64,000 bases of DNA, taken from contig PHBI01000012.1 of NCBI GenBank assembly GCA_002841945.1, positions 4,169 to 68,168 of the forward strand. Reading direction: 5' to 3'. The notes beneath the pieces are model-generated. The model saw only the letters and a program-made list of their open reading frames with translations. It did no database searches and was not told the DNA's origin. This stretch comes from Deltaproteobacteria bacterium HGW-Deltaproteobacteria-14 (lineage in GTDB: Bacteria > Myxococcota_A > UBA9042 > PHBI01). Both the position numbers and the translations under genes were made by a program. Below are positions 1-64,000 of the stretch, piece by piece (position 1 is the first letter of the stretch; the number at the start of each line of letters is the position of its first letter).

Positions 1-71
1 CCAAGGCCCGCGGCGGCGTCACCGCGTCGCTGGAGTGGAGTTGGAGGGCCTCCGCGGCTAAGGTCGCCGGG

Positions 72-2966
72 ATGCTCCGCGCCGCCACCGTGATCGCCGC
101 GCTGACCGTGGTCTTCACGGCGCCGCCCACGCGCGCCGGCGCCGACCCGGCGCGCCGCTGGTTCTCCATCGAGACCGAGCACTTCGTGGTGCACAGCTAT
201 GACGGGGGCGAGGCGCTCGCCCGCGAGGCCGCCAGCTACTGCGAGGAGGCCTGGTCGGTCGTGGGCGAGGCGCTCGGCTGGACGCCACAGGAGCGCGTCC
301 AGGTCGTGCTGACCGACGAGGGCGACGGCTCCAACGGCTTCGCGGGGGTCATCCCTTTCAACGCGATCACCCTGTACGCGTGGCCCCCCGAGCCCGAGAG
401 TGAGCTGGGCGACTTCGCCAACTGGCTGAAGTTGCTGGTTTTTCATGAATACACGCACATCGCCCACCTCGACAACGCGACCGGGGTGCCCGAGGTCTTC
501 AACACCGCCTTCGGCCGCGTCATCAAACCGAACCAGGCGCTGCCGCGCTGGGTCACCGAGGGCATCGCCGTGTGGATCGAGAGCTCGCGCACGGGCGGAG
601 GGCGCGTCGGCGCGAGCCGCATGGAGATGTTCATACGCACCGCGGCGCTGAGCGGGCGACTGCCGTCCCTCGCCGAGCTGACGGGGTTCCCCCTCGAGCA
701 TCCCCGCGGGACCAGCTGGTACATGTACGGCGGCTACCTCTTCACGAAGATCGCCGCCGAGGCTGGCGAGGAGGCCGTCAAGCGCTTCGCGACGGCCTAC
801 GGGCGGCGCCTCGTGCCGTACTCGCTCAACCAGGTCGCCCGGCGCACCACCGGCAAGCGCCTCGTCGACTGGTACGAGGACCTCGAGGTGGACCTGCGCG
901 GCCGCGCCGAAGCCACCCGAGCCCGGATCGAGGCCGCCGGGCTCGTCGTCGGCGAGCGGTTCACGACCGGCGGCGAGTACCAGGGGAGCCCGCGCTTCTC
1001 CCCGGACGGCGCGGCCCTCGCTTGGGTCCGGAGCGACGGACACACCGCCGCGCACCTCGTGATGGCCTCGGCCGCCGACGCGCGGGCGCCGCGCGACGTG
1101 ATCCGCTGCGAGGGGGGCTGTGGCGACTTCGACTTCTCCCGGGACGGCGCTCGCATCGTCTACGCGACGAGCCGCCCCTATCGCCAGGTCAACTCCTACG
1201 GCGAGCTCGCCGAGATCCCCGCGCTGCCCGGGCTCTCGCGGCGGACCCCCCGGGCGCTCGCCCGCGCCCGCCGCGCGCACGCGCCGACGATCAGCGCCGA
1301 CGGCGCGCGCGCCTGGTACGTCGCCGCGAGCTGGGGGCGCACCTGGCTCGAGGCCGTCGACCTGACCAGCGGCGACATCGTGCAGCGCATCGATCCACCC
1401 GCGGCGGACGGCCGCATCAACGACCCTGTGGCCGACCCGACGGGGCGCTGGCTCTACGTCTCCATGCACACCCACGGCAACCGCGACCTCTACCGCGTGG
1501 ACACCCGGAGCGGGGCGTTCGAGGCGCTGACCGCCGGCCGCGCGGTCGAGCTCGACCCGACGGTGACCGCAGACGGGCGCTGGCTCGTCTACAGCGCCGA
1601 TCCGGACGGTGTGTACAACATCTACGCGCGCGAGCTCGCCACCGGCGCGACCCGGCAGCTGACCAACGTCCTCACCGGGGCGTTCGATCCCGCCGTCTCC
1701 CCCGACGGCGCGACGTTGGTCTACGCGGGCTGGACGTTCGACGGCTTCGAGCTCTATCGGCTGCCCTTCGCGGCGGCGGAGGCCGCGCCGGCGCCGGCGG
1801 AGACCCGCGCCCCGCTCGCCGCGGAGCCACCGCAGCCGGTGGCGATGCGGCGGCTCGCGTATCAGGCCCTGCCGACGATGCTCCCGCGCAGCTGGTTGCC
1901 GAGCTGGACCGCCGACTCGACCGGCCTCGGGCGGCTCGGGCTGACGTTCACCGGGGCCGACGCGGCCAACCTGTGGGCGGCGTCGATCAGCGCCGAGTGG
2001 GCCTTCGACCAGGACGACTTCAGCGCCTCGGCGTCGGGGACGCTGCGGCTCGGCTACCCCGACCTGACGCTCTCCGTCGGGCGCTACGCGTGGGACCGCT
2101 CCGCCTTCGTCGGTGACGCGAGCACCGACTACCGCGAGGAGGTCCTGTTCGCCTCGGCCGACGTGTCGCTGGCCCTGCCGAGCGTGTTTACGGGCCTGTC
2201 GGTGGGGGTGGGCTACACCGTCGACGTCGCCCGCGGCCTCGACGTCGATCCCTACGCCCACACCCCGGAGGAGCGCCGCCCGTTCATCCCCCGCGAGGGA
2301 CCCAACGGGGCGCTGAACCTGTGGTGGAACCTCAGCGACGTCCAGTCCTTCACCTTCAGCGTGTCGCCCCAGCTCGGTGGGTCGCTCTTCATGAACCTGC
2401 GCCTGCGCGACCCGGGCCTCGGCGCGCCGGTGTCGGCGTATACCGTCAGCTGGGTGGCGCGCGGCTACCTGCCGCTGCCCTTCGACGATCACGTCCTCTC
2501 GCTGCGGCTCGGCGGCGGGATCTCCGGCGGCGACACTGACGCGCGCTCGCTCTTCGGCCTCGGCGGCGTCCCGGAGCAGGATCTCCTCACCGACCTCCTC
2601 AACCAGACCAACGCCGGCGCGGTGTGGCTCCGAGGTTTCGACGTGGGCGCGTTCACCGGCACGAGCTACGCGATGCTCACGGCCGAGTACCGCCTCCCGC
2701 TGTGGCGGCCGCGGCGCGGCCTGGCGACGTTCCCCGTCTTCCTCGGCGACGTGTCCCTGGGCGTATTCTGCGACGCCGCGGTGATCGGCGACGAGCCCTT
2801 CACCGGTGCGCTCTTCGACCACCCCAAGGTGGGCCTCGGGGCGGAGCTTCGCTGGACGATGGACCTCTTCTACGGCTTCGCCGTCGGCTTGCGCCTCGGC
2901 TACGCGCGCGGGCTCGGCCCCGACGGCACCGACCAGGTCTACGTCCTGATGGCCCCGCTGCCGTGA
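72..2966 (+). CDS. Secreted multidomain protein. N-terminal HExxH zinc-metallopeptidase-like region, then TolB/PD40-like beta-propeller repeats, then a C-terminal beta-rich (possibly OM barrel-like) region.
   Basis: 964-aa ORF. N-terminal signal peptide (MLRAATVIAALTVVFTAPPTRAGA). HEYTHIAH (HExxH) motif. Recurring SPDG/ISADG/VSPDG PD40-type repeats. Upstream ORF ends at 61. A hairpin follows the stop. Confidence 0.8.
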   Translation: MLRAATVIAALTVVFTAPPTRAGADPARRWFSIETEHFVVHSYDGGEALAREAASYCEEAWSVVGEALGWTPQERVQVVLTDEGDGSNGFAGVIPFNAITLYAWPPEPESELGDFANWLKLLVFHEYTHIAHLDNATGVPEVFNTAFGRVIKPNQALPRWVTEGIAVWIESSRTGGGRVGASRMEMFIRTAALSGRLPSLAELTGFPLEHPRGTSWYMYGGYLFTKIAAEAGEEAVKRFATAYGRRLVPYSLNQVARRTTGKRLVDWYEDLEVDLRGRAEATRARIEAAGLVVGERFTTGGEYQGSPRFSPDGAALAWVRSDGHTAAHLVMASAADARAPRDVIRCEGGCGDFDFSRDGARIVYATSRPYRQVNSYGELAEIPALPGLSRRTPRALARARRAHAPTISADGARAWYVAASWGRTWLEAVDLTSGDIVQRIDPPAADGRINDPVADPTGRWLYVSMHTHGNRDLYRVDTRSGAFEALTAGRAVELDPTVTADGRWLVYSADPDGVYNIYARELATGATRQLTNVLTGAFDPAVSPDGATLVYAGWTFDGFELYRLPFAAAEAAPAPAETRAPLAAEPPQPVAMRRLAYQALPTMLPRSWLPSWTADSTGLGRLGLTFTGADAANLWAASISAEWAFDQDDFSASASGTLRLGYPDLTLSVGRYAWDRSAFVGDASTDYREEVLFASADVSLALPSVFTGLSVGVGYTVDVARGLDVDPYAHTPEERRPFIPREGPNGALNLWWNLSDVQSFTFSVSPQLGGSLFMNLRLRDPGLGAPVSAYTVSWVARGYLPLPFDDHVLSLRLGGGISGGDTDARSLFGLGGVPEQDLLTDLLNQTNAGAVWLRGFDVGAFTGTSYAMLTAEYRLPLWRPRRGLATFPVFLGDVSLGVFCDAAVIGDEPFTGALFDHPKVGLGAELRWTMDLFYGFAVGLRLGYARGLGPDGTDQVYVLMAPLP

Positions 2967-2981
2967 GCCTGGGCGCGCCGC

Positions 2982-3012
2982 CCGGTCGCGGGAGGGGCGA
3001 CCGGCTTGTCTG
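2982..3012 (+). terminator. GC-rich hairpin, a candidate intrinsic terminator after the 72..2966 CDS.
   Basis: Inverted repeat CCGGTCGC-GGGAGGGG-CGACCGG 16 nt after the stop, followed by CTTGTCTGG. Confidence 0.45.
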
Positions 3013-3081
3013 GCCCTGACCCTGCGCATCTGCTACCTTGCGACGCGGTCGCGAGACGGCCCATCGAGCGGTGACGAGGAC

Positions 3082-4014
3082 ATGAAAAGAACGCGCCTGC
3101 ACGCCGCGCTAGCGGCACTCCTCCTGGTTGGGATGCTGTCCCTGCCTGCGCGCTCGGCGCATGCGGCCGAGCGTGTTCTCGGCATGAACGTCGAGGGCGA
3201 TCGCCTGTCCAAGAAGGACCGGGCCGATCTGCTCACGGTCGTCCAGGCCAAGCTCGGACACTACCCCAGCCTCGAGCTGCTTCAGCCGCCGGCCAACGAG
3301 CTGACCGACGAGATGATCGAGCTCGAGTGCGTCGACATCGACCTCGACTGCCTCGCGCGGCTCGGCGGGAAGTACGGCGCCGACACCGTCTTCTACACCC
3401 AGATCGACGCCGACGCCGGCAAGGGCTACGTCGTCGCGGTGAAGGTCGTCCAGACGGCCAAAAAGAAGCTCCTGCGCGACAGCTCGACCAAGGTCGCGGC
3501 CGCCGCTGGGCTCGGCGCGGCGCTCGAGGCCGAGATCGAGGCTACGTTCGGTAAGCCCCCGACCCCACCGGTCGCGACCACGACGGGCTTTCTGGTGATC
3601 GCGCCAAACGTCCCGGGGGCCGCCGTCTACGTCGGGACCGATCTGGCGGGGACCGGGAACGTGCGCCTCGAGAAGCTCCCCGGCGAGTACACGATCCGCG
3701 TCGTCCAGGACGGCTACGTCGAGCAGATCGTGACCGCCACGGTCGTCGCCGGCGAGACCACGACCCGCACGGTCGAGCTCGTGATGGCGGGTGACGGCAA
3801 GAAGCCGGGAGACGACAAGAAGATCGACGACGACGACGGGGGTGGGGACTGGATCCTGTGGGCCGTCATCGGCGCGGTCGTGGTCGGCGGGACCATCGCC
3901 ATCATCGCCGCGACCTCCAGCGGCGGCGACGACACCGTCCGCGCTCCGGTCGTCTTCTCCATCGACGGCAACAACGCCTGGCGCGACGCCAGCGTCAGCG
4001 GAGGTCGCCCATGA
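3082..4014 (+). CDS. Signal-peptide protein with a PEGA-like domain and a C-terminal transmembrane anchor.
   Basis: N-terminal signal MKRTRLHAALAALLLVGMLSLPARSAHAA. Segment LEKLPGEYTIRVVQDGYVEQIVTATVVAGETTTRTVEL is PEGA-like. Hydrophobic helix WILWAVIGAVVVGGTIAIIAATS near the C-terminus. Its stop overlaps the next start (ATGA). Confidence 0.75.
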   Translation: MKRTRLHAALAALLLVGMLSLPARSAHAAERVLGMNVEGDRLSKKDRADLLTVVQAKLGHYPSLELLQPPANELTDEMIELECVDIDLDCLARLGGKYGADTVFYTQIDADAGKGYVVAVKVVQTAKKKLLRDSSTKVAAAAGLGAALEAEIEATFGKPPTPPVATTTGFLVIAPNVPGAAVYVGTDLAGTGNVRLEKLPGEYTIRVVQDGYVEQIVTATVVAGETTTRTVELVMAGDGKKPGDDKKIDDDDGGGDWILWAVIGAVVVGGTIAIIAATSSGGDDTVRAPVVFSIDGNNAWRDASVSGGRP

Positions 4015-5783
4015 CGGCGCTCTCGATCCTGTGGCGCGGCGCGCTCCCCCTCACCCTCGCGGTGGCGCTCCTCGCGCCGCCGCTGAGCGGCTGTGACAAG
4101 GCCTCGGACGGCGGCGTCGGCAGCCTCACCCTGGCCCTCGAGGACGGCCACGGCGGGTGGTTCCGCCTCCGCATCTACGACGCGGCGCCGGGCGCCGACC
4201 TCGCGGGCGACTCGGTCTTCGACACCGGCTGCGTCGAGGCCATCTCCCGGACCTACGAGCTGACCAACATCCCGGTCGGCGGCGGGCGGACGGTCGTGTT
4301 CGAGGGCTTCTCGAGCGCGCAGTGCGAGGCCACGAGCCGCCTCGAACTCGGCTACCGCGGCGGCGTGACCATCGCGCAGAGCACGCGGCCCTACTATCAC
4401 ATCCCGATCTACCAGGACGGCGCGGTGTCGGCGCTGCCTGTCGACCTCAACCTGTCGGCCTCGGTCGCCGAGCCCATCGAGTATTGTGACGCGGCCGACG
4501 ACTGCGGGGTCGGCGGCACGGAGGTCTGCTACGACGGGGCGAAGCCGCAGTACTGGTGCGTGCCGACCTGCGCCCAGGACAGCGACTGCGCCAGCATCCA
4601 CCCCCTCGCGACCTGCGACGTCGCGGCCGGCTGGTGCATGCTTTACTCGCCGTTCCCGCTCAACCTCTCCGAGCCGCGCGCCTTCGGCGCCGCGGCGACC
4701 CTCGCGTCGGGGGACGTCGCCTTCGTCGGCGGCGTGGGCGCGGTCAGCGGCGGGCGCTTCACCCGCACCGAGCACCTCCTCGAGGTCTTCGACCAGGCCA
4801 CCGGGCTCTTCGTCGCCCGCGGTGCGGCCGGGGTGCAGGACTGGCCGGCGGCGCTCTCGGGCTTCGCGGACCTCGGCGGCGACCGCGTCGCGCTGGTCGG
4901 CGGCGTGTCCTCGCTGGCGGTCTCCTGGGACGCCGCCCACGGTGCCCTCTCGACCGCCGGCAACACCTGGAGCGACCTGCTCCGCTCGGACCTGGTGATC
5001 ATCGACGTCGCCAAGGGGACGGCGAAGGCATCGACGCTGCCGCGCCCGATCGCCCAGCCGACGGTCGTGCGGCTCGGGCCGAGCAAGCTCCTCGTCGCGG
5101 GCGGCGGGACCGGCGAGGTCCTGGCCGCGAGCCGTGACGCCTGGATCTGCACCGTCGAGAGCGATCTCGCCGTGGGCTGCGAGGCCATCTCCCCGATGAA
5201 CGTCGCGCGCATGGGCGCCGCCGGCGCGTGCGTCGACGCCGCCTGTGACCAGGTCCTCGTCATCGGCGGAGCGTCCGGCGCGCCGGTCGCCGAGCTGCTC
5301 GACGCCACCGGGGACGTCCCGGTCTTTCGCGCCCTCGCCGTCGAGGGGGTCGCTGGACCGATCTTCGATCCGGTCTTGTGCGGCCTCGACCTGGTCGGAG
5401 GCTCGAGCACCCGCGGCGCGTCGAGCAACCTCGTCGCCGTCGCCCTCGAGCTGACGGAAGATGGCCTGGTCGCCCTGCCGGATACGGGCGGGCTGCGGCT
5501 CCCTTACGCCGGGGCGGTCGCCCGTGGCACGACGCGCTGCTACACCGCCGGCGGCCTGGCCCCCGCGGGCGAGGTCTCGGCGCAGGTGCTCAAGGCGCAG
5601 GGCGGCGGGCTCAGCGGTCCCGGCTGGACCCTGACGCAGCCGCGCTTCGCCGCGGCGGGCGCGGTGGTCGGCGGATCCGGCCCGCTCGCTGGCCGCGCCC
5701 TCTTCGGCGGCGGCCTTACCATCGCGGATCTCGCCAGCGGGGCGATCGCTTTTGTGCGTGGCGTCGAGGTGCTAACTCCATGA
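4011..5783 (+). CDS. Lipoprotein with a Cys-rich module and probable beta-propeller/Kelch-like repeats. Hypothetical.
   Basis: The long track ORF 3858..5783 is trimmed to the ATG at 4011. That start gives a lipoprotein signal MTALSILWRGALPLTLAVALLAPPLSGC. Cys-rich stretch CDAADDCGVGGTEVCYDGAKPQYWCVPTCAQDSDCA. Start overlaps the upstream stop (ATGA at 4011-4014). Confidence 0.75.
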   Translation: MTALSILWRGALPLTLAVALLAPPLSGCDKASDGGVGSLTLALEDGHGGWFRLRIYDAAPGADLAGDSVFDTGCVEAISRTYELTNIPVGGGRTVVFEGFSSAQCEATSRLELGYRGGVTIAQSTRPYYHIPIYQDGAVSALPVDLNLSASVAEPIEYCDAADDCGVGGTEVCYDGAKPQYWCVPTCAQDSDCASIHPLATCDVAAGWCMLYSPFPLNLSEPRAFGAAATLASGDVAFVGGVGAVSGGRFTRTEHLLEVFDQATGLFVARGAAGVQDWPAALSGFADLGGDRVALVGGVSSLAVSWDAAHGALSTAGNTWSDLLRSDLVIIDVAKGTAKASTLPRPIAQPTVVRLGPSKLLVAGGGTGEVLAASRDAWICTVESDLAVGCEAISPMNVARMGAAGACVDAACDQVLVIGGASGAPVAELLDATGDVPVFRALAVEGVAGPIFDPVLCGLDLVGGSSTRGASSNLVAVALELTEDGLVALPDTGGLRLPYAGAVARGTTRCYTAGGLAPAGEVSAQVLKAQGGGLSGPGWTLTQPRFAAAGAVVGGSGPLAGRALFGGGLTIADLASGAIAFVRGVEVLTP

Positions 5784-6373
5784 TAATGAGTGGTTCAATG
5801 CTCGTCCGCGCGATCCCTTTGTGCGTTGCGATATCGCTCGTCGCGTGCGCCGACGATCCGACGACCATCGTCGAGCTGACGGTCACCGAGACGATCCCGG
5901 TGGACTTCGGCGCGATGAGCGGGGGCGTCTCGGAGTCCGCGGCGGTCACCCTCGCGGACCTGCGCGACGAGTCCGCCTACGCCGACAACCTCGCGGCGCT
6001 GCGGTGCAGCGGGCTCGATCTCGACGGCTCCGGCATCACCGTGACCCAGCTGTCGGTCGGCGCTGGCGCGACCGTGCTGACGTACTCGGTCGAGGTCTCG
6101 GCGGCGGGCCCGGCGAGCTGGACCCAGCTCGCGACCTTCAACGGCTCGGTCATCTCGGGCCAGAGCGTCGCGCTCAGCGATCCGCGCTTCACCGTCGATC
6201 CCACCGGCATGGGGGTGCTCCAGGGCATCATCCTCAGCCCGACCCCGACGCTGGCGGTGCAGGTGCGCGCCCAGGTCCCGGGCGACCTCGACGCGATGCA
6301 GGTCGCGCTCAAGCTCGTCCAGGTGTTCTCGAGCGAGACCAACGGGTGCCCGACGCTCGCGACCGGGAGCTGA
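5780..6373 (+). CDS. Small lipoprotein. Hypothetical.
   Basis: In-frame ATG at 5780 gives MIMSGSMLVRAIPLCVAISLVACADDP (lipobox LVAC). ATGA overlap with the upstream stop (5781-5783). Protein-like composition continues to the stop at 6373. Confidence 0.7.
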   Translation: MIMSGSMLVRAIPLCVAISLVACADDPTTIVELTVTETIPVDFGAMSGGVSESAAVTLADLRDESAYADNLAALRCSGLDLDGSGITVTQLSVGAGATVLTYSVEVSAAGPASWTQLATFNGSVISGQSVALSDPRFTVDPTGMGVLQGIILSPTPTLAVQVRAQVPGDLDAMQVALKLVQVFSSETNGCPTLATGS

Positions 6374-6374
6374 G

Positions 6375-7331
6375 ATGCACGCCAGCACGAGCGCTCACCC
6401 GGCGGCCGACCCACGCGACGTCGAGGGTTTCCACGCCAGCACCGTCGTCACCGACGACGGCGTCCGCCTCTGCGTGTACGAGCGGCCGGCGCCCGAGCCC
6501 GACGCTCCGACGCTGTTCCTCGTCAACGGCCTCGGCGGTAACCTCATCACCTGGCGCCACCAGATCGCGCGCCTCGGGCCCCACTACCGCATCGTCACCT
6601 GGGACTACCGCGGACTCTATGCCTCGGCCCTGACCCCCGCGCAGAAGTCCGCCAAGGTCGCCCTCGACGTGCCGCGGCACGCCCGGGACGCCATCGCCAT
6701 CCTCGACCACTTCGAGGTCGAGCGCGCGGTCTTCGTCGGCTGGTCGATGGGGGTGCAGCTCAACTTCGAGCTCGCGCAGCGCGTGCCTGAGCGCATCATC
6801 GGCATGATCCAGATCGCCGGCAGCTTCGGACGCTCGCTGTCGACCACGTGGTTCGGCAAGCCCGGTGAGCGCTTCATCCTGCCGGCGATGGGGATCTTCA
6901 AGCACGTCGTCGCGAACGGCGGCCGGCTCATCGATCGCGCCATCGAGAGCGGTCTCCTCATCGGCGCGGCCCGGCGCCTCGGCGTCGTGGCGCCGAGCAT
7001 CGACGTGGGGCTCACCCGGGAGCTCGTCGCCGCCTACGTGCATCTCGACTTCGACGTGTACAACAAGATCCTCGGGACCCTCGGAGACCACGACGCCGAG
7101 GCGGCGCTGCCGACCCTGCGGGTGCCGGTCCTGATCCTGGCGGGCGACCGCGACCCGATGACCCCGGCCTGGCTGTCCAAGCGCATGGCGGCCGAGATCC
7201 CCGACGCCGAGCTGGTCATCGTCGCCGGCGGCTCGCACTACGTCCCGATCGAGTTCCCCGAGCGCGTCAACGCCGTCCTGACCGACTGGCTCCACCGCAA
7301 GCTCGGCCACGACCTCGGGAGCGGCCAATAG
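6375..7331 (+). CDS. Alpha/beta-fold hydrolase.
   Basis: 318 aa. Nucleophile elbow VGWSMGVQL (G-x-S-x-G). Typical alpha/beta hydrolase N-terminal core LFLVNGLGGN. Starts 1 nt after the upstream stop. Confidence 0.85.
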   Translation: MHASTSAHPAADPRDVEGFHASTVVTDDGVRLCVYERPAPEPDAPTLFLVNGLGGNLITWRHQIARLGPHYRIVTWDYRGLYASALTPAQKSAKVALDVPRHARDAIAILDHFEVERAVFVGWSMGVQLNFELAQRVPERIIGMIQIAGSFGRSLSTTWFGKPGERFILPAMGIFKHVVANGGRLIDRAIESGLLIGAARRLGVVAPSIDVGLTRELVAAYVHLDFDVYNKILGTLGDHDAEAALPTLRVPVLILAGDRDPMTPAWLSKRMAAEIPDAELVIVAGGSHYVPIEFPERVNAVLTDWLHRKLGHDLGSGQ

Positions 7332-7450
7332 CCCTGCGCGCTCGCCAGCTCCTCCGGTGAGCCAAACAACGGCAGGTCCTCGACCGATGCGATGGGAACC
7401 GGGTCCAGCTTCGGCAAAGAATCACGAGCTCTGAGCGCGGGGGTGTGAAC

Positions 7451-7490
7451 CACGGAGGACACGGAGGGGCGCCTCTCCGTGTCCTCCGTG
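7451..7490 (+). terminator. Strong hairpin, a candidate terminator after the alpha/beta hydrolase gene.
   Basis: Perfect 16-bp inverted repeat CACGGAGGACACGGAG-GGGCGCC-CTCCGTGTCCTCCGTG about 120 nt downstream of the stop at 7331. Confidence 0.5.
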
Positions 7491-7678
7491 CCTGTCGCGG
7501 GCCGCGTGGCCGCCTGCGGCGGTTGGCTCGTTCGCGGCGCGGCGCCCGCGCACCCGACCGGGATTGCCCGGTCGGGTCGAGTGTTTAGGATAGTCGGACC
7601 GGACGGTCGCCGGCTCCGAAGACGAGCTCCCCGCAGGTTGTGACCCGGCCGTCCGTCGCTCGAACGAGAGAGAGGCCC

Positions 7679-8413
<735 letters not shown>

Positions 8414-8421
8414 GGGCGCCG

Positions 8422-10509
8422 ATGCGCTGGGTCCTGGTCCGAATCGCCCTGCGAAACCTGCGCCTGCACTGGGTGCGCACGTTCATCGTGGGCATCCTGC
8501 TGATGGTCGGCACCTGGCTCCTCGTGGTGGGGCAGGGCGCCCTCGAGGCGATCCAGGAGGGGATGCGCCACAGCGTCGTCGACACCGTCGCGGGCGACCT
8601 CCAGATCTACTCCGCGAGCGCCAAGGACGACCTCGAGCTCTATCAGTCGGCCGCCCTCGCGGCGCCGGACATCGGGCAGATCGACCACTGGGACGCGCTG
8701 CACGAGGTCCTCGAGGGGCTGCCGGAGGTCGCGTCCGCCATCCCGATGGGCAAGAGCCTGTCCATCGTGACCGGCGGCTCCATGCTCGACACCAAGCTCG
8801 CCGAGCTCCGCCGCGCCATCAACGAGGGTGACGAGGAGCGCGTCGCGCCCCTCGTCGCCCATGTCCGCCAGCTCATCCGCAGCCTCGGGGGCGAGCTCGA
8901 CAAGCTCGCGAAGGTCGCCGCCGACAGCGCGGAGATCGTCGAGCAGCGCGCCGACCTCGCGCGCGCCGAGGAGGACGCCTTCTGGGCCGGCTTCGCGGCC
9001 GATCCGCTCGACGCCCTCGAGTTCCTCGAGAACAAGATCGCGCCGCTCGGCCTCCAGAGCGGCCTCTACTTCCTCAGCTTCTTGGGGACCGACCTGACCG
9101 CTTTTCAGAAGAACTTCAAGAAGTTCGAGATCATCAGCGGGGAGATGGTGCCGCCCGGCGAGCGCGGCTTCATGTTCAACACCACCACCTACGAGCGCTT
9201 CATCAAGCACCGGACCGCGCGCCGCCTCGACGAGGTCAAGGAGGCGCGGGACTTCGAGGGGCGCCGCATCGCAGACGACGACGACCTGCGCCGCAAGGTC
9301 GAGCGCAACGCCAAGCAGGTGACCTCCATCACCGATCAGCTCGACCCGGTGCGGACCGGGGAGGTGACCGAGCTGCTGCGGACCGAGATGGGGCTCCCCG
9401 AGGCCGAGCTGCCGGAGCTCATCACCGCCTTCATGAGCATGACGGACGGCAACTTCGATCAGCGCTACGCCTGGTTCTACGAGCACCTGGCGCCGCGCAT
9501 CCGCCTCTACGCCTTCGAGCCCGGCGACACCCTCACCCTCTACGGGCAGACCAAGTCAGGCTACCCCCGCGCGGTCAACATCAAGGTGTGGGGGGTCTAC
9601 GGCTTCAAGGGGCTCGAGCGCTCGCAGCTCGCCGGCGCCTTCCACCTGATGGATCTGGTGACCTTCCGCGAGCTCTACGGGCTGTCCGACCCGGTCACCG
9701 CGGCCGAGGTGCGGGGCATCGAGGAGCGCTCCGGCATCGCGACGGTCGCTCGCGAGGGGGCCGAGGAGGCGCTCTTCGGCGGGGACGCCGAGGTGGTTCA
9801 GGAGGTCGCCAGCGCCGCCTTCGACGAGGTCGCCGGGCGCGACCTCGCGGGGCTCAGGCGAGCGGCGGAGGCCAAGCGCGCCGCGGGGTTCACCCAGGAC
9901 GAGCTCGACCACGGGCCGGTGCTCAACGTCGCGGTCTTCCTCAAGGACGCCGAGCAGGGCACGCTCCCGTGGGTCGCCGAGCGGGTGCGCCTGGCCGCGC
10001 TGAGCCACGGGATCGCCGTGCAGGTGGTCCCGTGGGACGTCGCGCGCGGCGACACCGTGAGCGGCATCTCGCTCGGCATCTCGCTCTTGTTCTATGTCTC
10101 GGTGACCCTCGTGTTCCTCGTCGCGCTGGTCATCATCGTCAACGCGCTCTTGATGTCGACGACCGACCGCATCTCGGAGATCGGCACCATCCGGGCGGTC
10201 GGCGGGCAGCGCGGCTTCGTCATGCAGATGTTCGCCGTGGAGGCGGGGGCGATGGGGATCATCTTCGGCGTCGTCGGCGTGCTGCTCGGGGCCCTGACCG
10301 TGCTGAGCGCCGGGGCCAACGGCATCCCGGCGACCTCGGAGCTGCAGTACTTCATCTACGGCGGCACGAGCCTGCACCCCGAGCTCGTCCCGCGGCACCT
10401 CTTCGTCGCCTTCGGGGTCATCGTCGTCGTCACGCTGGTGTCGAGCCTCATCCCGGCTTGGGTCGCCTCGCGCATCTCCCCCGTCACCGCCATGCAGACG
10501 AAGGAGTGA
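8422..10509 (+). CDS. ABC transporter permease of the FtsX/MacB-like family, with a large periplasmic domain.
   Basis: 695 aa. N-terminal transmembrane (TM) helix, a roughly 450-aa extracytoplasmic region, and a C-terminal 3-TM FtsX-like bundle (ISEIGTIRAVGGQRGFVMQMF...). Lies 9 nt after the ATPase gene. Confidence 0.85.
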   Translation: MRWVLVRIALRNLRLHWVRTFIVGILLMVGTWLLVVGQGALEAIQEGMRHSVVDTVAGDLQIYSASAKDDLELYQSAALAAPDIGQIDHWDALHEVLEGLPEVASAIPMGKSLSIVTGGSMLDTKLAELRRAINEGDEERVAPLVAHVRQLIRSLGGELDKLAKVAADSAEIVEQRADLARAEEDAFWAGFAADPLDALEFLENKIAPLGLQSGLYFLSFLGTDLTAFQKNFKKFEIISGEMVPPGERGFMFNTTTYERFIKHRTARRLDEVKEARDFEGRRIADDDDLRRKVERNAKQVTSITDQLDPVRTGEVTELLRTEMGLPEAELPELITAFMSMTDGNFDQRYAWFYEHLAPRIRLYAFEPGDTLTLYGQTKSGYPRAVNIKVWGVYGFKGLERSQLAGAFHLMDLVTFRELYGLSDPVTAAEVRGIEERSGIATVAREGAEEALFGGDAEVVQEVASAAFDEVAGRDLAGLRRAAEAKRAAGFTQDELDHGPVLNVAVFLKDAEQGTLPWVAERVRLAALSHGIAVQVVPWDVARGDTVSGISLGISLLFYVSVTLVFLVALVIIVNALLMSTTDRISEIGTIRAVGGQRGFVMQMFAVEAGAMGIIFGVVGVLLGALTVLSAGANGIPATSELQYFIYGGTSLHPELVPRHLFVAFGVIVVVTLVSSLIPAWVASRISPVTAMQTKE

Positions 10510-10512
10510 GCC

Positions 10513-11820
10513 GTGGGTCGGATCCTGCTCATCGCGCTGCGTAACGTCTTCACGCACACCCGGCGGAGCCTGCTCCTCGGCGGGGCCATCGCCTTCGTGA
10601 CCTTCCTGCTCGTCGCGCTCTTCGCGTTCTCGAGCGGCCTGCAGGCCAACATGCTCGAGTCGGCGACGACGCTCGTCTCGGGGCACGTCAACGTCGGCGG
10701 CTTCTACAAGGTCTCGCCAGCCGTCGCGCGCCCGATCGTCATCGACTACGCCAAGGTCGAGGCGGTCGTCCGCGCCACGAGCCCGCACATCCGCGCCATC
10801 TCCCGGCGCGCGCGGGGCGGCTTCGACCGCGTCACCTCGCCGACGACCTCGCTCATGAACGCCATCGCCGGGGTCGACATCGCCTCGGACGGGCAGCTGC
10901 GCGAGCGCCTCGAGATCCTGCACGGCGACATCGACGCCCTGCGCGAGCCCGGGACGGCGCTGATGTTCGCGCGGCAGGCCAAGGACCTCGAGGTAGGCGT
11001 CGGCGACGTGGTGTCGATCACCGGGCTGACCTCGCGCGGGATCCGCAACCGCGCCGACGTGCGCGTCGCCGCCATCGCCAAGGACATGGGCGGGCTCTCG
11101 CAGATCCTGACCTTCATCCCCGAGGCGACCCTCAACACCCTCTACGAGCTGCGCCCGGAGAACACCGGCGTGCTGATGGTCTTTCTCGACGACCGCGACC
11201 TCGCCAACGCGGTCGCCAAGGACATCCGGACCGCGCTCCGCGCCGCCGGCTACGATCTGATGGAGCCCGAGGCGAAGCCCTTCTGGCAGAAGCAGCAGAA
11301 CGTCGAGCGCGAGGACTGGACCGGGCAGCAGCTCGACGTGTCGACCTGGCGCGACGAGATGGGCCAGCTCGCCGATATCGTCGACGCCCTCGACGGCTTC
11401 GCCATCGCCTTCACCTTCATCCTCATGCTGGTCATCATCATCGGCATCTGGAACACGCTGTTCATGGCCGTGCGCGAGCGAACCCCGGAGATCGGCGCGC
11501 TGCGCGCCATCGGAATGTCGCGCATGCGCGTCCGGTTCATGTTCCTCGCGGAGGCGGGCACGCTGGCGCTGCTCGCGGCGGTCTCCGGTGCGCTCCTGGC
11601 CGGGCTGCTGGTGGCGGCCCTGAACAGCGCCGGGATCGCGGTCGACAACCCCCAGCTCCAGTTCGTCCTCATGAGCGACACCCTGTTTCTGCACATCGAT
11701 CCGGCCCGCGTCGCCATCGCCGTCCTGGTCATCGTCCTGTTCACGGCGCTGGCGGCGCTGTGGCCGGCGCACCGCGCGTCGAAGGTGCAGCCTGGGGCCG
11801 CCATGAGCCACGCCGGGTGA
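10513..11820 (+). CDS. Second FtsX-family ABC permease.
   Basis: 435 aa, GTG start. N-terminal TM helix plus a C-terminal FtsX-like TM bundle (PEIGALRAIGMSRMRVRFMFLAEA...). Lies 4 nt after the previous permease. Confidence 0.85.
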   Translation: MGRILLIALRNVFTHTRRSLLLGGAIAFVTFLLVALFAFSSGLQANMLESATTLVSGHVNVGGFYKVSPAVARPIVIDYAKVEAVVRATSPHIRAISRRARGGFDRVTSPTTSLMNAIAGVDIASDGQLRERLEILHGDIDALREPGTALMFARQAKDLEVGVGDVVSITGLTSRGIRNRADVRVAAIAKDMGGLSQILTFIPEATLNTLYELRPENTGVLMVFLDDRDLANAVAKDIRTALRAAGYDLMEPEAKPFWQKQQNVEREDWTGQQLDVSTWRDEMGQLADIVDALDGFAIAFTFILMLVIIIGIWNTLFMAVRERTPEIGALRAIGMSRMRVRFMFLAEAGTLALLAAVSGALLAGLLVAALNSAGIAVDNPQLQFVLMSDTLFLHIDPARVAIAVLVIVLFTALAALWPAHRASKVQPGAAMSHAG

Positions 11821-11825
11821 GGATT

Positions 11826-12611
11826 ATGATGCATTGCAAAAACGCCCTCCGGGTGGCCATCGTTGGCCTCGTTATCCTGACCGCTAGCGGTTCTGCGCTC
11901 GCGCTGACGGACGACGAGATGGTGTCCATGTTGCGGCGCATTGACGAGCGCCAGCACGCCGCCGGTGACTTCAAGGCGCACGCCTTCATCCAGCAGAAGC
12001 AGAAGGGCAAGGACGACGTCGCCTTCGAGTCGGTCTTCTATCGGCGCGGCGCGGACGACAAGTTCATGATCCTGGTGCTCGCTCCCAAGACCGAGGCGGG
12101 ACAGGGGTATCTGCGCATCGACGACAACCTGTGGCTCTACTCGCCCAAGACCGGCAAGTGGGAGCGCCTGACCGAGCGCGACCGGATCCTCGGCACCGAC
12201 GGGCGCCGCCAGGACTTCGACGAGTCGCGGCTCGCCGTCGAGTACACCCCCGAGTTCGTCGGCGAGGGGATGCTCGGGAAGTTCGCGACCTGGAAGCTGC
12301 GGCTGCGCGCGAAGCCGGGCCGGGATGTCCCGTGGCCCATCGTCGTGCTCGAGATCGACAAGGAGTCCGGCAACATCCTCAAGCAGCAGGACTACGCGCT
12401 GTCGGAGAAGCTGATGCGGACGAGCCTGTATCCCCGCTGGAACAAGATCAGCGACGCCGACGGGCAGCAAGTGTGGTACCCCGCGCAGATGTATCTCTAC
12501 GACGAGGTCGAGAAGGGCAACCAGTCGATCGTCAAGGTCGACGCGGTCGACCTCTCGGCCCTGCCGAAGAACATGTTCACCAAGGCGTGGCTCGAGTCGA
12601 AGAGCCGCTAA
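11826..12611 (+). CDS. Periplasmic LolA-like protein of the outer-membrane lipoprotein-sorting family.
   Basis: Start at ATG 11826 after GAGGATT gives the signal peptide MMHCKNALRVAIVGLVILTASGSALA. The motif DNLWLYSPKTGKWERL is typical of the LolA-like / COG2834 family. Genetically linked to the ABC-FtsX genes. Confidence 0.7.
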   Translation: MMHCKNALRVAIVGLVILTASGSALALTDDEMVSMLRRIDERQHAAGDFKAHAFIQQKQKGKDDVAFESVFYRRGADDKFMILVLAPKTEAGQGYLRIDDNLWLYSPKTGKWERLTERDRILGTDGRRQDFDESRLAVEYTPEFVGEGMLGKFATWKLRLRAKPGRDVPWPIVVLEIDKESGNILKQQDYALSEKLMRTSLYPRWNKISDADGQQVWYPAQMYLYDEVEKGNQSIVKVDAVDLSALPKNMFTKAWLESKSR

Positions 12612-12642
12612 GGCGGGGCCCATTGGGGGCCGCGGAGACCGG

Positions 12643-14109
12643 ATGAAGCGCCACCGAATCGCCGCCCTGACCAGCCTGTGCGCGCTCGCGCTGGGCGGTC
12701 CCGCGTGGGCCGGGGAGCCGGCGGTCCCCGCGTCGGACGACCGGCCGGACGAGGACGCGCTCTTCGGGGGCGGGGACGACCCTGCGGACGCCGACGCCGC
12801 CACGCCCTCCGGGGGCCGCGACGACGCAGGCGACGGGCGCGCCAGCGAGGATGATCTCTTCGGTGGCGGGAGCGGCCCGATAGGCACGCCGGTCGCGACC
12901 CAGAACGCGCTCCTCGAGGACCCGCTGAGCGTCGGGGGCCAGCTCTATTTGCGGCTCGCGGCGCAGGTGAACGACCGCGGGAGCGTCGGCGCGCAGACGC
13001 TGTCGATGCCCAACATCCTCGACGTCTACCTCGACGCGCGGCCCGAGGACCGCGTGCGCGGCTTCTTCTCCGGGCGCCTCTACTACGATCCGACCGTGGC
13101 CGACGGCGACACCGACGCCCTCGGAAACGCCAAGGACAAGGCCCGCGTCCTCGTGGACCAGCTGTGGATCAAGACCGACATCGCGCGCACGGTCTTCGTG
13201 ACGGTCGGCCAGGAGCGCATCAAGTGGGGCGCGAGCCGCATCTGGAACCCGACCGACTTCGTGAACGCGACCTTCCGGGACCCGCTCGCGCTCTTCGACG
13301 AGCGGACCGGGGTGCCGATGCTCAAGCTCCAGATCCCCGTGGACACCTGGAACTTCTACCTCATCGGCCTCCTCGGGGGCGCCAGCCACTTCGACGAGCC
13401 GGGCTTCGCCTTCCGCGTCGAGAAGGCCTTCAGCGCCTCGGAGTTCAGCCTCTCGGGGACCGCGGGCACGGGGCGCAAGACCGCCTTCGGCGCCGACCTC
13501 TCGACCGCGCTCGGGCCCTTCGATCTGACCGCCGAGGTCGCCGTGTCCGACGAGCGCGACACAGCGCGCTACAGCGGGACCCTCGACCTCGCGACGTTCA
13601 CGACCCCGACCTCCGAGCCGTACGGGACGTGGGCCGCGCGCTTCTCGGCCGGGCTCCAGTACGCCTTCAAGCCGAACGACGACGACGTCCAGTACCTGGG
13701 CCTCGAGTACTTCTACAACCCGCTCGGGGCCAAGGATCCGGACCTCTACCCGTGGCTCGTCTTCAACGGCGACTTCGTGCCGTTCTACCTCGGGCAGCAC
13801 TACCTCGCGCTCATCTGGTCCATCCCCGCACCCGGGAGCTGGGACGAGGCGACCTTCAACCTGTCGAACCTCGGCAACCTCTCCGACAAGACCTTCGTCA
13901 CGCGGCTCGACTTCTCCGTCCTGCTGCACACCAAGCTCCGCTTCGAGGCCTACGCCCAGGTCCACTACGGCCACCGCGGCGGCGAGCTGCGCTTCGCCCT
14001 CGACGTCCCCGACATCCCGGCTATCCCCGAGCTCCCCGACGGGGTCGAGGCCTTCAGCGTGCCGGCGCCGGCGGTGCTGTTCGGCGTGAACCTGCGCATC
14101 TCCATCTGA
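12643..14109 (+). CDS. Secreted protein, probably an outer-membrane beta-barrel. Hypothetical.
   Basis: Signal peptide MKRHRIAALTSLCALALGGPAWAG. Acidic low-complexity N-terminal region. The C-terminal 330 aa are rich in alternating hydrophobic/aromatic beta-strand patterns. Last gene of the ABC/LolA cluster. Confidence 0.7.
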   Translation: MKRHRIAALTSLCALALGGPAWAGEPAVPASDDRPDEDALFGGGDDPADADAATPSGGRDDAGDGRASEDDLFGGGSGPIGTPVATQNALLEDPLSVGGQLYLRLAAQVNDRGSVGAQTLSMPNILDVYLDARPEDRVRGFFSGRLYYDPTVADGDTDALGNAKDKARVLVDQLWIKTDIARTVFVTVGQERIKWGASRIWNPTDFVNATFRDPLALFDERTGVPMLKLQIPVDTWNFYLIGLLGGASHFDEPGFAFRVEKAFSASEFSLSGTAGTGRKTAFGADLSTALGPFDLTAEVAVSDERDTARYSGTLDLATFTTPTSEPYGTWAARFSAGLQYAFKPNDDDVQYLGLEYFYNPLGAKDPDLYPWLVFNGDFVPFYLGQHYLALIWSIPAPGSWDEATFNLSNLGNLSDKTFVTRLDFSVLLHTKLRFEAYAQVHYGHRGGELRFALDVPDIPAIPELPDGVEAFSVPAPAVLFGVNLRISI

Positions 14110-14121
14110 GGGAAGAGAGAC

Positions 14122-14367
14122 ATGACGACGCCAGACCTGCCCGCCAGCCCGCCGAGCTTCGAGGCCCTCCTCGAGGACCTCGAGGCGGTCGTGACGCGCC
14201 TCGAGCGCGGAGACGCGCCCCTCGACCAGGCGCTCGCCGAGTTCGAGCGCGGCACCGACCTCGCCCGCCGGGCCACGGGCATCCTCGACGCCGCCGAGGC
14301 CCGCGTGACCAAGCTGATCGAGGCCCGGGACGGCCTGCGCGAGGTCCCGTTCGAGCCCGGTGGCTGA
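14122..14367 (+). CDS. xseB: Exodeoxyribonuclease VII small subunit.
   Basis: 81 aa. The helix-rich sequence FEALLEDLEAVVTRLERGDAPLDQALAEFERGTDLARRATGILDAAEARVTKL matches the XseB family. Confidence 0.9.
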   Translation: MTTPDLPASPPSFEALLEDLEAVVTRLERGDAPLDQALAEFERGTDLARRATGILDAAEARVTKLIEARDGLREVPFEPGG

Positions 14368-15127
14368 CAAGGCGCCCGGGCGGGGAGGCGCGCGCCTCGA
14401 CGCGACGCTGGTCGCGCGCGGGCTGGCCGAGACCCGGAGCCGCGCCCAGGCGCTGATCCTGGCGGGTCGCGTCGACGTGGGCGGGCAGCGTTGCGACAAG
14501 GCCGGCACCCGCGTCGCGGACGACGCCGCGATCAACGTGCGCGAGACCCAGGACTGGGCGAGCCGGGGGGCCTACAAGCTCCTCGGTGCGCTCGAGGCGT
14601 TCCCGTGGCTGCTCGAGCGGCTCCACGGCGCGGACGTCCTCGACGTCGGGGCGTCGACCGGCGGGTTCACTGATGTTGCGCTGCAGCGTGGCGCGGCCCG
14701 GGTGATCGCCGTGGACGTCGGCTACGGGCAGCTCCATTGGCGCCTTCAGAGTGACGATCGCGTCGTCGTGATCGACCGGACGAACATTCGCACGCTGCCG
14801 CCGGGCGCGCTGCCGTTCACCCCGACGTTCGCCGTGTGCGACGCATCATTCATCAGCGTGCGGCTGTTCCTCGACGTGGTGCTGCGCGAGCTCGCCCCGG
14901 GCTCGCCCTTCGTCGTGTTGGTGAAGCCGCAGTTCGAGGTCGGGCGCGAGGCGGTCGGCAAGGGCGGGGTCGTGCGTGACGAGGCGGAGCGGCAGCGGGC
15001 GCTCGCCGAGGTCCGGGCGGAGGCCGTGCGGGTGGGCTTTCACGACCTCGGGGCGTGCGACTCGCCGGTGGCCGGCCCCAAAGGAAACCTCGAACACCTG
15101 CTGGTGCTAGAGAAGCCCGCCGATTGA
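14360..15127 (+). CDS. tlyA: TlyA-family rRNA 2'-O-methyltransferase, with an S4 domain and an FtsJ-like methyltransferase domain.
   Basis: S4-like N-terminus RLDATLVARGLAETRSRAQALILAGRV. SAM-binding motif VLDVGASTGGFTDVAL. Overlaps the xseB end by 8 nt. Confidence 0.9.
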   Translation: MADKAPGRGGARLDATLVARGLAETRSRAQALILAGRVDVGGQRCDKAGTRVADDAAINVRETQDWASRGAYKLLGALEAFPWLLERLHGADVLDVGASTGGFTDVALQRGAARVIAVDVGYGQLHWRLQSDDRVVVIDRTNIRTLPPGALPFTPTFAVCDASFISVRLFLDVVLRELAPGSPFVVLVKPQFEVGREAVGKGGVVRDEAERQRALAEVRAEAVRVGFHDLGACDSPVAGPKGNLEHLLVLEKPAD

Positions 15128-15184
15128 TCGTTTCAGCGCGCGGCGACGCGACCACGCAACGCGCCCCGCGGCGCCGGAGTTTTC

Positions 15185-15808
15185 ATGAGTCCGACCACGA
15201 GCCCCAGTGATCCCCGCCGCTTCGCGCCCGCGACCGACCGAAACAAGGAGCCGATCCTCAGCGTCCTCCGCGAGGTGCTCCCGGAGATGGGGCTCGTTCT
15301 CGAGATCGCGGCTGGGACCGGACAGCACGCCGCCTTCTTCGCCCCGCACTTCCCCGGGCTGCGCTGGCAGCCGACCGACCGCGACGCGGACTCGCTCGCG
15401 AGCATCGCCGCGTGGCGGGACACGGCCGCAGCCCCGAACCTGCTGCCGCCGCTGCGCCTCGACGCCGCCGCCGACGCCTGGCCGGTCGGGCGCGCCGACG
15501 CCATCTTCAACGCCAACATGATCCACATCTCGCCCTGGGCGGCTTGCCTCGGCCTCTTGCGCGGCGCCGGGCGGACCCTGGAGGCCGGCGGACCGCTCGT
15601 CCTCTACGGGCCCTACATGCTCGACGGCGAGCACACCGCGCCGTCCAACGCGGCCTTCGACGCGAGCCTGCGCGGGCGCGACCCAGCCTGGGGGGTGCGT
15701 GACCTGGCGGACGTCCGCGCCGCCGCGGAGGGCGCGGGGTTGGCGTTCGTGCGCCGGATCGCGATGCCGGCGAACAACCAGATCGTGGTGTTCGAGCGCC
15801 AGGCCTGA
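15185..15808 (+). CDS. DUF938-family protein with a class-I SAM-methyltransferase-like fold.
   Basis: 207 aa. The N-terminus PATDRNKEPILSVLREVLPEMGLVLEIAAGTGQHAAFFAPHFPGLRWQPTD is characteristic of DUF938. Confidence 0.7.
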   Translation: MSPTTSPSDPRRFAPATDRNKEPILSVLREVLPEMGLVLEIAAGTGQHAAFFAPHFPGLRWQPTDRDADSLASIAAWRDTAAAPNLLPPLRLDAAADAWPVGRADAIFNANMIHISPWAACLGLLRGAGRTLEAGGPLVLYGPYMLDGEHTAPSNAAFDASLRGRDPAWGVRDLADVRAAAEGAGLAFVRRIAMPANNQIVVFERQA

Positions 15809-15911
15809 CGCGCGGCGAACGTCCGGATCATGCCCTACCCGGGGCGGGTGGGCGCTCGCAGCTGTTTCAGGGCTACGAGCAGCAGGCCAAGCCGACGGCG
15901 GCGGCGTCATC

Positions 15912-15980
15912 GACCGGGTTGACGTCGGGTGCGTGTCAACCCGGTTGACGTCGGTCGCGTGTCAATGCGGCTGACACGCC
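15912..15980. repeat. Imperfect tandem direct repeat of about 26 bp carrying embedded palindromes, in a convergent intergenic region. Probable bidirectional terminator structure.
   Basis: ACCGGGTTGACGTCGGGTGCGTGTCAA is followed by CCCGGTTGACGTCGGTCGCGTGTCAA. Contains the near-palindrome GTCAAC-CCG-GTTGAC and the hairpin GTGTCA-ATGCGGC-TGACAC. Lies between the 3' ends of 15185..15808(+) and 15984..18686(-). Confidence 0.5.
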
Positions 15981-15983
15981 TGG

Positions 15984-18686
15984 CTACTCCACAGCTGGGA
16001 TCAAGACCGGGCCGACGTCATCCATGATGAGCGGGTCGGTCGCGTCGCCGCCTCCCATCCCGTAGGGGCCGCCGTCGGGCGAGAGCGGGCGGTAGATGTT
16101 GTCGATGCCGTCGAAGTCCCAGGTGGTCGCGTAGACGCTGACCCCCTCCCAGGTGTCGAGGGCGAAGCGGGCGCCGTCGTACTCGAAGGTGATGGTGTTG
16201 GTCGGCAGATCGACGGTGACCGCGGGGCGCCCGGGGACGCCGCCGCCCCAGGCGGTCTCGGAGGCGCCGGTGATGTTGTAGACCGTGTTCGACCAGCCGA
16301 AGATGAAGTGCGTGAAGTCCCAGGCGAAGCCCTCGGGGGCGGTGCCGTTGATCTTGGGCAGCAGCGTCAGGCCGTCGCGTCCCGGGACATCGAGGTAGAT
16401 CGTGAAGGCGACGTGATCGAAGCCGTTCGATGGGTTCCAGGTGGTGCTCGTCGCGGCCATCGTGAAGCGCAGGCGCAGGGTGGCGCCGCCGGCCTCGATG
16501 ACGAGGCGCGTGACGTCCATGGTGGCGTCGCCCGCGAAGGACGCGTCCTGGGGGTAGGTGTAGGTGCCCGTCGGGCCGTTGTCGTCGTCGAGCGGGTCCT
16601 CGATGGTCAGGATCTGCCCGTCGAAGACGGTCGAGGACGTGAAGGCGTAGCGCGGTGACGCCACGCCGGCGGCCTGGGCGTAGAAGGACACCGTGTGGGG
16701 CGTGTCGCCGTATGGGAAGGAGTCGATCGGGAGGCTCGCGGTGAAGGTGCCGTCCGTGGCGACGACCACGGGGGTCGGCGCGACGAGCTTGTCGTCGATC
16801 ACCATGACGAGCGCAGTGTCGGCGGGGGTCACGCTGCCGGTGACGTCGGTGTTCGCGGTGAACGTCTCGCCGGCGATGGGCGTGTCGACGGTGATGGCGA
16901 CCTCTCCCGGGCCGATCGTGTCCACCTCGTCGGTCGCGAGCAGGACGATGGAGGCGCGCGCCGGCAGCTCGGTCAGCAGGCGCCCGCCGAGGCCGACCCG
17001 CGTCACCGGCTCGTCGACGCCGACCTTCACGATGGCGTCGAGGTGCGTGCCCGCGGCGACGCCGGTCGCCAGGTCGTTGACGAGGATCGGGTGCTCCGAG
17101 GTGTTCATCAGGACGATGGCGGCGTCGGCGTCCGTCGCGCGGCGGAAGGCGAAGACGCCAGGGCCGAAGGGGGCGTCCTGGAGCACGGTGAGGTCGCCGC
17201 GGGTCAGCACTGGGTGGCCCGTGCGGGCGGCGACGAGGGCCTCGAGGAAGGTGTAGGGGGCGCTCGTGGTGTCGAAGTGGTCCACGTCGCCAGCGCCCCA
17301 GCCGTCCGCGAACAGCGACGCTCGGGTCTCGGTGAATGCCTGCTCGGTGCCCTGGTAGATGACCGGGATCCCGGGGATGGTCATCAGCAGCACCAGGGCC
17401 TGGCGGAAGGCCGGCTCGCTGGCGCCGGCGAGGAAGCGCTGGACGTCGTGGTTGTCGATGAAGTTCGGGGTCAGCCCAGGCTCGGGGAAGCGGCTCGGGT
17501 CGTTGGCGAGCCCGAGGCGGTAGCTGAGCTGGGCCGTCGGGTCGCCGCCGCCGATGACGCGCTTGATCTCCTCGTAGAGCGGGAAGGCGAGGACCGCGCC
17601 GAGCTCGGGGGCGGCGGGGGTGCCGAGGTAGCTCGCGCACTTCCGCTCGCCGGCGTCGTCGAAGGGGTCGGAGACCTCGTAGACCTCGCCGAAGGTCAGG
17701 AGGTGGTCACGACCGGTGGCGGCGGCGACCGCGTTCATTCCCGGGGTCGTCGCGTCGGTCCCGTGCAGGAAGTCGTTCCAGAAGGCGTGGTCGACGAACT
17801 TGACGGTGTCGATGCGGAAGCCGTCCACGCCGACCGCCTCGATCCAGTAGCCGTAGCTGTCCCGGAGCGCCTCGCGCACGACGGGGTTGTCGGTGTTCAG
17901 GTCGTCGAGATCGCTGATCTCCCAGGTCTTCTCCTGCACCGGGTCGGTGAAGTCGCCGATGGTCGGGGTCCAGTGGTAGATGGCCGCGGCGAAGTCGGCG
18001 GGGTCGGTCGCGTCGTTCTGGTCGAAGGGCGGCTGGGTCGGGGCGGCGCTCGGCAGCGAGCCGGTGTTCTTGGTGAAGCCGGCGGTCGGATCCTCGGGGT
18101 CGTAGGTGCCGGTCCAGGTGAAGAAGTTCCCGGTGTGATTCGGCACGATGTCTTGGATGAGATACATGCCGCGGCGGTGCAGCGCGTCCGACAGCGCCTG
18201 GTACGTGGCGAGGGTGCCGTAGTGCTCGTCCACGGCCTTGAAGTCGCGGCCCCAGTAGCCGTGGTAGCCGCTGAACTGGGCGAGCGGGTCCCACCACTGG
18301 TTGGCGACGGGGGGCGTGATCCAGACGGCGGTGGCGCCGAGGCCCTGGATGTAGTCGAGGTGATCGATGACGCCTTGCAGATCGCCGCCGCTATAGTGGG
18401 CGTTCGAGGTCGGGTCGTACTCGCCCGCGCCCTGGTCGTCGTTGCTCGGATCGCCGTCGGCGAAGCGGTCGAGCATGACGAAGTAGATGACCTGGTCGCG
18501 CCACTGAGGCGACGGGACGTGGAGCAGCGGCCCGGCGTCGACGGTGTCCTCCGCGGTGTCCGCGGTGTCCGCGGTGTCCGCGGTGTCCGCGGTGTCGGCG
18601 ACGGCCGTGTCGGTGGCGGGCTTGGTGTCCCCGCCGCAGGCCGCGACGAGAGTGAGGGTGGTGAGCCAAGTGGTCACTGCGCGCAT
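15984..18686 (-). CDS. GH13 alpha-amylase-family lipoprotein with a C-terminal glucodextranase-C-like domain.
   Basis: 900 aa. Lipobox LVAACGGD followed by a DTADTADTADTADTAE linker. GH13 regions DQVIYFVMLDRFADGDPSNDD, GYHGYWGRDF and GVDGFRIDTVKF. C-terminal motif IEDPLDDDNGPTGTYTYPQD resembles the Glucodextran_C domain. RBS GGGGGAGG before the ATG. Confidence 0.9.
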   Translation of the reverse strand: MRAVTTWLTTLTLVAACGGDTKPATDTAVADTADTADTADTADTAEDTVDAGPLLHVPSPQWRDQVIYFVMLDRFADGDPSNDDQGAGEYDPTSNAHYSGGDLQGVIDHLDYIQGLGATAVWITPPVANQWWDPLAQFSGYHGYWGRDFKAVDEHYGTLATYQALSDALHRRGMYLIQDIVPNHTGNFFTWTGTYDPEDPTAGFTKNTGSLPSAAPTQPPFDQNDATDPADFAAAIYHWTPTIGDFTDPVQEKTWEISDLDDLNTDNPVVREALRDSYGYWIEAVGVDGFRIDTVKFVDHAFWNDFLHGTDATTPGMNAVAAATGRDHLLTFGEVYEVSDPFDDAGERKCASYLGTPAAPELGAVLAFPLYEEIKRVIGGGDPTAQLSYRLGLANDPSRFPEPGLTPNFIDNHDVQRFLAGASEPAFRQALVLLMTIPGIPVIYQGTEQAFTETRASLFADGWGAGDVDHFDTTSAPYTFLEALVAARTGHPVLTRGDLTVLQDAPFGPGVFAFRRATDADAAIVLMNTSEHPILVNDLATGVAAGTHLDAIVKVGVDEPVTRVGLGGRLLTELPARASIVLLATDEVDTIGPGEVAITVDTPIAGETFTANTDVTGSVTPADTALVMVIDDKLVAPTPVVVATDGTFTASLPIDSFPYGDTPHTVSFYAQAAGVASPRYAFTSSTVFDGQILTIEDPLDDDNGPTGTYTYPQDASFAGDATMDVTRLVIEAGGATLRLRFTMAATSTTWNPSNGFDHVAFTIYLDVPGRDGLTLLPKINGTAPEGFAWDFTHFIFGWSNTVYNITGASETAWGGGVPGRPAVTVDLPTNTITFEYDGARFALDTWEGVSVYATTWDFDGIDNIYRPLSPDGGPYGMGGGDATDPLIMDDVGPVLIPAVE
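18541..18585 (-). repeat. Coding microsatellite of four 9-bp tandem units (GCGGTGTCC) encoding (DTA)n in the linker of the alpha-amylase lipoprotein.
   Basis: gcggtgtcc repeated four times, then a degenerate fifth copy (gcggtgtcg). On the minus strand it translates to DTADTADTADTA. Confidence 0.8.
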
Positions 18687-18739
18687 GAGGCCTCCCCCGT
18701 TCGAGTCGGCGCCATTCTATCGCCGTCGTGGGGGCGTCG

Positions 18740-19957
18740 CTACAGCTCTTGAACGGTCGCCGTCGGCTGCTCGCCTCGCAGGCGGGCGCGGAGGTCCGCG
18801 AGGGCGACCTCGTGGCCGACGTCACGGTGGGCGGCCTCCGACATGTACCATTTGTGCTCGAGGAGCTGGCAGTAGAGCTCGGCGGGCTCGTCGCGGGCGG
18901 CGTCGTCGCGGAGGGCGGCGACGGTGGGGGAGAAGCGGGTCTCGAGCCAGCGGTAGGCGGCGGCGCCGAGGCTGACGCTGCGATCCTTGGCGCCGGCGAT
19001 GGTGGCTCGGATCTGCTGGATCTCGTTGACCATCTGCTGAGCCTGGAGCTCCTGGACCTCGAGGCCGGTGAGCGAGTGGAGCAGGCGCCTGTTGAAGCTG
19101 CGGTCGGTGACCACGACCCGCAGACGGAGCCGTTGGCGATCGCTCGCGGAGCGGGTCAGGGCGACCTCGCCGACGCTGAACCCCAGGGCGTTCAGCGCCC
19201 GGACCCGCTCGGTGATGCGGTAGTGCTCCTCGGGGCCGAGCTCGTCGATGCGGCTGACCTCGTGCCACAGGCCGTCGTAGCGACGGCGGATGTCGGCGGC
19301 TAGCTCGAGGGCTGGGTAGTCCTCGGGCAGCGCCCCCATGGCGACCAGGTCGAGCAGACCGCCGGCGACGTTCTCCTCCATGAGATCGAGGTCCGCGTCG
19401 CGGGTGGTGGCGTCGAGGGTGTCGCGGATGAGCGACGTCTCCGCGTCGACGAGGACCGCCTGCAGCGTCCCGGCGTCGCGGAGAAAGAGCGTGTTGAAGA
19501 GCGAGCAGTCGCCCCAGTAGACCCCGGCGAGGTGGAGCTGCACGAGGAGGCCGGCCATCGCGTCGAGGAGGTGATCGCGGTAGCGGCTGAGCGAGCTCTG
19601 CAGAAAGAGCGAGTGGTAGGGCAGGGAGTAGCTCAGGTAGCGGGTGACGAGCACGCTGCCGTCGCCTTCGTCGGTGGTCACGGTGACGTGGCCGACCGGC
19701 GCCACGACCGGGAGCTGGCGCTCCTCCATCTCGCGCAGGAGCTGGAATTCGTGCTCGGCCTGACCCGGGGGCATGGCCTTGAGCGCGTAGGCGCGGCCGT
19801 CGTAGTCGACGAAGACGACCGGGTGGCGGGCCTCGCCGCGGGGCAGGTCCTCGACGCGTGCGCACTCGCCCGCCCACGCGCCCAGCGGCAGGTGCCAGGG
19901 GAGGTCGAGGAAGTCGGGGTGACCGGGGCGGAGGTGTGAAGACTGGAGGCCGTTCAT
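18740..19957 (-). CDS. Protein-kinase-like-fold protein of the DUF4032/Kdo-RIO-like atypical kinase type.
   Basis: The long track ORF is trimmed to ATG 19957 (MNGLQSS...). Beta-strand with Lys VVFVDYDGRAYALK. Catalytic-loop-like HLAGVYWGDCSLFN (D-x4-N). The motif VLVDAETS is DFG-like. Confidence 0.65.
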   Translation of the reverse strand: MNGLQSSHLRPGHPDFLDLPWHLPLGAWAGECARVEDLPRGEARHPVVFVDYDGRAYALKAMPPGQAEHEFQLLREMEERQLPVVAPVGHVTVTTDEGDGSVLVTRYLSYSLPYHSLFLQSSLSRYRDHLLDAMAGLLVQLHLAGVYWGDCSLFNTLFLRDAGTLQAVLVDAETSLIRDTLDATTRDADLDLMEENVAGGLLDLVAMGALPEDYPALELAADIRRRYDGLWHEVSRIDELGPEEHYRITERVRALNALGFSVGEVALTRSASDRQRLRLRVVVTDRSFNRRLLHSLTGLEVQELQAQQMVNEIQQIRATIAGAKDRSVSLGAAAYRWLETRFSPTVAALRDDAARDEPAELYCQLLEHKWYMSEAAHRDVGHEVALADLRARLRGEQPTATVQEL

Positions 19958-19965
19958 GGCGGCAA

Positions 19966-19989
19966 GAGTAACTCCGAACCGAGTTACTC
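19966..19989. promoter_or_regulatory. Palindromic candidate operator GAGTAACTC-N6-GAGTTACTC immediately upstream of the kinase-like gene.
   Basis: Perfect 9-bp inverted repeat with a 6-bp spacer, 9-32 nt upstream of ATG 19957. It has the same GTAACT-N8-AGTTAC architecture as the site at 56332..56353. Confidence 0.45.
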
Positions 19990-20126
19990 CAAGCGGCGTC
20001 TTCGTGACGCCTCGCGGGCGCCCCAAAGACAAAGGGCCGGCACTGGAGTGTGCCGGCCCTCTGTGAGGCTCCGAGGAGCCGCTGCGGACTCCGGTCCGCG
20101 CCCTGCCGTTTCAGGTCAGCGGCGCG

Positions 20127-20155
20127 GGGACAAGCACGCGCGCGTGCTCGTCCCC
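20127..20155 (-). terminator. Hairpin terminator candidate after the CBM lipoprotein gene.
   Basis: GGGGACAAGCACGCG/CGCGTGCTCGTCCCC, a 14-bp stem with one mismatch and no loop, beginning 9 nt downstream of the stop at 20164. A second hairpin GGGCCGGCAC-TGGAGT-GTGCCGGCCC lies at 20034..20059. Confidence 0.5.
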
Positions 20156-20163
20156 GAAGTCTG

Positions 20164-21939
20164 CTAGGGCGCGGTGATGAACGTGTTCTTGTCACCGTCG
20201 GTCTGGGACTCGACGGTCACGGAGGCCCAATCACCGGCGGCCGGCTTGACGTAGGCGGCGACGCCGGTGGCGTCCGCGGCCCCGTCGGCCTTGTACTCGA
20301 CGGCGTCGAGCACGAACACGAACTGGGGCTGCTGGCCGCTGGACAGCAGGCCGTCGTGCTTGCCGGTGTTCTCCGACAGCACGAAGGTCCAGATGCCGTC
20401 GGCGGCCGTCACGTCGCCCTTGGTGCCGTCATCGGTCATGGTGACCTCGCCCCAGGCCCACGCGCTGCCCTTGACCTTGAAGCTCGTGCTGCCCGCGAAC
20501 AGCGACGAGACGTTCGCCGCGTCGATGGTCAGGCGCATGTCGATCTCGCCAAAGGCCCCGATGGTCAGGCCCTGGGCGTCGATCGCGGTGGTGGCGCCCG
20601 CCGTGACCGTGAAGGCGCCGTTGCCGCCAACCCAGATCCAGTCGCCCGCCGCCGGGGCGACGTAGTTGCGCACGAGGCCGTAGCCGAACTCCTGCTCGGC
20701 CGCGTTCGAGACCCACACCGTGACGCCCCAGATGTGGTCGCCAGCGACGGAGCCGGCCGGCTCGTGGCCGCCCGCGTCCCAGGCGCCGTCATCGTAGAGC
20801 GGGACGTACGGCCCACCCCACGAGTTGTCGAAGGCGAGGACGCGGGTGGTCTCGTCGTAGTTGAACGAGCCCTTCCACGCCATGGCGTCGCTGGCCTCGT
20901 AGGTCTGGTTAGCCGAGTCGTCGACCTTGAAGTTGACGGCGACGGTGTCGGCCGGCGGGACGAACGCCGCGGCGGCGACCTTCACGTAGGTGTTCTTGTC
21001 ACCGTCGGGGTAGTTCTGGATCGCGGCCGGCTGGAAGCCCGCGCCGGTGTTGAGGAAGGCGTTGACGCCGTCGGTCGGAGGCGCGCCGTCGACCTTGTAC
21101 TCGACGCCGTCGAGCACGAAGACGAAGGGCGCCTCGGCGCCGGAGACGAGGAGGCCCGTGTGCTTGGTCAGGTTCTCCGAGAGCACGAAGGTGTAGATCT
21201 CGTCGCCCGCGGTGTCGTCGCCCTTGGTGGCGTCGTCGGTCATCTCGACCTCGACCCAACCCCAGGCGCCGCCCTTGACCTTGACGGTGGTGTACGAGCC
21301 GGTGCCGAGGTCGAAGGCGCCGCCGAGGTTCGCGCCGCTGTCGCTGACGTCGATCGTGAGCTTGAGGTCGGTCGTGCCGAAGGCGGGGATGACGAGGCCG
21401 GTCGCGGTCACGGTGCCGGTCTCGCCGGCGGTGATCGTGACGCTGCCGTTGGTGCCCTGCCAGATCCACTGGCCGTCCGAGCCGTCCACGGAGCCGCTGA
21501 TGGCGCCGTAGCCGAACTCCTGGTCGGCCTCGGGGGTCGCGAAGAGGATGCCGCAGGTCCAGATGTGGTCCCCGGCGGTCGCGTCGCCGTGGGTGCCGTC
21601 ATCGTAGAGCATCGGGAAGGGGCCGCCCCAGCTGTTGTCGAACGCGACGATGTTGGTCGCCGCGTCGTAGGCGAAGGAGCCCTTCCAGGCGAGGCCGTCG
21701 GTCGCGTCGTAGGTGCCGTTGGCGCTGTCGTCGATGGTGAAGACGAGCGTGGCGTAGTCGCTCGTCACGTTCGTGTCGGTCTCGACGTTGGTGTCCGCGG
21801 AGGTGTCGCCACCGGTGTCGCTCGTGACGGTGTCGGTCGTCGACGTGTCAGTCGCGGGCTTCGGGTCGTCGCCACACGCTGCGAAGAGCGTCATGGCTCC
21901 CGCGGCGAGCAGCAGAGTGATGGAGTTGAAAAGACGCAT
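20164..21939 (-). CDS. Non-catalytic lipoprotein with two tandem CBM20-like (starch-binding-like) beta-sandwich modules.
   Basis: Start trimmed to ATG 21939 with RBS GGAGGA. Signal MRLFNSITLLLAAGAMTLFAACGDDPKPATDT (lipobox plus D/T linker). Internal duplication of about 250 aa: DDSANGTYDATDGLAWKGSFAYD...DDGTHGDATAGDHIWT repeats as DDSANQTYEASDAMAWKGSFNYD...AGSVAGDHIWG. No catalytic motifs. Confidence 0.8.
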   Translation of the reverse strand: MRLFNSITLLLAAGAMTLFAACGDDPKPATDTSTTDTVTSDTGGDTSADTNVETDTNVTSDYATLVFTIDDSANGTYDATDGLAWKGSFAYDAATNIVAFDNSWGGPFPMLYDDGTHGDATAGDHIWTCGILFATPEADQEFGYGAISGSVDGSDGQWIWQGTNGSVTITAGETGTVTATGLVIPAFGTTDLKLTIDVSDSGANLGGAFDLGTGSYTTVKVKGGAWGWVEVEMTDDATKGDDTAGDEIYTFVLSENLTKHTGLLVSGAEAPFVFVLDGVEYKVDGAPPTDGVNAFLNTGAGFQPAAIQNYPDGDKNTYVKVAAAAFVPPADTVAVNFKVDDSANQTYEASDAMAWKGSFNYDETTRVLAFDNSWGGPYVPLYDDGAWDAGGHEPAGSVAGDHIWGVTVWVSNAAEQEFGYGLVRNYVAPAAGDWIWVGGNGAFTVTAGATTAIDAQGLTIGAFGEIDMRLTIDAANVSSLFAGSTSFKVKGSAWAWGEVTMTDDGTKGDVTAADGIWTFVLSENTGKHDGLLSSGQQPQFVFVLDAVEYKADGAADATGVAAYVKPAAGDWASVTVESQTDGDKNTFITAP

Positions 21940-22260
21940 GGGTTGAAAATTCCTCCTCTCAGGGGGCGAGGCGGCTCGTCCGTCATACCGGGACGGGGCG
22001 ACGTGCCCCATCGTAACGTGACCTCCGGCTTGGTCGCGGGGACGACCACATCGCTGCCGGGATCGGGGCGCATTATTCGCGACGACAACGCTGGAATCAA
22101 GATTGCCGGGCCGATCCGCCCCCAAAGCGTGACGTAGCGGCGAGTCACGCCCGCGGCCGGGCCGTAACCTGCTGTTTCTAAAGCATAGCGAAAGGTGGTG
22201 CCGCGGGTCGCCGCGCGACCCATCGGGTGCGCTCGGGGGGGTGACGTCGCTCGCCGTGAC

Positions 22261-23248
22261 TCAGTTCTGATCGCCGCCGGGTGAGGTGGGAGCGATCGGG
22301 ATCGTCGCGGTCACCGGGATCACCGCCGACGCGCCCTGGCTCGCTTCGCCAGCGGTCAGGCGCAGAGACGCCGCGTCACCGGCCACGCTCAGCACCGTGG
22401 CGGTCCCGATCGCCACCCCGGCGGCGTCCACGACGGTGACGAGCTGGCCGGCGGCGAGCTCGCCGTCACGGACCGGGGACGCGGTCAGCAGCGCCCCCTG
22501 GGCGAAGGCGACCGGGATCCCGGTCGGCCGCGGCCGATCACCGCTCGGGTAGGCGAGGGGGACCGGTCGGGCGGGGACCACCTCCTCGGTCGCGTCGAGC
22601 ACGGGCGGGCCGGCGCCGACGAGGTGGCAGCGCGCGTCGTCCCAGACGTGACAGTCTCCGCCCGACGGGGCCACCTGGCGCACGCGCCCCTCACCGGTCG
22701 TCGACGTGGCCATCACCGCGACCAACACCCCGGCGATGTGCGGCGGGATGTCGCGGGCGTGAAACGACGCGCGGAGCGTGTGCCCGCTGCTGACGACGTG
22801 GGTGGGGCGGAGGACGTCGCCGCCGTCGTTGTCGCGGAGCGACGAGATCACCAGCACCCAGTCCCAGGCCTCGGCGGCAGGGACGTCGAAGCCGCGGCCC
22901 GGGAGCGCCGCGATATGCCCCGCGCCGGGCACCGAGTCGAGGTAGACGTCGACCGTCTGCGGCCAGAGATCCACCGCCAGGTCCTCGGCGAGTCGGACGT
23001 CGCGGAGCCTGCGCACCGGCGCGGCGAAGGTCACCTCGGCGACCACCTCGTCGCCCTCGCGCCACAGGGTGAAGCGCTCGAGGTCGAATGTGCCGGCGCG
23101 AATATCCGCCGCGTCGGGGTGGACGAGCCGCACGTCCCCCTCGGGGTCCGCGAGGTCCACCAGGACGGTGCGCGGTTGCGTCGCGCAGGCAGAGGTCCAG
23201 AGAGTACCCAGCAGGCACGTAAATATAGCGCGCCATACAATGCTGCAA
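22261..23248 (-). CDS. Putative lipoprotein with a glucodextranase-C-like domain. Start uncertain.
   Basis: Continuous protein-like ORF. Probable TTG/GTG start near 23248 gives (M)RCSIVWRAIFTCLLGTLWTSACA. The region DLADPEGDVRLVHPDAADIRAGTFDLERFTLW resembles the DPxGDDxGPGxYTYP...FDL motif seen in 26741..27571 and at the C-terminus of the 15984 amylase. Confidence 0.55.
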
Positions 23249-23303
23249 CGCAACGCGCGCGGGGCAGTGAGGCCTCGCGCGCGCGGCTGGCGGGGGGCGC
23301 CGA

Positions 23304-24824
23304 TCACTCGGGGCAGGGGATGGTCACCGGCGACGACGTGCCCGGGCTCGGGTAGCCGTCGAGGACGCAGTCCTTGTCGAAGTCGACCATGTTCTCGAGG
23401 GTGTCGTCGACGCAGGTCGTCTTGCGGCCGCCTTCGATCGCCGCCGCGATCTCGCTCGCCCACAGGACCGTGCCGCAGCCGCCCTTGTTGGGTGCCCGCA
23501 GGTTCGAGGCGTCCTTGTTGGTCGTCTCGTCGCCGTAGAAGTCGCGCCGCACGATCATGTGGTCGCCGTTGACGTCACGCAGCTCGAGGATGCGCTGGTT
23601 GCCCGGCCACTCCTCGGTGCCGGTCCAGAGGTGCCCCGGCGTCCCCCAGGTGTACTTGTAGGACACGCGCACCCACTTGTTGTCGGGCGCGCCCGCGTCG
23701 AACCACGGCAGCACGAGCGCGAAGGTCCAGATGTTGTCGCCGGCGACCTCGTCGCCGTTCTTGCCGTCGTCGAACATCGGGATCAGGTTCGGGCTCCAGT
23801 TGCCGAGGAGCTGGCTGGCGGCGTCGAAGACGTCGCTCTCGAGGCACGGCGCCGGGTCGCTGTCGCAGTTCGGCGTGGACTCGTGGAGAGACCCGACGAT
23901 GAACATCTGCTTCTCGGGCAGGTCCTCGGTCCACTTCCAGCGGTTGATGGTCGCGCAGTTGCGGTCGACGCCGCCGTCGTTGAAGTCGACCATGAAGACG
24001 ACGCGGATGGTGTCGGGGCTGTAGCAGACGTTGAACTCGAGGGCGCCGATGGCGGTCATGAGCGCGGCGTCGAAGGCGGCCGAGTCGCCGTCGGGGGTGC
24101 CGTCGTTGTCGTAGTCGACGGTCGCCGACAGCGCCGTGGCGTCGAGGTAGCTGGCGCCCGTGGCCGGGAAGGGGGCGAACGCCTCCTTGGTGGTGGCGCC
24201 GCTCGCCACGAGGCGCTCGACCATGGCGACGAAGGGGCCTACCCGCGCGTCGTCCGAGCCGATGAGGGTCTCGATCTCCTCGAGGGCGCTCACGAGCGCG
24301 CTCGGAGAGATGGCCCCGAGCGTGCTCGCCGGGTTCGCGTAGCGCTGCTTGGCGAGCAGCAGCAGGGTCGCCGCGGTCGAGCGGGCGCCGAGGTCGTCCA
24401 TGAACGGCACGGCGCGCGCGTTGCCGGCGTCGTCGGGGAGGTCGGTCCCGAGGGTCACGCTGATGCTCGCGTCGTAGACCGTCGCCTTCGCGGGGACCTG
24501 CGGGACGAGGCCGAGGACGTTGACCGAGCTGGAGCTCACCGACACGATGAGGTTCGTGTAGGCCTGCGCCGCCGGGAACTCGGTGGCGAAGGCGCCGCCG
24601 TCGCCGGTGGTGGTCGCCTGGTCCTCGAGCCGCGTGCCGGCCGGCCCGTAGAACTTGACCGACGCGTTCGCCGCGAGCGCCGTGGAGACGCCGCTGACCG
24701 TGTTGGTCCCTGCGTCGGGGGGCTGGGTGAAGTCGCTCGTGGTGAGCCCGCCCCACACCTGGGGATCGAGTCCGCACCCTGCAAGGAGCATCAGGCTCAT
24801 GCCGATCGCGTAGCGCTTCACCAC
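23304..24824 (-). CDS. Lipoprotein with a CBM20-like starch-binding domain and no recognisable catalytic motifs.
   Basis: Signal MVKRYAIGMSLMLLAGCG. CBM20-like LGNWSPNLIPMFDDGKNGDEVAGDNIWTFALVLP...VRVSYKYTWGTPGHLWTGTEEWPGNQRILE, which parallels the GH57 C-terminus. Its start overlaps the upstream gene end by 7 nt. Confidence 0.8.
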   Translation of the reverse strand: MVKRYAIGMSLMLLAGCGLDPQVWGGLTTSDFTQPPDAGTNTVSGVSTALAANASVKFYGPAGTRLEDQATTTGDGGAFATEFPAAQAYTNLIVSVSSSSVNVLGLVPQVPAKATVYDASISVTLGTDLPDDAGNARAVPFMDDLGARSTAATLLLLAKQRYANPASTLGAISPSALVSALEEIETLIGSDDARVGPFVAMVERLVASGATTKEAFAPFPATGASYLDATALSATVDYDNDGTPDGDSAAFDAALMTAIGALEFNVCYSPDTIRVVFMVDFNDGGVDRNCATINRWKWTEDLPEKQMFIVGSLHESTPNCDSDPAPCLESDVFDAASQLLGNWSPNLIPMFDDGKNGDEVAGDNIWTFALVLPWFDAGAPDNKWVRVSYKYTWGTPGHLWTGTEEWPGNQRILELRDVNGDHMIVRRDFYGDETTNKDASNLRAPNKGGCGTVLWASEIAAAIEGGRKTTCVDDTLENMVDFDKDCVLDGYPSPGTSSPVTIPCPE

Positions 24825-26734
24825 CCCACCTCCAGGCTCGCCTTCGACCGGATGACGTGGAAGAGCCGGTTGTCATCGCGCTCGCGCTGAGCGTCCTTGT
24901 ACATGTACTCGAGCTGATACTTCAGAGTGAAGCCGTCGAAGGTGTAGCTCATCGCCAACCAAGGCCGCACCTTGGTCGTCGTGTCGTCACCGTAGCCCTG
25001 CTCGATGGTCCCGCGGCGGTTGTCCTCCTGCCAGTAGTCGAACTGACCGCCGACGGTGAGGCTCAGCCCGTCGGCCGCCGGGTACGTCAGCCAGAGCCGG
25101 GTCATCGACATCAGGCCGAGGTAGTCGTCGGCGGCCGTGGTGTCGCTGCGGTCGTCCTTGTCCCAGATGAACTTGGTCTTGAGGCCGACGTCGAGGCCAT
25201 TGCCGAGGCGGGTGTGCCACAGGCCCTTGAGCACGGCGATGGCGCTCATGCGGTCCTGGTTCTTGCGAAAGACGCTGCGCGGGTCGCGTCCGCGGTCGTA
25301 GACGTTGGCGTAGTCGTAGAGGTCGGTGTCGGTGAAGCCGTCGGTGTGCAGGAAGTCGGGGTACTTCGTGTCGACGTCGCGGTTCTGGGCGTTCGTGTTG
25401 TAGGTCAGGAACGTCCCCTCGAGGCTCATCTCGATGTCCGATTGGTAGCCGAGGATGGCCGTCGCGCCGTGCCAGCCGATGATCGTCTCGTACCAGGCCT
25501 CGTCGAAGTCGACGAACTCGTTGGCGCTGTTGAGCGTCGGGATCTGCCCGCCCTCGACGAACCCGTCGGTCAAGAGCACGTCGGCCTCGCGGCGGGCGCC
25601 GAAGATGGTCTGGAAGTGCTGGCCGATGTTGAAGTACTCGAGCTGCAGGTTGACGTTGGGGGCGATGTCGTAGAGCTCGGCCCGGACGCGGGCGAAGGCG
25701 CCGAACATGCTCGGGTCGTACACCAGCGGGAAGACGCCGTTGTTGAGGAGCACGCCGTTGCCAGCCGCAGCGGTGTTGATGTTCTGGTAGCTCGCGCCGA
25801 CGAGCACGTTGAACGAGCCGCCGTCCCAGGTGTCGATCTGGGTCTCGAGGGTCCCGACGATGTTGGTGTAGCGGTCGGTCCAGTCGACCGCGCCGTTGCG
25901 CTCGCAGCCGGGGATGGCGTTGCCGAGCTCGTCGGTGCAGCTCGCGTTGTTGGAGCCCACGGCGTCGGGGTCGTTCAGGTCGATCTCGCTGTCGACCGTC
26001 GCGGTCCCGATCGCCGTGACCTTGATGCCGTCGTAGACGTCGCTCTCGAGCTTGAGGCCGTACGCCCAGTCCTGGGAGTAGAACGGGAGCCGGACGTTGG
26101 CGTCGCCAACGCCCGTCGACCAGTTCGGCCCGACCCACAGCTTGGGCAGCGCGATGATACCGGCGTGAAAGCGCAGGTAGTCCTCGTCGAAGGCGCCCTG
26201 CACGAAGATGCCCTTGCCGTTGTCGCGGTCGATGTAGCGGACCTTGCCGATGGTCCACTCGTTGAACATGCCGAGGTCGCTCGAGCCGACCAGCACGTTG
26301 TCGAGGAACGGGATGGGCAGCTGCGCCTGGATCCAGTACCCGCGCAGCTTCATGTACTGCGCCCGGTTCATGCCGAGGCTCTCGCCCGAGGTGTTCTCGG
26401 CGTCATACGAGATGTCGCCGTTCTCCCACCAGTCCTGCCAGAGCGCGCCGAAGCGGCTCTTGATGCGTACACCGGCCTGGACCTTGTCGCCGACGCGGCC
26501 CTTGATGTTGAGTTCGAACTCCGTGCCCACCCCGTTGTCGCCGGACATGTTGTCCGGCCAGAAGGGGTTGCCCAGCGAGAGCACCCCGGAGGTGTCGTTG
26601 TTGCGGTAGAGCCACTTGGTGTAGATCTTACCGTACAGCTCGAAGTTCTTCGTCTCCGCGTGGGCCAGGGTGGAGAACCCCAGGAGCCCGGCCGCTGGGA
26701 GCGCGAGGGCGAGGAAGAGGCGCGATGTACGCAT
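24818..26734 (-). CDS. Outer-membrane beta-barrel protein, a candidate alpha-glucan/maltodextrin porin.
   Basis: 638 aa. Signal peptide MRTSRLFLALALPAAGLLGFSTLAHA. Abundant amphipathic beta-strand patterns. C-terminal ...FHVIRSKASLEVGW ends in an aromatic residue. Lies 6 bp after 26741..27571 and overlaps 23304..24824. Confidence 0.8.
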   Translation of the reverse strand: MRTSRLFLALALPAAGLLGFSTLAHAETKNFELYGKIYTKWLYRNNDTSGVLSLGNPFWPDNMSGDNGVGTEFELNIKGRVGDKVQAGVRIKSRFGALWQDWWENGDISYDAENTSGESLGMNRAQYMKLRGYWIQAQLPIPFLDNVLVGSSDLGMFNEWTIGKVRYIDRDNGKGIFVQGAFDEDYLRFHAGIIALPKLWVGPNWSTGVGDANVRLPFYSQDWAYGLKLESDVYDGIKVTAIGTATVDSEIDLNDPDAVGSNNASCTDELGNAIPGCERNGAVDWTDRYTNIVGTLETQIDTWDGGSFNVLVGASYQNINTAAAGNGVLLNNGVFPLVYDPSMFGAFARVRAELYDIAPNVNLQLEYFNIGQHFQTIFGARREADVLLTDGFVEGGQIPTLNSANEFVDFDEAWYETIIGWHGATAILGYQSDIEMSLEGTFLTYNTNAQNRDVDTKYPDFLHTDGFTDTDLYDYANVYDRGRDPRSVFRKNQDRMSAIAVLKGLWHTRLGNGLDVGLKTKFIWDKDDRSDTTAADDYLGLMSMTRLWLTYPAADGLSLTVGGQFDYWQEDNRRGTIEQGYGDDTTTKVRPWLAMSYTFDGFTLKYQLEYMYKDAQRERDDNRLFHVIRSKASLEVGW

Positions 26735-26740
26735 GATGTG

Positions 26741-27571
26741 TCAGCCTTCGGGGTAGACCATCTGCAGGACGGCGCGGGTCCCGCTGCCGTCGGGGTTGCA
26801 CTTGAAGGTGCCGAGCATCTTGTGCTGAGCGTCCTTTTCGGACTTGTCGCCCTGGGCCTTGCCGGCGATGAGATCCATGACGTGCGGGTCGCAGTCGTAG
26901 TCGGAGCCGCCGCCGAAGCGGTGCTGGCCGCCGAACTCGTTGACCTTGCGGGTCAGGAGATCGGTCTTGTCGGGGAAGCCCTCGTTCGACTGCATCAGCA
27001 CCTGGAAGCCCCACTGCTTGGAGAGGTCGGCGCCGAGGTCCTTCTTGGCGAAGCGGGCGACGAGCTTGCGGCCGCGCACGCTCACCGTCGTCGGGATGAG
27101 GATGTCCTTCTTCATCGCCGCGGCCTTGGCGGAGACCTCGGCCTGCACCCGGGTGCGCCCCTGGGGGCTGATGACGAGCGCCTTGTCCCAGCGCTGGTCG
27201 TCGGCGAAGGTGACGTTGAAGCCGGGCAGCCCGTCCTTGTAGCCGCTGCCGGCCTTGTGGTCGGTGTCGATGTGGATGACGATCATCTGGAGCGAGAAGC
27301 CGTTGCCGTCCCAGGCCCGGGAGTCCCACGGGTCGTCGATCTTGGCCTTGACGGTGACCGAGACCTCGACGGTGTCGCCCTTGTCGGCGATCTCGACGTC
27401 GGTCAGGTCGAAGGAGCCGGGGGTGTACACGGCGTCGGTCGGGTAGGTGTACTGCCCGGGGCCGTCATCGTCGCCCTTGGGGTCCTCGAAAGAGATCGTC
27501 TCGCCAGCGAGCGCGAGCCCGCCGTACATGACCATGACCAGTGTCAGGGAACCGGTGATGAGCTTCTTCAC
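26741..27571 (-). CDS. Secreted protein with a glucodextranase-C-like (Glucodextran_C-like) domain.
   Basis: Signal MKKLITGSLTLVMVMYGGLALAGE. Motif EDPKGDDDGPGQYTYPTDAVYTPGSFDLTDVEI, which recurs in the 15984 amylase C-terminus and in the 22261 gene. First gene of a minus-strand operon. Confidence 0.75.
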   Translation of the reverse strand: MKKLITGSLTLVMVMYGGLALAGETISFEDPKGDDDGPGQYTYPTDAVYTPGSFDLTDVEIADKGDTVEVSVTVKAKIDDPWDSRAWDGNGFSLQMIVIHIDTDHKAGSGYKDGLPGFNVTFADDQRWDKALVISPQGRTRVQAEVSAKAAAMKKDILIPTTVSVRGRKLVARFAKKDLGADLSKQWGFQVLMQSNEGFPDKTDLLTRKVNEFGGQHRFGGGSDYDCDPHVMDLIAGKAQGDKSEKDAQHKMLGTFKCNPDGSGTRAVLQMVYPEG

Positions 27572-27659
27572 GTCTACCCCCTCAGGAGCGCTGCGCTCTC
27601 GCGATGCTTGGGTCGATCCGGAGGGCCGCCCGCCACAGGGACAAGGGGGACCCGCCTGA

Positions 27660-27745
27660 GGACGCGTTACCGTAACGCGGCCCTCTGCGAAACGCCACAG
27701 GAACGTGAATCATGCCTGCGTTACGCCGGGCTGTAACTCACGTTT
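27660..27745. promoter_or_regulatory. Divergent promoter region with GTTAC/GTAAC palindromes, candidate operator(s).
   Basis: GCGTTAC-C-GTAACGC (7-bp arms) near 27665-27680. A second pair GCGTTAC-gccgggct-GTAACTC at about 27715-27740. TCATGCGC is directly repeated twice. Lies between the divergent starts at 27571(-) and 27828(+). Confidence 0.4.
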
Positions 27746-27827
27746 CATGCGCGCTATCATGCGCCGCGGTGCCTGCGGGGGGACCCCGAGGGCCCGTGGC
27801 GTGAGCCAGAGACGCTGGGAGCGAGCG

Positions 27828-29636
<1,809 letters not shown>

Positions 29637-29694
29637 CGCGCGAGCTTGCGCGTCGCGGCCAGCGCTGCTCGAGAGGGCAGGGGAGGTCGACGAG

Positions 29695-32600
29695 ATGAAG
29701 AGCCCGAGCACCTGGATCCGCCTGGCCCTGGGGGCCACGCTGGCGTTTGCCGCCTGCGGCGACGACGCCAAGCCCGTGAGCGACACGAGCGCCGACACCG
29801 GCGCCGACACCGAGGGCGACGTGGTTGACGACGCGACGGACACGAGCGTCGTGGACACGAGCGAGGCCGACACGACGCCGGTGGCGACGCTCGGGGTCAT
29901 CCGGGCGTGGTCTCAGGACGGGAGCTGGGTGCGGGTGCGCTTCGCGACCGCGCCCGATCCCGAGACGGTCAACGTGAGCGCGTTCATGGTGGCGGCGCCG
30001 AACGACGCCGAGGCGACCATCACCGGCGTGACGCTCGACGGCGCGACCGCGACCGCGACCCTGGCCATCGACCCGCCGCTCGACGCGGCGACGCCGTACG
30101 AGGTGACCATCACCGGCGTGGCGGACGCGCAGGGTAATGGCCTGGCCGGCGGCAGCTGGGTCGGCGAGGTCAAGGCGACGGTCTACCTCAACCTGGTGTG
30201 GCACCAGCACCAGCCGTCCTATCTGGACCCCGGCAAGGACGAGCTGCAGGGGCCGTGGGTGCGCAAGCACGCCACCAAGGACTACTTCGACATGACGGCG
30301 ATGGTCGCCGGCTACCCGAAGGTCCACTTCAACGTGAACCTGACCTCGTCGCTCCTCAACCAGCTCGACCTCTACGTCGAGCGCCTCGCGCCGTATGTCA
30401 ATGTGGTTGACAATGCCGTCGACGAGGCCGGGTTTCTCGGGGCCTGGCGCGGCAACACCGACCCGTGGGTCGACCTCCTGCTCGACGACACGCCGGCCAT
30501 CGAGGCGCTGACCGACGTCGAGCGTGACCGCTTCTACGCCGGCGTGTGGTCGTGCAAGAGCATCGCCGAGCCGCTGCGCGCCTTCTTCCCAGAGTACGCG
30601 GCGCTCCTCGCCAAGGACAGCGCGACCTACACGCAGCAGGACCTGGCGCTGCTCAAGGTGTGGTTCGAGCTGGCGTGGATGGACCCGGGCTTCCTCGACG
30701 GCCCGGTAACGGTCTACGACGACGGCGCCGCCGTCGTCGTAGACCTGTCGGACGTCGTGACCAAGGGCAGCGACGGGACCTACACCCTCGCCGCCGGCCT
30801 CGACGACGTGGCGGCGCTCGAGGCGCTGGCCAACCGGCTCGTGGCCGAGAACTTCAAGATCATGAAGGGGGTCTTCGAGATCCATAGGCAGCTCGGCTGG
30901 ACCGGGACGAGCGGCCAGGTCGAGGTGCTGACGACGCCGTTCTTCCACCCCATCCTGCCGCTGCTCTTCGACACCGATCTGGCCGCCGAGGGTCAGCCCG
31001 CCGACACGCTGCCCGACCCGGCCTTCGCCTACCCGGGGGACGCCACGCTGCAGGTCGCGATGGCGGTCGAGTACTACACCCGCCGCTTCGGGCACGCGCC
31101 GCGCGGGATGTGGCCGTCGGAGGGCTCGGTCGCCGAGGAGGTCGTGCCGGCCTTCCGCGACAACGGCATCGACTGGATCGCGACCGACCGCCAGGTGCTC
31201 GAGAAGGGCAAGCCCGGCGCGAGCCACCTCCAGGCCTGGCACGTCGACTCCGACACCGTCGTCGGCGACGGTGGCGACACCAGCGACGACGTCATGATCG
31301 TCTTCCGCGACACCGACCTGTCCGACAAGGTCGGCTTCTTCTACCAGTCGAACCCGCCCGAGGAGAACGCCGCGGACTTCGTGGTCGAGGTCGAGAGCTC
31401 GGCGGGAGCGTGGGGTTCGCCGCGGCGCCTGCTGAGCGTCATCCTCGACGGCGAGAACGCGTGGGAGTGGTACACCAAAGACCACGACGCCACGCGGTTC
31501 CTCGCCGGGGCGTACGCGGGGCTCGAGGCGGCCTACGACGAGGGGTCGGTCATCACCGTGACCGGCAGCGAGTACATCGACGGCGACGCGGCGCGGGACG
31601 TCGCGGCGCACCCCATCGCGAGCCTGCCCGAGTACGAGGACCTGTGGCCGGGCTCGTGGATCGGCGGGCGCTTCGACACCTGGATCGGTGAGGTCGAGGA
31701 GAACCTCGGCTGGAACTACCTCAAGGTGGCGCGCGACGACATCGAGGCGGCCAAGGCCGTGCTGGTGCCGATCCTCGGGATGCCGGCGAGCTACCTCGAC
31801 GCGCCGGACGCGAGCGAGGCGGCGAAGCTGGCGTGGTGGCGGGCGTGGCGCGCGATGTTGAGCGCCGAGGGGTCGGACTGGTTCTGGTGGTACGGGTCGG
31901 ACCAGACCTCGGCCGGCGGCGACGACTCGCCGTTCGACGACATCTACCGCTCGCAGCTGCGGGCGATGTACCAGTTCCTCAACGAGGCGCTGACGTTGTC
32001 GGGGCAGGCGGAGGTCGATGTTCCGGCCTTCCCGCCGATCCTGCAGCCGGCGCCGGCGATCATGACCGGCCCGTTCAGCACCCTGCCGGTGCTCGACGGG
32101 CTGCTCACCCCCGGCGACAGCGAGTGGACCCCGCCGGGCGGGCTCTTCTACGACAACGACACCGCCGGGGCGATCGACGATCCGGACGACGACATCGGGC
32201 GCGTGTTCTACGGCTACCACCCCTTCCAGAGCGGTCGCTGGTACCTCGCGATCGAGCTCAAGGAGGACCTGTCGGCCAAGCTCGGGACCAACTATCAGCT
32301 GGTCGTCTACGCGAGCGCGCAGACGACCGACACCTCGGGCGGGACGCCGGTGGTGACGACGCTGCCGTTCAACACGACGACCGCCGAGGGCGAGACCATC
32401 GCGTTCCAGTCGGGCGGGCCGGCGCGGCGCGTCGCCATCGACTTCTCCGGGAGCGCGCCAGCGGTGACGCTGCAGAACGCCGACGGGAGCGGCGGCTGGG
32501 ACACGGTGGCGAACACGGTGCTCGTCGGCGGGCCGGCCGACGGCGGCGCGCTCATCGAGCTGAGGGTGCTCTTGACGGACCTCGGGATGAGCCTGGGCGA

Positions 32601-33132
32601 TCCGCTCGAGATGGCCATCGTCGCCATCGACGACGGCGTGGTGGTCGACACGGCGCCGAACCTCGGGACGCAGATCGTCTTCGCCGATCCGAGCAAGCTC
32701 GTGAACGTCATCCTCGAGGTCGACGCGACGGGGACGGACATCCCGCTGAGCACGTACTCGAGCATCCAGGACCCGCCGCCACCGGCCGGCACCGGCGTGG
32801 TGTCGATCGTGGGCAACCAGGAGGCCTTCGGCAACTGGTCGCCGAACATGGTCCCGATGAAGGACGACGGGGTAGCGCCCGATACGACCGCCGGAGACAA
32901 CGTCTGGACCATCGCCTTCGACTTCGTGCCGGGGACGGACCTCCAGTATAAGTACACCTGCGGCCACGAGGGCGAGAGCTGGGGCGGCACCGAGGAGTAC
33001 CCGCTGACCAACCGCGGCTACCCGGTCCCCGCGAGCGGCGTCCACCGCGTGCGCGTCCACGACGTCTTCGCCGACCGGCCCGAGCCGTCGGGCAGCGTGG
33101 CGCCGAGCACGGTCGTGACCATCGAGGAGTAG
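29695..33132 (+). CDS. GH57-family glycoside hydrolase lipoprotein (alpha-amylase / amylopullulanase / 4-alpha-glucanotransferase type) with a C-terminal CBM20-like starch-binding domain.
   Basis: Lipobox LAFAACGDDAKP plus a D/T-rich linker. GH57 N-terminal signature VYLNLVWHQHQPSY. 1145 aa. C-terminus FGNWSPNMVPMKDDG...AGDNVWTIAFDFVPGTDLQYKYTCGHEGESWGGTEEYPLTNRGYPVPASG follows the CBM20 layout. Confidence 0.9.
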   Translation: MKSPSTWIRLALGATLAFAACGDDAKPVSDTSADTGADTEGDVVDDATDTSVVDTSEADTTPVATLGVIRAWSQDGSWVRVRFATAPDPETVNVSAFMVAAPNDAEATITGVTLDGATATATLAIDPPLDAATPYEVTITGVADAQGNGLAGGSWVGEVKATVYLNLVWHQHQPSYLDPGKDELQGPWVRKHATKDYFDMTAMVAGYPKVHFNVNLTSSLLNQLDLYVERLAPYVNVVDNAVDEAGFLGAWRGNTDPWVDLLLDDTPAIEALTDVERDRFYAGVWSCKSIAEPLRAFFPEYAALLAKDSATYTQQDLALLKVWFELAWMDPGFLDGPVTVYDDGAAVVVDLSDVVTKGSDGTYTLAAGLDDVAALEALANRLVAENFKIMKGVFEIHRQLGWTGTSGQVEVLTTPFFHPILPLLFDTDLAAEGQPADTLPDPAFAYPGDATLQVAMAVEYYTRRFGHAPRGMWPSEGSVAEEVVPAFRDNGIDWIATDRQVLEKGKPGASHLQAWHVDSDTVVGDGGDTSDDVMIVFRDTDLSDKVGFFYQSNPPEENAADFVVEVESSAGAWGSPRRLLSVILDGENAWEWYTKDHDATRFLAGAYAGLEAAYDEGSVITVTGSEYIDGDAARDVAAHPIASLPEYEDLWPGSWIGGRFDTWIGEVEENLGWNYLKVARDDIEAAKAVLVPILGMPASYLDAPDASEAAKLAWWRAWRAMLSAEGSDWFWWYGSDQTSAGGDDSPFDDIYRSQLRAMYQFLNEALTLSGQAEVDVPAFPPILQPAPAIMTGPFSTLPVLDGLLTPGDSEWTPPGGLFYDNDTAGAIDDPDDDIGRVFYGYHPFQSGRWYLAIELKEDLSAKLGTNYQLVVYASAQTTDTSGGTPVVTTLPFNTTTAEGETIAFQSGGPARRVAIDFSGSAPAVTLQNADGSGGWDTVANTVLVGGPADGGALIELRVLLTDLGMSLGDPLEMAIVAIDDGVVVDTAPNLGTQIVFADPSKLVNVILEVDATGTDIPLSTYSSIQDPPPPAGTGVVSIVGNQEAFGNWSPNMVPMKDDGVAPDTTAGDNVWTIAFDFVPGTDLQYKYTCGHEGESWGGTEEYPLTNRGYPVPASGVHRVRVHDVFADRPEPSGSVAPSTVVTIEE

Positions 33133-33231
33133 CCCGGCCGCCCACCTCCGGCGCCGGCGGGCGCAGCGTGTCGCGGGCGGCTGGGGGACGCATCCGCCGC
33201 CCCCCGCCGCCCCCCGCCGCGCCCCGCAAAC

Positions 33232-33264
33232 CCACCCCCACCCTCATCTGGGTGGGGGGTGGGC
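33232..33264. terminator. Strong GC hairpin in a convergent intergenic region. Bidirectional terminator candidate.
   Basis: CCCACCCCCACCC-TCATCT-GGGTGGGGGGTGGG, a 13-bp stem with a one-G bulge, lying between the convergent 3' ends at 33132(+) and 33500(-). Preceded by CCGCCGCCCCC direct repeats. Confidence 0.5.
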
Positions 33265-33499
33265 TGATCAAGATGCGTTCCACTGCCGTGATTTCGGGGG
33301 GTTATTCCGGAGTGCGGCACACCGGAACCCGAATGGGACACCGTGGACGCCGGTTTGGGCCGTGAGGTGCGGGGGGCGATGTCCCTTCGCCGGGGTTGGC
33401 GGACCCCACCATCAGGGCCAGCGCCCGGCGCGGCCTCGGGCCCGAGGCGGGGCCCGTCCGTTGTCATCTGTGGTCGTCGTGACCGCTGACCGTGGGGCG

Positions 33500-34534
33500 C
33501 TACCAGGTCGGGGGGAGCAGCACGATGCGCGTCAGGAGGCCCTCGGGCGCGAGCGGCTCGAAGGTGCCGATCGCGTAGGTCAGAGCGATCTCTCCGGCCG
33601 CTCCGTCGAGGGCGGGGACGAAGCTCATCGCGCCGCAGAAGGCGCCCGCGGGGACCTCGCAGCGGGTCACCGGCACCGCGGGTGACCACGGGCCGCTCGG
33701 GCCGAGGCCGGTGCGGACGAAGACCGCGCCCCCGAGCGGGGTCGCGTAGGCGACGAGCACGCGGCCCTCGGGCAGGAGTCGCGCCGTCAGCCCGCGCCCG
33801 CCCTCGAACAGCGGCCAGGCGTCGTCGGGATCGCTCGCGAAGGCGTCCCCGTCCCGGTAGAAGCCCCACGCGGTCGGGTCGTCGAGCGCGGCGAGCGGCG
33901 CGCGCGCGACAAAGCAGCTGTCGGTCAGAAACCCGGACTCCGCGCAGCCGTAGGCGTAGACGTGGCCGTCGACCACGATCGCCGCGTCGCCGTAGCTCGG
34001 TCGCCCCGGGGCGAAGAGGTAGCGCTCTCCCGCGACGAACACGCCGCTCGCGCGGTCCCAGCGGGCGAGCCCCGTCCCGACCGCGTCGAACCCGTGCGCC
34101 GTCCGCACGAAGGCGTAGACGTCGGCGCCGGCCGCGAACACCGCGAGGAAGCCGCCGGTCCCGCTCGGCGTCAGCGCGGACACGTCGAGCCCGGAGACGG
34201 CCGCGCTCGCGTCGGACGCCAGCGGGACGCCGCACGCCGCGCCAGAGTCCTGTGGCACCGCGACATAGACCGCGTTGTCGAGCTTCAGCGGCGTCGTTGA
34301 CGCGCGTTGCAGTGCGTCCGCGACGACCAGCGTCCCGCCCCCTGGGGCGTTCAGGGCCCGGAGCCGCCCGCGGACGCCCATGAGGTCCGGCGGGCGCGCC
34401 AGGACCGGGCAGCTCGGGAGCGTCGTGACGGCGTCGTCCGCAGCCGGCGTGGCGCGCGGGTCGTCGAGGGAGACGGCGCACCCGGCGAGACCGAGCGCGA
34501 GCGCCGCCAAGAGCCGCCGGTCAACGAAAGACAT
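33500..34534 (-). CDS. Lipoprotein that is a paralog of the DUF4185-like protein at 35438..36520.
   Basis: Signal and lipobox MSFVDRRLLAALALGLAGC. Shares the C-terminal pattern VVDGHVYAYGC..GFLTDSCFVARAPL with the paralog's [23 protein letters not shown]. Its start overlaps the upstream gene end by 14 nt. Confidence 0.7.
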   Translation of the reverse strand: MSFVDRRLLAALALGLAGCAVSLDDPRATPAADDAVTTLPSCPVLARPPDLMGVRGRLRALNAPGGGTLVVADALQRASTTPLKLDNAVYVAVPQDSGAACGVPLASDASAAVSGLDVSALTPSGTGGFLAVFAAGADVYAFVRTAHGFDAVGTGLARWDRASGVFVAGERYLFAPGRPSYGDAAIVVDGHVYAYGCAESGFLTDSCFVARAPLAALDDPTAWGFYRDGDAFASDPDDAWPLFEGGRGLTARLLPEGRVLVAYATPLGGAVFVRTGLGPSGPWSPAVPVTRCEVPAGAFCGAMSFVPALDGAAGEIALTYAIGTFEPLAPEGLLTRIVLLPPTW

Positions 34535-35441
34535 GGCGCACCCCGACCGAGAAGCGGAGCTCGCGGCGGTTGATCAGCAGCCCCTTGCCGTTGCCGGCGT
34601 CCAGCGACAGAAACGGCAGGAGCTCGCCGGCGTCACCGGGGAACGCGACGCCGAGGATCCCGCGCAAGAAGTAGCCCTCCGCGGCGCTGTCGTCGCTCGG
34701 GATGAGCCCCTCGAAGAAGAGGCGCGCGACCGGCTGCACCGACGCGCACGCCGCCCAGCGGACCCCGATCGCCAGGCTCGGTTGGTGGGCCAGCCCCTCG
34801 TCGAGGAAGGTCGCGACGTCCTGGGACTCCGCCCGCGCCCCGAACATCAGCGGCCAGCCGTTGGTGAAGATGCGGTCGGCGAGGCGCACGTTCACAACCC
34901 AGGCGTCTGCGAGGCGGAGGCGCCAGGCGACGTCCACGCCGAGCCACAGCCCGCCCCCACCGAACGGGATGTCCTCGGGACCGAAGGGCAGGTCCACGCG
35001 GTCCGACGCGGCGGCGACCAGCTCGCGCGAGCGCTCGACGCCGAGCTCGACCCCGATCTCGAAGGCGCCGCCTGCGCCGAAGACCGGCGTCATGTCGAAC
35101 GTGAAGGCGCCGCCGAGGGTGCCGACCACCCGGGCCAGCTCGTCGGGGAAGGCGCCCTTGGCGTGGGCGTCCTCGAGCGCCACGAGCCCGGACAGCGCCA
35201 GATGCACGCCGACGCCGACGCCGCCGTCGCCGTCCCCGGGCCACGTCACGAGGCCGAGGGTCTGGCCGAGAGACAGCTGCGCCCGCGGACCCCAGGCGTA
35301 CTCCAGCACCGGCGCGTCCCGCGACGCGGTGTCGGCGAGCGGGACGGCGCGCGTTACCCCGGGGAGCCAGGTCGGCGCTGCGTGGGCGGCCGCCGGGACG
35401 GCGCACGAGAGCGCCAGCAACGTCGCGGTCCAGCGCCTCAT
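34521..35441 (-). CDS. Secreted beta-rich protein, probably an outer-membrane beta-barrel. Hypothetical.
   Basis: The 648-aa track ORF 34521..36467 is split. The ATG at 35441 gives the signal peptide [22 protein letters not shown] plus 285 aa with alternating hydrophobic strands. ATGA overlap with the stop of 35438..36520. Confidence 0.65.
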   Translation of the reverse strand: MRRWTATLLALSCAVPAAAHAAPTWLPGVTRAVPLADTASRDAPVLEYAWGPRAQLSLGQTLGLVTWPGDGDGGVGVGVHLALSGLVALEDAHAKGAFPDELARVVGTLGGAFTFDMTPVFGAGGAFEIGVELGVERSRELVAAASDRVDLPFGPEDIPFGGGGLWLGVDVAWRLRLADAWVVNVRLADRIFTNGWPLMFGARAESQDVATFLDEGLAHQPSLAIGVRWAACASVQPVARLFFEGLIPSDDSAAEGYFLRGILGVAFPGDAGELLPFLSLDAGNGKGLLINRRELRFSVGVRHVFR

Positions 35442-36520
35442 TCGGGCCTCACGCGGGCGAAGAACGGGAAGTAGTACACCCCGTCGAGGGAGGCGGGGGC
35501 GTCGTCGAAGGCGCTCGGCACGTAGGTGACGACGAGGTCGCCGCCGCCGTCGAGCTCCGGGTGCGCCTTGGCGGCGTAGACGAACGCGCCGTCCCGGCTC
35601 GCCTCCGGCGGCCGAAACACGACCGTCGGTTCGCTCCACGGGCCCTCGAGGTCCGGCGCGGCCCGCCACACGACAGGCGCCGCGCCGAAGCCGCCGCTCG
35701 CCACCCACAGCCAGCGCTGCAGCGTCGCGTCGAAGTGCACCGAGAACTCCGGCGCCCCGGGCGAGAACAAGGTCGCGGGGGTGCAGTCGGTCGCCCAGCG
35801 CGCGCCCCCGCAGTACGCCTCTGGCGCCGACAGGTCTCCCGCCGCGGCCGCAGCCACCGTGAATCGCGCCAGCGTCACCGCGTGGCGGTCCCCAGAGGTC
35901 CCGTAGGCGTAGAGGTGGTCGCCGACGACGACGCACGCCTCGCCGAGCGCCCCGGAGATGGACGGCCCGCCCGCGGGCAGCGTCGCCGGGGTGATCACCC
36001 AGGCGCTGGGCGGATCGTCGGGGTTCGAGACCAGCGCCGCCGTCCAGCCGTCGCCGGCGAAGCTCCACGGCCCGGGCTCGCCCTCGTCGTGGAGCAGCTC
36101 GAAGAACAGCACGAGCGTGGCGCCGACCCGCGCCCCGTGCGCCGGCCACAGCCAGCTCGCGTCGCTCGGCTCGGGGAAGAACGAGCGCGGCTCGCCGTCG
36201 TCGGTGCGCCAATAGTGACGGACATAGGCGCTGAGCGGGTCGCGCCCGGTCTGCAGCGCCACGCTGTTGCGGAGGAAGGCCGCGCCCTGGTGCGGGCGCT
36301 CGCGGTCCCGCGCGACCAGGGTGTCGCCGAAGAGCCACAGCACGCGCTCGCCGCCGAGGTCGATGGAGTACGCGCCGTCGGCCCCGATGAAGCGCGCGTC
36401 GCGGTGAAAGAGCGCGTTCGCCTCGGGCCAGGCGGCGCCGCGGCCCGCGGGCGCCGGGTCCGTGCACGCCGCGCAGGTCGCGGCGATCAGGATCCCGGTG
36501 AACGCCCGCGCGCGGCGCAT
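35438..36520 (-). CDS. DUF4185-family lipoprotein, predicted beta-propeller glycosidase-like.
   Basis: Lipobox IAATCAAC. The motif [10 protein letters not shown] is characteristic of DUF4185. 360 aa. Lies 4 bp downstream of the pullulanase gene on the same strand. Confidence 0.7.
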
Positions 36521-36524
36521 CAGC

Positions 36525-40094
<3,570 letters not shown>

Positions 40095-40246
40095 GGCGAG
40101 ACTCTACACCGACGCCCACCGTTGACCATCCAAGAGTCACGGTTTTTCCCGCTCGCCCCGCTTGTCTTTGTCTCGAGGGCCGCGCTCTTCTATGCTCGGC
40201 GCCGTGGCGGGGCGTCCGGCCCCGCCCGTGCCCGCGTGGAGCCAAG

Positions 40247-42913
40247 ATGCGCTCGTCTCTCGTCGCCGTGTGCCCGCTCGTCCTCCTCCTCGTCGCGGCC
40301 GGCTGCGGTGACGACACGGTCGCGTCCCCTGACGGGGCCGGCGGCGACACGACCGTCACCTCGGACACCGCCATGGAGGAGGGCGACGGGGCGGTGGCCA
40401 CCGACACCCACGACGTGCTGGTGACGACCTGCCTCGCCCCCGAGGGCGCCGACCCGAGCGGGACCGATGTGCTGACCGACGACCTCGGCGAGGCCACCGT
40501 CAACGTCGCCGATCGCGACGCCTGCCACCGCACCTACACCCTGACCTCGACCGCGACCCGCCGCGACGACCTGCCGGCGTCTCCGCGGTCGGTCGTCGAG
40601 GAGGCGGGCTACCCGACCCTGCGCAGCGGCAACGACCTGCTCGACGCCCTGCACGCCCTCGCGCTCGCCGAGGCGCGCGAGAACATGGTCGACACCATCA
40701 CCGACGGCGCCTTCTCGCAGGGCGGCGCGACCTCCTGCGGCGACGGCGGCTGCTTCGAGACCGGGCGCAAGTGGACTTATGTCTGGACCCGCGACACCGC
40801 CTTCGCGGTCGATCTCGGGCTGGCCGCCGTCGATCCCGCCCGGGCGGCGAACTCGCTCCGCTTCAAGCTCTCCGCGCGGCGCTCGGGCGGCGACGTGCAG
40901 ATCGTGCAGGACACGGGCTCGGGCGGGAGCTACCCGGTCTCGAGCGATCGCGTCGCCTGGGCGCTCGGCGCCTGGACGCTGCTGCAGCAGCTCGACGGCG
41001 CGGCGCGCACGAGCTTCGGCGACGACGCCCGGGCGGCGATCACGAACACCCTCGAGCACGATCGCGCCGTCGTCTTCGACGTGGCGACCGGCCTCTACCG
41101 CGGCGAGACGTCGTTTCTCGACTGGCGCCAGCAGACCTACCCCGGCTGGACCGAGCTCGACGTCACCGACATCGCCACCAGCGCCGCGCTGAGCACCAAC
41201 GTGCTGCACCTGCGCGCCCTCGAGATCGCCGCCGCGCTGCACGCCGAGGCCGGCGACGACACCGCCGCCGCCCGCTACAGCGGCTGGGCGGACGCCCTGC
41301 GGACGGCCATCCACGACCGCCTCTGGGTCGAGTCCGACGGGCTCTTCGCGAGCTTCCTGCCCAGCACCCTCGATCCGGCGCCGGTCCACCGCTACGACCT
41401 GCTCGGCGAGGCCCTCGCGGTGCTCGCCGGCGTCGCCAGCCCCGACGAGGCGCGCCGCGTCCTCGCCGCCTACCCGAGCTACGGCCCCGGGACGCCGGTC
41501 ATCTGGCCGCAGCAGCAGAACATCTCCATCTATCACAACCGCGCCGAGTGGCCCTTCGTCGACGCCTACTGGCTGCGCGCCGCCGCGGTCGCCAAGAGCG
41601 ACGGCGTCGCCGACAAGATGGTGGCCGCGCTCGTGCGCGGCGCGGCGCTCAACCTGTCGAACATGGAGAACCTCGAGGCCTGGACCGGCGCCCCCTACGT
41701 CGAGGACGGGCTCTACTCGGGGCCGGTCGTGAACTCCCAGCGCCAGCTGTGGTCGGTCGGCGCCTTCCTCTCCATGGTGCACCGCACGCTGTTTGGCCTC
41801 GAGCCGACCCCGGAGGGCCTGAAGATCGCGCCCTACGTCACCCACGGCATGCGGCGGACGTGGTTCGCGGGCAGCGACGAGCTAGTGCTCAACGACTTCG
41901 CCTACCGCGGGCGCCGGGTGACCGTGGTGGTGAGCCTGCCGCCGCCGTCTGGGGCGTCGGCCGGCGGCTCGTACCGCGTTGCACAGGTGCGCCTCGACGG
42001 GCAGCTCGTCACCGAGCCGGTGATCGCGCCCGCGCGCCTCGCCGTGTCGAACCGGGTCGACGTCGCCCTCGAGGAGGACCCCGAGGCGGTCCCCACGACC
42101 GCGCGGGAGGTCGACGGGGCCGCCTGGCAGCAGGTCTTCGGGCCGCGGACCCCGCAGCTCAAGAGCGTCAGCGCCGTCGGCGACCGGCTCTCCCTCGAGC
42201 TCGGCCTCGGCGGCGAGGACCCGGCCGGGCTCCTGCTCCACGTCTATCGGGACGGCGTGCCGGTCGCGAGCGGGCTCCCCGCGACGACCAGCAGCTGGAC
42301 CGATCCCGACTCCGATCCAGCGGCGCCGACCTCGCCGTGCTACGCGGTCGAGGCGTCGTTCACCGCCAGCGGCAACCGCTCGCAGCACTCCCGCCCCGTC
42401 TGCTGGTGGGGGAGCTCCAACGCCGCGATCCAGACCGTCGACGCCGGGGCCTTCGAGGCGGTCGGGGGCGAGGCCGTCACGCAGTACGGGCGCTTCCACT
42501 ACCAGGAGTGGGGTGACGAGGGGGACACGCTGACGGCGCGCGGCTTGCACCCCGCGCGCACCGGGCCGGCGTGGCTCCAGGTGCGCTTCGGCAACGGCGC
42601 TGGGCCGATCAACACCGGCATCACCTGCGCGGTGAAGCGGGTGACGGTGTTCGACGAGGCGAGCGGCGACGAGGTGGGGGGCGGCGTGCTGGTGATGCCG
42701 CAGCTCGGCACCTGGGAGCGGTGGTCCTTGTCGACCTTCGTGCCGGTGACCCTGGACGCGGCGAAGAGCTACCGCGTCGTCATCTCCGGCGACGCGCGGA
42801 CGGTGAACATGTCGTTCTTCTCGCACTTCGCGCACTACAACGGCGGGACCGGCGGCAGCGACGGCCCGTTCGACCGCGTGAACATCGCCGAGCTGCGGAT
42901 CCTGGCCCGCTGA
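40247..42913 (+). CDS. (alpha/alpha)6-barrel glycoside hydrolase lipoprotein, GH15/GH63-like (glucoamylase / glucodextranase / debranching type), with a C-terminal beta-sandwich carbohydrate-binding-like domain.
   Basis: Lipobox LLLVAAGCGDD. KWTYVWTRDTAFAVDL resembles the GH15 YTWTRDS region. 888 aa. The C-terminal approximately 200 aa (...VTVFDEASGDEVGGGVLVMPQLGTWERWS...) look like a CBM-like beta-sandwich. Confidence 0.7.
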   Translation: MRSSLVAVCPLVLLLVAAGCGDDTVASPDGAGGDTTVTSDTAMEEGDGAVATDTHDVLVTTCLAPEGADPSGTDVLTDDLGEATVNVADRDACHRTYTLTSTATRRDDLPASPRSVVEEAGYPTLRSGNDLLDALHALALAEARENMVDTITDGAFSQGGATSCGDGGCFETGRKWTYVWTRDTAFAVDLGLAAVDPARAANSLRFKLSARRSGGDVQIVQDTGSGGSYPVSSDRVAWALGAWTLLQQLDGAARTSFGDDARAAITNTLEHDRAVVFDVATGLYRGETSFLDWRQQTYPGWTELDVTDIATSAALSTNVLHLRALEIAAALHAEAGDDTAAARYSGWADALRTAIHDRLWVESDGLFASFLPSTLDPAPVHRYDLLGEALAVLAGVASPDEARRVLAAYPSYGPGTPVIWPQQQNISIYHNRAEWPFVDAYWLRAAAVAKSDGVADKMVAALVRGAALNLSNMENLEAWTGAPYVEDGLYSGPVVNSQRQLWSVGAFLSMVHRTLFGLEPTPEGLKIAPYVTHGMRRTWFAGSDELVLNDFAYRGRRVTVVVSLPPPSGASAGGSYRVAQVRLDGQLVTEPVIAPARLAVSNRVDVALEEDPEAVPTTAREVDGAAWQQVFGPRTPQLKSVSAVGDRLSLELGLGGEDPAGLLLHVYRDGVPVASGLPATTSSWTDPDSDPAAPTSPCYAVEASFTASGNRSQHSRPVCWWGSSNAAIQTVDAGAFEAVGGEAVTQYGRFHYQEWGDEGDTLTARGLHPARTGPAWLQVRFGNGAGPINTGITCAVKRVTVFDEASGDEVGGGVLVMPQLGTWERWSLSTFVPVTLDAAKSYRVVISGDARTVNMSFFSHFAHYNGGTGGSDGPFDRVNIAELRILAR

Positions 42914-42988
42914 AGTCCCGCGAGCGCGGTCTCGGCGTTGCGTCGAACGGCCTCGCCGTGGACCATGGTGACGGACCCCAGCACGAGG

Positions 42989-45900
42989 ATGGCCATGCTC
43001 CGTCACGCGTCTATCGCGAGCCTCGCCGGTTTCGCGGCTATCGCGCTCCTTCTCAGCTGGGCGCCGCTCGCGCACGCCGAGGGGGTGTCGTGGACCGTGG
43101 ACTTCACCGGGGACGCCGTGGCGCCCGGCTGGACGACCACCCTCACCGGCGGCGCCCGGATCGCCCACGAGCGCGCCGAGGCGCGCGAGGTCGACCAAGG
43201 AGTCCGGCTCTCGCGCACCCTGCCGTCACCGATGGAGCGCATCGAGGTCCGCTTCGTCGGTGAGCTCCGCGACGCCGCACGCGGCTCGTCGCTCGCCCTC
43301 GTCTTGGCCGGCGCCGCTGGCGCGATTCGCCTCGATCATCAGCACGGGGGCGACGTCGCCCCGGGCCAGAGCGTCGTGCGGGTGACGCTCCCCGAGGCGG
43401 CCGGGCCCGTCGACACACCGTCGGACACCCACGCCGAGCGCTTCCCGAGCTACCTCCACGAGGTCGTGTTGAGCGGCCGCGCGCTGACGGTGACCGTCAC
43501 GGACCTGCGGACCGGGGCGGTCGTGGCGTCGCTCGCGCGCGCCGACGTCGGCCTGCCGGCGAACGCCGTGAGCCTGATCGCGCTCGCGGTCGCGCACGTC
43601 GATGGCCCAGGCGCCACCTGGCTCGACGACGTCCACGTCGATCTCGCGCCGTCGCCCCTCGTCGCCGCCGTGTGTGGCCCGGACGACCCACCCACGAGCG
43701 CGGACTGCGACGGCGCGTGCGACGCCGTCGACCTCCCTGGGAGCCCCGACTGCGACGGGCTGTGCGGGGCCAACGACGACTTCGTCAGCCCGGACTGCGA
43801 TCCGCAGTGGTACTGCAACCACTTCCCGGGCGGGCCGTGCGACGACGGCGACCCGTGCACGACCGACGACAGCTGCCGGGCCGGGTCGCAGTGCAAGGGG
43901 GACCCGCGGGACTGCTCGGCGCTGACCGACCCGTGCAACGGCGCCGTGTGCGACGAGGACGCCGGCTACTGCAAGCGGGTGCCGATCAACATCGGCGCCG
44001 CCTGCGACGACCAGAACCCGTGCACCGTCGACGACCACTGCGACGCGACCGGGGCGTGCGCCAGCGACCCGAAGGACTGCTCGACCTTCGATGACATCTG
44101 CAACTCCGGCAGCTGCAACCACCTCGGGGTGTGCGAGACCGAGCCGATCAACGAGGGTGGCCCGTGCGACGACCACGATCCGTGCACCGTCGGCGACCTC
44201 TGCAACGCCGCCGGGGGCTGCGCCGGCGCCGCCGTGGACTGCTCGGGGCTCGATGACGCCTGCGTCGAGGGCTACTGCGACGCGGCGGGGAGCTGCCGGA
44301 CGACGCCGGTCAACGGCGGCGGCCCGTGCGACGACGGCGACCCGTGCACCCTGCTCGACGCCTGCGGCGCGGACGGCGTCTGCGCGGGCGGCGAGAAGGA
44401 TTGCTCGTCCCTCGACGACGCGTGCCACCTCGGCGCGTGCGACGACGGCGGGGCCTGCGGGGCGACGCCGGCCAACGCCGGCGGCGCGTGCGACGACGGC
44501 GATCCCTGTACGATCGGCGATCTGTGCGACGCCGCCGGCGGCTGCGCCGGGACGCCGGTCGACTGCTCGGGCCTCGATGGCGCGTGCAAGGTCGGGCAGT
44601 GCAACGCGAGCGGGGCGTGCGTCGCCGCGGCGGCCAACGTCGGCGGCGCGTGCGACGACGGTGACCCCTGCACCCTCGGCGACGCGTGCGGCAACGGCGG
44701 CGTGTGCGTCGGGGCCGGGATCGACTGCTCGGAGCTCGACGACCCGTGCCACGCCGGGACCTGCGACGGCGCGGGGGGCTGCGTCGCGCTGACCGCCAAC
44801 GCGGGGGGCGCGTGCGACGACCTCGACCCCTGCACCCGCGACGACGTGTGCGCAGCGGACGGCAGCTGCGCCGGCGTGGCCGATGACTGCGCCGAGCTCA
44901 CGACCGCGTGCAGCGTCGGCATGTGCGACGCGCAGGGCGGGTGCGTCGGGGTGCCCGCCAACCTCGGCGGCGGCTGCGACGACGGTGATCCGTGCACGGT
45001 CCTCGATGCCTGCGGCGCGGACGGCGGCTGCGCTGGGGTGGCCAAGGACTGTAGCGGCCTCGACGACGCGTGCCACGTCGGGACGTGTGACGCGAGCGGG
45101 GCCTGCGTGGCGGCGCCGGCGAACCTCGGCGCGACGTGCGACGACGGGGACGGGTGCACCGTGAACGACCGCTGCGGGGCAGGCGGCGGGTGCGCCGGGT
45201 CGCCGCGCGACTGCTCGGGGCTCGACGACACCTGCCACGAGGGGACCTGCGAGGCGGCCTCCGGGACCTGCGTCGCGACCCCGGCGCGGGTCGGCGGGGC
45301 GTGCTCGGACGCGGACCCGTGCACCGTCACCGACGTCTGCGGCGCGGACGGGGTGTGCGCGGGGAGCGCCATCGACTGCGCCGTCTCCGAGAGCCCGATC
45401 TGCAACCTCGCCGCGTGCAACCCCCTGCGCGACCTCGACGGCGACGGGGTCATCGACACCGCCGACGGCGATCCGCAGGATCCCACCGCGTGCGCCGACG
45501 CCGACGCGGACGGCTGCGACGACTGCGCGCTGACCGGGCCGGACGGCTCGGGTGGGGACGTCGCCCGGGACGGGCCGGACGCGGACGCCGACGGGGCCTG
45601 CGACGTCGGCGACGATGACGATGACGGCGACGGGATCGACGACGACGACGAGGCGGCTGCCGGCTCCGATCCGTACGACGCCGACACCGACGGGGACGGG
45701 CTCGCCGACGGGGACGAGGTCGCTGCGGGGACGAGCCCGGTCGATGTGGACAGCGACGACGACGGCCTGTCGGACTCCGACGAGCTCAGCGGCGGCGGGC
45801 GGCTCGCGCCCTGGGGCGCGACCGATCCGACCGATCCGGACAGCGACGGCGACGGGCTGCTCGACGGCCTCGAGGTGGGGGTGACGGCGCCGATCCCGGG

Positions 45901-46258
45901 GGGGCACCTGAGCGTCGGCCCGGCGCCGGTCGAGGCGCGCGGCACCGATCTCGACCGCGGCGTCTTCCGGGCCGACGCCGACCCGTCGTCGATCACCGAC
46001 CCGACCTCGGTCGACACCGACGGCGGCACCGTCCCCGACGGGATCGAGGACGTGAACCGCGACGGGGCCGTCGACCACGGCGAGCGCAACCCGGTGGACC
46101 CGACCGACGACGTCCCGGTGGTCACGACGCCGAAGGACGGCGGCGGGTGTGCAGGCGCAGGCGGGCAGGGCGCCGCGGGCGCGCTGGCGCTGGCGCTGCT
46201 GGCGCTCGCGGCGACGCGGAGGCGCCTGGCTCGCGTCCGCCGCTCGCGCTCCCGCTAG
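42989..46258 (+). CDS. Large cell-surface protein with about 11 myxococcal cysteine-rich repeats, thrombospondin-type-3-like Asp-rich calcium-binding repeats, and a MYXO-CTERM-like sorting tail.
   Basis: Signal MAMLRHASIASLAGFAAIALLLSWAPLAHA. The start is uncertain; 42938 and 42965 are alternatives. Repeats of the form DCSxLDDxCxxGxCDxxGxCxxxPxNxGGxCDDGDPCTxxDxCGxDGxCAG. Asp-rich segment DxDGDGxxDxxD. C-terminus GGGCAGAGGQGAAGALALALLALAATRRRLARVRRSRSR. Confidence 0.85.
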   Translation: MAMLRHASIASLAGFAAIALLLSWAPLAHAEGVSWTVDFTGDAVAPGWTTTLTGGARIAHERAEAREVDQGVRLSRTLPSPMERIEVRFVGELRDAARGSSLALVLAGAAGAIRLDHQHGGDVAPGQSVVRVTLPEAAGPVDTPSDTHAERFPSYLHEVVLSGRALTVTVTDLRTGAVVASLARADVGLPANAVSLIALAVAHVDGPGATWLDDVHVDLAPSPLVAAVCGPDDPPTSADCDGACDAVDLPGSPDCDGLCGANDDFVSPDCDPQWYCNHFPGGPCDDGDPCTTDDSCRAGSQCKGDPRDCSALTDPCNGAVCDEDAGYCKRVPINIGAACDDQNPCTVDDHCDATGACASDPKDCSTFDDICNSGSCNHLGVCETEPINEGGPCDDHDPCTVGDLCNAAGGCAGAAVDCSGLDDACVEGYCDAAGSCRTTPVNGGGPCDDGDPCTLLDACGADGVCAGGEKDCSSLDDACHLGACDDGGACGATPANAGGACDDGDPCTIGDLCDAAGGCAGTPVDCSGLDGACKVGQCNASGACVAAAANVGGACDDGDPCTLGDACGNGGVCVGAGIDCSELDDPCHAGTCDGAGGCVALTANAGGACDDLDPCTRDDVCAADGSCAGVADDCAELTTACSVGMCDAQGGCVGVPANLGGGCDDGDPCTVLDACGADGGCAGVAKDCSGLDDACHVGTCDASGACVAAPANLGATCDDGDGCTVNDRCGAGGGCAGSPRDCSGLDDTCHEGTCEAASGTCVATPARVGGACSDADPCTVTDVCGADGVCAGSAIDCAVSESPICNLAACNPLRDLDGDGVIDTADGDPQDPTACADADADGCDDCALTGPDGSGGDVARDGPDADADGACDVGDDDDDGDGIDDDDEAAAGSDPYDADTDGDGLADGDEVAAGTSPVDVDSDDDGLSDSDELSGGGRLAPWGATDPTDPDSDGDGLLDGLEVGVTAPIPGGHLSVGPAPVEARGTDLDRGVFRADADPSSITDPTSVDTDGGTVPDGIEDVNRDGAVDHGERNPVDPTDDVPVVTTPKDGGGCAGAGGQGAAGALALALLALAATRRRLARVRRSRSR
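43890..45420 (+). repeat. Tandem coding repeats of about 135 bp each, roughly 11 copies, encoding the cysteine-rich repeat units.
   Basis: Period of about 45 aa visible in the translation. Recurring DNA blocks such as gcgtgcgacgacggcgacccgtgcacc. Confidence 0.8.
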
Positions 46259-46260
46259 AC

Positions 46261-48060
46261 CTATCGCAGGGCGACGAAGGCGAAGCCCCGCGCCCCGAGG
46301 GGGGGCACGGTGATGGCGCCCGCGCGCGTGGCGAAGGGGCCGGTGACGCCCTCCGAGAACAAGAGCCTCGGGACGCCGGTCACCGGCGCGTCGAAGGCCT
46401 CGCTGGGCTCGCGGTCGAGGTTCACGACGACCAACACCCGCTCCCCGGCCGCCTCGCGGACGAAGGCCACGCTGCCCTTGCCGCCGGTGACCTCGAGCCG
46501 CCGCTGGGTCCCCCAGCGCAGCGCCGGGTGGGCGTGTCGCAGCGCAATAAGACGGCGGTAGAGGCTCAGCAGTGAGCCCTCGTCCTTGAGTTGCGATGCA
46601 ACATCGACGACGCCGGCCTCGTCCGGGACGGCGAACCACGGGGTGCCGGTCGTGAAGCCCACCCCCGGGGTCTCCTTGGTCCAGCGCATCGGCGTGCGCT
46701 TGTTCTCGTCCGCGCCGCTCTCGCCGCCCTGCATCCCGATCTCCTCGCCGTAGTACATGAAGGGCGTCCCCTCCCAGGCCATCAGCAGCGCCGCGGCGAG
46801 GCGCATCCCGGCGGCGTCCCCGTCGAGCTGCCGCATCACCCGGGGCATGTCGTGGTTGGTCAAAAACGGCGCCTCGAAGCCCGGATCCGCGGCGAAGACG
46901 GTGGCCGCCTTGTCGAGCATCTGGTTGAGGTCGGAGCGCACGCCGTCCTTCACCGCCGCGCGGATCTTGTCCGCGGTGTTGAAGGAGAAGCCGAGGTGAA
47001 ACTCGTCACCGTCGCCGTAGTAGAGCACCTGGTCCTCGGCGCCGCTCCACGCCTCGGCGACGATCACGGCGTCCGGGTGCTCGGCGTCGAGCACCTTGCG
47101 AAAGCGCTTCAAGAACGGGTGGTTACCCTCGAAGTCCGCGACCTTGCCCTCGGGCCCCTCGAAGAGGTGGCGCACGGCGTCGACCCGGAACCCGTCCTGC
47201 CCGCGGTCGAGCCAGAAGCGCGCCGCGTGCATCATCGCGTCCTCGACCTCGGAGTCGCCGAGGTTCAGGTCGGGCATCTCGCTCCAGAAGATCGCGTAGT
47301 AGTACCAGTCGCCGAGCTGGTGCCAGACGGGCGACCCGTCCCACGGTCGCTTCCACCCCTTGGGCGGCGTCTTGACCCAGCTGTAGAACGCGCGCTTGGC
47401 CGCGTCCGGGCCCGCCTTGGCGTCGAGGAACCACGGGTGCTGGCTCGAGCTGTGGTTGAGCACGAAGTCGGTGATGATCCGGATCCCGCGCTGATGCGCG
47501 GCGGCGATGAGCTTGTCGTAGGTGGCGAGGGTCCCGTAGTCGGGGTTGATCCCCTCGTAGTCCGTCACGTCGTAGCCGTGGTAGCTCGGCGACGGGTTGA
47601 TGGGCATCAGCCACAGCGCGTCCACGCCGAGGTCGTTGCCGCCGCTCGGGTCGCCGTCGTTGAGGTAGTCGAGCTTGTCGATGAGCCCCTGGAGGTCGCC
47701 CTTTCCGTCGCCGTCGGAGTCCGCGAAGCTGCGCACGAAGATCTCGTAGAACACCGCCCCGCGCCACCACGGTTGGGCCGGCGGCGCGGCGGTCGCGGTC
47801 GTGTCGGCCGGCTCGAGGGCGAGCGCCGCGTCCGCGACGGCCACGGCCGGCGTCGCCGCGTCGGCCTCCGGGGCGGGCGCGACGGTCTCGAGGGCGGGGG
47901 CCGCGGTCGCCTCGGGCGGCGGCGTCCGGACCGGCGGCTTGTCGCCTTCGCTCTTGCATGAAGAAGTGGCGAATAGGGTGGCGATGGCGAGTGCAGAAGC
48001 CGTTATTGCGCGATTCGCAACTGCGACATGGTCGCGCGTCGTGCCACGAGCAGCGTTCAT
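46261..48060 (-). CDS. GH13 alpha-amylase-family lipoprotein of the alpha-glucosidase / cyclomaltodextrinase / oligo-1,6-glucosidase type.
   Basis: Start trimmed to ATG 48060 with RBS GGAGGA. Signal ...AITASALAIATLFATSSC. GH13 regions WRGAVFYEIFVRSFADSDGDGKGDLQG, YHGYDVTDY, IRIITDFVLNHSS and GFRVDAVRHL. Its stop lies 2 bp from the stop of the convergent surface-protein gene. Confidence 0.85.
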   Translation of the reverse strand: MNAARGTTRDHVAVANRAITASALAIATLFATSSCKSEGDKPPVRTPPPEATAAPALETVAPAPEADAATPAVAVADAALALEPADTTATAAPPAQPWWRGAVFYEIFVRSFADSDGDGKGDLQGLIDKLDYLNDGDPSGGNDLGVDALWLMPINPSPSYHGYDVTDYEGINPDYGTLATYDKLIAAAHQRGIRIITDFVLNHSSSQHPWFLDAKAGPDAAKRAFYSWVKTPPKGWKRPWDGSPVWHQLGDWYYYAIFWSEMPDLNLGDSEVEDAMMHAARFWLDRGQDGFRVDAVRHLFEGPEGKVADFEGNHPFLKRFRKVLDAEHPDAVIVAEAWSGAEDQVLYYGDGDEFHLGFSFNTADKIRAAVKDGVRSDLNQMLDKAATVFAADPGFEAPFLTNHDMPRVMRQLDGDAAGMRLAAALLMAWEGTPFMYYGEEIGMQGGESGADENKRTPMRWTKETPGVGFTTGTPWFAVPDEAGVVDVASQLKDEGSLLSLYRRLIALRHAHPALRWGTQRRLEVTGGKGSVAFVREAAGERVLVVVNLDREPSEAFDAPVTGVPRLLFSEGVTGPFATRAGAITVPPLGARGFAFVALR

Positions 48061-48209
48061 GGGTCCTCCGGTGCGCGGGGCTCCCGTCCAACGCCAGCTA
48101 CTCGTTGCGGCGGCGGCCCGACGACGGCATGGTGTCGCGAGGTTGGGCGGGACGCAACCGATCTCCACGCGGCGGGTCGCGTCGAGGGAACCCTGGTCGG
48201 AGGCTGACG

Positions 48210-49799
48210 ATGCGCGGGCAGTTCACACTCTTCTTCACGGCGCCCGGGCGCCGCTTGGCCCTCGCGGCGCTGCTGGCGCTAGCGGGCTGTGGCTCGGACC
48301 CTGCGGTGCCGGCAGACACCGGCGTCGACAGCGTCGGCAGCGACACGGCCGACGGGACGAGCGCCGACACCGCGACGCCCATCGGCGACGAGACCTACTT
48401 CCCGGTCCCCCCGCCGGCCGGGCCGGTCCCGGAGTCGCTCACCGGCGCCCGCTGGGCCGTCCACTACACCGACGACGTCGCCCCCTTCTGGACCGCGGCC
48501 GAGGCGCTCGGGACGCCGGTCGGGAACTTCCCGACCTATCGCGGGATGGACGGCCGGGTGCTGCCGAGGAGCGAGCGCCGCCCGCGCATGATCTCGCGCC
48601 AGATCCTCGGTTACGCGCTCGGCTACCTGCTGACGGGGGACGTGCAGCTGCTCGAGCACGCGCAGGCGGGGTCCGACTGGCTGCGCGCCCACGCCATCGA
48701 CCGCACCAAGGGCGGCTGCCGCGAGCTGCTCAACGTCGACGGCGGCGACGTCGGCTCGGTGCGGACCGCGCAGGACCTGTCCTATTGCATGACCGGGCTG
48801 GCGGCGCTCTTCTTCGTGACCCGCGACCCGGCGCTCGAGGCTGACCTCGAGTCCGCTCGCGGCTGGCTCTTCGATCCCGCGAAGTACTGGGACGCCGACA
48901 ACGACCGGATCCGCGACGGGCTGGCGGCGGACATGTCCACCGAGGTGGACGTGGACAACGACGGTGGCTGGGAGCTCGTCGCGCAGCTCGACCCGGTCAA
49001 CGCCTTCATGCTGCTCGCGCAGCCGGTGATGTCGACGCCTCAGGCGCGCGAGCGCTTCCTGACCGGCCTCCGCACCCTCGTGCAGACGATGGTCGACGAC
49101 TTCCGCCAGGACGGCCTCTTCTGGGGTGTGTCGACGAACAAGGGCAAGTACGGCACCAAGCACGTCGACTGGGGGCACATCCTCAAGAGCTACTGGATGG
49201 TCCTGCAGGTGGACAAGCGCCTCGCCGACCACCCGTTCCACGACGTCGTCTTCGACCAGGTCTACACCCTCGTCGACCGCGCCTACGACGCCGACAACGG
49301 GCGCTGGTCCAAGCGCCCGACCAGCGCGACCAACGTCGAGTACGGCAGCGACTGGTGGATCTACGCCGAGGAGGACCAGCTCGCGGCGACCCTCGACCTC
49401 ATCGACCACCGCTACACCGAGACCCTGGCCGCGACCGCCGGTCACTGGCTGAGCGACTACGTAGACGGGGCCTACGAGATCGGCGAGATCATCCCCGGGA
49501 TCAAGCGCGACGGCTCGCCGGTCTGGACCTGGCCGGCGACCGACAGCGCCAAGTGCAACGAGTGGAAGAACGCCTTCCACTCGAGCGAGCATGCGCTCGT
49601 GATGGGGCTCCTCGGGCAGTACCGCGACGACGGCGAGGTGGAGCTGCACTTCGCCGTGCCCGCGGCCGACGTCGAGACCTTCATCGCGAAGCCCTACACC
49701 TTCGAGGGCCGCGTCGTCGCGCGCCAGGCCGGCGAGACCTTCACCCTCGGCGGCCGCGAGCTGACCAAGGTCACGGTGACCTTCACCGACATCTACTGA
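48210..49799 (+). CDS. Lipoprotein with a D/T-rich linker. Hypothetical; possibly an (alpha/alpha)6-like carbohydrate-active fold.
   Basis: Start trimmed to ATG 48210. Signal MRGQFTLFFTAPGRRLALAALLALAGCGSDP followed by DTGVDSVGSDTADGTSADT. 529 aa, rich in aromatic residues. No motif confidently recognised. Confidence 0.65.
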   Translation: MRGQFTLFFTAPGRRLALAALLALAGCGSDPAVPADTGVDSVGSDTADGTSADTATPIGDETYFPVPPPAGPVPESLTGARWAVHYTDDVAPFWTAAEALGTPVGNFPTYRGMDGRVLPRSERRPRMISRQILGYALGYLLTGDVQLLEHAQAGSDWLRAHAIDRTKGGCRELLNVDGGDVGSVRTAQDLSYCMTGLAALFFVTRDPALEADLESARGWLFDPAKYWDADNDRIRDGLAADMSTEVDVDNDGGWELVAQLDPVNAFMLLAQPVMSTPQARERFLTGLRTLVQTMVDDFRQDGLFWGVSTNKGKYGTKHVDWGHILKSYWMVLQVDKRLADHPFHDVVFDQVYTLVDRAYDADNGRWSKRPTSATNVEYGSDWWIYAEEDQLAATLDLIDHRYTETLAATAGHWLSDYVDGAYEIGEIIPGIKRDGSPVWTWPATDSAKCNEWKNAFHSSEHALVMGLLGQYRDDGEVELHFAVPAADVETFIAKPYTFEGRVVARQAGETFTLGGRELTKVTVTFTDIY

Positions 49800-49850
49800 G
49801 GATGACCGCACGCCGGGAGCGCGCGGTCGGGATGACCGCGCGCTGGGAGG

Positions 49851-50480
49851 TCAGTCGAGGTACAGGCCGCCGGTCGACTCGAGCCAGTCGGCGATCTCGT
49901 CGGCGGCCTGGGCGGGGTCGAGGTCGGAGACGTCGAGCTCGAGGTGGTCGAGCAGCGAGGCGCGGACGACATCGCGCAGGCGCTCCTGCTCGGCGATGAA
50001 GTAGCCGATGTCGTCGTACTGAGCCGGGTTGCCGCTGACCTTCAGGCGCTGCGTCCGGGCGGCCTCGAAGGTCTCGGGTCGGCGGGTCAGGAGCACGACG
50101 CGGAAGTTCAGGGCGCGCAGGCGCCGCTCGAGGTCGGTGAAGTCGTACTCGACGCCGTGGGTGTGGTGCTGGAACGCCTTCGCCGAGAGGTGGAAGCGGT
50201 CGATGATCCACGAGTAGTAGCGCTGCAGCTCGAAGAGCCGCGCCCAGGTGGCGTAGGCCTCCATCGCGCGGAACGCCTCGTCGGGCGCGAAGTTGATGAG
50301 CCCGCGCCCCCAGGGGTGGTTCGTGAAGCCACACCACTCGCCGCTGATGATCGGCGAGTGATAGCGGTACTTGCGCGGGCCCACGATCCGCGGGTGCTCG
50401 TTGAGCGCGAAGGCCGTGTCCGTCTTGAAGGTCAGGCGTGTGCCTTCGAGGATCACCTTCGGGACGAGCTTCCGACCCAT
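49851..50480 (-). CDS. Hypothetical cytoplasmic protein at the tail of the mal-like operon.
   Basis: 209-aa ORF with protein-like composition. Lies 4 bp downstream of the membrane-protein gene. Weak resemblance to sulfotransferase-like proteins, not supported by motifs. Confidence 0.55.
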   Translation of the reverse strand: MGRKLVPKVILEGTRLTFKTDTAFALNEHPRIVGPRKYRYHSPIISGEWCGFTNHPWGRGLINFAPDEAFRAMEAYATWARLFELQRYYSWIIDRFHLSAKAFQHHTHGVEYDFTDLERRLRALNFRVVLLTRRPETFEAARTQRLKVSGNPAQYDDIGYFIAEQERLRDVVRASLLDHLELDVSDLDPAQAADEIADWLESTGGLYLD

Positions 50481-50484
50481 GGCG

Positions 50485-51066
50485 TCAGCTCGCCGCCGCC
50501 GGTCGGGCCGGGGTCCAGCCCGACTCGCGGCGCAAGGTGTCGAAGGTCATGAGCTGCGCGACGTAGCCGACCGCGTAGGCGGCGACCACGAGGACGTCGA
50601 CGTGGCCCGCGATCATCGTCAGCAGCGCCAGCAGCGCGGCGCCACCCCACACGGCGGCGGTGACGACGTGGTGCCGCTCGCGCTCCTCGGTGCGGAGCAG
50701 GCCCCAGGCGCCGAACACGCCGGCGAGCAGGACCATGAACAGCAGGACGTCGACGGCGGTCGTCGCGGCGCTCGCGTCCCCGAAGTTGGGGCGGACCGAG
50801 GCGTAGATCCAGGTCGCCATGAGCGGCCCGAGGAGGACCGACCAGGCGCCGATGAGCGCGCGGAGCGAGCCGTCGGGGGCGGCGTGGTTGAGCACCACCC
50901 CGGCCGCGATGGGCAGCCCACACACCAAGATGATCGGCAGCGGGGCGGAGGGGCCGCTCCCGAGCGCGACCACGCCGAGGAAGAGGCCGTAGGCCGCGAG
51001 CGCGCCGAGCTGCCCCACGAGCAGCATGACGACCTCGGGGACGTTGCCCTGGAGTCGCGCCTTCAT
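50485..51066 (-). CDS. Integral membrane protein with 4-5 transmembrane helices. Hypothetical.
   Basis: 193 aa with multiple hydrophobic helices (LLVGQLGALAAYGLFLGVVALG, LPIILVCGLPIAAGVVL, VDVLLFMVLLAGVFGAWGLL, ...). Lies 21 bp after malG. Confidence 0.6.
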   Translation of the reverse strand: MKARLQGNVPEVVMLLVGQLGALAAYGLFLGVVALGSGPSAPLPIILVCGLPIAAGVVLNHAAPDGSLRALIGAWSVLLGPLMATWIYASVRPNFGDASAATTAVDVLLFMVLLAGVFGAWGLLRTEERERHHVVTAAVWGGAALLALLTMIAGHVDVLVVAAYAVGYVAQLMTFDTLRRESGWTPARPAAAS

Positions 51067-51087
51067 CGCGTCACCTTGTGCATTGCG

Positions 51088-51951
51088 TCACCCCTTTACG
51101 CCGCCGGAGGTGAGGCCGCCGACGAGGTTCTTTTGCAGTGCGAAGAAGAGCGCCATGATCGGGATCGAGACGATGATGGACGCCGCGGCGAACTTGCCCC
51201 ACTCGACCGACTGCTCGCCGACGTAGCTGTAGACGGTCACCGGGAGGGTGAACGCCGTGGGCTCTTCCATGAACGTGAAGGCGAGGACGAACTCGTTCCA
51301 CGCGGTCATGAACGAGAACAGCGCCGTGACGGCGACGGCCGGCATCGAGAGCGGCAGGATGATACGCCAGAAGATGGTGAACTGGCTGGCGCCGTCCATG
51401 ATGGCGCTCTCCTCGAGGTCCTTCGGGATGGTGTCGAAGTAGCCCTTGAGCATCCAGACGCAGAACGGGATGGCGATCGTGGCGTAGACGACGACGAGGC
51501 CGAAGGAGGCGTTGAGGAGGCCGAGGGCCTCGAGGATGAGGTAGAGCGGCACCATCATCAGCACGCCGGGGAACATCTGGCTGACGAGGAAGGCCATGAG
51601 GCCCGCCTTGCGCCCCGGGAAGCGGAAGCGGCTGAAGGCGTAGGCGGCGGTGGTCGCCAAGAAGATGCCGAGCACCGTCGTGGCGATGGCGATGACCGCG
51701 GAGTTCAGCAGCTGGCGGCCGAAGAGCCAGTCGCCCTGGGCGCTGGTGTTGGTGACGACGGCCACGAAGTTGTCGAGGCTGAGCTCGCGCGGGATCGGGT
51801 TGAGCGACGGGCTCATGCCGGAGTCGCCCGGCGAGAACGCGATGCGCATCACGATGAGGAGCGGATACATCGTGACCAGGGTCACGGCTCCGAGGACGCC
51901 GTGGGTCGCGATGCTGCCCCAGGGGCTCCTGCGAGTGGTCGCGGTGCTCAT
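51088..51951 (-). CDS. malG: Maltose/maltodextrin-type sugar ABC transporter permease, MalG-like.
   Basis: The 603-aa track ORF is trimmed to the ATG at 51951, which gives MSTATTRRSPW.... EAA loop DLEESAIMDGAS. Six TM segments. ATGA overlap with the malF-like stop. Confidence 0.9.
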   Translation of the reverse strand: MSTATTRRSPWGSIATHGVLGAVTLVTMYPLLIVMRIAFSPGDSGMSPSLNPIPRELSLDNFVAVVTNTSAQGDWLFGRQLLNSAVIAIATTVLGIFLATTAAYAFSRFRFPGRKAGLMAFLVSQMFPGVLMMVPLYLILEALGLLNASFGLVVVYATIAIPFCVWMLKGYFDTIPKDLEESAIMDGASQFTIFWRIILPLSMPAVAVTALFSFMTAWNEFVLAFTFMEEPTAFTLPVTVYSYVGEQSVEWGKFAAASIIVSIPIMALFFALQKNLVGGLTSGGVKG

Positions 51952-53630
51952 TCGAAGGCCCCCTCGGTCGCCCTGGTGATTCGATTCTGCATCCAGCCGT
52001 ATATCAGCAGCATCACGAAGATGAGCAGCGAGTAGGCGGCTGCCAGACCGAAGCGGTTGAGGACCTTGAAGGCGTAGTAGGCCTCGGTGATCAGGATGTT
52101 GGTCTCGTTCTCGGGGGCGCCGCCGCTCACGAGGTAGATGACGTTGAACATGTTGAACGTCCAGACGACGCCCAGGATGACCGCGGGGATGAGGGCCGGC
52201 TTCAGCAGCGGCAGGGTGACCGTGCGGAAGCGCTGCCAGCGGCCGGCGCCGTCGATGTCGGCGGCCTCGTAGAGCTCCTTCGGGATGGACTGGAGCGCGC
52301 CGAGGGTGACCACCATCATGAACGGGAAGCCGAGCCAGGCGTTGGTCGTCAGGTTCGCCATGAAGTTCGAGGCGAAGCTCGAGCCGGGGCCGATCCAGTT
52401 GACCTGGTCGACGCCGATCACGTCGAGGAGCGAGTTCACCGCGCCGTACTGCTGGTTGAACATCGACTTCCAGATGAGCGCCGTGATGTAGTTCGGGACC
52501 GCCCACGGGATGATGAGCAGCACCCGGTAGAGCGTCTTGAGCCGGAGCTTCGGGCGGTTCAACACCAGCGCCAGGGCGACGCCGATGGAGACGTGGAGGA
52601 GGACGTTGAGGACCGTCCACAGGATGGTGACCGACGTCGTCCAGTAGAAGTTCGGGTGGGTCGTGGCGCTCGGGTTCAGGATCTCCTGGAAGTTCCCGAG
52701 CCCGGTGAAGTCGCCGTCCTTCGAGAAGAAGGCGATGGCGACGCCCATGGCGAAGGGGATGAAGACGAGCACGATCATCCCGAGCATCGCCGGGACGACG
52801 TAGACGTAGGTGCGCGGCTGCTCGCGGACCCCGCGGAAGACGCTCGCCATGCCCGAGATGGACGCCGCCCCGAGGGCGAAGCCGACCAGACCCGGCCACG
52901 CGACGAGCGCGCTCTCCTGGCCGAGGAAGGTCAGCGCGATCGGGATCGCCGCCGCCGCGCCGTGGGCCAGGCGGCGCCGGCCGCCGGTGAGGTAGGAGGC
53001 CGCGACGCCGAGCAGCGCCGCGAGCGCGAGCATGAGCAGGAGCTGCGACGTCGGGGTGCTGGGGGCGGGGTTGGGCACGCGCACGATCACGTGCGCTATG
53101 CCCTCGAAATTGCCGTCCTTGGCGACCTGGGCGGTCGCGGAGAAGGCGTTGTCGGTGTCGCTCAGCTTGACGACGCTGAAGCGACGGTCCTTCGGGATGG
53201 GCTGGTGCTTGGAGAAGTAGTCCTGAAGCTCCGCCGACCGGTTGAGCAGCCCCTGGGCGACGACCTCGGGATCGGCGTTGACGACGCCGGCGTCGATCAC
53301 GCGCTTGCCGGCGACCTCGGAGCCGACGGCGATGCCGAAGTCATCGGTCCCGCCGCTGGTCACGACGTAAGCAGCCGCGACGCCGTCGGGGAGCTGCTCG
53401 ACGGCGCTCGGACCGGCGGCGGCGACGCGAGCGGCGAGGTCGTCGGCGAGCGCGCCGACCCTCGTCTCGACGGCGCGTCGGTGGTCCCGTGCGTCGTTGT
53501 AGCGGGTCAGCCCGAGGACCGATCCGGCGACGACCACGACGATCAGGGCGGTCGCCAGCCCGTCGGAGACGCGCGCGTAGGGCCTCGCCTTCGGTCCACA
53601 GTAGGGTGCTTGGCCCGCGTCGAAAGCCAT
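51948..53630 (-). CDS. malF: Maltose/maltodextrin-type sugar ABC transporter permease, MalF-like, with an N-terminal extension.
   Basis: 560 aa. BPD-transporter permease domain with an EAA-like loop (KELYEAADIDGAGRWQRFRTVTLPLL). The N-terminal approximately 260 aa carry a TM helix plus a periplasmic region. Confidence 0.9.
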   Translation of the reverse strand: MAFDAGQAPYCGPKARPYARVSDGLATALIVVVVAGSVLGLTRYNDARDHRRAVETRVGALADDLAARVAAAGPSAVEQLPDGVAAAYVVTSGGTDDFGIAVGSEVAGKRVIDAGVVNADPEVVAQGLLNRSAELQDYFSKHQPIPKDRRFSVVKLSDTDNAFSATAQVAKDGNFEGIAHVIVRVPNPAPSTPTSQLLLMLALAALLGVAASYLTGGRRRLAHGAAAAIPIALTFLGQESALVAWPGLVGFALGAASISGMASVFRGVREQPRTYVYVVPAMLGMIVLVFIPFAMGVAIAFFSKDGDFTGLGNFQEILNPSATTHPNFYWTTSVTILWTVLNVLLHVSIGVALALVLNRPKLRLKTLYRVLLIIPWAVPNYITALIWKSMFNQQYGAVNSLLDVIGVDQVNWIGPGSSFASNFMANLTTNAWLGFPFMMVVTLGALQSIPKELYEAADIDGAGRWQRFRTVTLPLLKPALIPAVILGVVWTFNMFNVIYLVSGGAPENETNILITEAYYAFKVLNRFGLAAAYSLLIFVMLLIYGWMQNRITRATEGAFE

Positions 53631-53641
53631 CGTGGTCGCCC

Positions 53642-55021
53642 CTACTTGCCGCGCTTGGCGATGTCGTCGACCATCTTGGCCTGGGCCTTCTTCAGCTCGG
53701 CGGCGGGGTCGCGGTCGGCGACGAAGATGCCCGCCGAGATCGCGATGTCAGCCGGGGTCCACAGGAGCTGCATCTCGGGGGTCGCGTCCATCAGGACGGC
53801 GTTGCTGGCCTGCTCGAGGAAGACCTTCATGGTCGGGTCCTCGGCGGCGCCGGCCTCGAGGGTCGCCTGGTGGCAGACGGGCTGCTTGCCCTCGCGCATC
53901 CGGACGCCCGCGGAGTCAGCGCCGGCGAGGTACTTGGCGGCCTCGAGGGCGGCCTCCTTCTTCTTGGAGGTCTTGGTCACGAAGATCGCCTCGATGCCGA
54001 GCATCGGCTTCGGCACGCGGCCGTCGGCGAAGGGCGGGATGGTCGCGATGCCGTAGTCCATGCCCTCGGCGATCTCGGGGCGGAACCAGGGGCCGTTGAA
54101 GACGAAGGGCGCCTTGTGCTCGTTGAAGAGGCTCGTGACCATGAAGCCCGAGATGCCCTTCGCCACGATCTTGTCGTCCATGTGGAGCTTGCGGACGAAC
54201 TTCAGGGCGGCCAGCTGCTCGGGGGTGTCGAAGGCGGGGACGTGCGCGTCGTCGAAGATGCGCCCGCCGAAGGCGTAGATCCACATGGCGTGGAAGTAGA
54301 GCCCGCCGGCCTGGTACACGATGCCCTGGCGGTCGCCGGTGAGCAGCTCCTTGGCCTTGGCGATGAGCTCCTCCATCGTCTTCGGGGGCTCGGGGACGAG
54401 GGTCTTGTCGTAGAAGAGCACCAGCGACTTCATGGCCAGCGGGAGCCCGTAGAGGTTCTTGCGGTAGACGAGCGCCCGGACCGACTCGGGCAGGAACTGC
54501 TTGAGGGTGTCGCCCTCGATCTTGCCCGACAGGGGCTCGAGCACGCCCTGCTCGACCCAGTTGCCGATCATGTTGTGGGCGAAGATGAACAGGTCGGGAC
54601 CCTGGCCGCGCGGGACGGTGATGGTGACCTTGTCCACGAAGGGGTCGTAGGGGACCGCCTGGGAGCGGACGTGGATCTTGTTCTGCGAGGCGTTGTACTG
54701 GTCGACGACCTTGTCGAACGCGGCGGCCTCGCCGGCGCGGTAGGCGTGCCACAGGACGATCTCGACCGGCTCGCCGGCGGCGGGCGCGGGGGCGGCGGTC
54801 GCCGTGTCAGCCTCGGCCGGGGCCGGGGTGGCGGCGTCGGCCTCGGCGGCCGTCGGGGTGACGGCGTCGGCTTCGGCCTCGGCCGGGGCGGGGGTGGTGG
54901 CCGGCGGCGCGGCCGTCGCGGGAGCCGGCGGGCTGTCCTTCTCGCCGCAGCCTGCGGTCAGCAGCAGCGCGGCGCCGAGAGCGGCGAGGTGGAAGAGGTG
55001 GCTCTGGTGGCGCTCAAGCAT
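53642..55021 (-). CDS. malE: Maltose/maltodextrin-binding protein, MalE-family solute-binding lipoprotein.
   Basis: Lipobox [10 protein letters not shown] plus a Pro/Ala-rich linker. [33 protein letters not shown] and [19 protein letters not shown] match the MalE family. Overlaps the malK end by 8 nt. Confidence 0.9.
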
Positions 55022-56135
55022 TGGACTCCCCCTGAATGGCGCGGGTGAGGTTGACGCCGCTGGCGTCGAAGACGTGGACGCGGTGGGGCTCGACGCCGAC
55101 CCGCAGGGTGTCGCCGACGCTGGCCAGCAGGTCGCCCGGGAGGCGGACGACCAGGATGGTGTCAGCGTCGACGCGGGTGTGCGCGAAGGTCTCCGACCCC
55201 ATGTGCTCGGTGTGGGTGATCTCGCCGGTGGCGACGACCGGCTCGCCGTCGGCGGCGGCGTGGACCTGCTGCGGGCGCAGACCGAGGGTGACCTCGGCGC
55301 CGCTCGCGTCGGCGCAGGCCGCCGCGTGGGCGGCCGGGAGGACCAGGTTGCAGCCGTGCCCTTCGAATGCGAGGCCGTCGCGGTGGGGGACCAGCCGGCC
55401 GGGGACGAAGTTCATCGCCGGGCTGCCGATGAAGCCCGCGACGAAGCGGTTCTTCGGCTGGCGGTAGACCTCCATCGGGGCGCCGTACTGCTGCAGGTAG
55501 CCCATCGACATGACCGCGATGCGGTCGGCCAGCGTCATCGCCTCGACCTGGTCGTGGGTGACGTAGACCATCGTCGTCCGCAGGCTGCGGTGGAGCGCGG
55601 CGATCTGGACACGCATCTGCACGCGCAGCTTGGCGTCGAGGTTCGACAGCGGCTCGTCGAAGAGGAAGACCGACGGCTGGCGCACGATGGCGCGACCCAT
55701 CGCGACGCGCTGCCGCTGCCCGCCCGAGAGCGCCTTCGGCTTGCGGGCGAGGTACTCGGTCAGCCCGAGCATCTCCGCCGCCGCGTCGACGCGCTTGGCG
55801 ATCTCGACCTTCGGCATCTTCCGCAGCTTCAGCCCGAACGCCATGTTCTCGGCGACGGTCATGTGCGGATAGAGCGCATAGCTCTGGAAGACCATGGCGA
55901 TGTCGCGGTCGCGCGGAGGCACGTCGTTGACGACGCGACCTCCGATGCTCAGCGAACCCGCCGTGATCTCCTCGAGGCCGGCGATCATGCGCAGCGTGGT
56001 GGACTTTCCGCACCCGGAGGGCCCGACCAGGACGACGAACTCGCCGTCGTCGATGGTCAGATCGACCTCGTTCACGGCCGCTTCCTTGGCGCCCGGGTAC
56101 GTCTTCGTGACTCTGTTTAGGACTACTTCGGCCAT
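55014..56135 (-). CDS. malK: Sugar ABC transporter ATP-binding protein, MalK/UgpC-like.
   Basis: Walker [13 protein letters not shown] signature [15 protein letters not shown]. Walker [13 protein letters not shown]-loop VYVTHDQ. C-terminal regulatory/TOBE-like domain. Confidence 0.9.
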
Positions 56136-56331
56136 GACCGCGCCATCCTGACACAGTCCCCAGGGGCGGGGAAGGGGACCGGGGCGGAGATCACGGAGAT
56201 CTCGGCGGTTCAGCCAGCCCTACGGCGCAAAGTGTGCGCTGGTGCGGCTCACCGGCCGAACGCGCTGCGTCGCAATTCCACGACAATCAGGACCCACGGG
56301 GTCCGCTTTCCGCGCGGCCCGGGATCAGATT

Positions 56332-56353
56332 CGTAACTTCAATCTGAGTTACG
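56332..56353. promoter_or_regulatory. Palindromic candidate operator CGTAACT-TCAATCTG-AGTTACG about 200 bp upstream of malK.
   Basis: 7-bp inverted arms (GTAAC...GTTAC with 10-nt spacing), flanked by the interleaved CAGATT/AATCTG inverted repeat. Lies in a lower-GC stretch of the cotH-like/malK intergenic region. Confidence 0.45.
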
Positions 56354-56424
56354 GAGGCGAGGATCCGCACCACGACTGCGTTGTCGGCGATGGGGCGCGG
56401 TCGCCCACCGGCCCGGGGGCCGGT

Positions 56425-57957
56425 TCACGGCGGCGGCGCCCACTCGAGGTCGAGCTGCTCGGCGACCGAGGCGCGCTTGGTCGCGAAGTACCAGGCGGCC
56501 TGGCCGTCGTCCTCCATGAGGTCCCCCTCGCCGGTGTCGTTGGCGAGGAAGGGGGCGTAGAGCGTCGCCTGGGCGGCGTAGGTGGCGGCGTAGTCGGCGT
56601 AGTCGAAGAGGCCGTCGTCGGGGGCCACGAGCGCGGCGAGGATGGCGTCGTAGCGGGCGCGGAGGGCCGGGACCGCGAGCACGCGGTCGGCGAGGGGGTG
56701 GGTCGTGTGCGGGTCCCCCCAGGCGGCGTTCAGGTTCTTCCAGCGATGGACGTCGGCGGTAGCGATGCCCTCGTAGGTCCACTCGGGGGTGGGCTCCCAG
56801 CCGCCGCCAAAGCCGTGGTCGTAGTCGTAGGGGACGAGCTCGGCGAGGCCGCCGGCGCGGTCGAAGTAGAGGTAGTAGTTGTTGCCCATGGCCCAGTAGT
56901 CGTCCGGCATCCCGATGAGGACGTTCATGGCGAGCCAGCGCAAGAAGCGCTCGACGTCGAAGGTGGCGGCGAGGTCGGCGGCCAGCGGCGGCCCCTCTTC
57001 GTCGTGGAGCAGCGCGATGAAGGCGCGGAGCGCAGCGTGGTCGGAGGTCTCTTCGTTGGTCTGCAGGTCGTACGCGGGGCGGTAGTTGCGGGTCCAGTCC
57101 TTGACGCCGATCGCCCGCGGGTCCGTGACCGGCTCGAGGGTGGCGGGGCCGTAGCCCTGCCAGAGGCATTTGTAGAGGTCGCCGTCGTTGCCGGCCGAGC
57201 CCCGGCGCTTGGCGAGGAAGCCCTTGTCGACCTCCTCGATGGCCGTGTAGAGGCCGAAGTAGACCGGGGTCCCGCCGATCTCGAGGGTCAGGGCGACCGG
57301 GGCCGTGAGCGGCGCGGCGACGCCGGCGCGCCGGAACAGCTCGTACGCGTAGAGCTCGCGGATCAGCGACGGATCGTCGTCGTTGTTCCACTTCAGGTTG
57401 AGCGCGCGCACGGTGCGAAAGCGCCGGTCGGAGCGCTCCGCGGCCGCCGGCGAGGCGGGTTCGAGGTCGAAGGTCGTGTTGAAGCGGAGCTTGAAGTGGG
57501 CCTTGTGGTACGCGCCGGCGGGATCCTGAGGGACGACGCGGGTCGTGTTGCCGCGGGTGCGGAAGCCGACGTCGCTGATGACCTCCTCGGTGCCGTCGGC
57601 GGCCGTGAAGACGAAGTCCGCGTGGTGGTAGCGGCCGCTGCGCATGAGTCCGTCGATGGCGGCGTAGTCCAGCATGTCGGCGACCAGGCCGTCCCACGCC
57701 TGCTGGGTCATGCGCACGGTGATCGGCTGCACGCGGTCGTGGCGGAAGAAGTCGAAGAAGTGCGCGTCCGCGGTGATGGGCACGGGGGTGAAGGTGACCG
57801 GGGAGGGCCCGACGTCCGCGACGTCTGGGGCCGCCACGTCGGCGGTGTCGAGGACGCGCGTGTCGCTGGCGCTCGTCGCGTCGCCCGCCGGCCGCGGGTC
57901 GTCGCCGCAGCTGCTCGTCGCGCCCAGCAGCGCGAAGGCGAGGGCGAGGCCGCGCAT
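56425..57957 (-). CDS. CotH-family (atypical kinase-fold) lipoprotein.
   Basis: Start trimmed to ATG 57957. Signal MRGLALAFALLGATSSCGDDPRP plus a D/T/A linker. CotH-like motifs LYTAIEEVDKGFLAKRRG and DDYWAMGNNYYLYFD. Confidence 0.65.
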   Translation of the reverse strand: MRGLALAFALLGATSSCGDDPRPAGDATSASDTRVLDTADVAAPDVADVGPSPVTFTPVPITADAHFFDFFRHDRVQPITVRMTQQAWDGLVADMLDYAAIDGLMRSGRYHHADFVFTAADGTEEVISDVGFRTRGNTTRVVPQDPAGAYHKAHFKLRFNTTFDLEPASPAAAERSDRRFRTVRALNLKWNNDDDPSLIRELYAYELFRRAGVAAPLTAPVALTLEIGGTPVYFGLYTAIEEVDKGFLAKRRGSAGNDGDLYKCLWQGYGPATLEPVTDPRAIGVKDWTRNYRPAYDLQTNEETSDHAALRAFIALLHDEEGPPLAADLAATFDVERFLRWLAMNVLIGMPDDYWAMGNNYYLYFDRAGGLAELVPYDYDHGFGGGWEPTPEWTYEGIATADVHRWKNLNAAWGDPHTTHPLADRVLAVPALRARYDAILAALVAPDDGLFDYADYAATYAAQATLYAPFLANDTGEGDLMEDDGQAAWYFATKRASVAEQLDLEWAPPP

Positions 57958-58115
57958 GCGCGGTCCGCCACGGTTACGGCTCTCCCGACGGCGTGCGCGC
58001 ATCTCGAACCTCCAGCGCGCGAGTGTACCAAAGCTAGCTCGGCGCCGTCCGGGACTCTTCCTGCGCCGGGCGGTCGTGTCTAATGTCCGCCGGTGCGCCA
58101 GCGACGGAGGCCAGC

Positions 58116-58562
58116 ATGGGGGTGGTGGATGCGGTGAAGCGGGGTCTCAAGGGGGCGCTCGACGCGGTCACGGGGCACGCCGCGGTGGTGGACGTGACGT
58201 GGCTCGGGGTCGCGGCGCCAGGGGCGCGGGTGGCGGTGCGCGCGACGGTCACCTCGACCGGCGGCGCGGTGGCGGCCGCGGGGCTGATGGTCGATCTCCA
58301 CGGCGAGGACGACCTCGACGAGGGCCTGCTCGACAAGGCGGCGGAGCTGCTCCCGGGGCGCGCGGACCCCGAGTACAGCTTCGAGATCGTCGGCCCGTTC
58401 GAGCTCACGCCGCACCAGTGCAAGACCTTCGAGGGGGAGTTCGCCTTCCCCGCCGACATGGACGCGAGCCGCACCTGGCTGCTCCGCGCGCGGGTGGCGA
58501 TGCCCGGGCACGATCCGCACAGCGCCTTCGCGATCGTCGCGCCCGCCGGGATGGTCGGTTAG
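58116..58562 (+). CDS. Small hypothetical protein.
   Basis: ATG at 58116 preceded by GGAGG. 148 aa. No recognised motif. Protein-like composition. Confidence 0.5.
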   Translation: MGVVDAVKRGLKGALDAVTGHAAVVDVTWLGVAAPGARVAVRATVTSTGGAVAAAGLMVDLHGEDDLDEGLLDKAAELLPGRADPEYSFEIVGPFELTPHQCKTFEGEFAFPADMDASRTWLLRARVAMPGHDPHSAFAIVAPAGMVG

Positions 58563-58641
58563 GGGGCGGGGACCGCGTGGAGCACGCCCGGTGGGTCCGC
58601 GCGCTTCCCCTCGCCGGCGGCCTTTGGCATGGTGCGCGACC

Positions 58642-60888
58642 ATGTCCAGCCGAACCCACCTCGTCGCCCTGATCCCGCTGCTGCTCGTCGTCACCGTCGC
58701 AGAGATGCGGCCGGCCGGCGCCGCGGAGCTGACCCTCGAGCGGATCTTCGCCGACCCGCCGCTGTCGGGGCGCGCCCCGATGCAGCTCGCGCTGAGCGAG
58801 GACGGAACGGTGCTGGCGTACCTGCGGCCCAACGAGCAGGACTCCGAGATCCTGGACCTGTGGGGGCGGCGGCTGCCCGGCGGGGCGCCGGAGCGGCTCG
58901 TCGCGACGGCGGACCTGCTCGGGGCGGGGGCCGCGCAGAAGCTCACCGAGGCCGAGCGGATGGCGCTCGAGCGCAAGCGCATCTACAAGCGCGGCATCAC
59001 GTCGTTCATGTGGTGCGGCGACGGGGCGGACGCGCTGCTGTTTCCGTTCTCCGGTGACCTCTATTGGGCGCGCCTCGGCGCCGCGGGGGAGGCCCCGCAG
59101 GTGGTGCGGCTGACCCGCGACGACGACCGGCCGGAGCTGTCACCGCGGTGCTCACCGCATGGCAACAAGATCTCGTTTACGAAGGCCGGTGATGTCTACG
59201 TGCTGGATGTTGCGTCGCACAAGACGCGCCGCCTGACGCGGGGCGCGAGCGCGACGCGGAGCTTCGGCCTGGCGGAGTTCATCGCCGAAGAGGAGATGGG
59301 GCGCCACGAGGGGCTGTGGTGGTCGCCGGACGAGACCCGGGTGTTGGTGTTCGGGGTCGACGAGTCGCCGGTGAGCGTGAAGATCCGGGCGAAGATCTTC
59401 GCGGACCGGACGGAGCTGGTCGAGCAGCGCTACCCGGCCGCCGGGGAGGCGAACGCGCGGGTGACGGCGCAGGTGATCGACGTGCGCACCGGGCGGCGCA
59501 CGGCGCTGAAGACGCCGACCGAGGACGGCTATCTGCCGCGGGCCGGGTTCTTCCGCGACGGGACGCCGTGGCTGCAGTGGCAGAGCCGGGACCAGAAGCG
59601 GCTCGTGCTGTACGAGGCCGACCGTCGCGGCGCGCTGCGTCAGGTGCTCGAGGAGCGCGACGAGGCGTGGGTCGAGCTGCACGACGATCTGGTGGGGCTG
59701 CCGGACGGGCGCCTGCTGTGGTCGAGCGAGGCGAGCGGGCGGCGGCAGCTGGAGCTCGTCGAGCGCGCGAGCGGAGCGCGGGTCCAGCTCACGGCCGAGC
59801 CCGAGGCGGTCGAGGGGGTGGTCGGGGTCGATCGCGCCGCCGGGGTCGTCTACTACACGGTCGCGGCGGATCGCGGACGGCAGCGGCAGGTCCACGCGGT
59901 GCCGCTGGCGGGGGGCGCGGCGCGCGCGGTGACGAGCGAGTCGGGGTGGCATCAGCCGACCTTCGCGCGGTCCGGGACGCGCTTCATCGACGTCGCGTCG
60001 GCTTGGGGGCGGCCCGCGAAGACGACGCTGCGGTCGGCGGACGGGCGCGAGACGATCGCGCTCGACGACAACCCGACCCCCGAGCTGGCGAGCTTCCCGG
60101 CGCCCGCGCCCGAGTGGCGAGACTTCCGCGCCGACGATGGCACGGTGTTGAACGGGCTGCTGCTGGCGCCGCTGGGGCGGGAGCCGGGGCGGCGCTACCC
60201 GGTGATCACCTGGATCTACGGCGGGCCGACCTACCAGATGGTCGCGAACCGTTGGACCCGGGCGTACCCGCTGTTTCTGTGGCTCACGGCGCACGGATAC
60301 GGGGTGCTGCTCGTCGACAACCGGGGGACGGGGGGGCGCGATCGGGCCATCGACCGGGCGCACTATCGGCGCTTCGGCGACGTCGAGGTGCGGGATCTGT
60401 TCGGCGCGGTGCGCGAGGTGGCCGGGGTCGACTGGGTGGACCCGGCGCGGATCGGCGTGTGGGGGTGGAGCTACGGCGGGTACCTGTCGGCGCGGGCGGT
60501 GCTCGACGCGCACACGCCGTTCGCGGCGGCGTTCGCGGCGGCGCCGGTGACCGACTGGACGCTGTACGACACCCACTACACCGAGCGCTATCTGGGGATG
60601 CCAGACGGCGGCAAGGCCGAGGCGTACACGCGGGCGAACCTGGTGAGCCGCGCCGGGCTGCTGGCGCGGCCGCTGCTGATCATCCACGGCACCGCCGACG
60701 ACAACGTGCTGTTCGACAACACCTTGCAGCTGGTGCAGGCCCTCGAGGACGCGAGCCTGCCCTTCGAGCTGATGATCTATCCGGGCAAGGCGCACGGCGT
60801 TTCGGGACGGGCGGCGCAGCTGCACGTGTACAAGATGGCGTTCGGCTTCTTCGACCGGACGCTGCGGGCCGCGCCGCCGGGCCCTTGA
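58642..60888 (+). CDS. S9-family serine peptidase of the dipeptidyl-peptidase IV / prolyl oligopeptidase type: N-terminal beta-propeller plus C-terminal alpha/beta hydrolase.
   Basis: Start trimmed to ATG 58642. Signal MSSRTHLVALIPLLLVVTVAEMRPAGA. DPP-IV-like N-terminal region. Catalytic-Ser motif GVWGWSYGGYLS. Catalytic region LLIIHGTADDNV...GKAHG. Confidence 0.85.
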   Translation: MSSRTHLVALIPLLLVVTVAEMRPAGAAELTLERIFADPPLSGRAPMQLALSEDGTVLAYLRPNEQDSEILDLWGRRLPGGAPERLVATADLLGAGAAQKLTEAERMALERKRIYKRGITSFMWCGDGADALLFPFSGDLYWARLGAAGEAPQVVRLTRDDDRPELSPRCSPHGNKISFTKAGDVYVLDVASHKTRRLTRGASATRSFGLAEFIAEEEMGRHEGLWWSPDETRVLVFGVDESPVSVKIRAKIFADRTELVEQRYPAAGEANARVTAQVIDVRTGRRTALKTPTEDGYLPRAGFFRDGTPWLQWQSRDQKRLVLYEADRRGALRQVLEERDEAWVELHDDLVGLPDGRLLWSSEASGRRQLELVERASGARVQLTAEPEAVEGVVGVDRAAGVVYYTVAADRGRQRQVHAVPLAGGAARAVTSESGWHQPTFARSGTRFIDVASAWGRPAKTTLRSADGRETIALDDNPTPELASFPAPAPEWRDFRADDGTVLNGLLLAPLGREPGRRYPVITWIYGGPTYQMVANRWTRAYPLFLWLTAHGYGVLLVDNRGTGGRDRAIDRAHYRRFGDVEVRDLFGAVREVAGVDWVDPARIGVWGWSYGGYLSARAVLDAHTPFAAAFAAAPVTDWTLYDTHYTERYLGMPDGGKAEAYTRANLVSRAGLLARPLLIIHGTADDNVLFDNTLQLVQALEDASLPFELMIYPGKAHGVSGRAAQLHVYKMAFGFFDRTLRAAPPGP

Positions 60889-61155
60889 GGGGGTCTTTGA
60901 GTATTCGGATCGAGCCTGGCGTCGCGTCGTGGTTTCAAGTGGTTACGCAAGGCAGGCGACGGGCGAATCGCTAACTGGCCTCCCAGCGGGCCGCCTCCTT
61001 GGCCATCCCGCTGAGCTATTTCTGCGCGGACCCCCTAGAAATACTGATTGTTCGGTCGGTTCTTCGAGTGCGCTTTTTTGGGTCTCGTCCGGTGGCGGAG
61101 ATGCCGAACGGTGGTATCTGTGTCTGGTGGGGTCGCGTTCCGACGGAGAGCCGTC

Positions 61156-63072
61156 ATGCCCGATAGCGTCCCACAGCACGAGCAGAAGCCCACTAACACC
61201 GCGACGCCCGGCGCCCAGAGCAACGCCGGCGGCGGGGCCGGGGGGACCGGCGGTCAGACGGCGGCCCTCAAAGGGATGAGCTTCGCGGAGGGCGAAGCCG
61301 CCATGGCGCCAGCCGAGAGCGGCGGCGGTCAGGTCGGCGGGCTCGACACCTCGTCTTTCGAGCGCTGGGTGCAGAGCGCGCTCAACGGGGTGGCAGGGAC
61401 GTTCTCGGTGCCGTGCGGCGGCGTCGAGGTCAACGGCTCGCTGCGGGGACCCACGCGGACCGCGGTGAAGGGCTTCCAGAAGCACGCGAAGAAGCTCCCG
61501 GGCGGCAAGGCGCTTGGGGTGGACGGGATCGTGGGCACGCAGACCACCGCCGCGCTCGAGGGGGTGACCGCGACGACCGCGCCGACGGTGAGCGAGAAGC
61601 AGCGGCAGCTCGCGGAGAAGCCAGCGCCGAGCGGCGGCGGCGGCGGCGGCGGCGGCGCCGACGCGGGTGGCGGCGGCGCTGGAGCTGATGGCGCGGGGGC
61701 GCAGCTGGAGCCGAACGCCGTCGAGGGCGGCGACAAGCAGGCCACCGAGGGCAAGGGCGGCAAGCCCGTGGAGGACGCGCAGAAGACCGACGTCAAGCAG
61801 TCCGAGGGCGACAAGACCCCGGTGAAGCCGGGCGAGAAGCGGAGCGGCCCGGCCGGTCAGGCCGACGAGCTGCGCCAGCGCTTCCCCAAGGGGTTTCTCG
61901 TGAGCCTGTCGATCCCGGCCGCCTTCGACTCGGTCGATGACGCCTTCAACGAGGCCAAGGAGAACGGCTACAAGCACGTCGACGGCTACGCCTACAGGGC
62001 CCACTTCCCCAAGTGGGCGCCCGCCAACTCCGGCGCCGTGCAGAACGTCTGGAAGACCCTGCGCGGGGAGATGGGCAAGAAGGGCGAGAAGCTGCCCGAG
62101 AGCTACAGCGCCGCGGACTCCAAGGCGAAGGGCAAGATCCACAGCGCGATCATGGGCAGCTCGTACTGGGACGCGGTGCGCCGCACGATGTACGGCGACG
62201 ACGGGACCCTCAAGGCGCTGGCGAAGATCGCCTACGGCAACAACAAGCACATCCCGAACAGCGCCGCGAGCTACGCCAAGGAGCAGCGCGCGGTGGCCGC
62301 CGACGGCGGCGCGGTCGCGTTCGGTAAGTCCATGATCTACAACAAGAAGGGTGAGATTGCCTCGCTGGTGACCGGGACCGCGGCGGCGGTCGGTCAGGTG
62401 CTCGATCAGAACGCGCCGGCCGACGGCGCCAAGGAGGGGCAGGCGACCCAGGACGCGGCCGCGACGAAGGCCCGCTTCGTGACGATCTCCGCCCACGGCT
62501 CCTCGAAGTGGATGGGCGGCCACGGCAAGGCGTCCGCGGCGAACCTGACCAGCAAGGACGTGCCGGCCATCGTCGGCGGTATGGCGAGCGCGCTCGCGCC
62601 GGACGTGCGGGTGCGGCTCTTCGCGTGCCACACGTCCAAGGGCAAGGACGACAGCACCAAGGGCGAGGGCACTATCGCCGACGTGTTCCGCGAGGAGCTC
62701 AACAAGGCCGGCAAGACCGAAGGCGCCGTGATCGGGCACCGCGAGAGCGGCGAGACCCAGACCAACAGCACCACCCGCTTCTTCTCCGCCGGCGCGGCCG
62801 ACGGGGCCACCGACTGGGGCGCCAACGACGTGTTCACCAAGGAGTACCTGCAGGGGTTCCTCGCGGCGCGCGGCCTGACCGGCTCGGCCAACTACGAGGC
62901 CGTCAAGAAGGCCGCCAGCGCCTACTTCGGGCGCGAGGGCTGGATGGAGGACCTGAAGTCCCTCGAGGCGCTCCAGAAGAGCGTCCGTGCGCGCTGGGAG
63001 GCCGAGTACCCGGACGCGGCGGCGGTGGCCGCGGACATCAAGGGCGTGAAGGTGCCCAAGGCCAAGAAGTAA
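61156..63072 (+). CDS. Leaderless Lys-rich protein with a peptidoglycan-binding-like (PG_binding_1-type) domain, a poly-Gly linker and a C-terminal domain carrying a clan-CD caspase-like His/Cys signature.
   Basis: ATG at 61156 after GGAGAG. No hydrophobic signal peptide. WVQSALNGVAGTFSVPCGGVEVNGSLRGPTRTAVKGFQKHAKKLPGGKALGVDGIVGTQTTAALE is PG-binding-like. GGGGGGGGADAGGGG linker. ISAHGSS...RLFACHTSKG is a beta-strand + HG ... beta-strand + AC pattern. Visibly more Lys (AAG) than neighbouring genes. Confidence 0.75.
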   Translation: MPDSVPQHEQKPTNTATPGAQSNAGGGAGGTGGQTAALKGMSFAEGEAAMAPAESGGGQVGGLDTSSFERWVQSALNGVAGTFSVPCGGVEVNGSLRGPTRTAVKGFQKHAKKLPGGKALGVDGIVGTQTTAALEGVTATTAPTVSEKQRQLAEKPAPSGGGGGGGGADAGGGGAGADGAGAQLEPNAVEGGDKQATEGKGGKPVEDAQKTDVKQSEGDKTPVKPGEKRSGPAGQADELRQRFPKGFLVSLSIPAAFDSVDDAFNEAKENGYKHVDGYAYRAHFPKWAPANSGAVQNVWKTLRGEMGKKGEKLPESYSAADSKAKGKIHSAIMGSSYWDAVRRTMYGDDGTLKALAKIAYGNNKHIPNSAASYAKEQRAVAADGGAVAFGKSMIYNKKGEIASLVTGTAAAVGQVLDQNAPADGAKEGQATQDAAATKARFVTISAHGSSKWMGGHGKASAANLTSKDVPAIVGGMASALAPDVRVRLFACHTSKGKDDSTKGEGTIADVFREELNKAGKTEGAVIGHRESGETQTNSTTRFFSAGAADGATDWGANDVFTKEYLQGFLAARGLTGSANYEAVKKAASAYFGREGWMEDLKSLEALQKSVRARWEAEYPDAAAVAADIKGVKVPKAKK

Positions 63073-63208
63073 TCAGCGTCGTCGCCGGGTTGTTCAGCGC
63101 GACGCGACGCTCGGGTCGAGCCCCATCCCCCCGCGGCTGCGCCTCGTGGCGGGAGGCGTCGCGCCAAGGCCGCCCCGAGCGAGCGCCGCTCGTCGAGAGG
63201 AGAGAGCC

Positions 63209-64000
63209 ATGGGGCTGCGGATAGCGTTGACGGTGTGGATGGTGGCGGTGACGTCGGGCGGTGCGCTCGCCGCTCCGGACGTCACGTTCTGTCGCGAGGG
63301 CTGGGACCAGGCGACGACGAGCGTGACCTGCGACGTCGACGAGGCGGTCGACGAGCTCGGCGCGCTCGCCGAGCTGCCGAAGCTGCGGCGGCTGGACCTC
63401 AACCTGGGCGGGCTGAAGTCCGCCCAGGCGCTCGCCGCTCTGGGAGGGCTCGAGGAGCTCGCGCTCATCGACACCCGCGTCGCCGATCTGGCGCCGCTCA
63501 CCAAGCTCAAGCGCCTGCGCAAGCTCCACGTCGCCGGCGGCCCGCTCACCGACCTCGCCCCCCTCGCAGAGCTCGAGGGGCTCGAGGTCCTGGTCCTCGA
63601 GCGGGTCGCGGTCACCGACCTGGGGCCGCTGCGCGGGCTGAAGAAGCTGCGGCTGGTGTCGCTCACGGACACGGCCGTGGCCGATCTGGGGCCGGTCGCC
63701 GCCGCGTCTAGCGTCGAGCAGCTCGACCTCGCCGGGGGCCCGGCCGTCGACCCGGCGCCGCTCGCCGGGCTGGCGCGGCTCAGGCGCCTGTCTCTCGGGG
63801 GCGGCTGCCGGCACGCGCTCGACGCGACCGCGCGGCCCCAGCAGATCGAGGTCCTCGAGCTCGGGGCGGGCTGCGTTGGGGGCGCGAGCGATCTCGTGGG
63901 CTGGCCGAAGCTGCGCCGCGTCAAGGTCGCCGACCCCGCGCTGACGGGGCTGGGCGCGCTCGGGGCGACGGCCGGCAAGCCCGCGCGCTGGCAGTCCCTG
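63209..64000 (+). CDS. Secreted leucine-rich-repeat protein, partial; continues beyond the window end.
   Basis: ATG at 63209 after GAGAGGAGAGAG. Signal MGLRIALTVWMVAVTSGGALAAP. Tandem LxxLxxLxLxxTxVxDLxPL repeats (LEELALIDTRVADLAPLTKLKRLRKLHVAGGPLTDLAPLAELEGLEVLVLERVAVTDLGPL...). No stop before 64000. Confidence 0.7.
   Translation, partial: MGLRIALTVWMVAVTSGGALAAPDVTFCREGWDQATTSVTCDVDEAVDELGALAELPKLRRLDLNLGGLKSAQALAALGGLEELALIDTRVADLAPLTKLKRLRKLHVAGGPLTDLAPLAELEGLEVLVLERVAVTDLGPLRGLKKLRLVSLTDTAVADLGPVAAASSVEQLDLAGGPAVDPAPLAGLARLRRLSLGGGCRHALDATARPQQIEVLELGAGCVGGASDLVGWPKLRRVKVADPALTGLGALGATAGKPARWQSL

Follow-up and report, generated by a model that had tools for sequence, protein, structure and literature searches.

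A predicted CotH-family lipoprotein with a recurrent alpha-glucan gene context beside the malKEFG genes of a Myxococcota bacterium

The 35 kb around the cotH gene described here form a large alpha-glucan locus, which lies in the window, i.e., the whole 64-kb stretch of DNA that was analysed. The neighbours of cotH are mal and peptidase genes. The preliminary description of this DNA placed cotH on the strand of malK-malE-malF-malG, about 290 bp upstream of these genes, and this arrangement is what we observe: 289 nt separate the cotH stop (56425) from the malK start (56135), and the mal genes are confirmed by Pfam. An NCBIfam scan of the unannotated neighbours (159, 193, 209 and 613 aa) returned no family, no VTC or DUF4956 gene was found among all ORFs of the 64-kb window with profiles built from related loci, and no phosphatase for removing glucan phosphate was recognised in the locus. 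The genes and upstream elements are as follows.

51088..51960, minus strand: malG-type permease (Pfam BPD_transp_1)
51948..53630, minus strand: malF-type permease (Pfam BPD_transp_1)
53642..55021, minus strand: MalE-like solute-binding lipoprotein (Pfam SBP_bac_1; lipobox LTAGC; best NCBIfam match MalE, below cut-off)
55014..56135, minus strand: malK-type ABC ATPase (Pfam ABC_tran, OB_MalK and TOBE_2)
56136..56424, minus strand: cotH-malK spacer, conserved leader/regulatory region of the malK operon (79% column identity with relatives L005 and L009)
56425..58002, stop codon included, minus strand: cotH-family gene, 525 aa (ORF, codon-position GC, Pfam, AF2/Foldseek)
58009..58027, minus strand: Shine-Dalgarno GGAGG (58009-58013) and -10-like TACACT (58022-58027), read from the sequence upstream of the ATG at 58002

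The window gene is a genuine member of the CotH family, as the preliminary description had proposed. Its codon-position GC (0.70/0.49/0.96) is usual for genuine genes of this window (71% GC), and residues 148-487 of its product match Pfam PF08757 CotH with 144.2 bits (E=8.6e-42; cut-off, 23.8). An AF2 model of the protein (pLDDT 87.4, pTM 0.85) found B. cereus CotH 5jd9 as its closest Foldseek match (E=1.5e-17; TM-score 0.80, normalised by target), followed by HipA, Fam20C and PI3K. An NCBIfam scan of the protein gave no matching model, and a CBM is absent from the protein itself. The gene had initially been ended at 57957, which proves to be an internal methionine, Met16. The most likely extent is 56425-58002, because two relatives, L005 and L009, keep the Shine-Dalgarno sequence ahead of the ATG at 58002 (as GGAGGT) and because position 16 is not a Met in an 89%-identical orthologue. 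Either start yields an identical mature protein. Along the protein, the following features can be placed.

57907..58002, minus strand: signal peptide with Arg-rich n-region, hydrophobic LALAFALLGA and lipobox ATSSC (lipobox-pattern match; Cys32 is the predicted lipidated residue)
57817..57906, minus strand: acidic Asp/Thr/Ala/Pro-rich tether, residues 33-62, starting GDDPRP (pLDDT <50; motif common to six neighbouring lipoproteins)
56443..57816, minus strand: CotH kinase-like fold, residues 63-520 (confident AF2 model with the fold match to B. cereus CotH)
56878..56904, minus strand: catalytic-loop equivalent D367-D368-Y-W-A-M-G-N374-N375 (profile alignment to B. cereus CotH)
56818..56826, minus strand: metal-binding motif equivalent D393-Y-D395 (alignment to B. 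cereus CotH)

Sequence features of the N-terminus (MRARRRESRNRGGPRMRG-LALAFALLG-ATSS-C32) predict a signal peptidase II lipoprotein: an n-region, a hydrophobic region and a Cys-ending lipobox are all present, the last of these matched by a regular expression for the lipobox. A cysteine stands at the equivalent place in most homologues, and the GH13 gene at 46261-48168 has an identical ATSSC lipobox. The CotH protein was also said to have the same lipobox and D/T linker as the glucan-active enzymes, and this too is borne out. A CGDD(P/A)(K/R)P motif with a DT-rich stretch is present in CotH (CGDDPRP) and in six neighbouring lipoproteins of the starch locus, of which four are GH13, GH57 or pullulanase enzymes. 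MalE differs in having CGEKDS after its lipobox and an Ala/Pro-rich linker, without the CGDD and DT motif. The six lipoproteins with the CGDD and DT linker are the following.

15984-18686: GH13
20164-22125: 653-aa protein
27705-29636: GH13
29695-33132: GH57
36525-40094: pullulanase
40247-42913: protein

The active site of the protein appears to be intact. In a profile alignment, D367, N375 and D393 align with D224, N229 and D247 of B. cereus CotH, so that the equivalents of the catalytic and metal-binding aspartates of a characterised CotH are present; the catalytic loop carries a 3-residue insertion relative to Bacillus CotH. By an inferred numbering offset of +4, D224 and D247 would correspond to D228 and D251 of B. 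subtilis CotH, whose D228Q and D251A mutants are inactive (PMC7821199). Among 128 distant representatives of the family, D367 and N375 are kept in 100% and D393 in 97%, while E256, K278, R148, G151 and R155 are each at least 90% conserved and all present in the window protein; D367 and D393 are invariant in 28 members of the subfamily considered below. A substitution of all catalytic residues was rejected on the alignment and on this conservation. The preliminary description had also offered a catalytically dead binding module, which is disfavoured: as both activity-essential aspartates and all family-wide invariant polar residues are retained, such a module is unlikely.

Conservation among relatives indicates that the 289-nt cotH-malK spacer is malK's own conserved leader, of some 260 nt. 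In L009, a DUF2264 gene is inserted behind cotH, and the spacer sequence is found between this gene and malK. Because the leader stays with malK when a gene is inserted after cotH, co-transcription of cotH with mal is doubtful and cotH is probably outside the mal transcript. Co-regulation of cotH and mal is, given malK's own leader, no more than putative, which counts against the glucan-accessory reading given below. The cotH gene seems to have its own promoter region, in which the -10-like TACACT may function as part of a promoter, and a GC hairpin follows the cotH stop. A consensus promoter/terminator scan of 55900-58700, which is uninformative for a 71% GC organism, gave none, and an Rfam scan of the same interval for a riboswitch or leader gave no match. 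One candidate for an operator motif repeated in the malK leader and other window promoters, a 30-nt AT-rich inverted repeat, was rejected as it occurs once only.

The link with alpha-glucan genes recurs among relatives, whose high-GC loci were annotated by phmmer on stop-to-stop ORFs and with pre-computed Pfam tables. The cotH gene is co-directional with malKEFG in the window and in the relatives L005 and L009 (78% and 89% identity), whereas in a 55%-identical relative it is divergent from malK at a distance of 108 nt, with a pullulanase 6 kb off, and in a 59%-identical relative a GH13 gene lies 1.3 kb upstream of cotH. Three Bacteroidales PULs have the order LacI - HAD - GH65 - CotH - GH13/CBM48 - SusC - SusD, and in one of the three CotH is directly preceded by a 1979-aa protein of tandem CBM20 repeats, of which a CBM48-type profile counts about 17. 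In a Clostridiales cluster the order is GH65 - SBP - MalF - MalG - CotH - VTC - DUF4956, and in a gammaproteobacterial locus CotH directly follows a MalE-like SBP. A C-terminal CBM48/AMPK-type module is present in 14 of 120 homologues among the matches listed (about 12%) and in 4 of 80 species-level loci; its profile matches the AMPK beta CBM (E=4.7e-7) and an amylase CBM (E=1.7e-7) as well as glucoamylase CBM20, pullulanase and GlgB. The alpha-glucan context is found in about 11 to 13 of the 80 species-level loci only. The commonest partner of the subfamily elsewhere is the VTC/DUF4956 pair (18/80), the Acholeplasmatales loci show unrelated synteny, and starch genes are missing from the neighbourhood of cotH in a 57%-identical Myxococcota relative.

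We define the alpha-glucan-linked CotH subfamily by the motifs GFRTRGNTTR, NDGxLYKCLW, PDDYWAMGNNYYLY and PYDYD, which are invariant or nearly so, together with attached alpha-glucan genes or CBM48 modules; judged from its sequence, the window protein belongs to it, as it has these motifs and its gene adjoins malKEFG in a starch locus. Synteny alone was rejected as the cause of the mal adjacency, since the link is seen again where the genes are rearranged and in unrelated architectures. These gene arrangements argue that the starch link is not a local coincidence. A candidate role of the CotH family in starch use is probable, because relatives in several other phyla are also tied to starch-handling genes.

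Our best explanation, which is tentative, is that the window gene encodes a lipid-anchored, catalytically competent CotH phosphotransferase, a Fam20-like atypical kinase of a conserved extracytoplasmic subfamily that assists in capturing and taking up alpha-glucans. The protein would be exported, lipidated at Cys32 and held on an acidic tether of about 30 residues. As this tether matches those of the GH13, GH57 and pullulanase lipoproteins, CotH would be sorted to the same membrane face as these amylolytic proteins, probably the cell surface. A phosphate donor and a divalent metal would be bound via the D367...N375 and D393-x-D395 motifs, and phosphate would be transferred to hydroxyls on alpha-glucan chains or on maltodextrins, which could open or tag the polymer ahead of hydrolysis and MalEFGK import. 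The family, the fold, the conserved catalytic residues, the lipobox with its tether, and the alpha-glucan context and CBM fusions of the subfamily are observed; what we infer is that the protein lies at the surface, is active as an enzyme, acts on glucan and takes phosphate from ATP (or from polyphosphate in VTC/DUF4956 lineages). Members of the kinase superfamily that phosphorylate sugars are known, namely, Fam20B, POMK and WaaP. However, ATP is scarce outside the cytoplasm, which counts against a glucan kinase, and since there is also no VTC/DUF4956 pair in the window, such a kinase would face a donor difficulty. The CBM48 in AMPK regulates a protein kinase; hence, CBM48 on a kinase is no proof of a glucan substrate. 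A bolder proposal, to which we attach little probability, is that all members of the subfamily are alpha-glucan kinases, either at the surface or secreted, that act as the bacterial equivalent of plant GWD and phosphorylate starch, glycogen or maltodextrins extracytoplasmically to loosen or privatise the substrate, with the VTC/DUF4956 lineages using polyphosphate made and exported by that pair. If true, polyphosphate from VTC/DUF4956 would account for the activity of extracytoplasmic CotH kinases in the absence of ATP.

Every characterised CotH enzyme is a Ser/Thr protein kinase, multi-phosphorylating repeat regions (PMC7821199), a fact that counts against glucan as the substrate and favours an extracytoplasmic protein kinase, which would phosphorylate Ser/Thr of co-localised envelope proteins as Bacillus CotH does on the Ser-rich CotB/CotG repeats. 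This alternative is possible but somewhat doubtful. Candidate targets would be the Asp/Thr-rich tethers of the amylolytic lipoproteins (e.g., DTADTADTADTADT), whose charge, extension or assembly would change, and both the intact catalytic residues and the Thr-rich acidic linkers on the six neighbouring lipoproteins and CotH itself are consistent with such a function. AMPK provides a precedent for a CBM48 that can target or regulate a protein kinase. Regulation by protein phosphorylation has, moreover, been proposed for the Pel-locus CotH (bioRxiv 10.1101/768473). The D/T linkers are, however, characteristic of this Myxococcota lineage, yet the alpha-glucan link spans phyla, and the donor problem is the same as for a glucan kinase. 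To our knowledge, no protein kinase has come from any polysaccharide utilisation locus, which also counts against a protein kinase here.

It is rather unlikely that CotH has instead a general envelope or phosphate/polyphosphate role, as in the CotH-VTC-DUF4956 cassette, with the mal adjacency reflecting inherited gene order and no coupling to starch. VTC and DUF4956 are the commonest neighbours of the subfamily, the Acholeplasmatales genes are unrelated, and the cassette also occurs at Pel loci and at a C. perfringens pathogenicity locus (PMC12345266, bioRxiv 10.1101/768473, PMC2879425). The apparent promoter region of cotH, the separate leader of malK and the missing starch neighbours of the 57%-identical relative point the same way. 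Nevertheless, at least five different gene arrangements, drawn from four or five phyla, place alpha-glucan genes directly beside cotH, and the kinase itself can carry fused starch-binding modules. Chance adjacency to the few alpha-glucan genes of a genome would be a few percent per locus (our estimate, not computed); the tether common to the amylolytic enzymes also argues for co-localisation. A non-catalytic scaffold or binding protein, in which the kinase fold would serve to bind a nucleotide, glycan or protein partner, as suggested for a structural role of cellulosomal CotH and for the fungal CotH invasins, appears improbable. The lack of ATP outside the cell and the 3-residue insertion in the catalytic loop would be in keeping with a scaffold, and cellulosomal CotH proteins have been discussed as possible structural components (PMC12484212). 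All of the family-wide invariant polar residues, including both aspartates essential for activity in B. subtilis, are retained here and across the subfamily, however, and such conservation is hard to account for without catalysis.

The window gene thus truly belongs to the CotH family, and its alpha-glucan context recurs among relatives. The preliminary description regarded an extracytoplasmic CotH in a starch locus as unexpected; this holds for the link with alpha-glucan, which we did not find described, but not for the association with a polysaccharide system, for which precedents exist in cellulosomes (PMC12484212, PMC6083626) and Pel loci (PMC12345266, bioRxiv 10.1101/768473). No paper on an alpha-glucan-linked CotH came up in the literature searched, where CotH was not a mandatory term throughout. 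Secreted CotH-domain proteins are widespread, occurring in cellulosomes, Pel loci and pathogenicity loci. The present subfamily is well conserved and has an unusually informative context: members occur in starch PULs and beside maltodextrin transporters, some are fused to glycogen-binding modules, and other lineages add a polyphosphate-polymerase pair. Taken together, these features suggest alpha-glucan or the amylolytic surface proteins as testable substrates, and ATP or polyphosphate as testable donors. If CotH does phosphorylate glucan, this would be a new step in bacterial starch utilisation and a new activity for the CotH/Fam20 kinase superfamily; if not, the protein would be an ordinary family member with an accessory role.

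Among known systems, plant GWD/PWD and the phosphatases SEX4 and laforin are enzymes with starch-binding modules that add or remove alpha-glucan phosphate for accessibility. The analogy with GWD/PWD is functional only, without homology, as GWD has a PPDK-like phosphohistidine mechanism and acts inside plastids. Fam20 kinases and POMK likewise have an atypical kinase fold outside the cytosol; Fam20C is a protein kinase and Fam20B a xylose kinase, and some Fam20/POMK-type members phosphorylate glycans. These proteins are eukaryotic and reside in the ATP-supplied Golgi lumen, however, the Foldseek match to Fam20C 4kqb is weak (E=0.035, probability 0.51), and there is no sequence-level relationship to the window CotH beyond the superfamily.

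Bacillus CotH (B. subtilis; B. cereus PDB 5JD9/5JDA) shares Pfam PF08757, the fold, the Asp and Asn of the catalytic loop, and the Asp that binds metal with the window protein, which has 18% identity to it over the structural alignment but is about 100 residues larger, has the 3-residue catalytic-loop insertion and possesses a lipoprotein signal peptide and acidic tether, whereas Bacillus CotH is cytoplasmic in the mother cell. The window is from a Gram-negative Myxococcota genome and is without a spore-coat context, CotB or CotG; a functional orthologue of the Bacillus spore-coat type is ruled out by the signal peptide and lipobox, the Myxococcota genome, and the mal and peptidase neighbours. 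In the CotH-VTC-DUF4956 cassette of Gram-positive Pel loci (S. intermedius SIR_1592-1594) and C. perfringens NELoc-2, a secreted CotH is tied to a polysaccharide system (PMC12345266; bioRxiv 10.1101/768473; PMC2879425). VTC/DUF4956 adjoin CotH of the present subfamily in the 18 loci noted above, in one case alongside GH65 and a sugar ABC transporter, but are absent from the 64-kb window, where the context is catabolic (starch uptake) and not one of exopolysaccharide synthesis. The cellulosomal CotH proteins (C. thermocellum CseP/Cthe_0044 and Cthe_0239; anaerobic-fungal dockerin-CotH) are, like the window CotH, secreted CotH modules at a polysaccharide-degrading apparatus (PMC6083626, PMC12484212); they are attached by dockerins to cellulose and hemicellulose machinery, whereas the window CotH would be held by a lipid anchor at an alpha-glucan system.

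The CotH protein of the window belongs to a subfamily that is repeatedly attached to genes for alpha-glucan binding, degradation and import. A whole-database search returned 196 relatives, the best 120 of which belong to Myxococcota, Spirochaetota and Bacillota, among others; in an exhaustive search, 4051 cluster representatives had E values of 1e-3 or below, 227 of them 1e-30 or below. We surveyed 80 loci from a scan of species-representative genomes, annotated by ORF clustering, phmmer and Pfam, and found an alpha-glucan link in about 11-13 of these species-level loci, with at least five architectures in four or five phyla and with the alpha-glucan gene mostly the immediate neighbor of cotH. 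Chance adjacency to a genome's few alpha-glucan genes would, by an estimate made without a random-gene control, amount to a few percent per locus. A rough neighbor-joining tree places the Myxococcota clade beside Bacteroidales, gammaproteobacterial and CBM-fused spirochaete clades.

Two close Myxococcota relatives (L005, 78% identical; L009, the 89%-identical orthologue) share the order peptidase, small ORF, cotH, malKEFG, a gene for about 192-193 aa and one for 209 aa; in L009 a DUF2264 (glycoside-hydrolase-like) gene that is absent from the window (L009 11599-12921, plus strand) overlaps the cotH stop and precedes the malK leader. In a 55%-identical relative (L010), cotH is divergent from malK-malE-malF-malG; the start codons are only 108 nt apart, and a pullulanase is encoded 6 kb off. 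In a 59%-identical Myxococcota relative, a GH13 amylase gene lies 1.3 kb upstream of cotH, and in a 57%-identical one starch genes are absent from the vicinity. Three Bacteroidales loci (L041, L051 and L076) contain the gene within a typical starch polysaccharide utilization locus (PUL) of LacI regulator, HAD hydrolase, GH65, CotH, GH13 with CBM48 and T9SS tail, SusC and SusD. Directly upstream of cotH in L041 (3830-9766, plus strand) is the gene for a 1979-aa protein built from CBM20 starch-binding repeats in tandem (Pfam CBM_20, 278 bits), of which a CBM48-type profile counts about 17; the protein has a T9SS sorting tail. In the gammaproteobacterial locus L068, the gene just 5' of cotH encodes a MalE-like binding protein. 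Many longer homologues carry a C-terminal module of about 100 aa (VIFRY...IRGSFNxW...YKFyy...W..DPaNP); it occurs in 14 of the best 120 of the 196 homologues and, among the 80 genome loci, in 4. Pfam assigned it to AMPK1_CBM, CBM_48, CBM53 or X25 with weak scores, while a module profile matched the glycogen-binding domain of the AMPK beta-subunit (E=4.7e-7), an amylase CBM (E=1.7e-7), glucoamylase CBM20, a pullulanase and GlgB.

A second association is with a VTC-domain protein, which has the polyphosphate-polymerase fold, and/or with DUF4956, a membrane protein; one or both neighbor cotH in 18 of the 80 loci; both genes are absent from the 64-kb window. Two spirochaete loci combine a DUF4956 neighbor with a CBM48-fused CotH, and the Clostridiales locus L033 joins the pair to GH65 and a sugar transporter on one strand (GH65, binding protein, MalF-like, MalG-like, CotH, VTC, DUF4956). 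The CotH/VTC/DUF4956 cassette is a known accessory of Gram-positive Pel exopolysaccharide loci, where mutants of the CotH-like SIR_1594 and of SIR_1592, a transmembrane ACT-domain protein that we equate with DUF4956, have altered Pel levels and show less Pel-dependent aggregation (PMC12345266; bioRxiv 10.1101/768473). A C. perfringens pathogenicity locus likewise contains the cassette (PMC2879425). Synteny differs in Acholeplasmatales (beta-propeller protein, small protein, CotH, DUF5698/DUF2179 membrane protein). DUF5698/DUF2179 recurs beside cotH in 17 loci (Acholeplasmatales, L052-L090) and in a spirochaete locus (L091 7002-7589); with a membrane domain and a small cytoplasmic domain, it is loosely reminiscent of DUF4956 in layout.

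In the window, cotH precedes malK by 289 nt on one strand, in line with the preliminary description (about 290 bp), and the transporter genes follow.

Genes downstream of cotH
55014-56135, minus strand, malK
53642-55021, minus strand, malE-like gene
51948-53630, minus strand, malF
51088-51960, minus strand, malG

After malG (49851-51066, minus strand) come a membrane protein of about 192-193 aa and a 209-aa soluble protein, whose position is kept in L005 and L009 and which match no Pfam or NCBIfam family. Divergent and upstream of cotH are a 159-aa ORF (58083-58562, plus strand), for which a family match was sought and none found and which has cotH-adjoining counterparts of 142-143 aa in L005 and L009, and a DPP-IV/S9 peptidase. 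To the left, a 35-kb stretch carries three GH13 genes, one GH57, one pullulanase and several Glucodextran_C-domain proteins. Between the latter (20164-22125, 23304-24824 and 24818-26734, minus strand) are two lipoproteins with a 'choice-of-anchor X' domain and a 638-aa protein that has a signal peptide and no family match; together they may form a surface starch-binding or porin-like set. The starch locus also contains a second kinase-like gene (18740-20032, minus strand; 430 aa, Kdo/WaaP-family kinase domain and DUF4032), for which no signal peptide was noted. A Lol-like lipoprotein-handling set (7640-12611, plus strand: ABC ATPase, two FtsX-type permeases, LolA_like protein) adjoins the lipoprotein-rich locus.

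The cotH-malK spacer (56136-56424, minus strand, about 260-289 nt) has 79% column identity with its L005 and L009 equivalents, as against differences of 11-22% between the proteins of these relatives and that of the window. The spacer is probably a leader or regulatory region belonging to malK, since in L009 its equivalent stays with malK, behind the inserted DUF2264 gene, and does not follow cotH. It contains a GC hairpin that directly follows the cotH stop codon, an AT-rich inverted repeat unique in the window, the hairpins GTAACTC...GTTAC (one compensatory change) and GGACCC-CGT-GGGTCC, and a conserved ribosome-binding region, and could be a structured leader or operator region; the cotH-malK region gave no Rfam match and neither promoter nor terminator in a consensus scan. 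Co-regulation of cotH with the starch locus is possible and is conceivable in L010, because there the divergent genes share the 108-nt spacer.

The cotH ORF (56425-58002, minus strand, 525 aa) has a codon-position GC of 0.70/0.49/0.96, like genuine genes of this window of about 71% GC. It had been described as 56425-57957; the lower end stands, but 57957 is an internal Met16, and we favor 58002 because its ATG has a correctly spaced GGAGG (58009-58013), because this GGAGG is kept in the two closest relatives and because the 89%-identical orthologue lacks a Met at position 16. A -10-like TACACT is also present upstream, with the conserved Shine-Dalgarno. The mature protein is identical with either start. 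Its precursor begins MRARRRESRNRGGPRMRG-LALAFALLG-ATSS-C32, a signal peptide and lipobox, with Cys at the equivalent site in most homologues; the stretch after Cys32 is GDDPRPAGDATSASDTRVLDTADVAAPDVADVG, and residues 31-62 are disordered in the AlphaFold model (pLDDT below 50). The lipobox and D/T linker said to be common to CotH and the glucan-active enzymes are real: the GH13 gene 46261-48168 has an identical ATSSC box, and a tether motif, C-G-D/G-D-(P/A)-(K/R)-P followed by Asp/Thr repeats (e.g., DTADTADTADTADT), is found in CotH and six starch-locus lipoproteins.

Tether-bearing neighbors, identified by the shared post-lipobox motif
15984-18686, GH13
20164-22125, minus strand, 653-aa protein
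27705-29636, GH13
29695-33132, GH57/CBM20
36525-40094, pullulanase
40247-42913, protein

The motif marks the N-termini of seven lipoproteins (window 15984-46258); two of the six neighbors are without an assigned family. The MalE-like binding protein has CGEKDS and an Ala/Pro-rich linker instead of the CGDD/DT tether. The motif may act as a sorting or surface-exposure signal, for which the Bacteroidetes lipoprotein export signal is a proposed analogue.

The protein is a bona fide CotH-family member, as had been proposed, with a Pfam CotH match of 144 bits (E=8.6e-42) and a sequence match to the B. cereus CotH structure 5JD9 (E=1.2e-8). Foldseek with a confident AlphaFold model (28-sequence input; pLDDT 87.4, pTM 0.85) placed 5JD9 and 5JDA far first (E=1.5e-17; TM 0.80 normalised by target), followed by HipA, Fam20C and PI3K. 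B. subtilis CotH is inactive with D228Q or D251A (PMC7821199), and these residues probably correspond to B. cereus D224 and D247, by a +4 offset counted along the 5JD9 alignment. In a single-sequence alignment D224 falls on a Trp that comes two residues behind a DD pair; a subfamily profile alignment equates D224 with D367, N229 with N375, preceded by a three-residue insertion, and D247 with D393, all three invariant in 28 homologues (35-89% identity). When 128 more distant 50%-cluster representatives were aligned, D367, N375 and E256 were 100% conserved, D393, D395 and K278 97-98%, and R148, G151, N152, R155 and E216 at least 90%. The window protein has every one of these residues, which makes the earlier suggestion of a catalytically dead module unlikely.

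CotH is a lipoprotein precursor that has a CotH kinase fold, the full set of conserved catalytic-site residues and an acidic tether of the same style as those on the amylolytic enzymes. Because the tether is shared and is lacking in MalE, which must be periplasmic, CotH would be sorted to the membrane face of those enzymes that must touch polymeric starch, and there it may move phosphate onto a hydroxyl acceptor. Our first-ranked, still tentative, reading is that the acceptor is glucan or maltodextrin itself, since homologues fuse starch-binding modules to the kinase, the kinase is embedded in PULs, whose products normally act on the glycan, and the wider kinase superfamily includes sugar kinases. 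Somewhat less probable is a protein kinase acting on co-localized surface proteins, for which the Thr-rich tethers offer candidate sites. What weakens every kinase model most is the need for a phosphate donor outside the cytoplasm; polyphosphate, hinted at by the VTC/DUF4956 association in other lineages, is a speculative candidate, and the VTC/DUF4956 genes are absent here. A role unrelated to starch, with the adjacency inherited, is a little less probable again, and a non-catalytic scaffold, set beside the retained D367 and D393, is the least probable of these readings. The alpha-glucan context makes a long-open question directly testable, namely the substrate and phosphate donor of secreted CotH kinases.

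An alpha-glucan-linked CotH subfamily, with PUL embedding, mal adjacency and CBM48/CBM20 fusions, was not found in the searchable literature. The spore-coat CotH of Bacillus differs from the window protein in compartment, gene context and host, and functional orthology with that kinase was rejected on these grounds. An extracytoplasmic CotH in a polysaccharide system, which the preliminary description considered unexpected, does have precedents, and the nearest conceptual relatives of the window protein are the cellulosomal CotH proteins (PMC12484212, PMC6083626) and the CotH/VTC/DUF4956 cassette of Pel loci (PMC12345266).

What the first reader, a model, noticed from the sequence alone, without database searches (positions are those of the whole stretch)
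61156..64000. Leaderless PG-binding protein with a caspase-like (clan CD) His/Cys signature, followed by a secreted LRR protein: possible effector/immunity or lysin-like pair in a lower-GC islet
The 638-aa protein has no signal peptide. It nonetheless carries a peptidoglycan-binding-like domain, which implies a periplasmic target, then a poly-Gly linker, a Lys/Glu-rich segment and a C-terminal domain. In that domain a hydrophobic strand + HG (FVTISAHG) and a hydrophobic strand + AC (RLFACHTSKG) recreate the catalytic dyad arrangement of caspase/gingipain/CHAT-type peptidases.

The gene and its 270-bp upstream region look less GC-rich and more Lys-rich than the surroundings. Immediately downstream, after the RBS GAGAGGAGAGAG, is a signal-peptide LRR protein that could act as a periplasmic inhibitor or immunity partner.

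This architecture fits a secretion-system-delivered (for example T6SS-type) or phage-derived cell-wall-active toxin and has no obvious link to the adjacent metabolic genes.
Basis: partly seen in the sequence, partly recalled or inferred. Interest (0 to 1): 0.6.

Follow-up and report, generated by a model that had tools for sequence, protein, structure and literature searches.

The report
Caspase-fold effector protease plus LRR partner
A myxobacterial two-gene module encodes a signal-less, cell-wall-binding protein whose C-terminal two-thirds are predicted to fold like the caspase-type (clan CD) cysteine proteases that bacteria inject as toxins; it is always paired with an exported leucine-rich-repeat protein that is probably its inhibitor, making it an unannotated branch of a known kind of weapon rather than a new kind.

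Summary

H447-G448 and A490-C491 follow consecutive strands and are essentially invariant in 133 domain copies from a wider family of 244 cluster representatives that has no Pfam or NCBIfam model.

Distant members carry the eCIS marker domain (19 of 83), and one lies inside a complete eCIS operon. Giant paralogues and two short forms sit next to an eCIS-type WHD+AAA ATPase.

The LRR gene follows the protease gene in all 7 short-form loci. Stop and start overlap in three of them.

The 'lower-GC islet' claim is wrong: gene GC is 0.711, equal to the window mean, and GC3 is 0.94. No T6SS, eCIS or phage genes lie in the 61 kb upstream.

Best reading: an orphan effector/immunity pair for a contractile injection system. 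The effector is a peptidoglycan-tethered cysteine protease and the immunity protein is a periplasmic LRR inhibitor. The fold and family assignments are solid. Delivery route, target and immunity role are inferred.

The parts
61145..61150 (+). Shine-Dalgarno-like GGAGAG, 5 nt before the start codon of the protease gene
   Evidence: Read directly from the sequence.
61156..63072 (+). Gene for the 638-aa leaderless PG_binding_1 + clan-CD peptidase protein (coordinates include the stop codon)
   Evidence: ORF. GC3 is 0.94. Eight homologues share the same architecture.
61156..61332 (+). N-terminal disordered hydrophilic leader, aa 1-59: candidate cargo or export signal
   Evidence: pLDDT <50. Kyte-Doolittle sum over the first 35 aa is -36.5 and there is no hydrophobic stretch.
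61267..61311 (+). Conserved leader motif LKGMSFAEGEAAMAP (aa 38-52), of the form L+G-x-x-[YF]-[DE]-[AE]-[QG]-x3-[LM]-x-P
   Evidence: Found at residues ~37-52 in 12 proteins, counting the window protein: close homologues, one giant paralogue and distant small members. The regex gave 13 hits in all. P0012, the other giant, has a variant seen only by alignment. My rough estimate of chance matches is about 0.8.
61333..61617 (+). PG_binding_1-like three-helix domain, aa 60-154 (invariant FERW, VDG, DG.G..T..L)
   Evidence: Pfam PF01471 E=1.2e-3, below the gathering score. Family profile hits PF01471 proteins at E=5e-11 and PG_binding_1 structures. Helices at 68-83, 98-113 and 128-138 with block-mean pLDDT 71-88.
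61618..61830 (+). Gly/Lys/Glu-rich disordered linker, aa 155-225
   Evidence: pLDDT <50. Composition: 21 G, 8 K and 5 E in 71 aa.
61831..63069 (+). Clan CD (C80/DUF4347-like) cysteine-peptidase domain, aa 226-638. It has a helical insertion (aa ~260-377) and a C-terminal helical extension (aa ~556-627).
62494..62499 (+). Codons for H447-G448, the predicted catalytic His, two residues after strand 439-445
   Evidence: Invariant in the close family. Conserved in 98% of 133 domains. Secondary structure.
62623..62628 (+). Codons for A490-C491, the predicted nucleophile, just after strand 480-489. C491 is one of only two Cys in the protein.
   Evidence: Conserved in 100% of 133 domains.
62737..62778 (+). 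Third conserved motif, G-H528-x-E-S-G-x-T-Q-x-N537-x3-R541, after strand 524-528. Possibly a substrate pocket.
   Evidence: Across 133 domains H is 99%, N 95% and R 92% conserved. The role is inferred only.
63195..63206 (+). Purine-rich RBS GAGAGGAGAGAG upstream of the LRR gene
   Evidence: Read from the sequence.
63209..64000 (+). 5' part (264 codons) of the gene for a Sec-exported LRR protein. It runs off the window; the orthologue in L007 is 383 aa. Signal peptide is aa 1-21/22, and C28 and C41 are invariant.
   Evidence: Pfam LRR_4 E=1.8e-12. 90% identical to the L007 orthologue. Conserved downstream of every short-form homologue.

Best explanation
This is an accessory two-gene module of a Myxococcota genome. 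It most likely encodes an antibacterial effector and its immunity protein.

Gene 1 is made in the cytoplasm without a Sec signal. It has four parts:
- a ~59-aa disordered hydrophilic leader with a conserved motif, the candidate signal for loading by a Pvc15/Afp15-type WHD+AAA ATPase into a contractile injection system;
- a PG_binding_1 domain that would hold the protein on peptidoglycan;
- a ~70-aa flexible linker;
- a clan CD cysteine-peptidase domain with dyad H447/C491, of the C80/DUF4347 (Tce1-like) type.

Once in a target cell envelope the peptidase would cleave an unknown protein or peptide substrate.

Gene 2 is exported by Sec to the producer's periplasm. There its LRR solenoid would bind and block the peptidase arriving from sibling cells.

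Shown: the gene structure, the domain folds, residue conservation, conserved gene pairing, and eCIS linkage of relatives.

Inferred: catalysis, delivery route, site of action and the immunity function.
For: Fold:
- The AF2 model of aa 223-638 has pLDDT 86.4.
- His and Cys sit just after consecutive strands separated by a helix. This is the clan CD arrangement described in PMC4357240.

Active-site conservation:
- H, G and C are 98-100% conserved in 133 domains that are otherwise 20-30% identical.

Effector character of the family:
- Tce1/Tce2 are Hcp3-loaded putative cysteine-protease effectors (PMC13323088).
- 19 of 83 distant members carry eCIS_core, and others carry PG_binding_1, SH3_3, glucosaminidase, Tlde1, YkuD and M15.
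- P0059 lies inside a complete eCIS operon, between the ATPase and the tube, spike and baseplate genes.
- DUF4157 marks eCIS toxins, and 68 predicted eCIS toxins have PG-binding domains (PMC8213781 and PMC11297309).

ATPase link:
- A WHD+AAA ATPase follows all three giant paralogues directly and follows the LRR gene in L004 and L006. It aligns over nearly its full length with the eCIS ATPase of L013.

Leader:
- It is hydrophilic and disordered, like described eCIS signals.
- The motif is shared with a giant paralogue, and in variant form with a second, and with distant members.

Pairing:
- The LRR gene follows in 7 of 7 short-form loci. Stop and start overlap in L004, L005 and L006.
- All LRR orthologues have N-terminal hydrophobic signals and two invariant Cys. 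All protease orthologues lack a signal.

Accessory nature:
- Only 8 close homologues exist in 5.8 billion sequences, each with different neighbours.
Against: - No eCIS, T6SS or ATPase gene lies in the 61 kb upstream. The downstream side is off the window.
- In the nearest relative (L007) and in L001, the gene after the LRR gene is on the opposite strand, so no ATPase is adjacent there.
- None of the 7 short-form loci shows CIS structural genes within the DNA available.
- The window protein has no eCIS_core domain, no aromatic residue in its first 8 aa and no net positive charge in aa 6-21. These are features reported for eCIS signals.
- The giant paralogues have no LRR gene, so the LRR is not a universal partner of the domain.
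- Tce1 and Tce2 were not toxic to E. coli, and Tce2 was toxic to yeast. This points to eukaryotic targets for the nearest solved relative.
- No clan CD enzyme is known to me to act in the bacterial periplasm, and an LRR immunity protein has no precedent that I know of.
- Foldseek found no significant PDB match. HMMER profiles do not reach Tce1.
- The His-Cys distance in the model could not be measured.
Confidence: 0.5

Rival explanations
1. The module is an effector aimed at eukaryotic prey or hosts such as amoebae and fungi. The LRR protein is a co-secreted adhesin, cofactor or activator rather than an immunity protein. The PG_binding_1-like domain serves another binding role.
For: - The nearest solved relative family is anti-eukaryotic where tested: Tce2 is toxic in yeast and not in E. 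coli.
- C80 domains act in eukaryotic cytosol.
- The LRR protein resembles internalins and the T3SS effector XopL (E=5.7e-30 and 5.2e-11, far below the family cut-offs).
- Most studied eCIS target eukaryotes.
Against: - A Sec signal on one partner and none on the other puts them in different compartments of the producer. That fits immunity better than co-delivery.
- Family members are fused to cell-wall enzymes and cell-wall-binding domains.
- Translational coupling of the two genes is typical of toxin/antitoxin stoichiometry.
Confidence: 0.15
2. The clan CD domain is not the toxic part. It is a self-processing protease like the C80 domains of MARTX and TcdA/TcdB. After delivery it cuts its own polypeptide, removing the leader and linker in the short form and releasing modules in the giant forms.
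For: - The domain ends 2,290- to 3,131-aa multi-domain proteins. P0010 carries two copies, and P0027 has two copies plus a subtilase.
- Long disordered linkers could serve as cleavage substrates.
Against: - In many members (~350-550 aa) the domain is the only recognisable module after a leader or eCIS_core domain. That is the position of the toxin in eCIS toxins.
- The short form would release only a PG-binding domain.
- No Peptidase_C80 hit was found.
- A dedicated, conserved partner gene is not expected for a purely cis-acting domain.
Confidence: 0.15
3. The protein is an endogenous cell-envelope enzyme, an autolysin-like or lysis factor. It might be used for developmental lysis or for releasing particles. 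It would reach the wall after membrane damage, as phage endolysins do, and the periplasmic LRR protein would be its regulator.
For: - Leaderless protein with an N-terminal PG_binding_1 domain and a C-terminal hydrolase is the endolysin layout. The best PDB match of the N-domain profile is an endolysin.
- eCIS are released by cell lysis.
- Relatives are fused to PG hydrolase domains.
Against: - No holin or phage genes are nearby.
- No clan CD enzyme is known to cut peptidoglycan (my knowledge).
- Distribution is rare and patchy with variable neighbours, unlike a housekeeping lysis function.
- The eCIS_core fusions and the shared leader motif point to cargo.
Confidence: 0.1
4. The module is an anti-phage defence system with a caspase-like protease as executioner, by analogy with CHAT proteases or the IetA-IetS ATPase-protease pair.
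For: - The neighbouring ATPases hit PADLOC IetA at E=1e-30 to 1e-32.
- A CRISPR cas2 gene lies 10 kb from the homologue in L001.
Against: - The protease and the LRR protein have no PADLOC hit.
- The IetA match covers only the generic AAA core, which matches CDC48 equally well.
- An exported LRR protein and a PG-binding domain make no sense for cytoplasmic phage sensing.
- A relative sits inside an eCIS operon.
Confidence: 0.05

Closest known systems
Tce1 (PA0256) and Tce2 (PA2372) of Pseudomonas aeruginosa: DUF4347 proteins, Hcp3-loaded H3-T6SS putative cysteine-protease effectors (PDB 9qpe; PMC13323088)
   Different: Only 13% identity. HMMER profiles do not connect the two, and the window protein has no PF14252 hit. 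At 638 aa, with a PG-binding domain, a helical insertion and a C-terminal helical extension, it is too large for an Hcp lumen. No T6SS genes are nearby. Tce1 and Tce2 have no partner or immunity gene, whereas this protein has a conserved LRR partner.
Peptidase family C80: autoprocessing cysteine protease domains of MARTX (3fzy) and C. difficile TcdA/TcdB (3ho6, 4r04)
   Different: No Pfam Peptidase_C80 hit. InsP6 dependence and Leu specificity are unknown here. In the window protein the domain is the only enzyme-like module.
eCIS-associated toxins (EATs) with DUF4157/eCIS_core, loaded by Pvc15/Afp15 AAA ATPases (PMC8213781, PMC11297309, PMC11495950)
   Same: Relatives have the EAT layout of eCIS_core at the N-terminus and this domain at the C-terminus, and one lies in an eCIS operon. 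The leader is hydrophilic and disordered. PG-binding domains occur in predicted EATs. A WHD+AAA ATPase is adjacent in 5 of 10 related loci.
   Different: The window protein lacks eCIS_core. No CIS genes are seen in the available flanks. It has a different leader motif. Most tested EATs had no obvious immunity gene next to them, whereas this one has a conserved exported partner.
Periplasm-acting T6SS effector/immunity pairs (Tae/Tai, Tge/Tgi, VgrG3/TsiV3)
   Same: Same logic: a leaderless cell-wall-directed effector with the next gene encoding a signal-peptide protein. The N-domain profile weakly hits the VgrG3-type 'effector protein' 4nso.
   Different: Those effectors are amidases or muramidases (clan CA or lysozyme-like), not clan CD. 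Their immunity proteins are small and are not LRR proteins (my knowledge).
CHAT and caspase-like proteases of defence systems (Craspase TPR-CHAT, SAVED-CHAT)
   Different: No CHAT Pfam hit and no PADLOC hit. There are no sensor domains, and the partner is extracytoplasmic.

Membership tests
Clan CD cysteine peptidases (caspase-haemoglobinase fold) | Alpha/beta/alpha sandwich built on the six-stranded caspase-type sheet | tested here: met
Clan CD cysteine peptidases (caspase-haemoglobinase fold) | Catalytic His at the C-terminal end of strand 3 and Cys at the end of strand 4 (H-G ... A-C) | tested here: met
   H447-G448 lie two residues after strand 439-445. A490-C491 follow strand 480-489, with helix 466-479 between them. 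H, G and C are 98-100% conserved in 133 domains. The definition is from PMC4357240.
Clan CD cysteine peptidases (caspase-haemoglobinase fold) | His and Cys side chains juxtaposed in three dimensions | not testable with these tools
Clan CD cysteine peptidases (caspase-haemoglobinase fold) | Cys-dependent peptidase activity | not testable with these tools
   Needs biochemistry.
DUF4347 (PF14252) / Tce1-like | Pfam PF14252 match at or above the gathering score | tested here: not met
   The window protein has no hit at E<=1. 22 of 83 distant relatives have sub-threshold hits, the best at E=1e-4. In the separate scan, P0027 scored 24.1 bits against a gathering score of 24.6.
DUF4347 (PF14252) / Tce1-like | Structural similarity to the Tce1 C-terminal domain | tested here: met
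DUF4347 (PF14252) / Tce1-like | Hcp-lumen cargo of a T6SS | tested here: not met
   No T6SS gene is present in the window or in any related locus. A 638-aa multi-domain protein is far larger than Tce1 or Tce2 (310 and 190 aa).
Peptidase C80 (MARTX/TcdA/TcdB CPD) | Sequence membership (Pfam Peptidase_C80) | tested here: not met
   No hit in the window protein or in the 91 relatives scanned.
Peptidase C80 (MARTX/TcdA/TcdB CPD) | InsP6-activated autoprocessing after Leu | not testable with these tools
   Needs biochemistry.
eCIS-associated toxins (EATs) | Encoded in or next to an eCIS operon | tested here: inconclusive
   There is none in the 61 kb upstream, and downstream is off the window. Relative P0059 is inside an eCIS operon. 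Relative P0045 carries eCIS_core yet has no CIS gene within 10 kb, so absence nearby is weak evidence.
eCIS-associated toxins (EATs) | DUF4157/eCIS_core (PF13699) in the protein or in neighbours | tested here: not met
   Absent from the window protein and its close homologues. Present in 19 of 83 distant members.
eCIS-associated toxins (EATs) | Hydrophilic, disorder-rich N-terminal signal | tested here: inconclusive
   The Kyte-Doolittle sum of -36.5 over 35 aa is close to the -36.9 quoted for Pdp1, and aa 1-59 are disordered. There is no aromatic residue in the first 8 aa and no net positive charge in aa 6-21.
eCIS-associated toxins (EATs) | Adjacent Pvc15/Afp15-type AAA ATPase | tested here: inconclusive
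   A WHD+AAA ATPase is adjacent in 5 of 10 distinct related loci (L004, L006, L009/L017, L010, L011/L015). It has the same Pfam architecture as the L013 eCIS ATPase. The situation in the window is unknown because it is cut at 64000.
PG_binding_1 (PF01471) | Pfam match at or above the gathering score | tested here: not met
   19.5 bits against 23.
PG_binding_1 (PF01471) | Profile-level homology and a three-helix fold | tested here: met
   Profile A7 finds 182 proteins. All 120 listed carry PF01471, with E down to 5e-11. PDB hits are all PG_binding_1 proteins, at marginal E of 7e-4 to 0.06. Three helices are modelled with block-mean pLDDT 71-88.
Effector/immunity gene pair | Partner gene conserved immediately downstream on the same strand | tested here: met
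   Seen in 7 of 7 short-form loci, with stop/start overlap in three.
Effector/immunity gene pair | Partner neutralises the effector by direct binding | not testable with these tools
   A complex prediction was not possible, and the window copy of the LRR gene is truncated.
Known anti-phage defence systems (PADLOC) | Match of the protease or its partner to a defence-system model | tested here: not met
   Neither protein has a hit. Only the generic AAA core of the neighbouring ATPases matches IetA and TRIP13.

The most novel reading that the evidence does not exclude
The short form would be the first clan CD (caspase-fold) peptidase that works in the bacterial cell envelope, tethered to peptidoglycan, with a leucine-rich-repeat protein as a new type of periplasmic immunity protein or inhibitor. 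The conserved leader motif (L+G-x-x-[YF]-[DE]-[AE]-[QG]-x3-[LM]-x-P) would be a sequence-defined cargo signal read by Pvc15-like WHD+AAA ATPases. In that case effector-plus-ATPase modules scattered around the genome would feed a contractile injection system encoded elsewhere.
Probability: 0.25. Interest if true: 0.7.

Novelty: new variant of a known kind. Interest (0 to 1): 0.5.

Why it matters
Injected cysteine-protease effectors are a known kind, but this branch is unannotated. It has 244 cluster representatives at E<=1e-3 and no Pfam or NCBIfam model.

- It links the newly solved T6SS cargo Tce1 by fold to a large set of eCIS-associated proteins.
- It gives a testable catalytic dyad (H447/C491).
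- It offers two things the field lacks: a possible sequence-defined loading motif for CIS cargo, and a candidate inhibitor (the LRR partner) for a clan CD toxin.

If the PG-binding short form does act in the periplasm, that would extend caspase-fold proteases to a new compartment and target class. If not, it is one more predicted toxin/immunity pair in a myxobacterial genome.

Tried and rejected
- Sequence searches of the whole protein and of three family profiles (A3, A6, A8) against PDB sequences gave only low-complexity or chance hits and never reached Tce1.
- NCBIfam, PADLOC and PHROGs gave nothing for the protease.
- Foldseek against PDB and BFVD gave no significant match. The afdb50 library was unavailable.
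- Word-indexed homology search with the diverse core alignment A6 returned one protein, so that search was wasted.
The metagenome scan with A3 added only one new informative locus, L022.
- Context look-ups for leader-motif relatives P0050 and P0028 and for P0013 hit short contigs and were uninformative.
- The promoter/terminator scan and Rfam found nothing in 60-64 kb.
- Rejected: the lower-GC or foreign islet; a phage origin; T6SS linkage at this locus; a housekeeping role, because homologues are rare and neighbours vary.
- A weak CheY-like hit of the helical insertion (E=0.02) was judged to be chance.


Full report
**What is there**

The window is about 71% G+C. On the + strand an ORF opens at 61048, and its first ATG is at 61156. 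GGAGAG precedes that ATG by five nucleotides. It encodes 638 aa ending at 63072. The 93%-identical homologue P0001 starts at the same methionine.

After a 136-nt spacer that ends in GAGAGGAGAGAG, a second ORF starts at 63209 and runs off the window. It begins MGLRIALTVWMVAVTSGGALA|AP and contains LRR_4 repeats (E=1.8e-12).

The protease gene has the window's average composition. Its GC is 0.711, against a window mean of 0.711 and 0.709 +/- 0.025 for 27 other genes. Its GC3 is 0.94, against 0.84-0.97 for neighbours. The 'lower-GC islet' is therefore not real. Only the 267-bp upstream spacer is lower (0.614).

**Anatomy of the protein**

A full-length AlphaFold2 model shows four parts:
- aa 1-59 are disordered;
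- aa 60-154 form a three-helix domain;
- aa 155-225 are a disordered Gly/Lys/Glu-rich linker;
- aa 226-638 form one large folded domain.

The N-terminus is strongly hydrophilic (Kyte-Doolittle sum -36.5 over 35 aa) and has no hydrophobic segment, so there is no Sec signal.

The three-helix domain scores below Pfam's threshold for PG_binding_1 (19.5 against 23 bits). A profile of the nine family N-domains, however, finds 182 proteins, and all 120 listed carry PF01471, with E down to 5e-11. It also finds PG_binding_1 structures in the PDB, at marginal E-values. I accept it as a divergent PG_binding_1 domain.

**The C-terminal domain is a clan CD peptidase fold**

Modelled on its own with nine sequences, aa 223-638 gives pLDDT 86.4 and pTM 0.81.

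- TcdA CPD, 10.2;
- SAVED-CHAT, 10.2;
- MARTX CPD, 9.9;
- Craspase CHAT, 9.8;
- then gingipains, legumain, GPI8, clostripain-like C11, caspase-9, MALT1, metacaspases and other caspases.

The topology matches the clan definition in PMC4357240. H447-G448 come two residues after strand 439-445, a short hairpin and helix 466-479 follow, and A490-C491 come directly after strand 480-489.

Two caveats apply. I could not read coordinates, so the His-Cys distance is unmeasured. Foldseek gave no significant match.

**Family and conservation**

The word-indexed search found only eight homologues, 40-93% identical and all with the same architecture.

An exhaustive HMMER search with the C-domain profile found 244 cluster representatives at E<=1e-3, and 83 at E<=1e-10. 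The shared core is profile positions ~140-350.

In 133 domain instances conservation is as follows:
- His 98%, Gly 98% and Cys 100%;
- a second motif, G-H528...N537...R541, at 99%, 95% and 92%.

These sequences are otherwise about 20-30% identical. This is the signature of an active enzyme.

The family has no Pfam or NCBIfam model. The only sequence link to a described family is sub-threshold DUF4347 hits over the His-to-Cys segment in 22 of 83 members. HMMER profiles do not reach the Tce1 sequence.

**What the relatives say about use**

Tce1 and Tce2 are Hcp3-loaded putative cysteine-protease effectors of the H3-T6SS. Tce2 is toxic to yeast in a Cys-dependent way, and neither harms E. coli (PMC13323088).

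Among 83 distant members of the present family:
- 19 carry PF13699, named eCIS_core. To my knowledge this is the former DUF4157, the marker of eCIS-associated toxins (PMC8213781 and PMC11297309).
- Others carry PG_binding_1 (7), SH3_3 (3), subtilase (2), and one each of glucosaminidase, Tlde1, YkuD, M15 and a hedgehog-type domain.

One member, P0059, lies in a complete eCIS operon. That operon contains sheath, tube, T4 baseplate, Pvc16_N, a WHD+AAA ATPase, three eCIS_core proteins, CIS_tube, spike, a DUF4280 (PF14107) protein and gp25. Another member, P0045 (eCIS_core + PG_binding_1 + this domain), has no CIS gene within 10 kb. Such cargo genes can therefore be orphans.

**Contexts of the close family**

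Ten distinct loci were recovered, all from Myxococcota or 'Deltaproteobacteria' MAGs or from metagenomes.

Seven are short forms like the window's: the window, L007, L001, L004, L005, L006 and L022. In all seven the next gene on the same strand is an orthologous LRR protein with a hydrophobic N-terminal signal and two invariant cysteines. In L004, L005 and L006 its start overlaps the protease stop codon.

Three loci encode giant proteins of 2,290 to at most 3,131 aa that end in the same domain. P0010 also has a second copy near its N-terminus, after a PG_binding_1 domain. These three have no LRR gene. Each is followed by a WHD (PF22977) + AAA (PF00004) ATPase, with stop and start overlapping where genes were called (L015, L017).

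The same kind of ATPase follows the LRR gene in L004 and L006. This ATPase aligns over nearly its full length with the eCIS ATPase of L013 (29% identity over 668 aa for L009). Pvc15-type ATPases load N-terminally tagged payloads into PVC particles (PMC11495950 and PMC9054023).

No sheath or tube gene occurs within the available flanks of any of the ten loci.

In the window, the 61 kb upstream encode starch and pullulan enzymes, a MalK-type ABC transporter, a CotH protein and a DPP-IV peptidase. Nothing there is related to secretion or phage.

**A shared leader**

About 37-52 residues from the N-terminus the window protein has the sequence LKGMSFAEGEAAMAP. The same motif, L+G-x-x-[YF]-[DE]-[AE]-[QG]-x3-[LM]-x-P, sits at the same distance from the start in:
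- three of the close homologues shown (P0003, P0006 and P0007), plus the near-identical P0001;
- the giant paralogue P0010, and in variant form, seen only in the alignment, in P0012;
- six distant small members, in four of which the leader is followed directly by the protease domain.

That is 13 regex hits, 12 of them at residues 37-46, against about 0.8 expected by my rough estimate. A common leader on otherwise different proteins is what one expects of a delivery or loading signal. This is an inference.

**Most likely mechanism**

I read the pair as an orphan effector/immunity module of a contractile injection system.

The effector is synthesised without a Sec signal. It would be recognised through its disordered leader, plausibly by a Pvc15-like ATPase, and then delivered. 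It would be held on peptidoglycan by its PG_binding_1 domain and would use the H447/C491 dyad on a flexible tether to cleave an envelope substrate.

The LRR protein is exported to the producer's periplasm, where it would bind and block incoming enzyme.

The different compartments of the two proteins, the translational coupling, the wall-related fusions in the family and the rarity and patchy distribution of the module fit this reading.

Several points count against it:
- no CIS gene is near any short form;
- the window protein has no eCIS_core domain;
- the giant forms have no LRR partner;
- the nearest solved relatives have an anti-eukaryotic phenotype;
- I know of no periplasmic clan CD enzyme and no LRR immunity protein.

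I put it at 0.5.

**Rivals**

- An anti-eukaryotic effector with the LRR protein as cofactor or adhesin (0.15).
- A C80-like self-processing domain rather than a toxin (0.15). This is attractive for the giant forms.
- An endogenous lysis or wall enzyme (0.10).
- A defence protease (0.05). PADLOC has no hit for either protein, and the IetA match of the neighbouring ATPase is confined to the AAA core.

**Verdict**

The compositional claim was wrong, and the delivery route is supported only through relatives.

This is a new, unmodelled branch of clan CD effector domains with an unusual partner, so I class it as a new variant of a known kind. It is of moderate interest (0.5).

Noticed in passing
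L010 1754-11149; L015 10001-16873 (same contig as L011); L017 462-7619 (same gene as in L009): Giant proteins (2,290, 2,385 and at most 3,131 aa) end in the same clan CD domain. They have no Pfam hits apart from a PG_binding_1 hit in P0010, although Cys/His peptidase-like motifs are visible by eye. Each is followed, with stop and start overlapping where genes were called, by a WHD+AAA eCIS-type ATPase, with no sheath or tube gene within 10 kb. P0010 carries two copies of the domain (aa 170-399 and 1991-2383).
   Followed up: partly
window 61267-61311; N-termini of P0003, P0006, P0007, P0010, P0012, P0028, P0041, P0050, P0068, P0093, P0115: A conserved leader motif, L+G-x-x-[YF]-[DE]-[AE]-[QG]-x3-[LM]-x-P, lies about 40 residues from the N-terminus of otherwise different proteins and is duplicated in P0093. 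It may be a sequence-defined cargo signal. I found no description of it in the papers read.
   Followed up: partly
P0013, P0016, P0021 N-termini; L014 163-1842: A second leader type, 'LQRxxGNxA...', occurs in other family members. It also occurs in the OmpA-domain protein encoded two genes upstream of P0013, which suggests tandem cargo genes sharing one signal.
   Followed up: no
L013 465-23513: A complete eCIS operon from a metagenome, with three consecutive eCIS_core proteins placed in the middle of the operon, between the ATPase and the tube, spike and baseplate genes. One of them (P0059) has two eCIS_core domains, an M78-like metallopeptidase motif, an OmpA-like region and the clan CD domain.
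   Followed up: partly
P0027 (aa 403-526 and 800-920) and P0062 (aa 805-979): The domain is fused to subtilase S8 proteases, and P0027 has two tandem copies. A serine protease and a caspase-fold protease in one polypeptide is unusual.
   Followed up: no
L004 12433-16155 and L006 4750-7989: The ATPase downstream of the LRR gene is extended here to 1,240 aa by an N-terminal SAM-methyltransferase-like domain and TPR repeats ahead of the WHD+AAA part.
   Followed up: no
window 56425-58002 (-) and 58591-60888 (+): The immediate upstream neighbours are a CotH-kinase-family protein with a hydrophobic N-terminal segment and a DPP-IV/S9 peptidase with a signal peptide. Further upstream is a large starch/pullulan utilisation cluster with a MalK-type ABC transporter. 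None is functionally linked to the finding.
   Followed up: partly
L012 5555-6115 and 6469-6723: A low-GC (30.5%) Saprospiraceae contig has a distant copy of the domain (25% identity) with an eCIS_core-like segment about 350 nt downstream. The family and its eCIS link therefore extend to Bacteroidota.
   Followed up: no
one search hit list (P0154-P0273): The N-domain profile's nearest relatives outside the family are a large set of ~150-aa stand-alone PG_binding_1/PG_binding_3 proteins, many from Actinobacteria and of unknown role. The family's own members were not in the listed hits.
   Followed up: no
L001 1-250: A CRISPR cas2 gene lies about 10 kb upstream of the homologue P0007. This is probably coincidental.
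   Followed up: no
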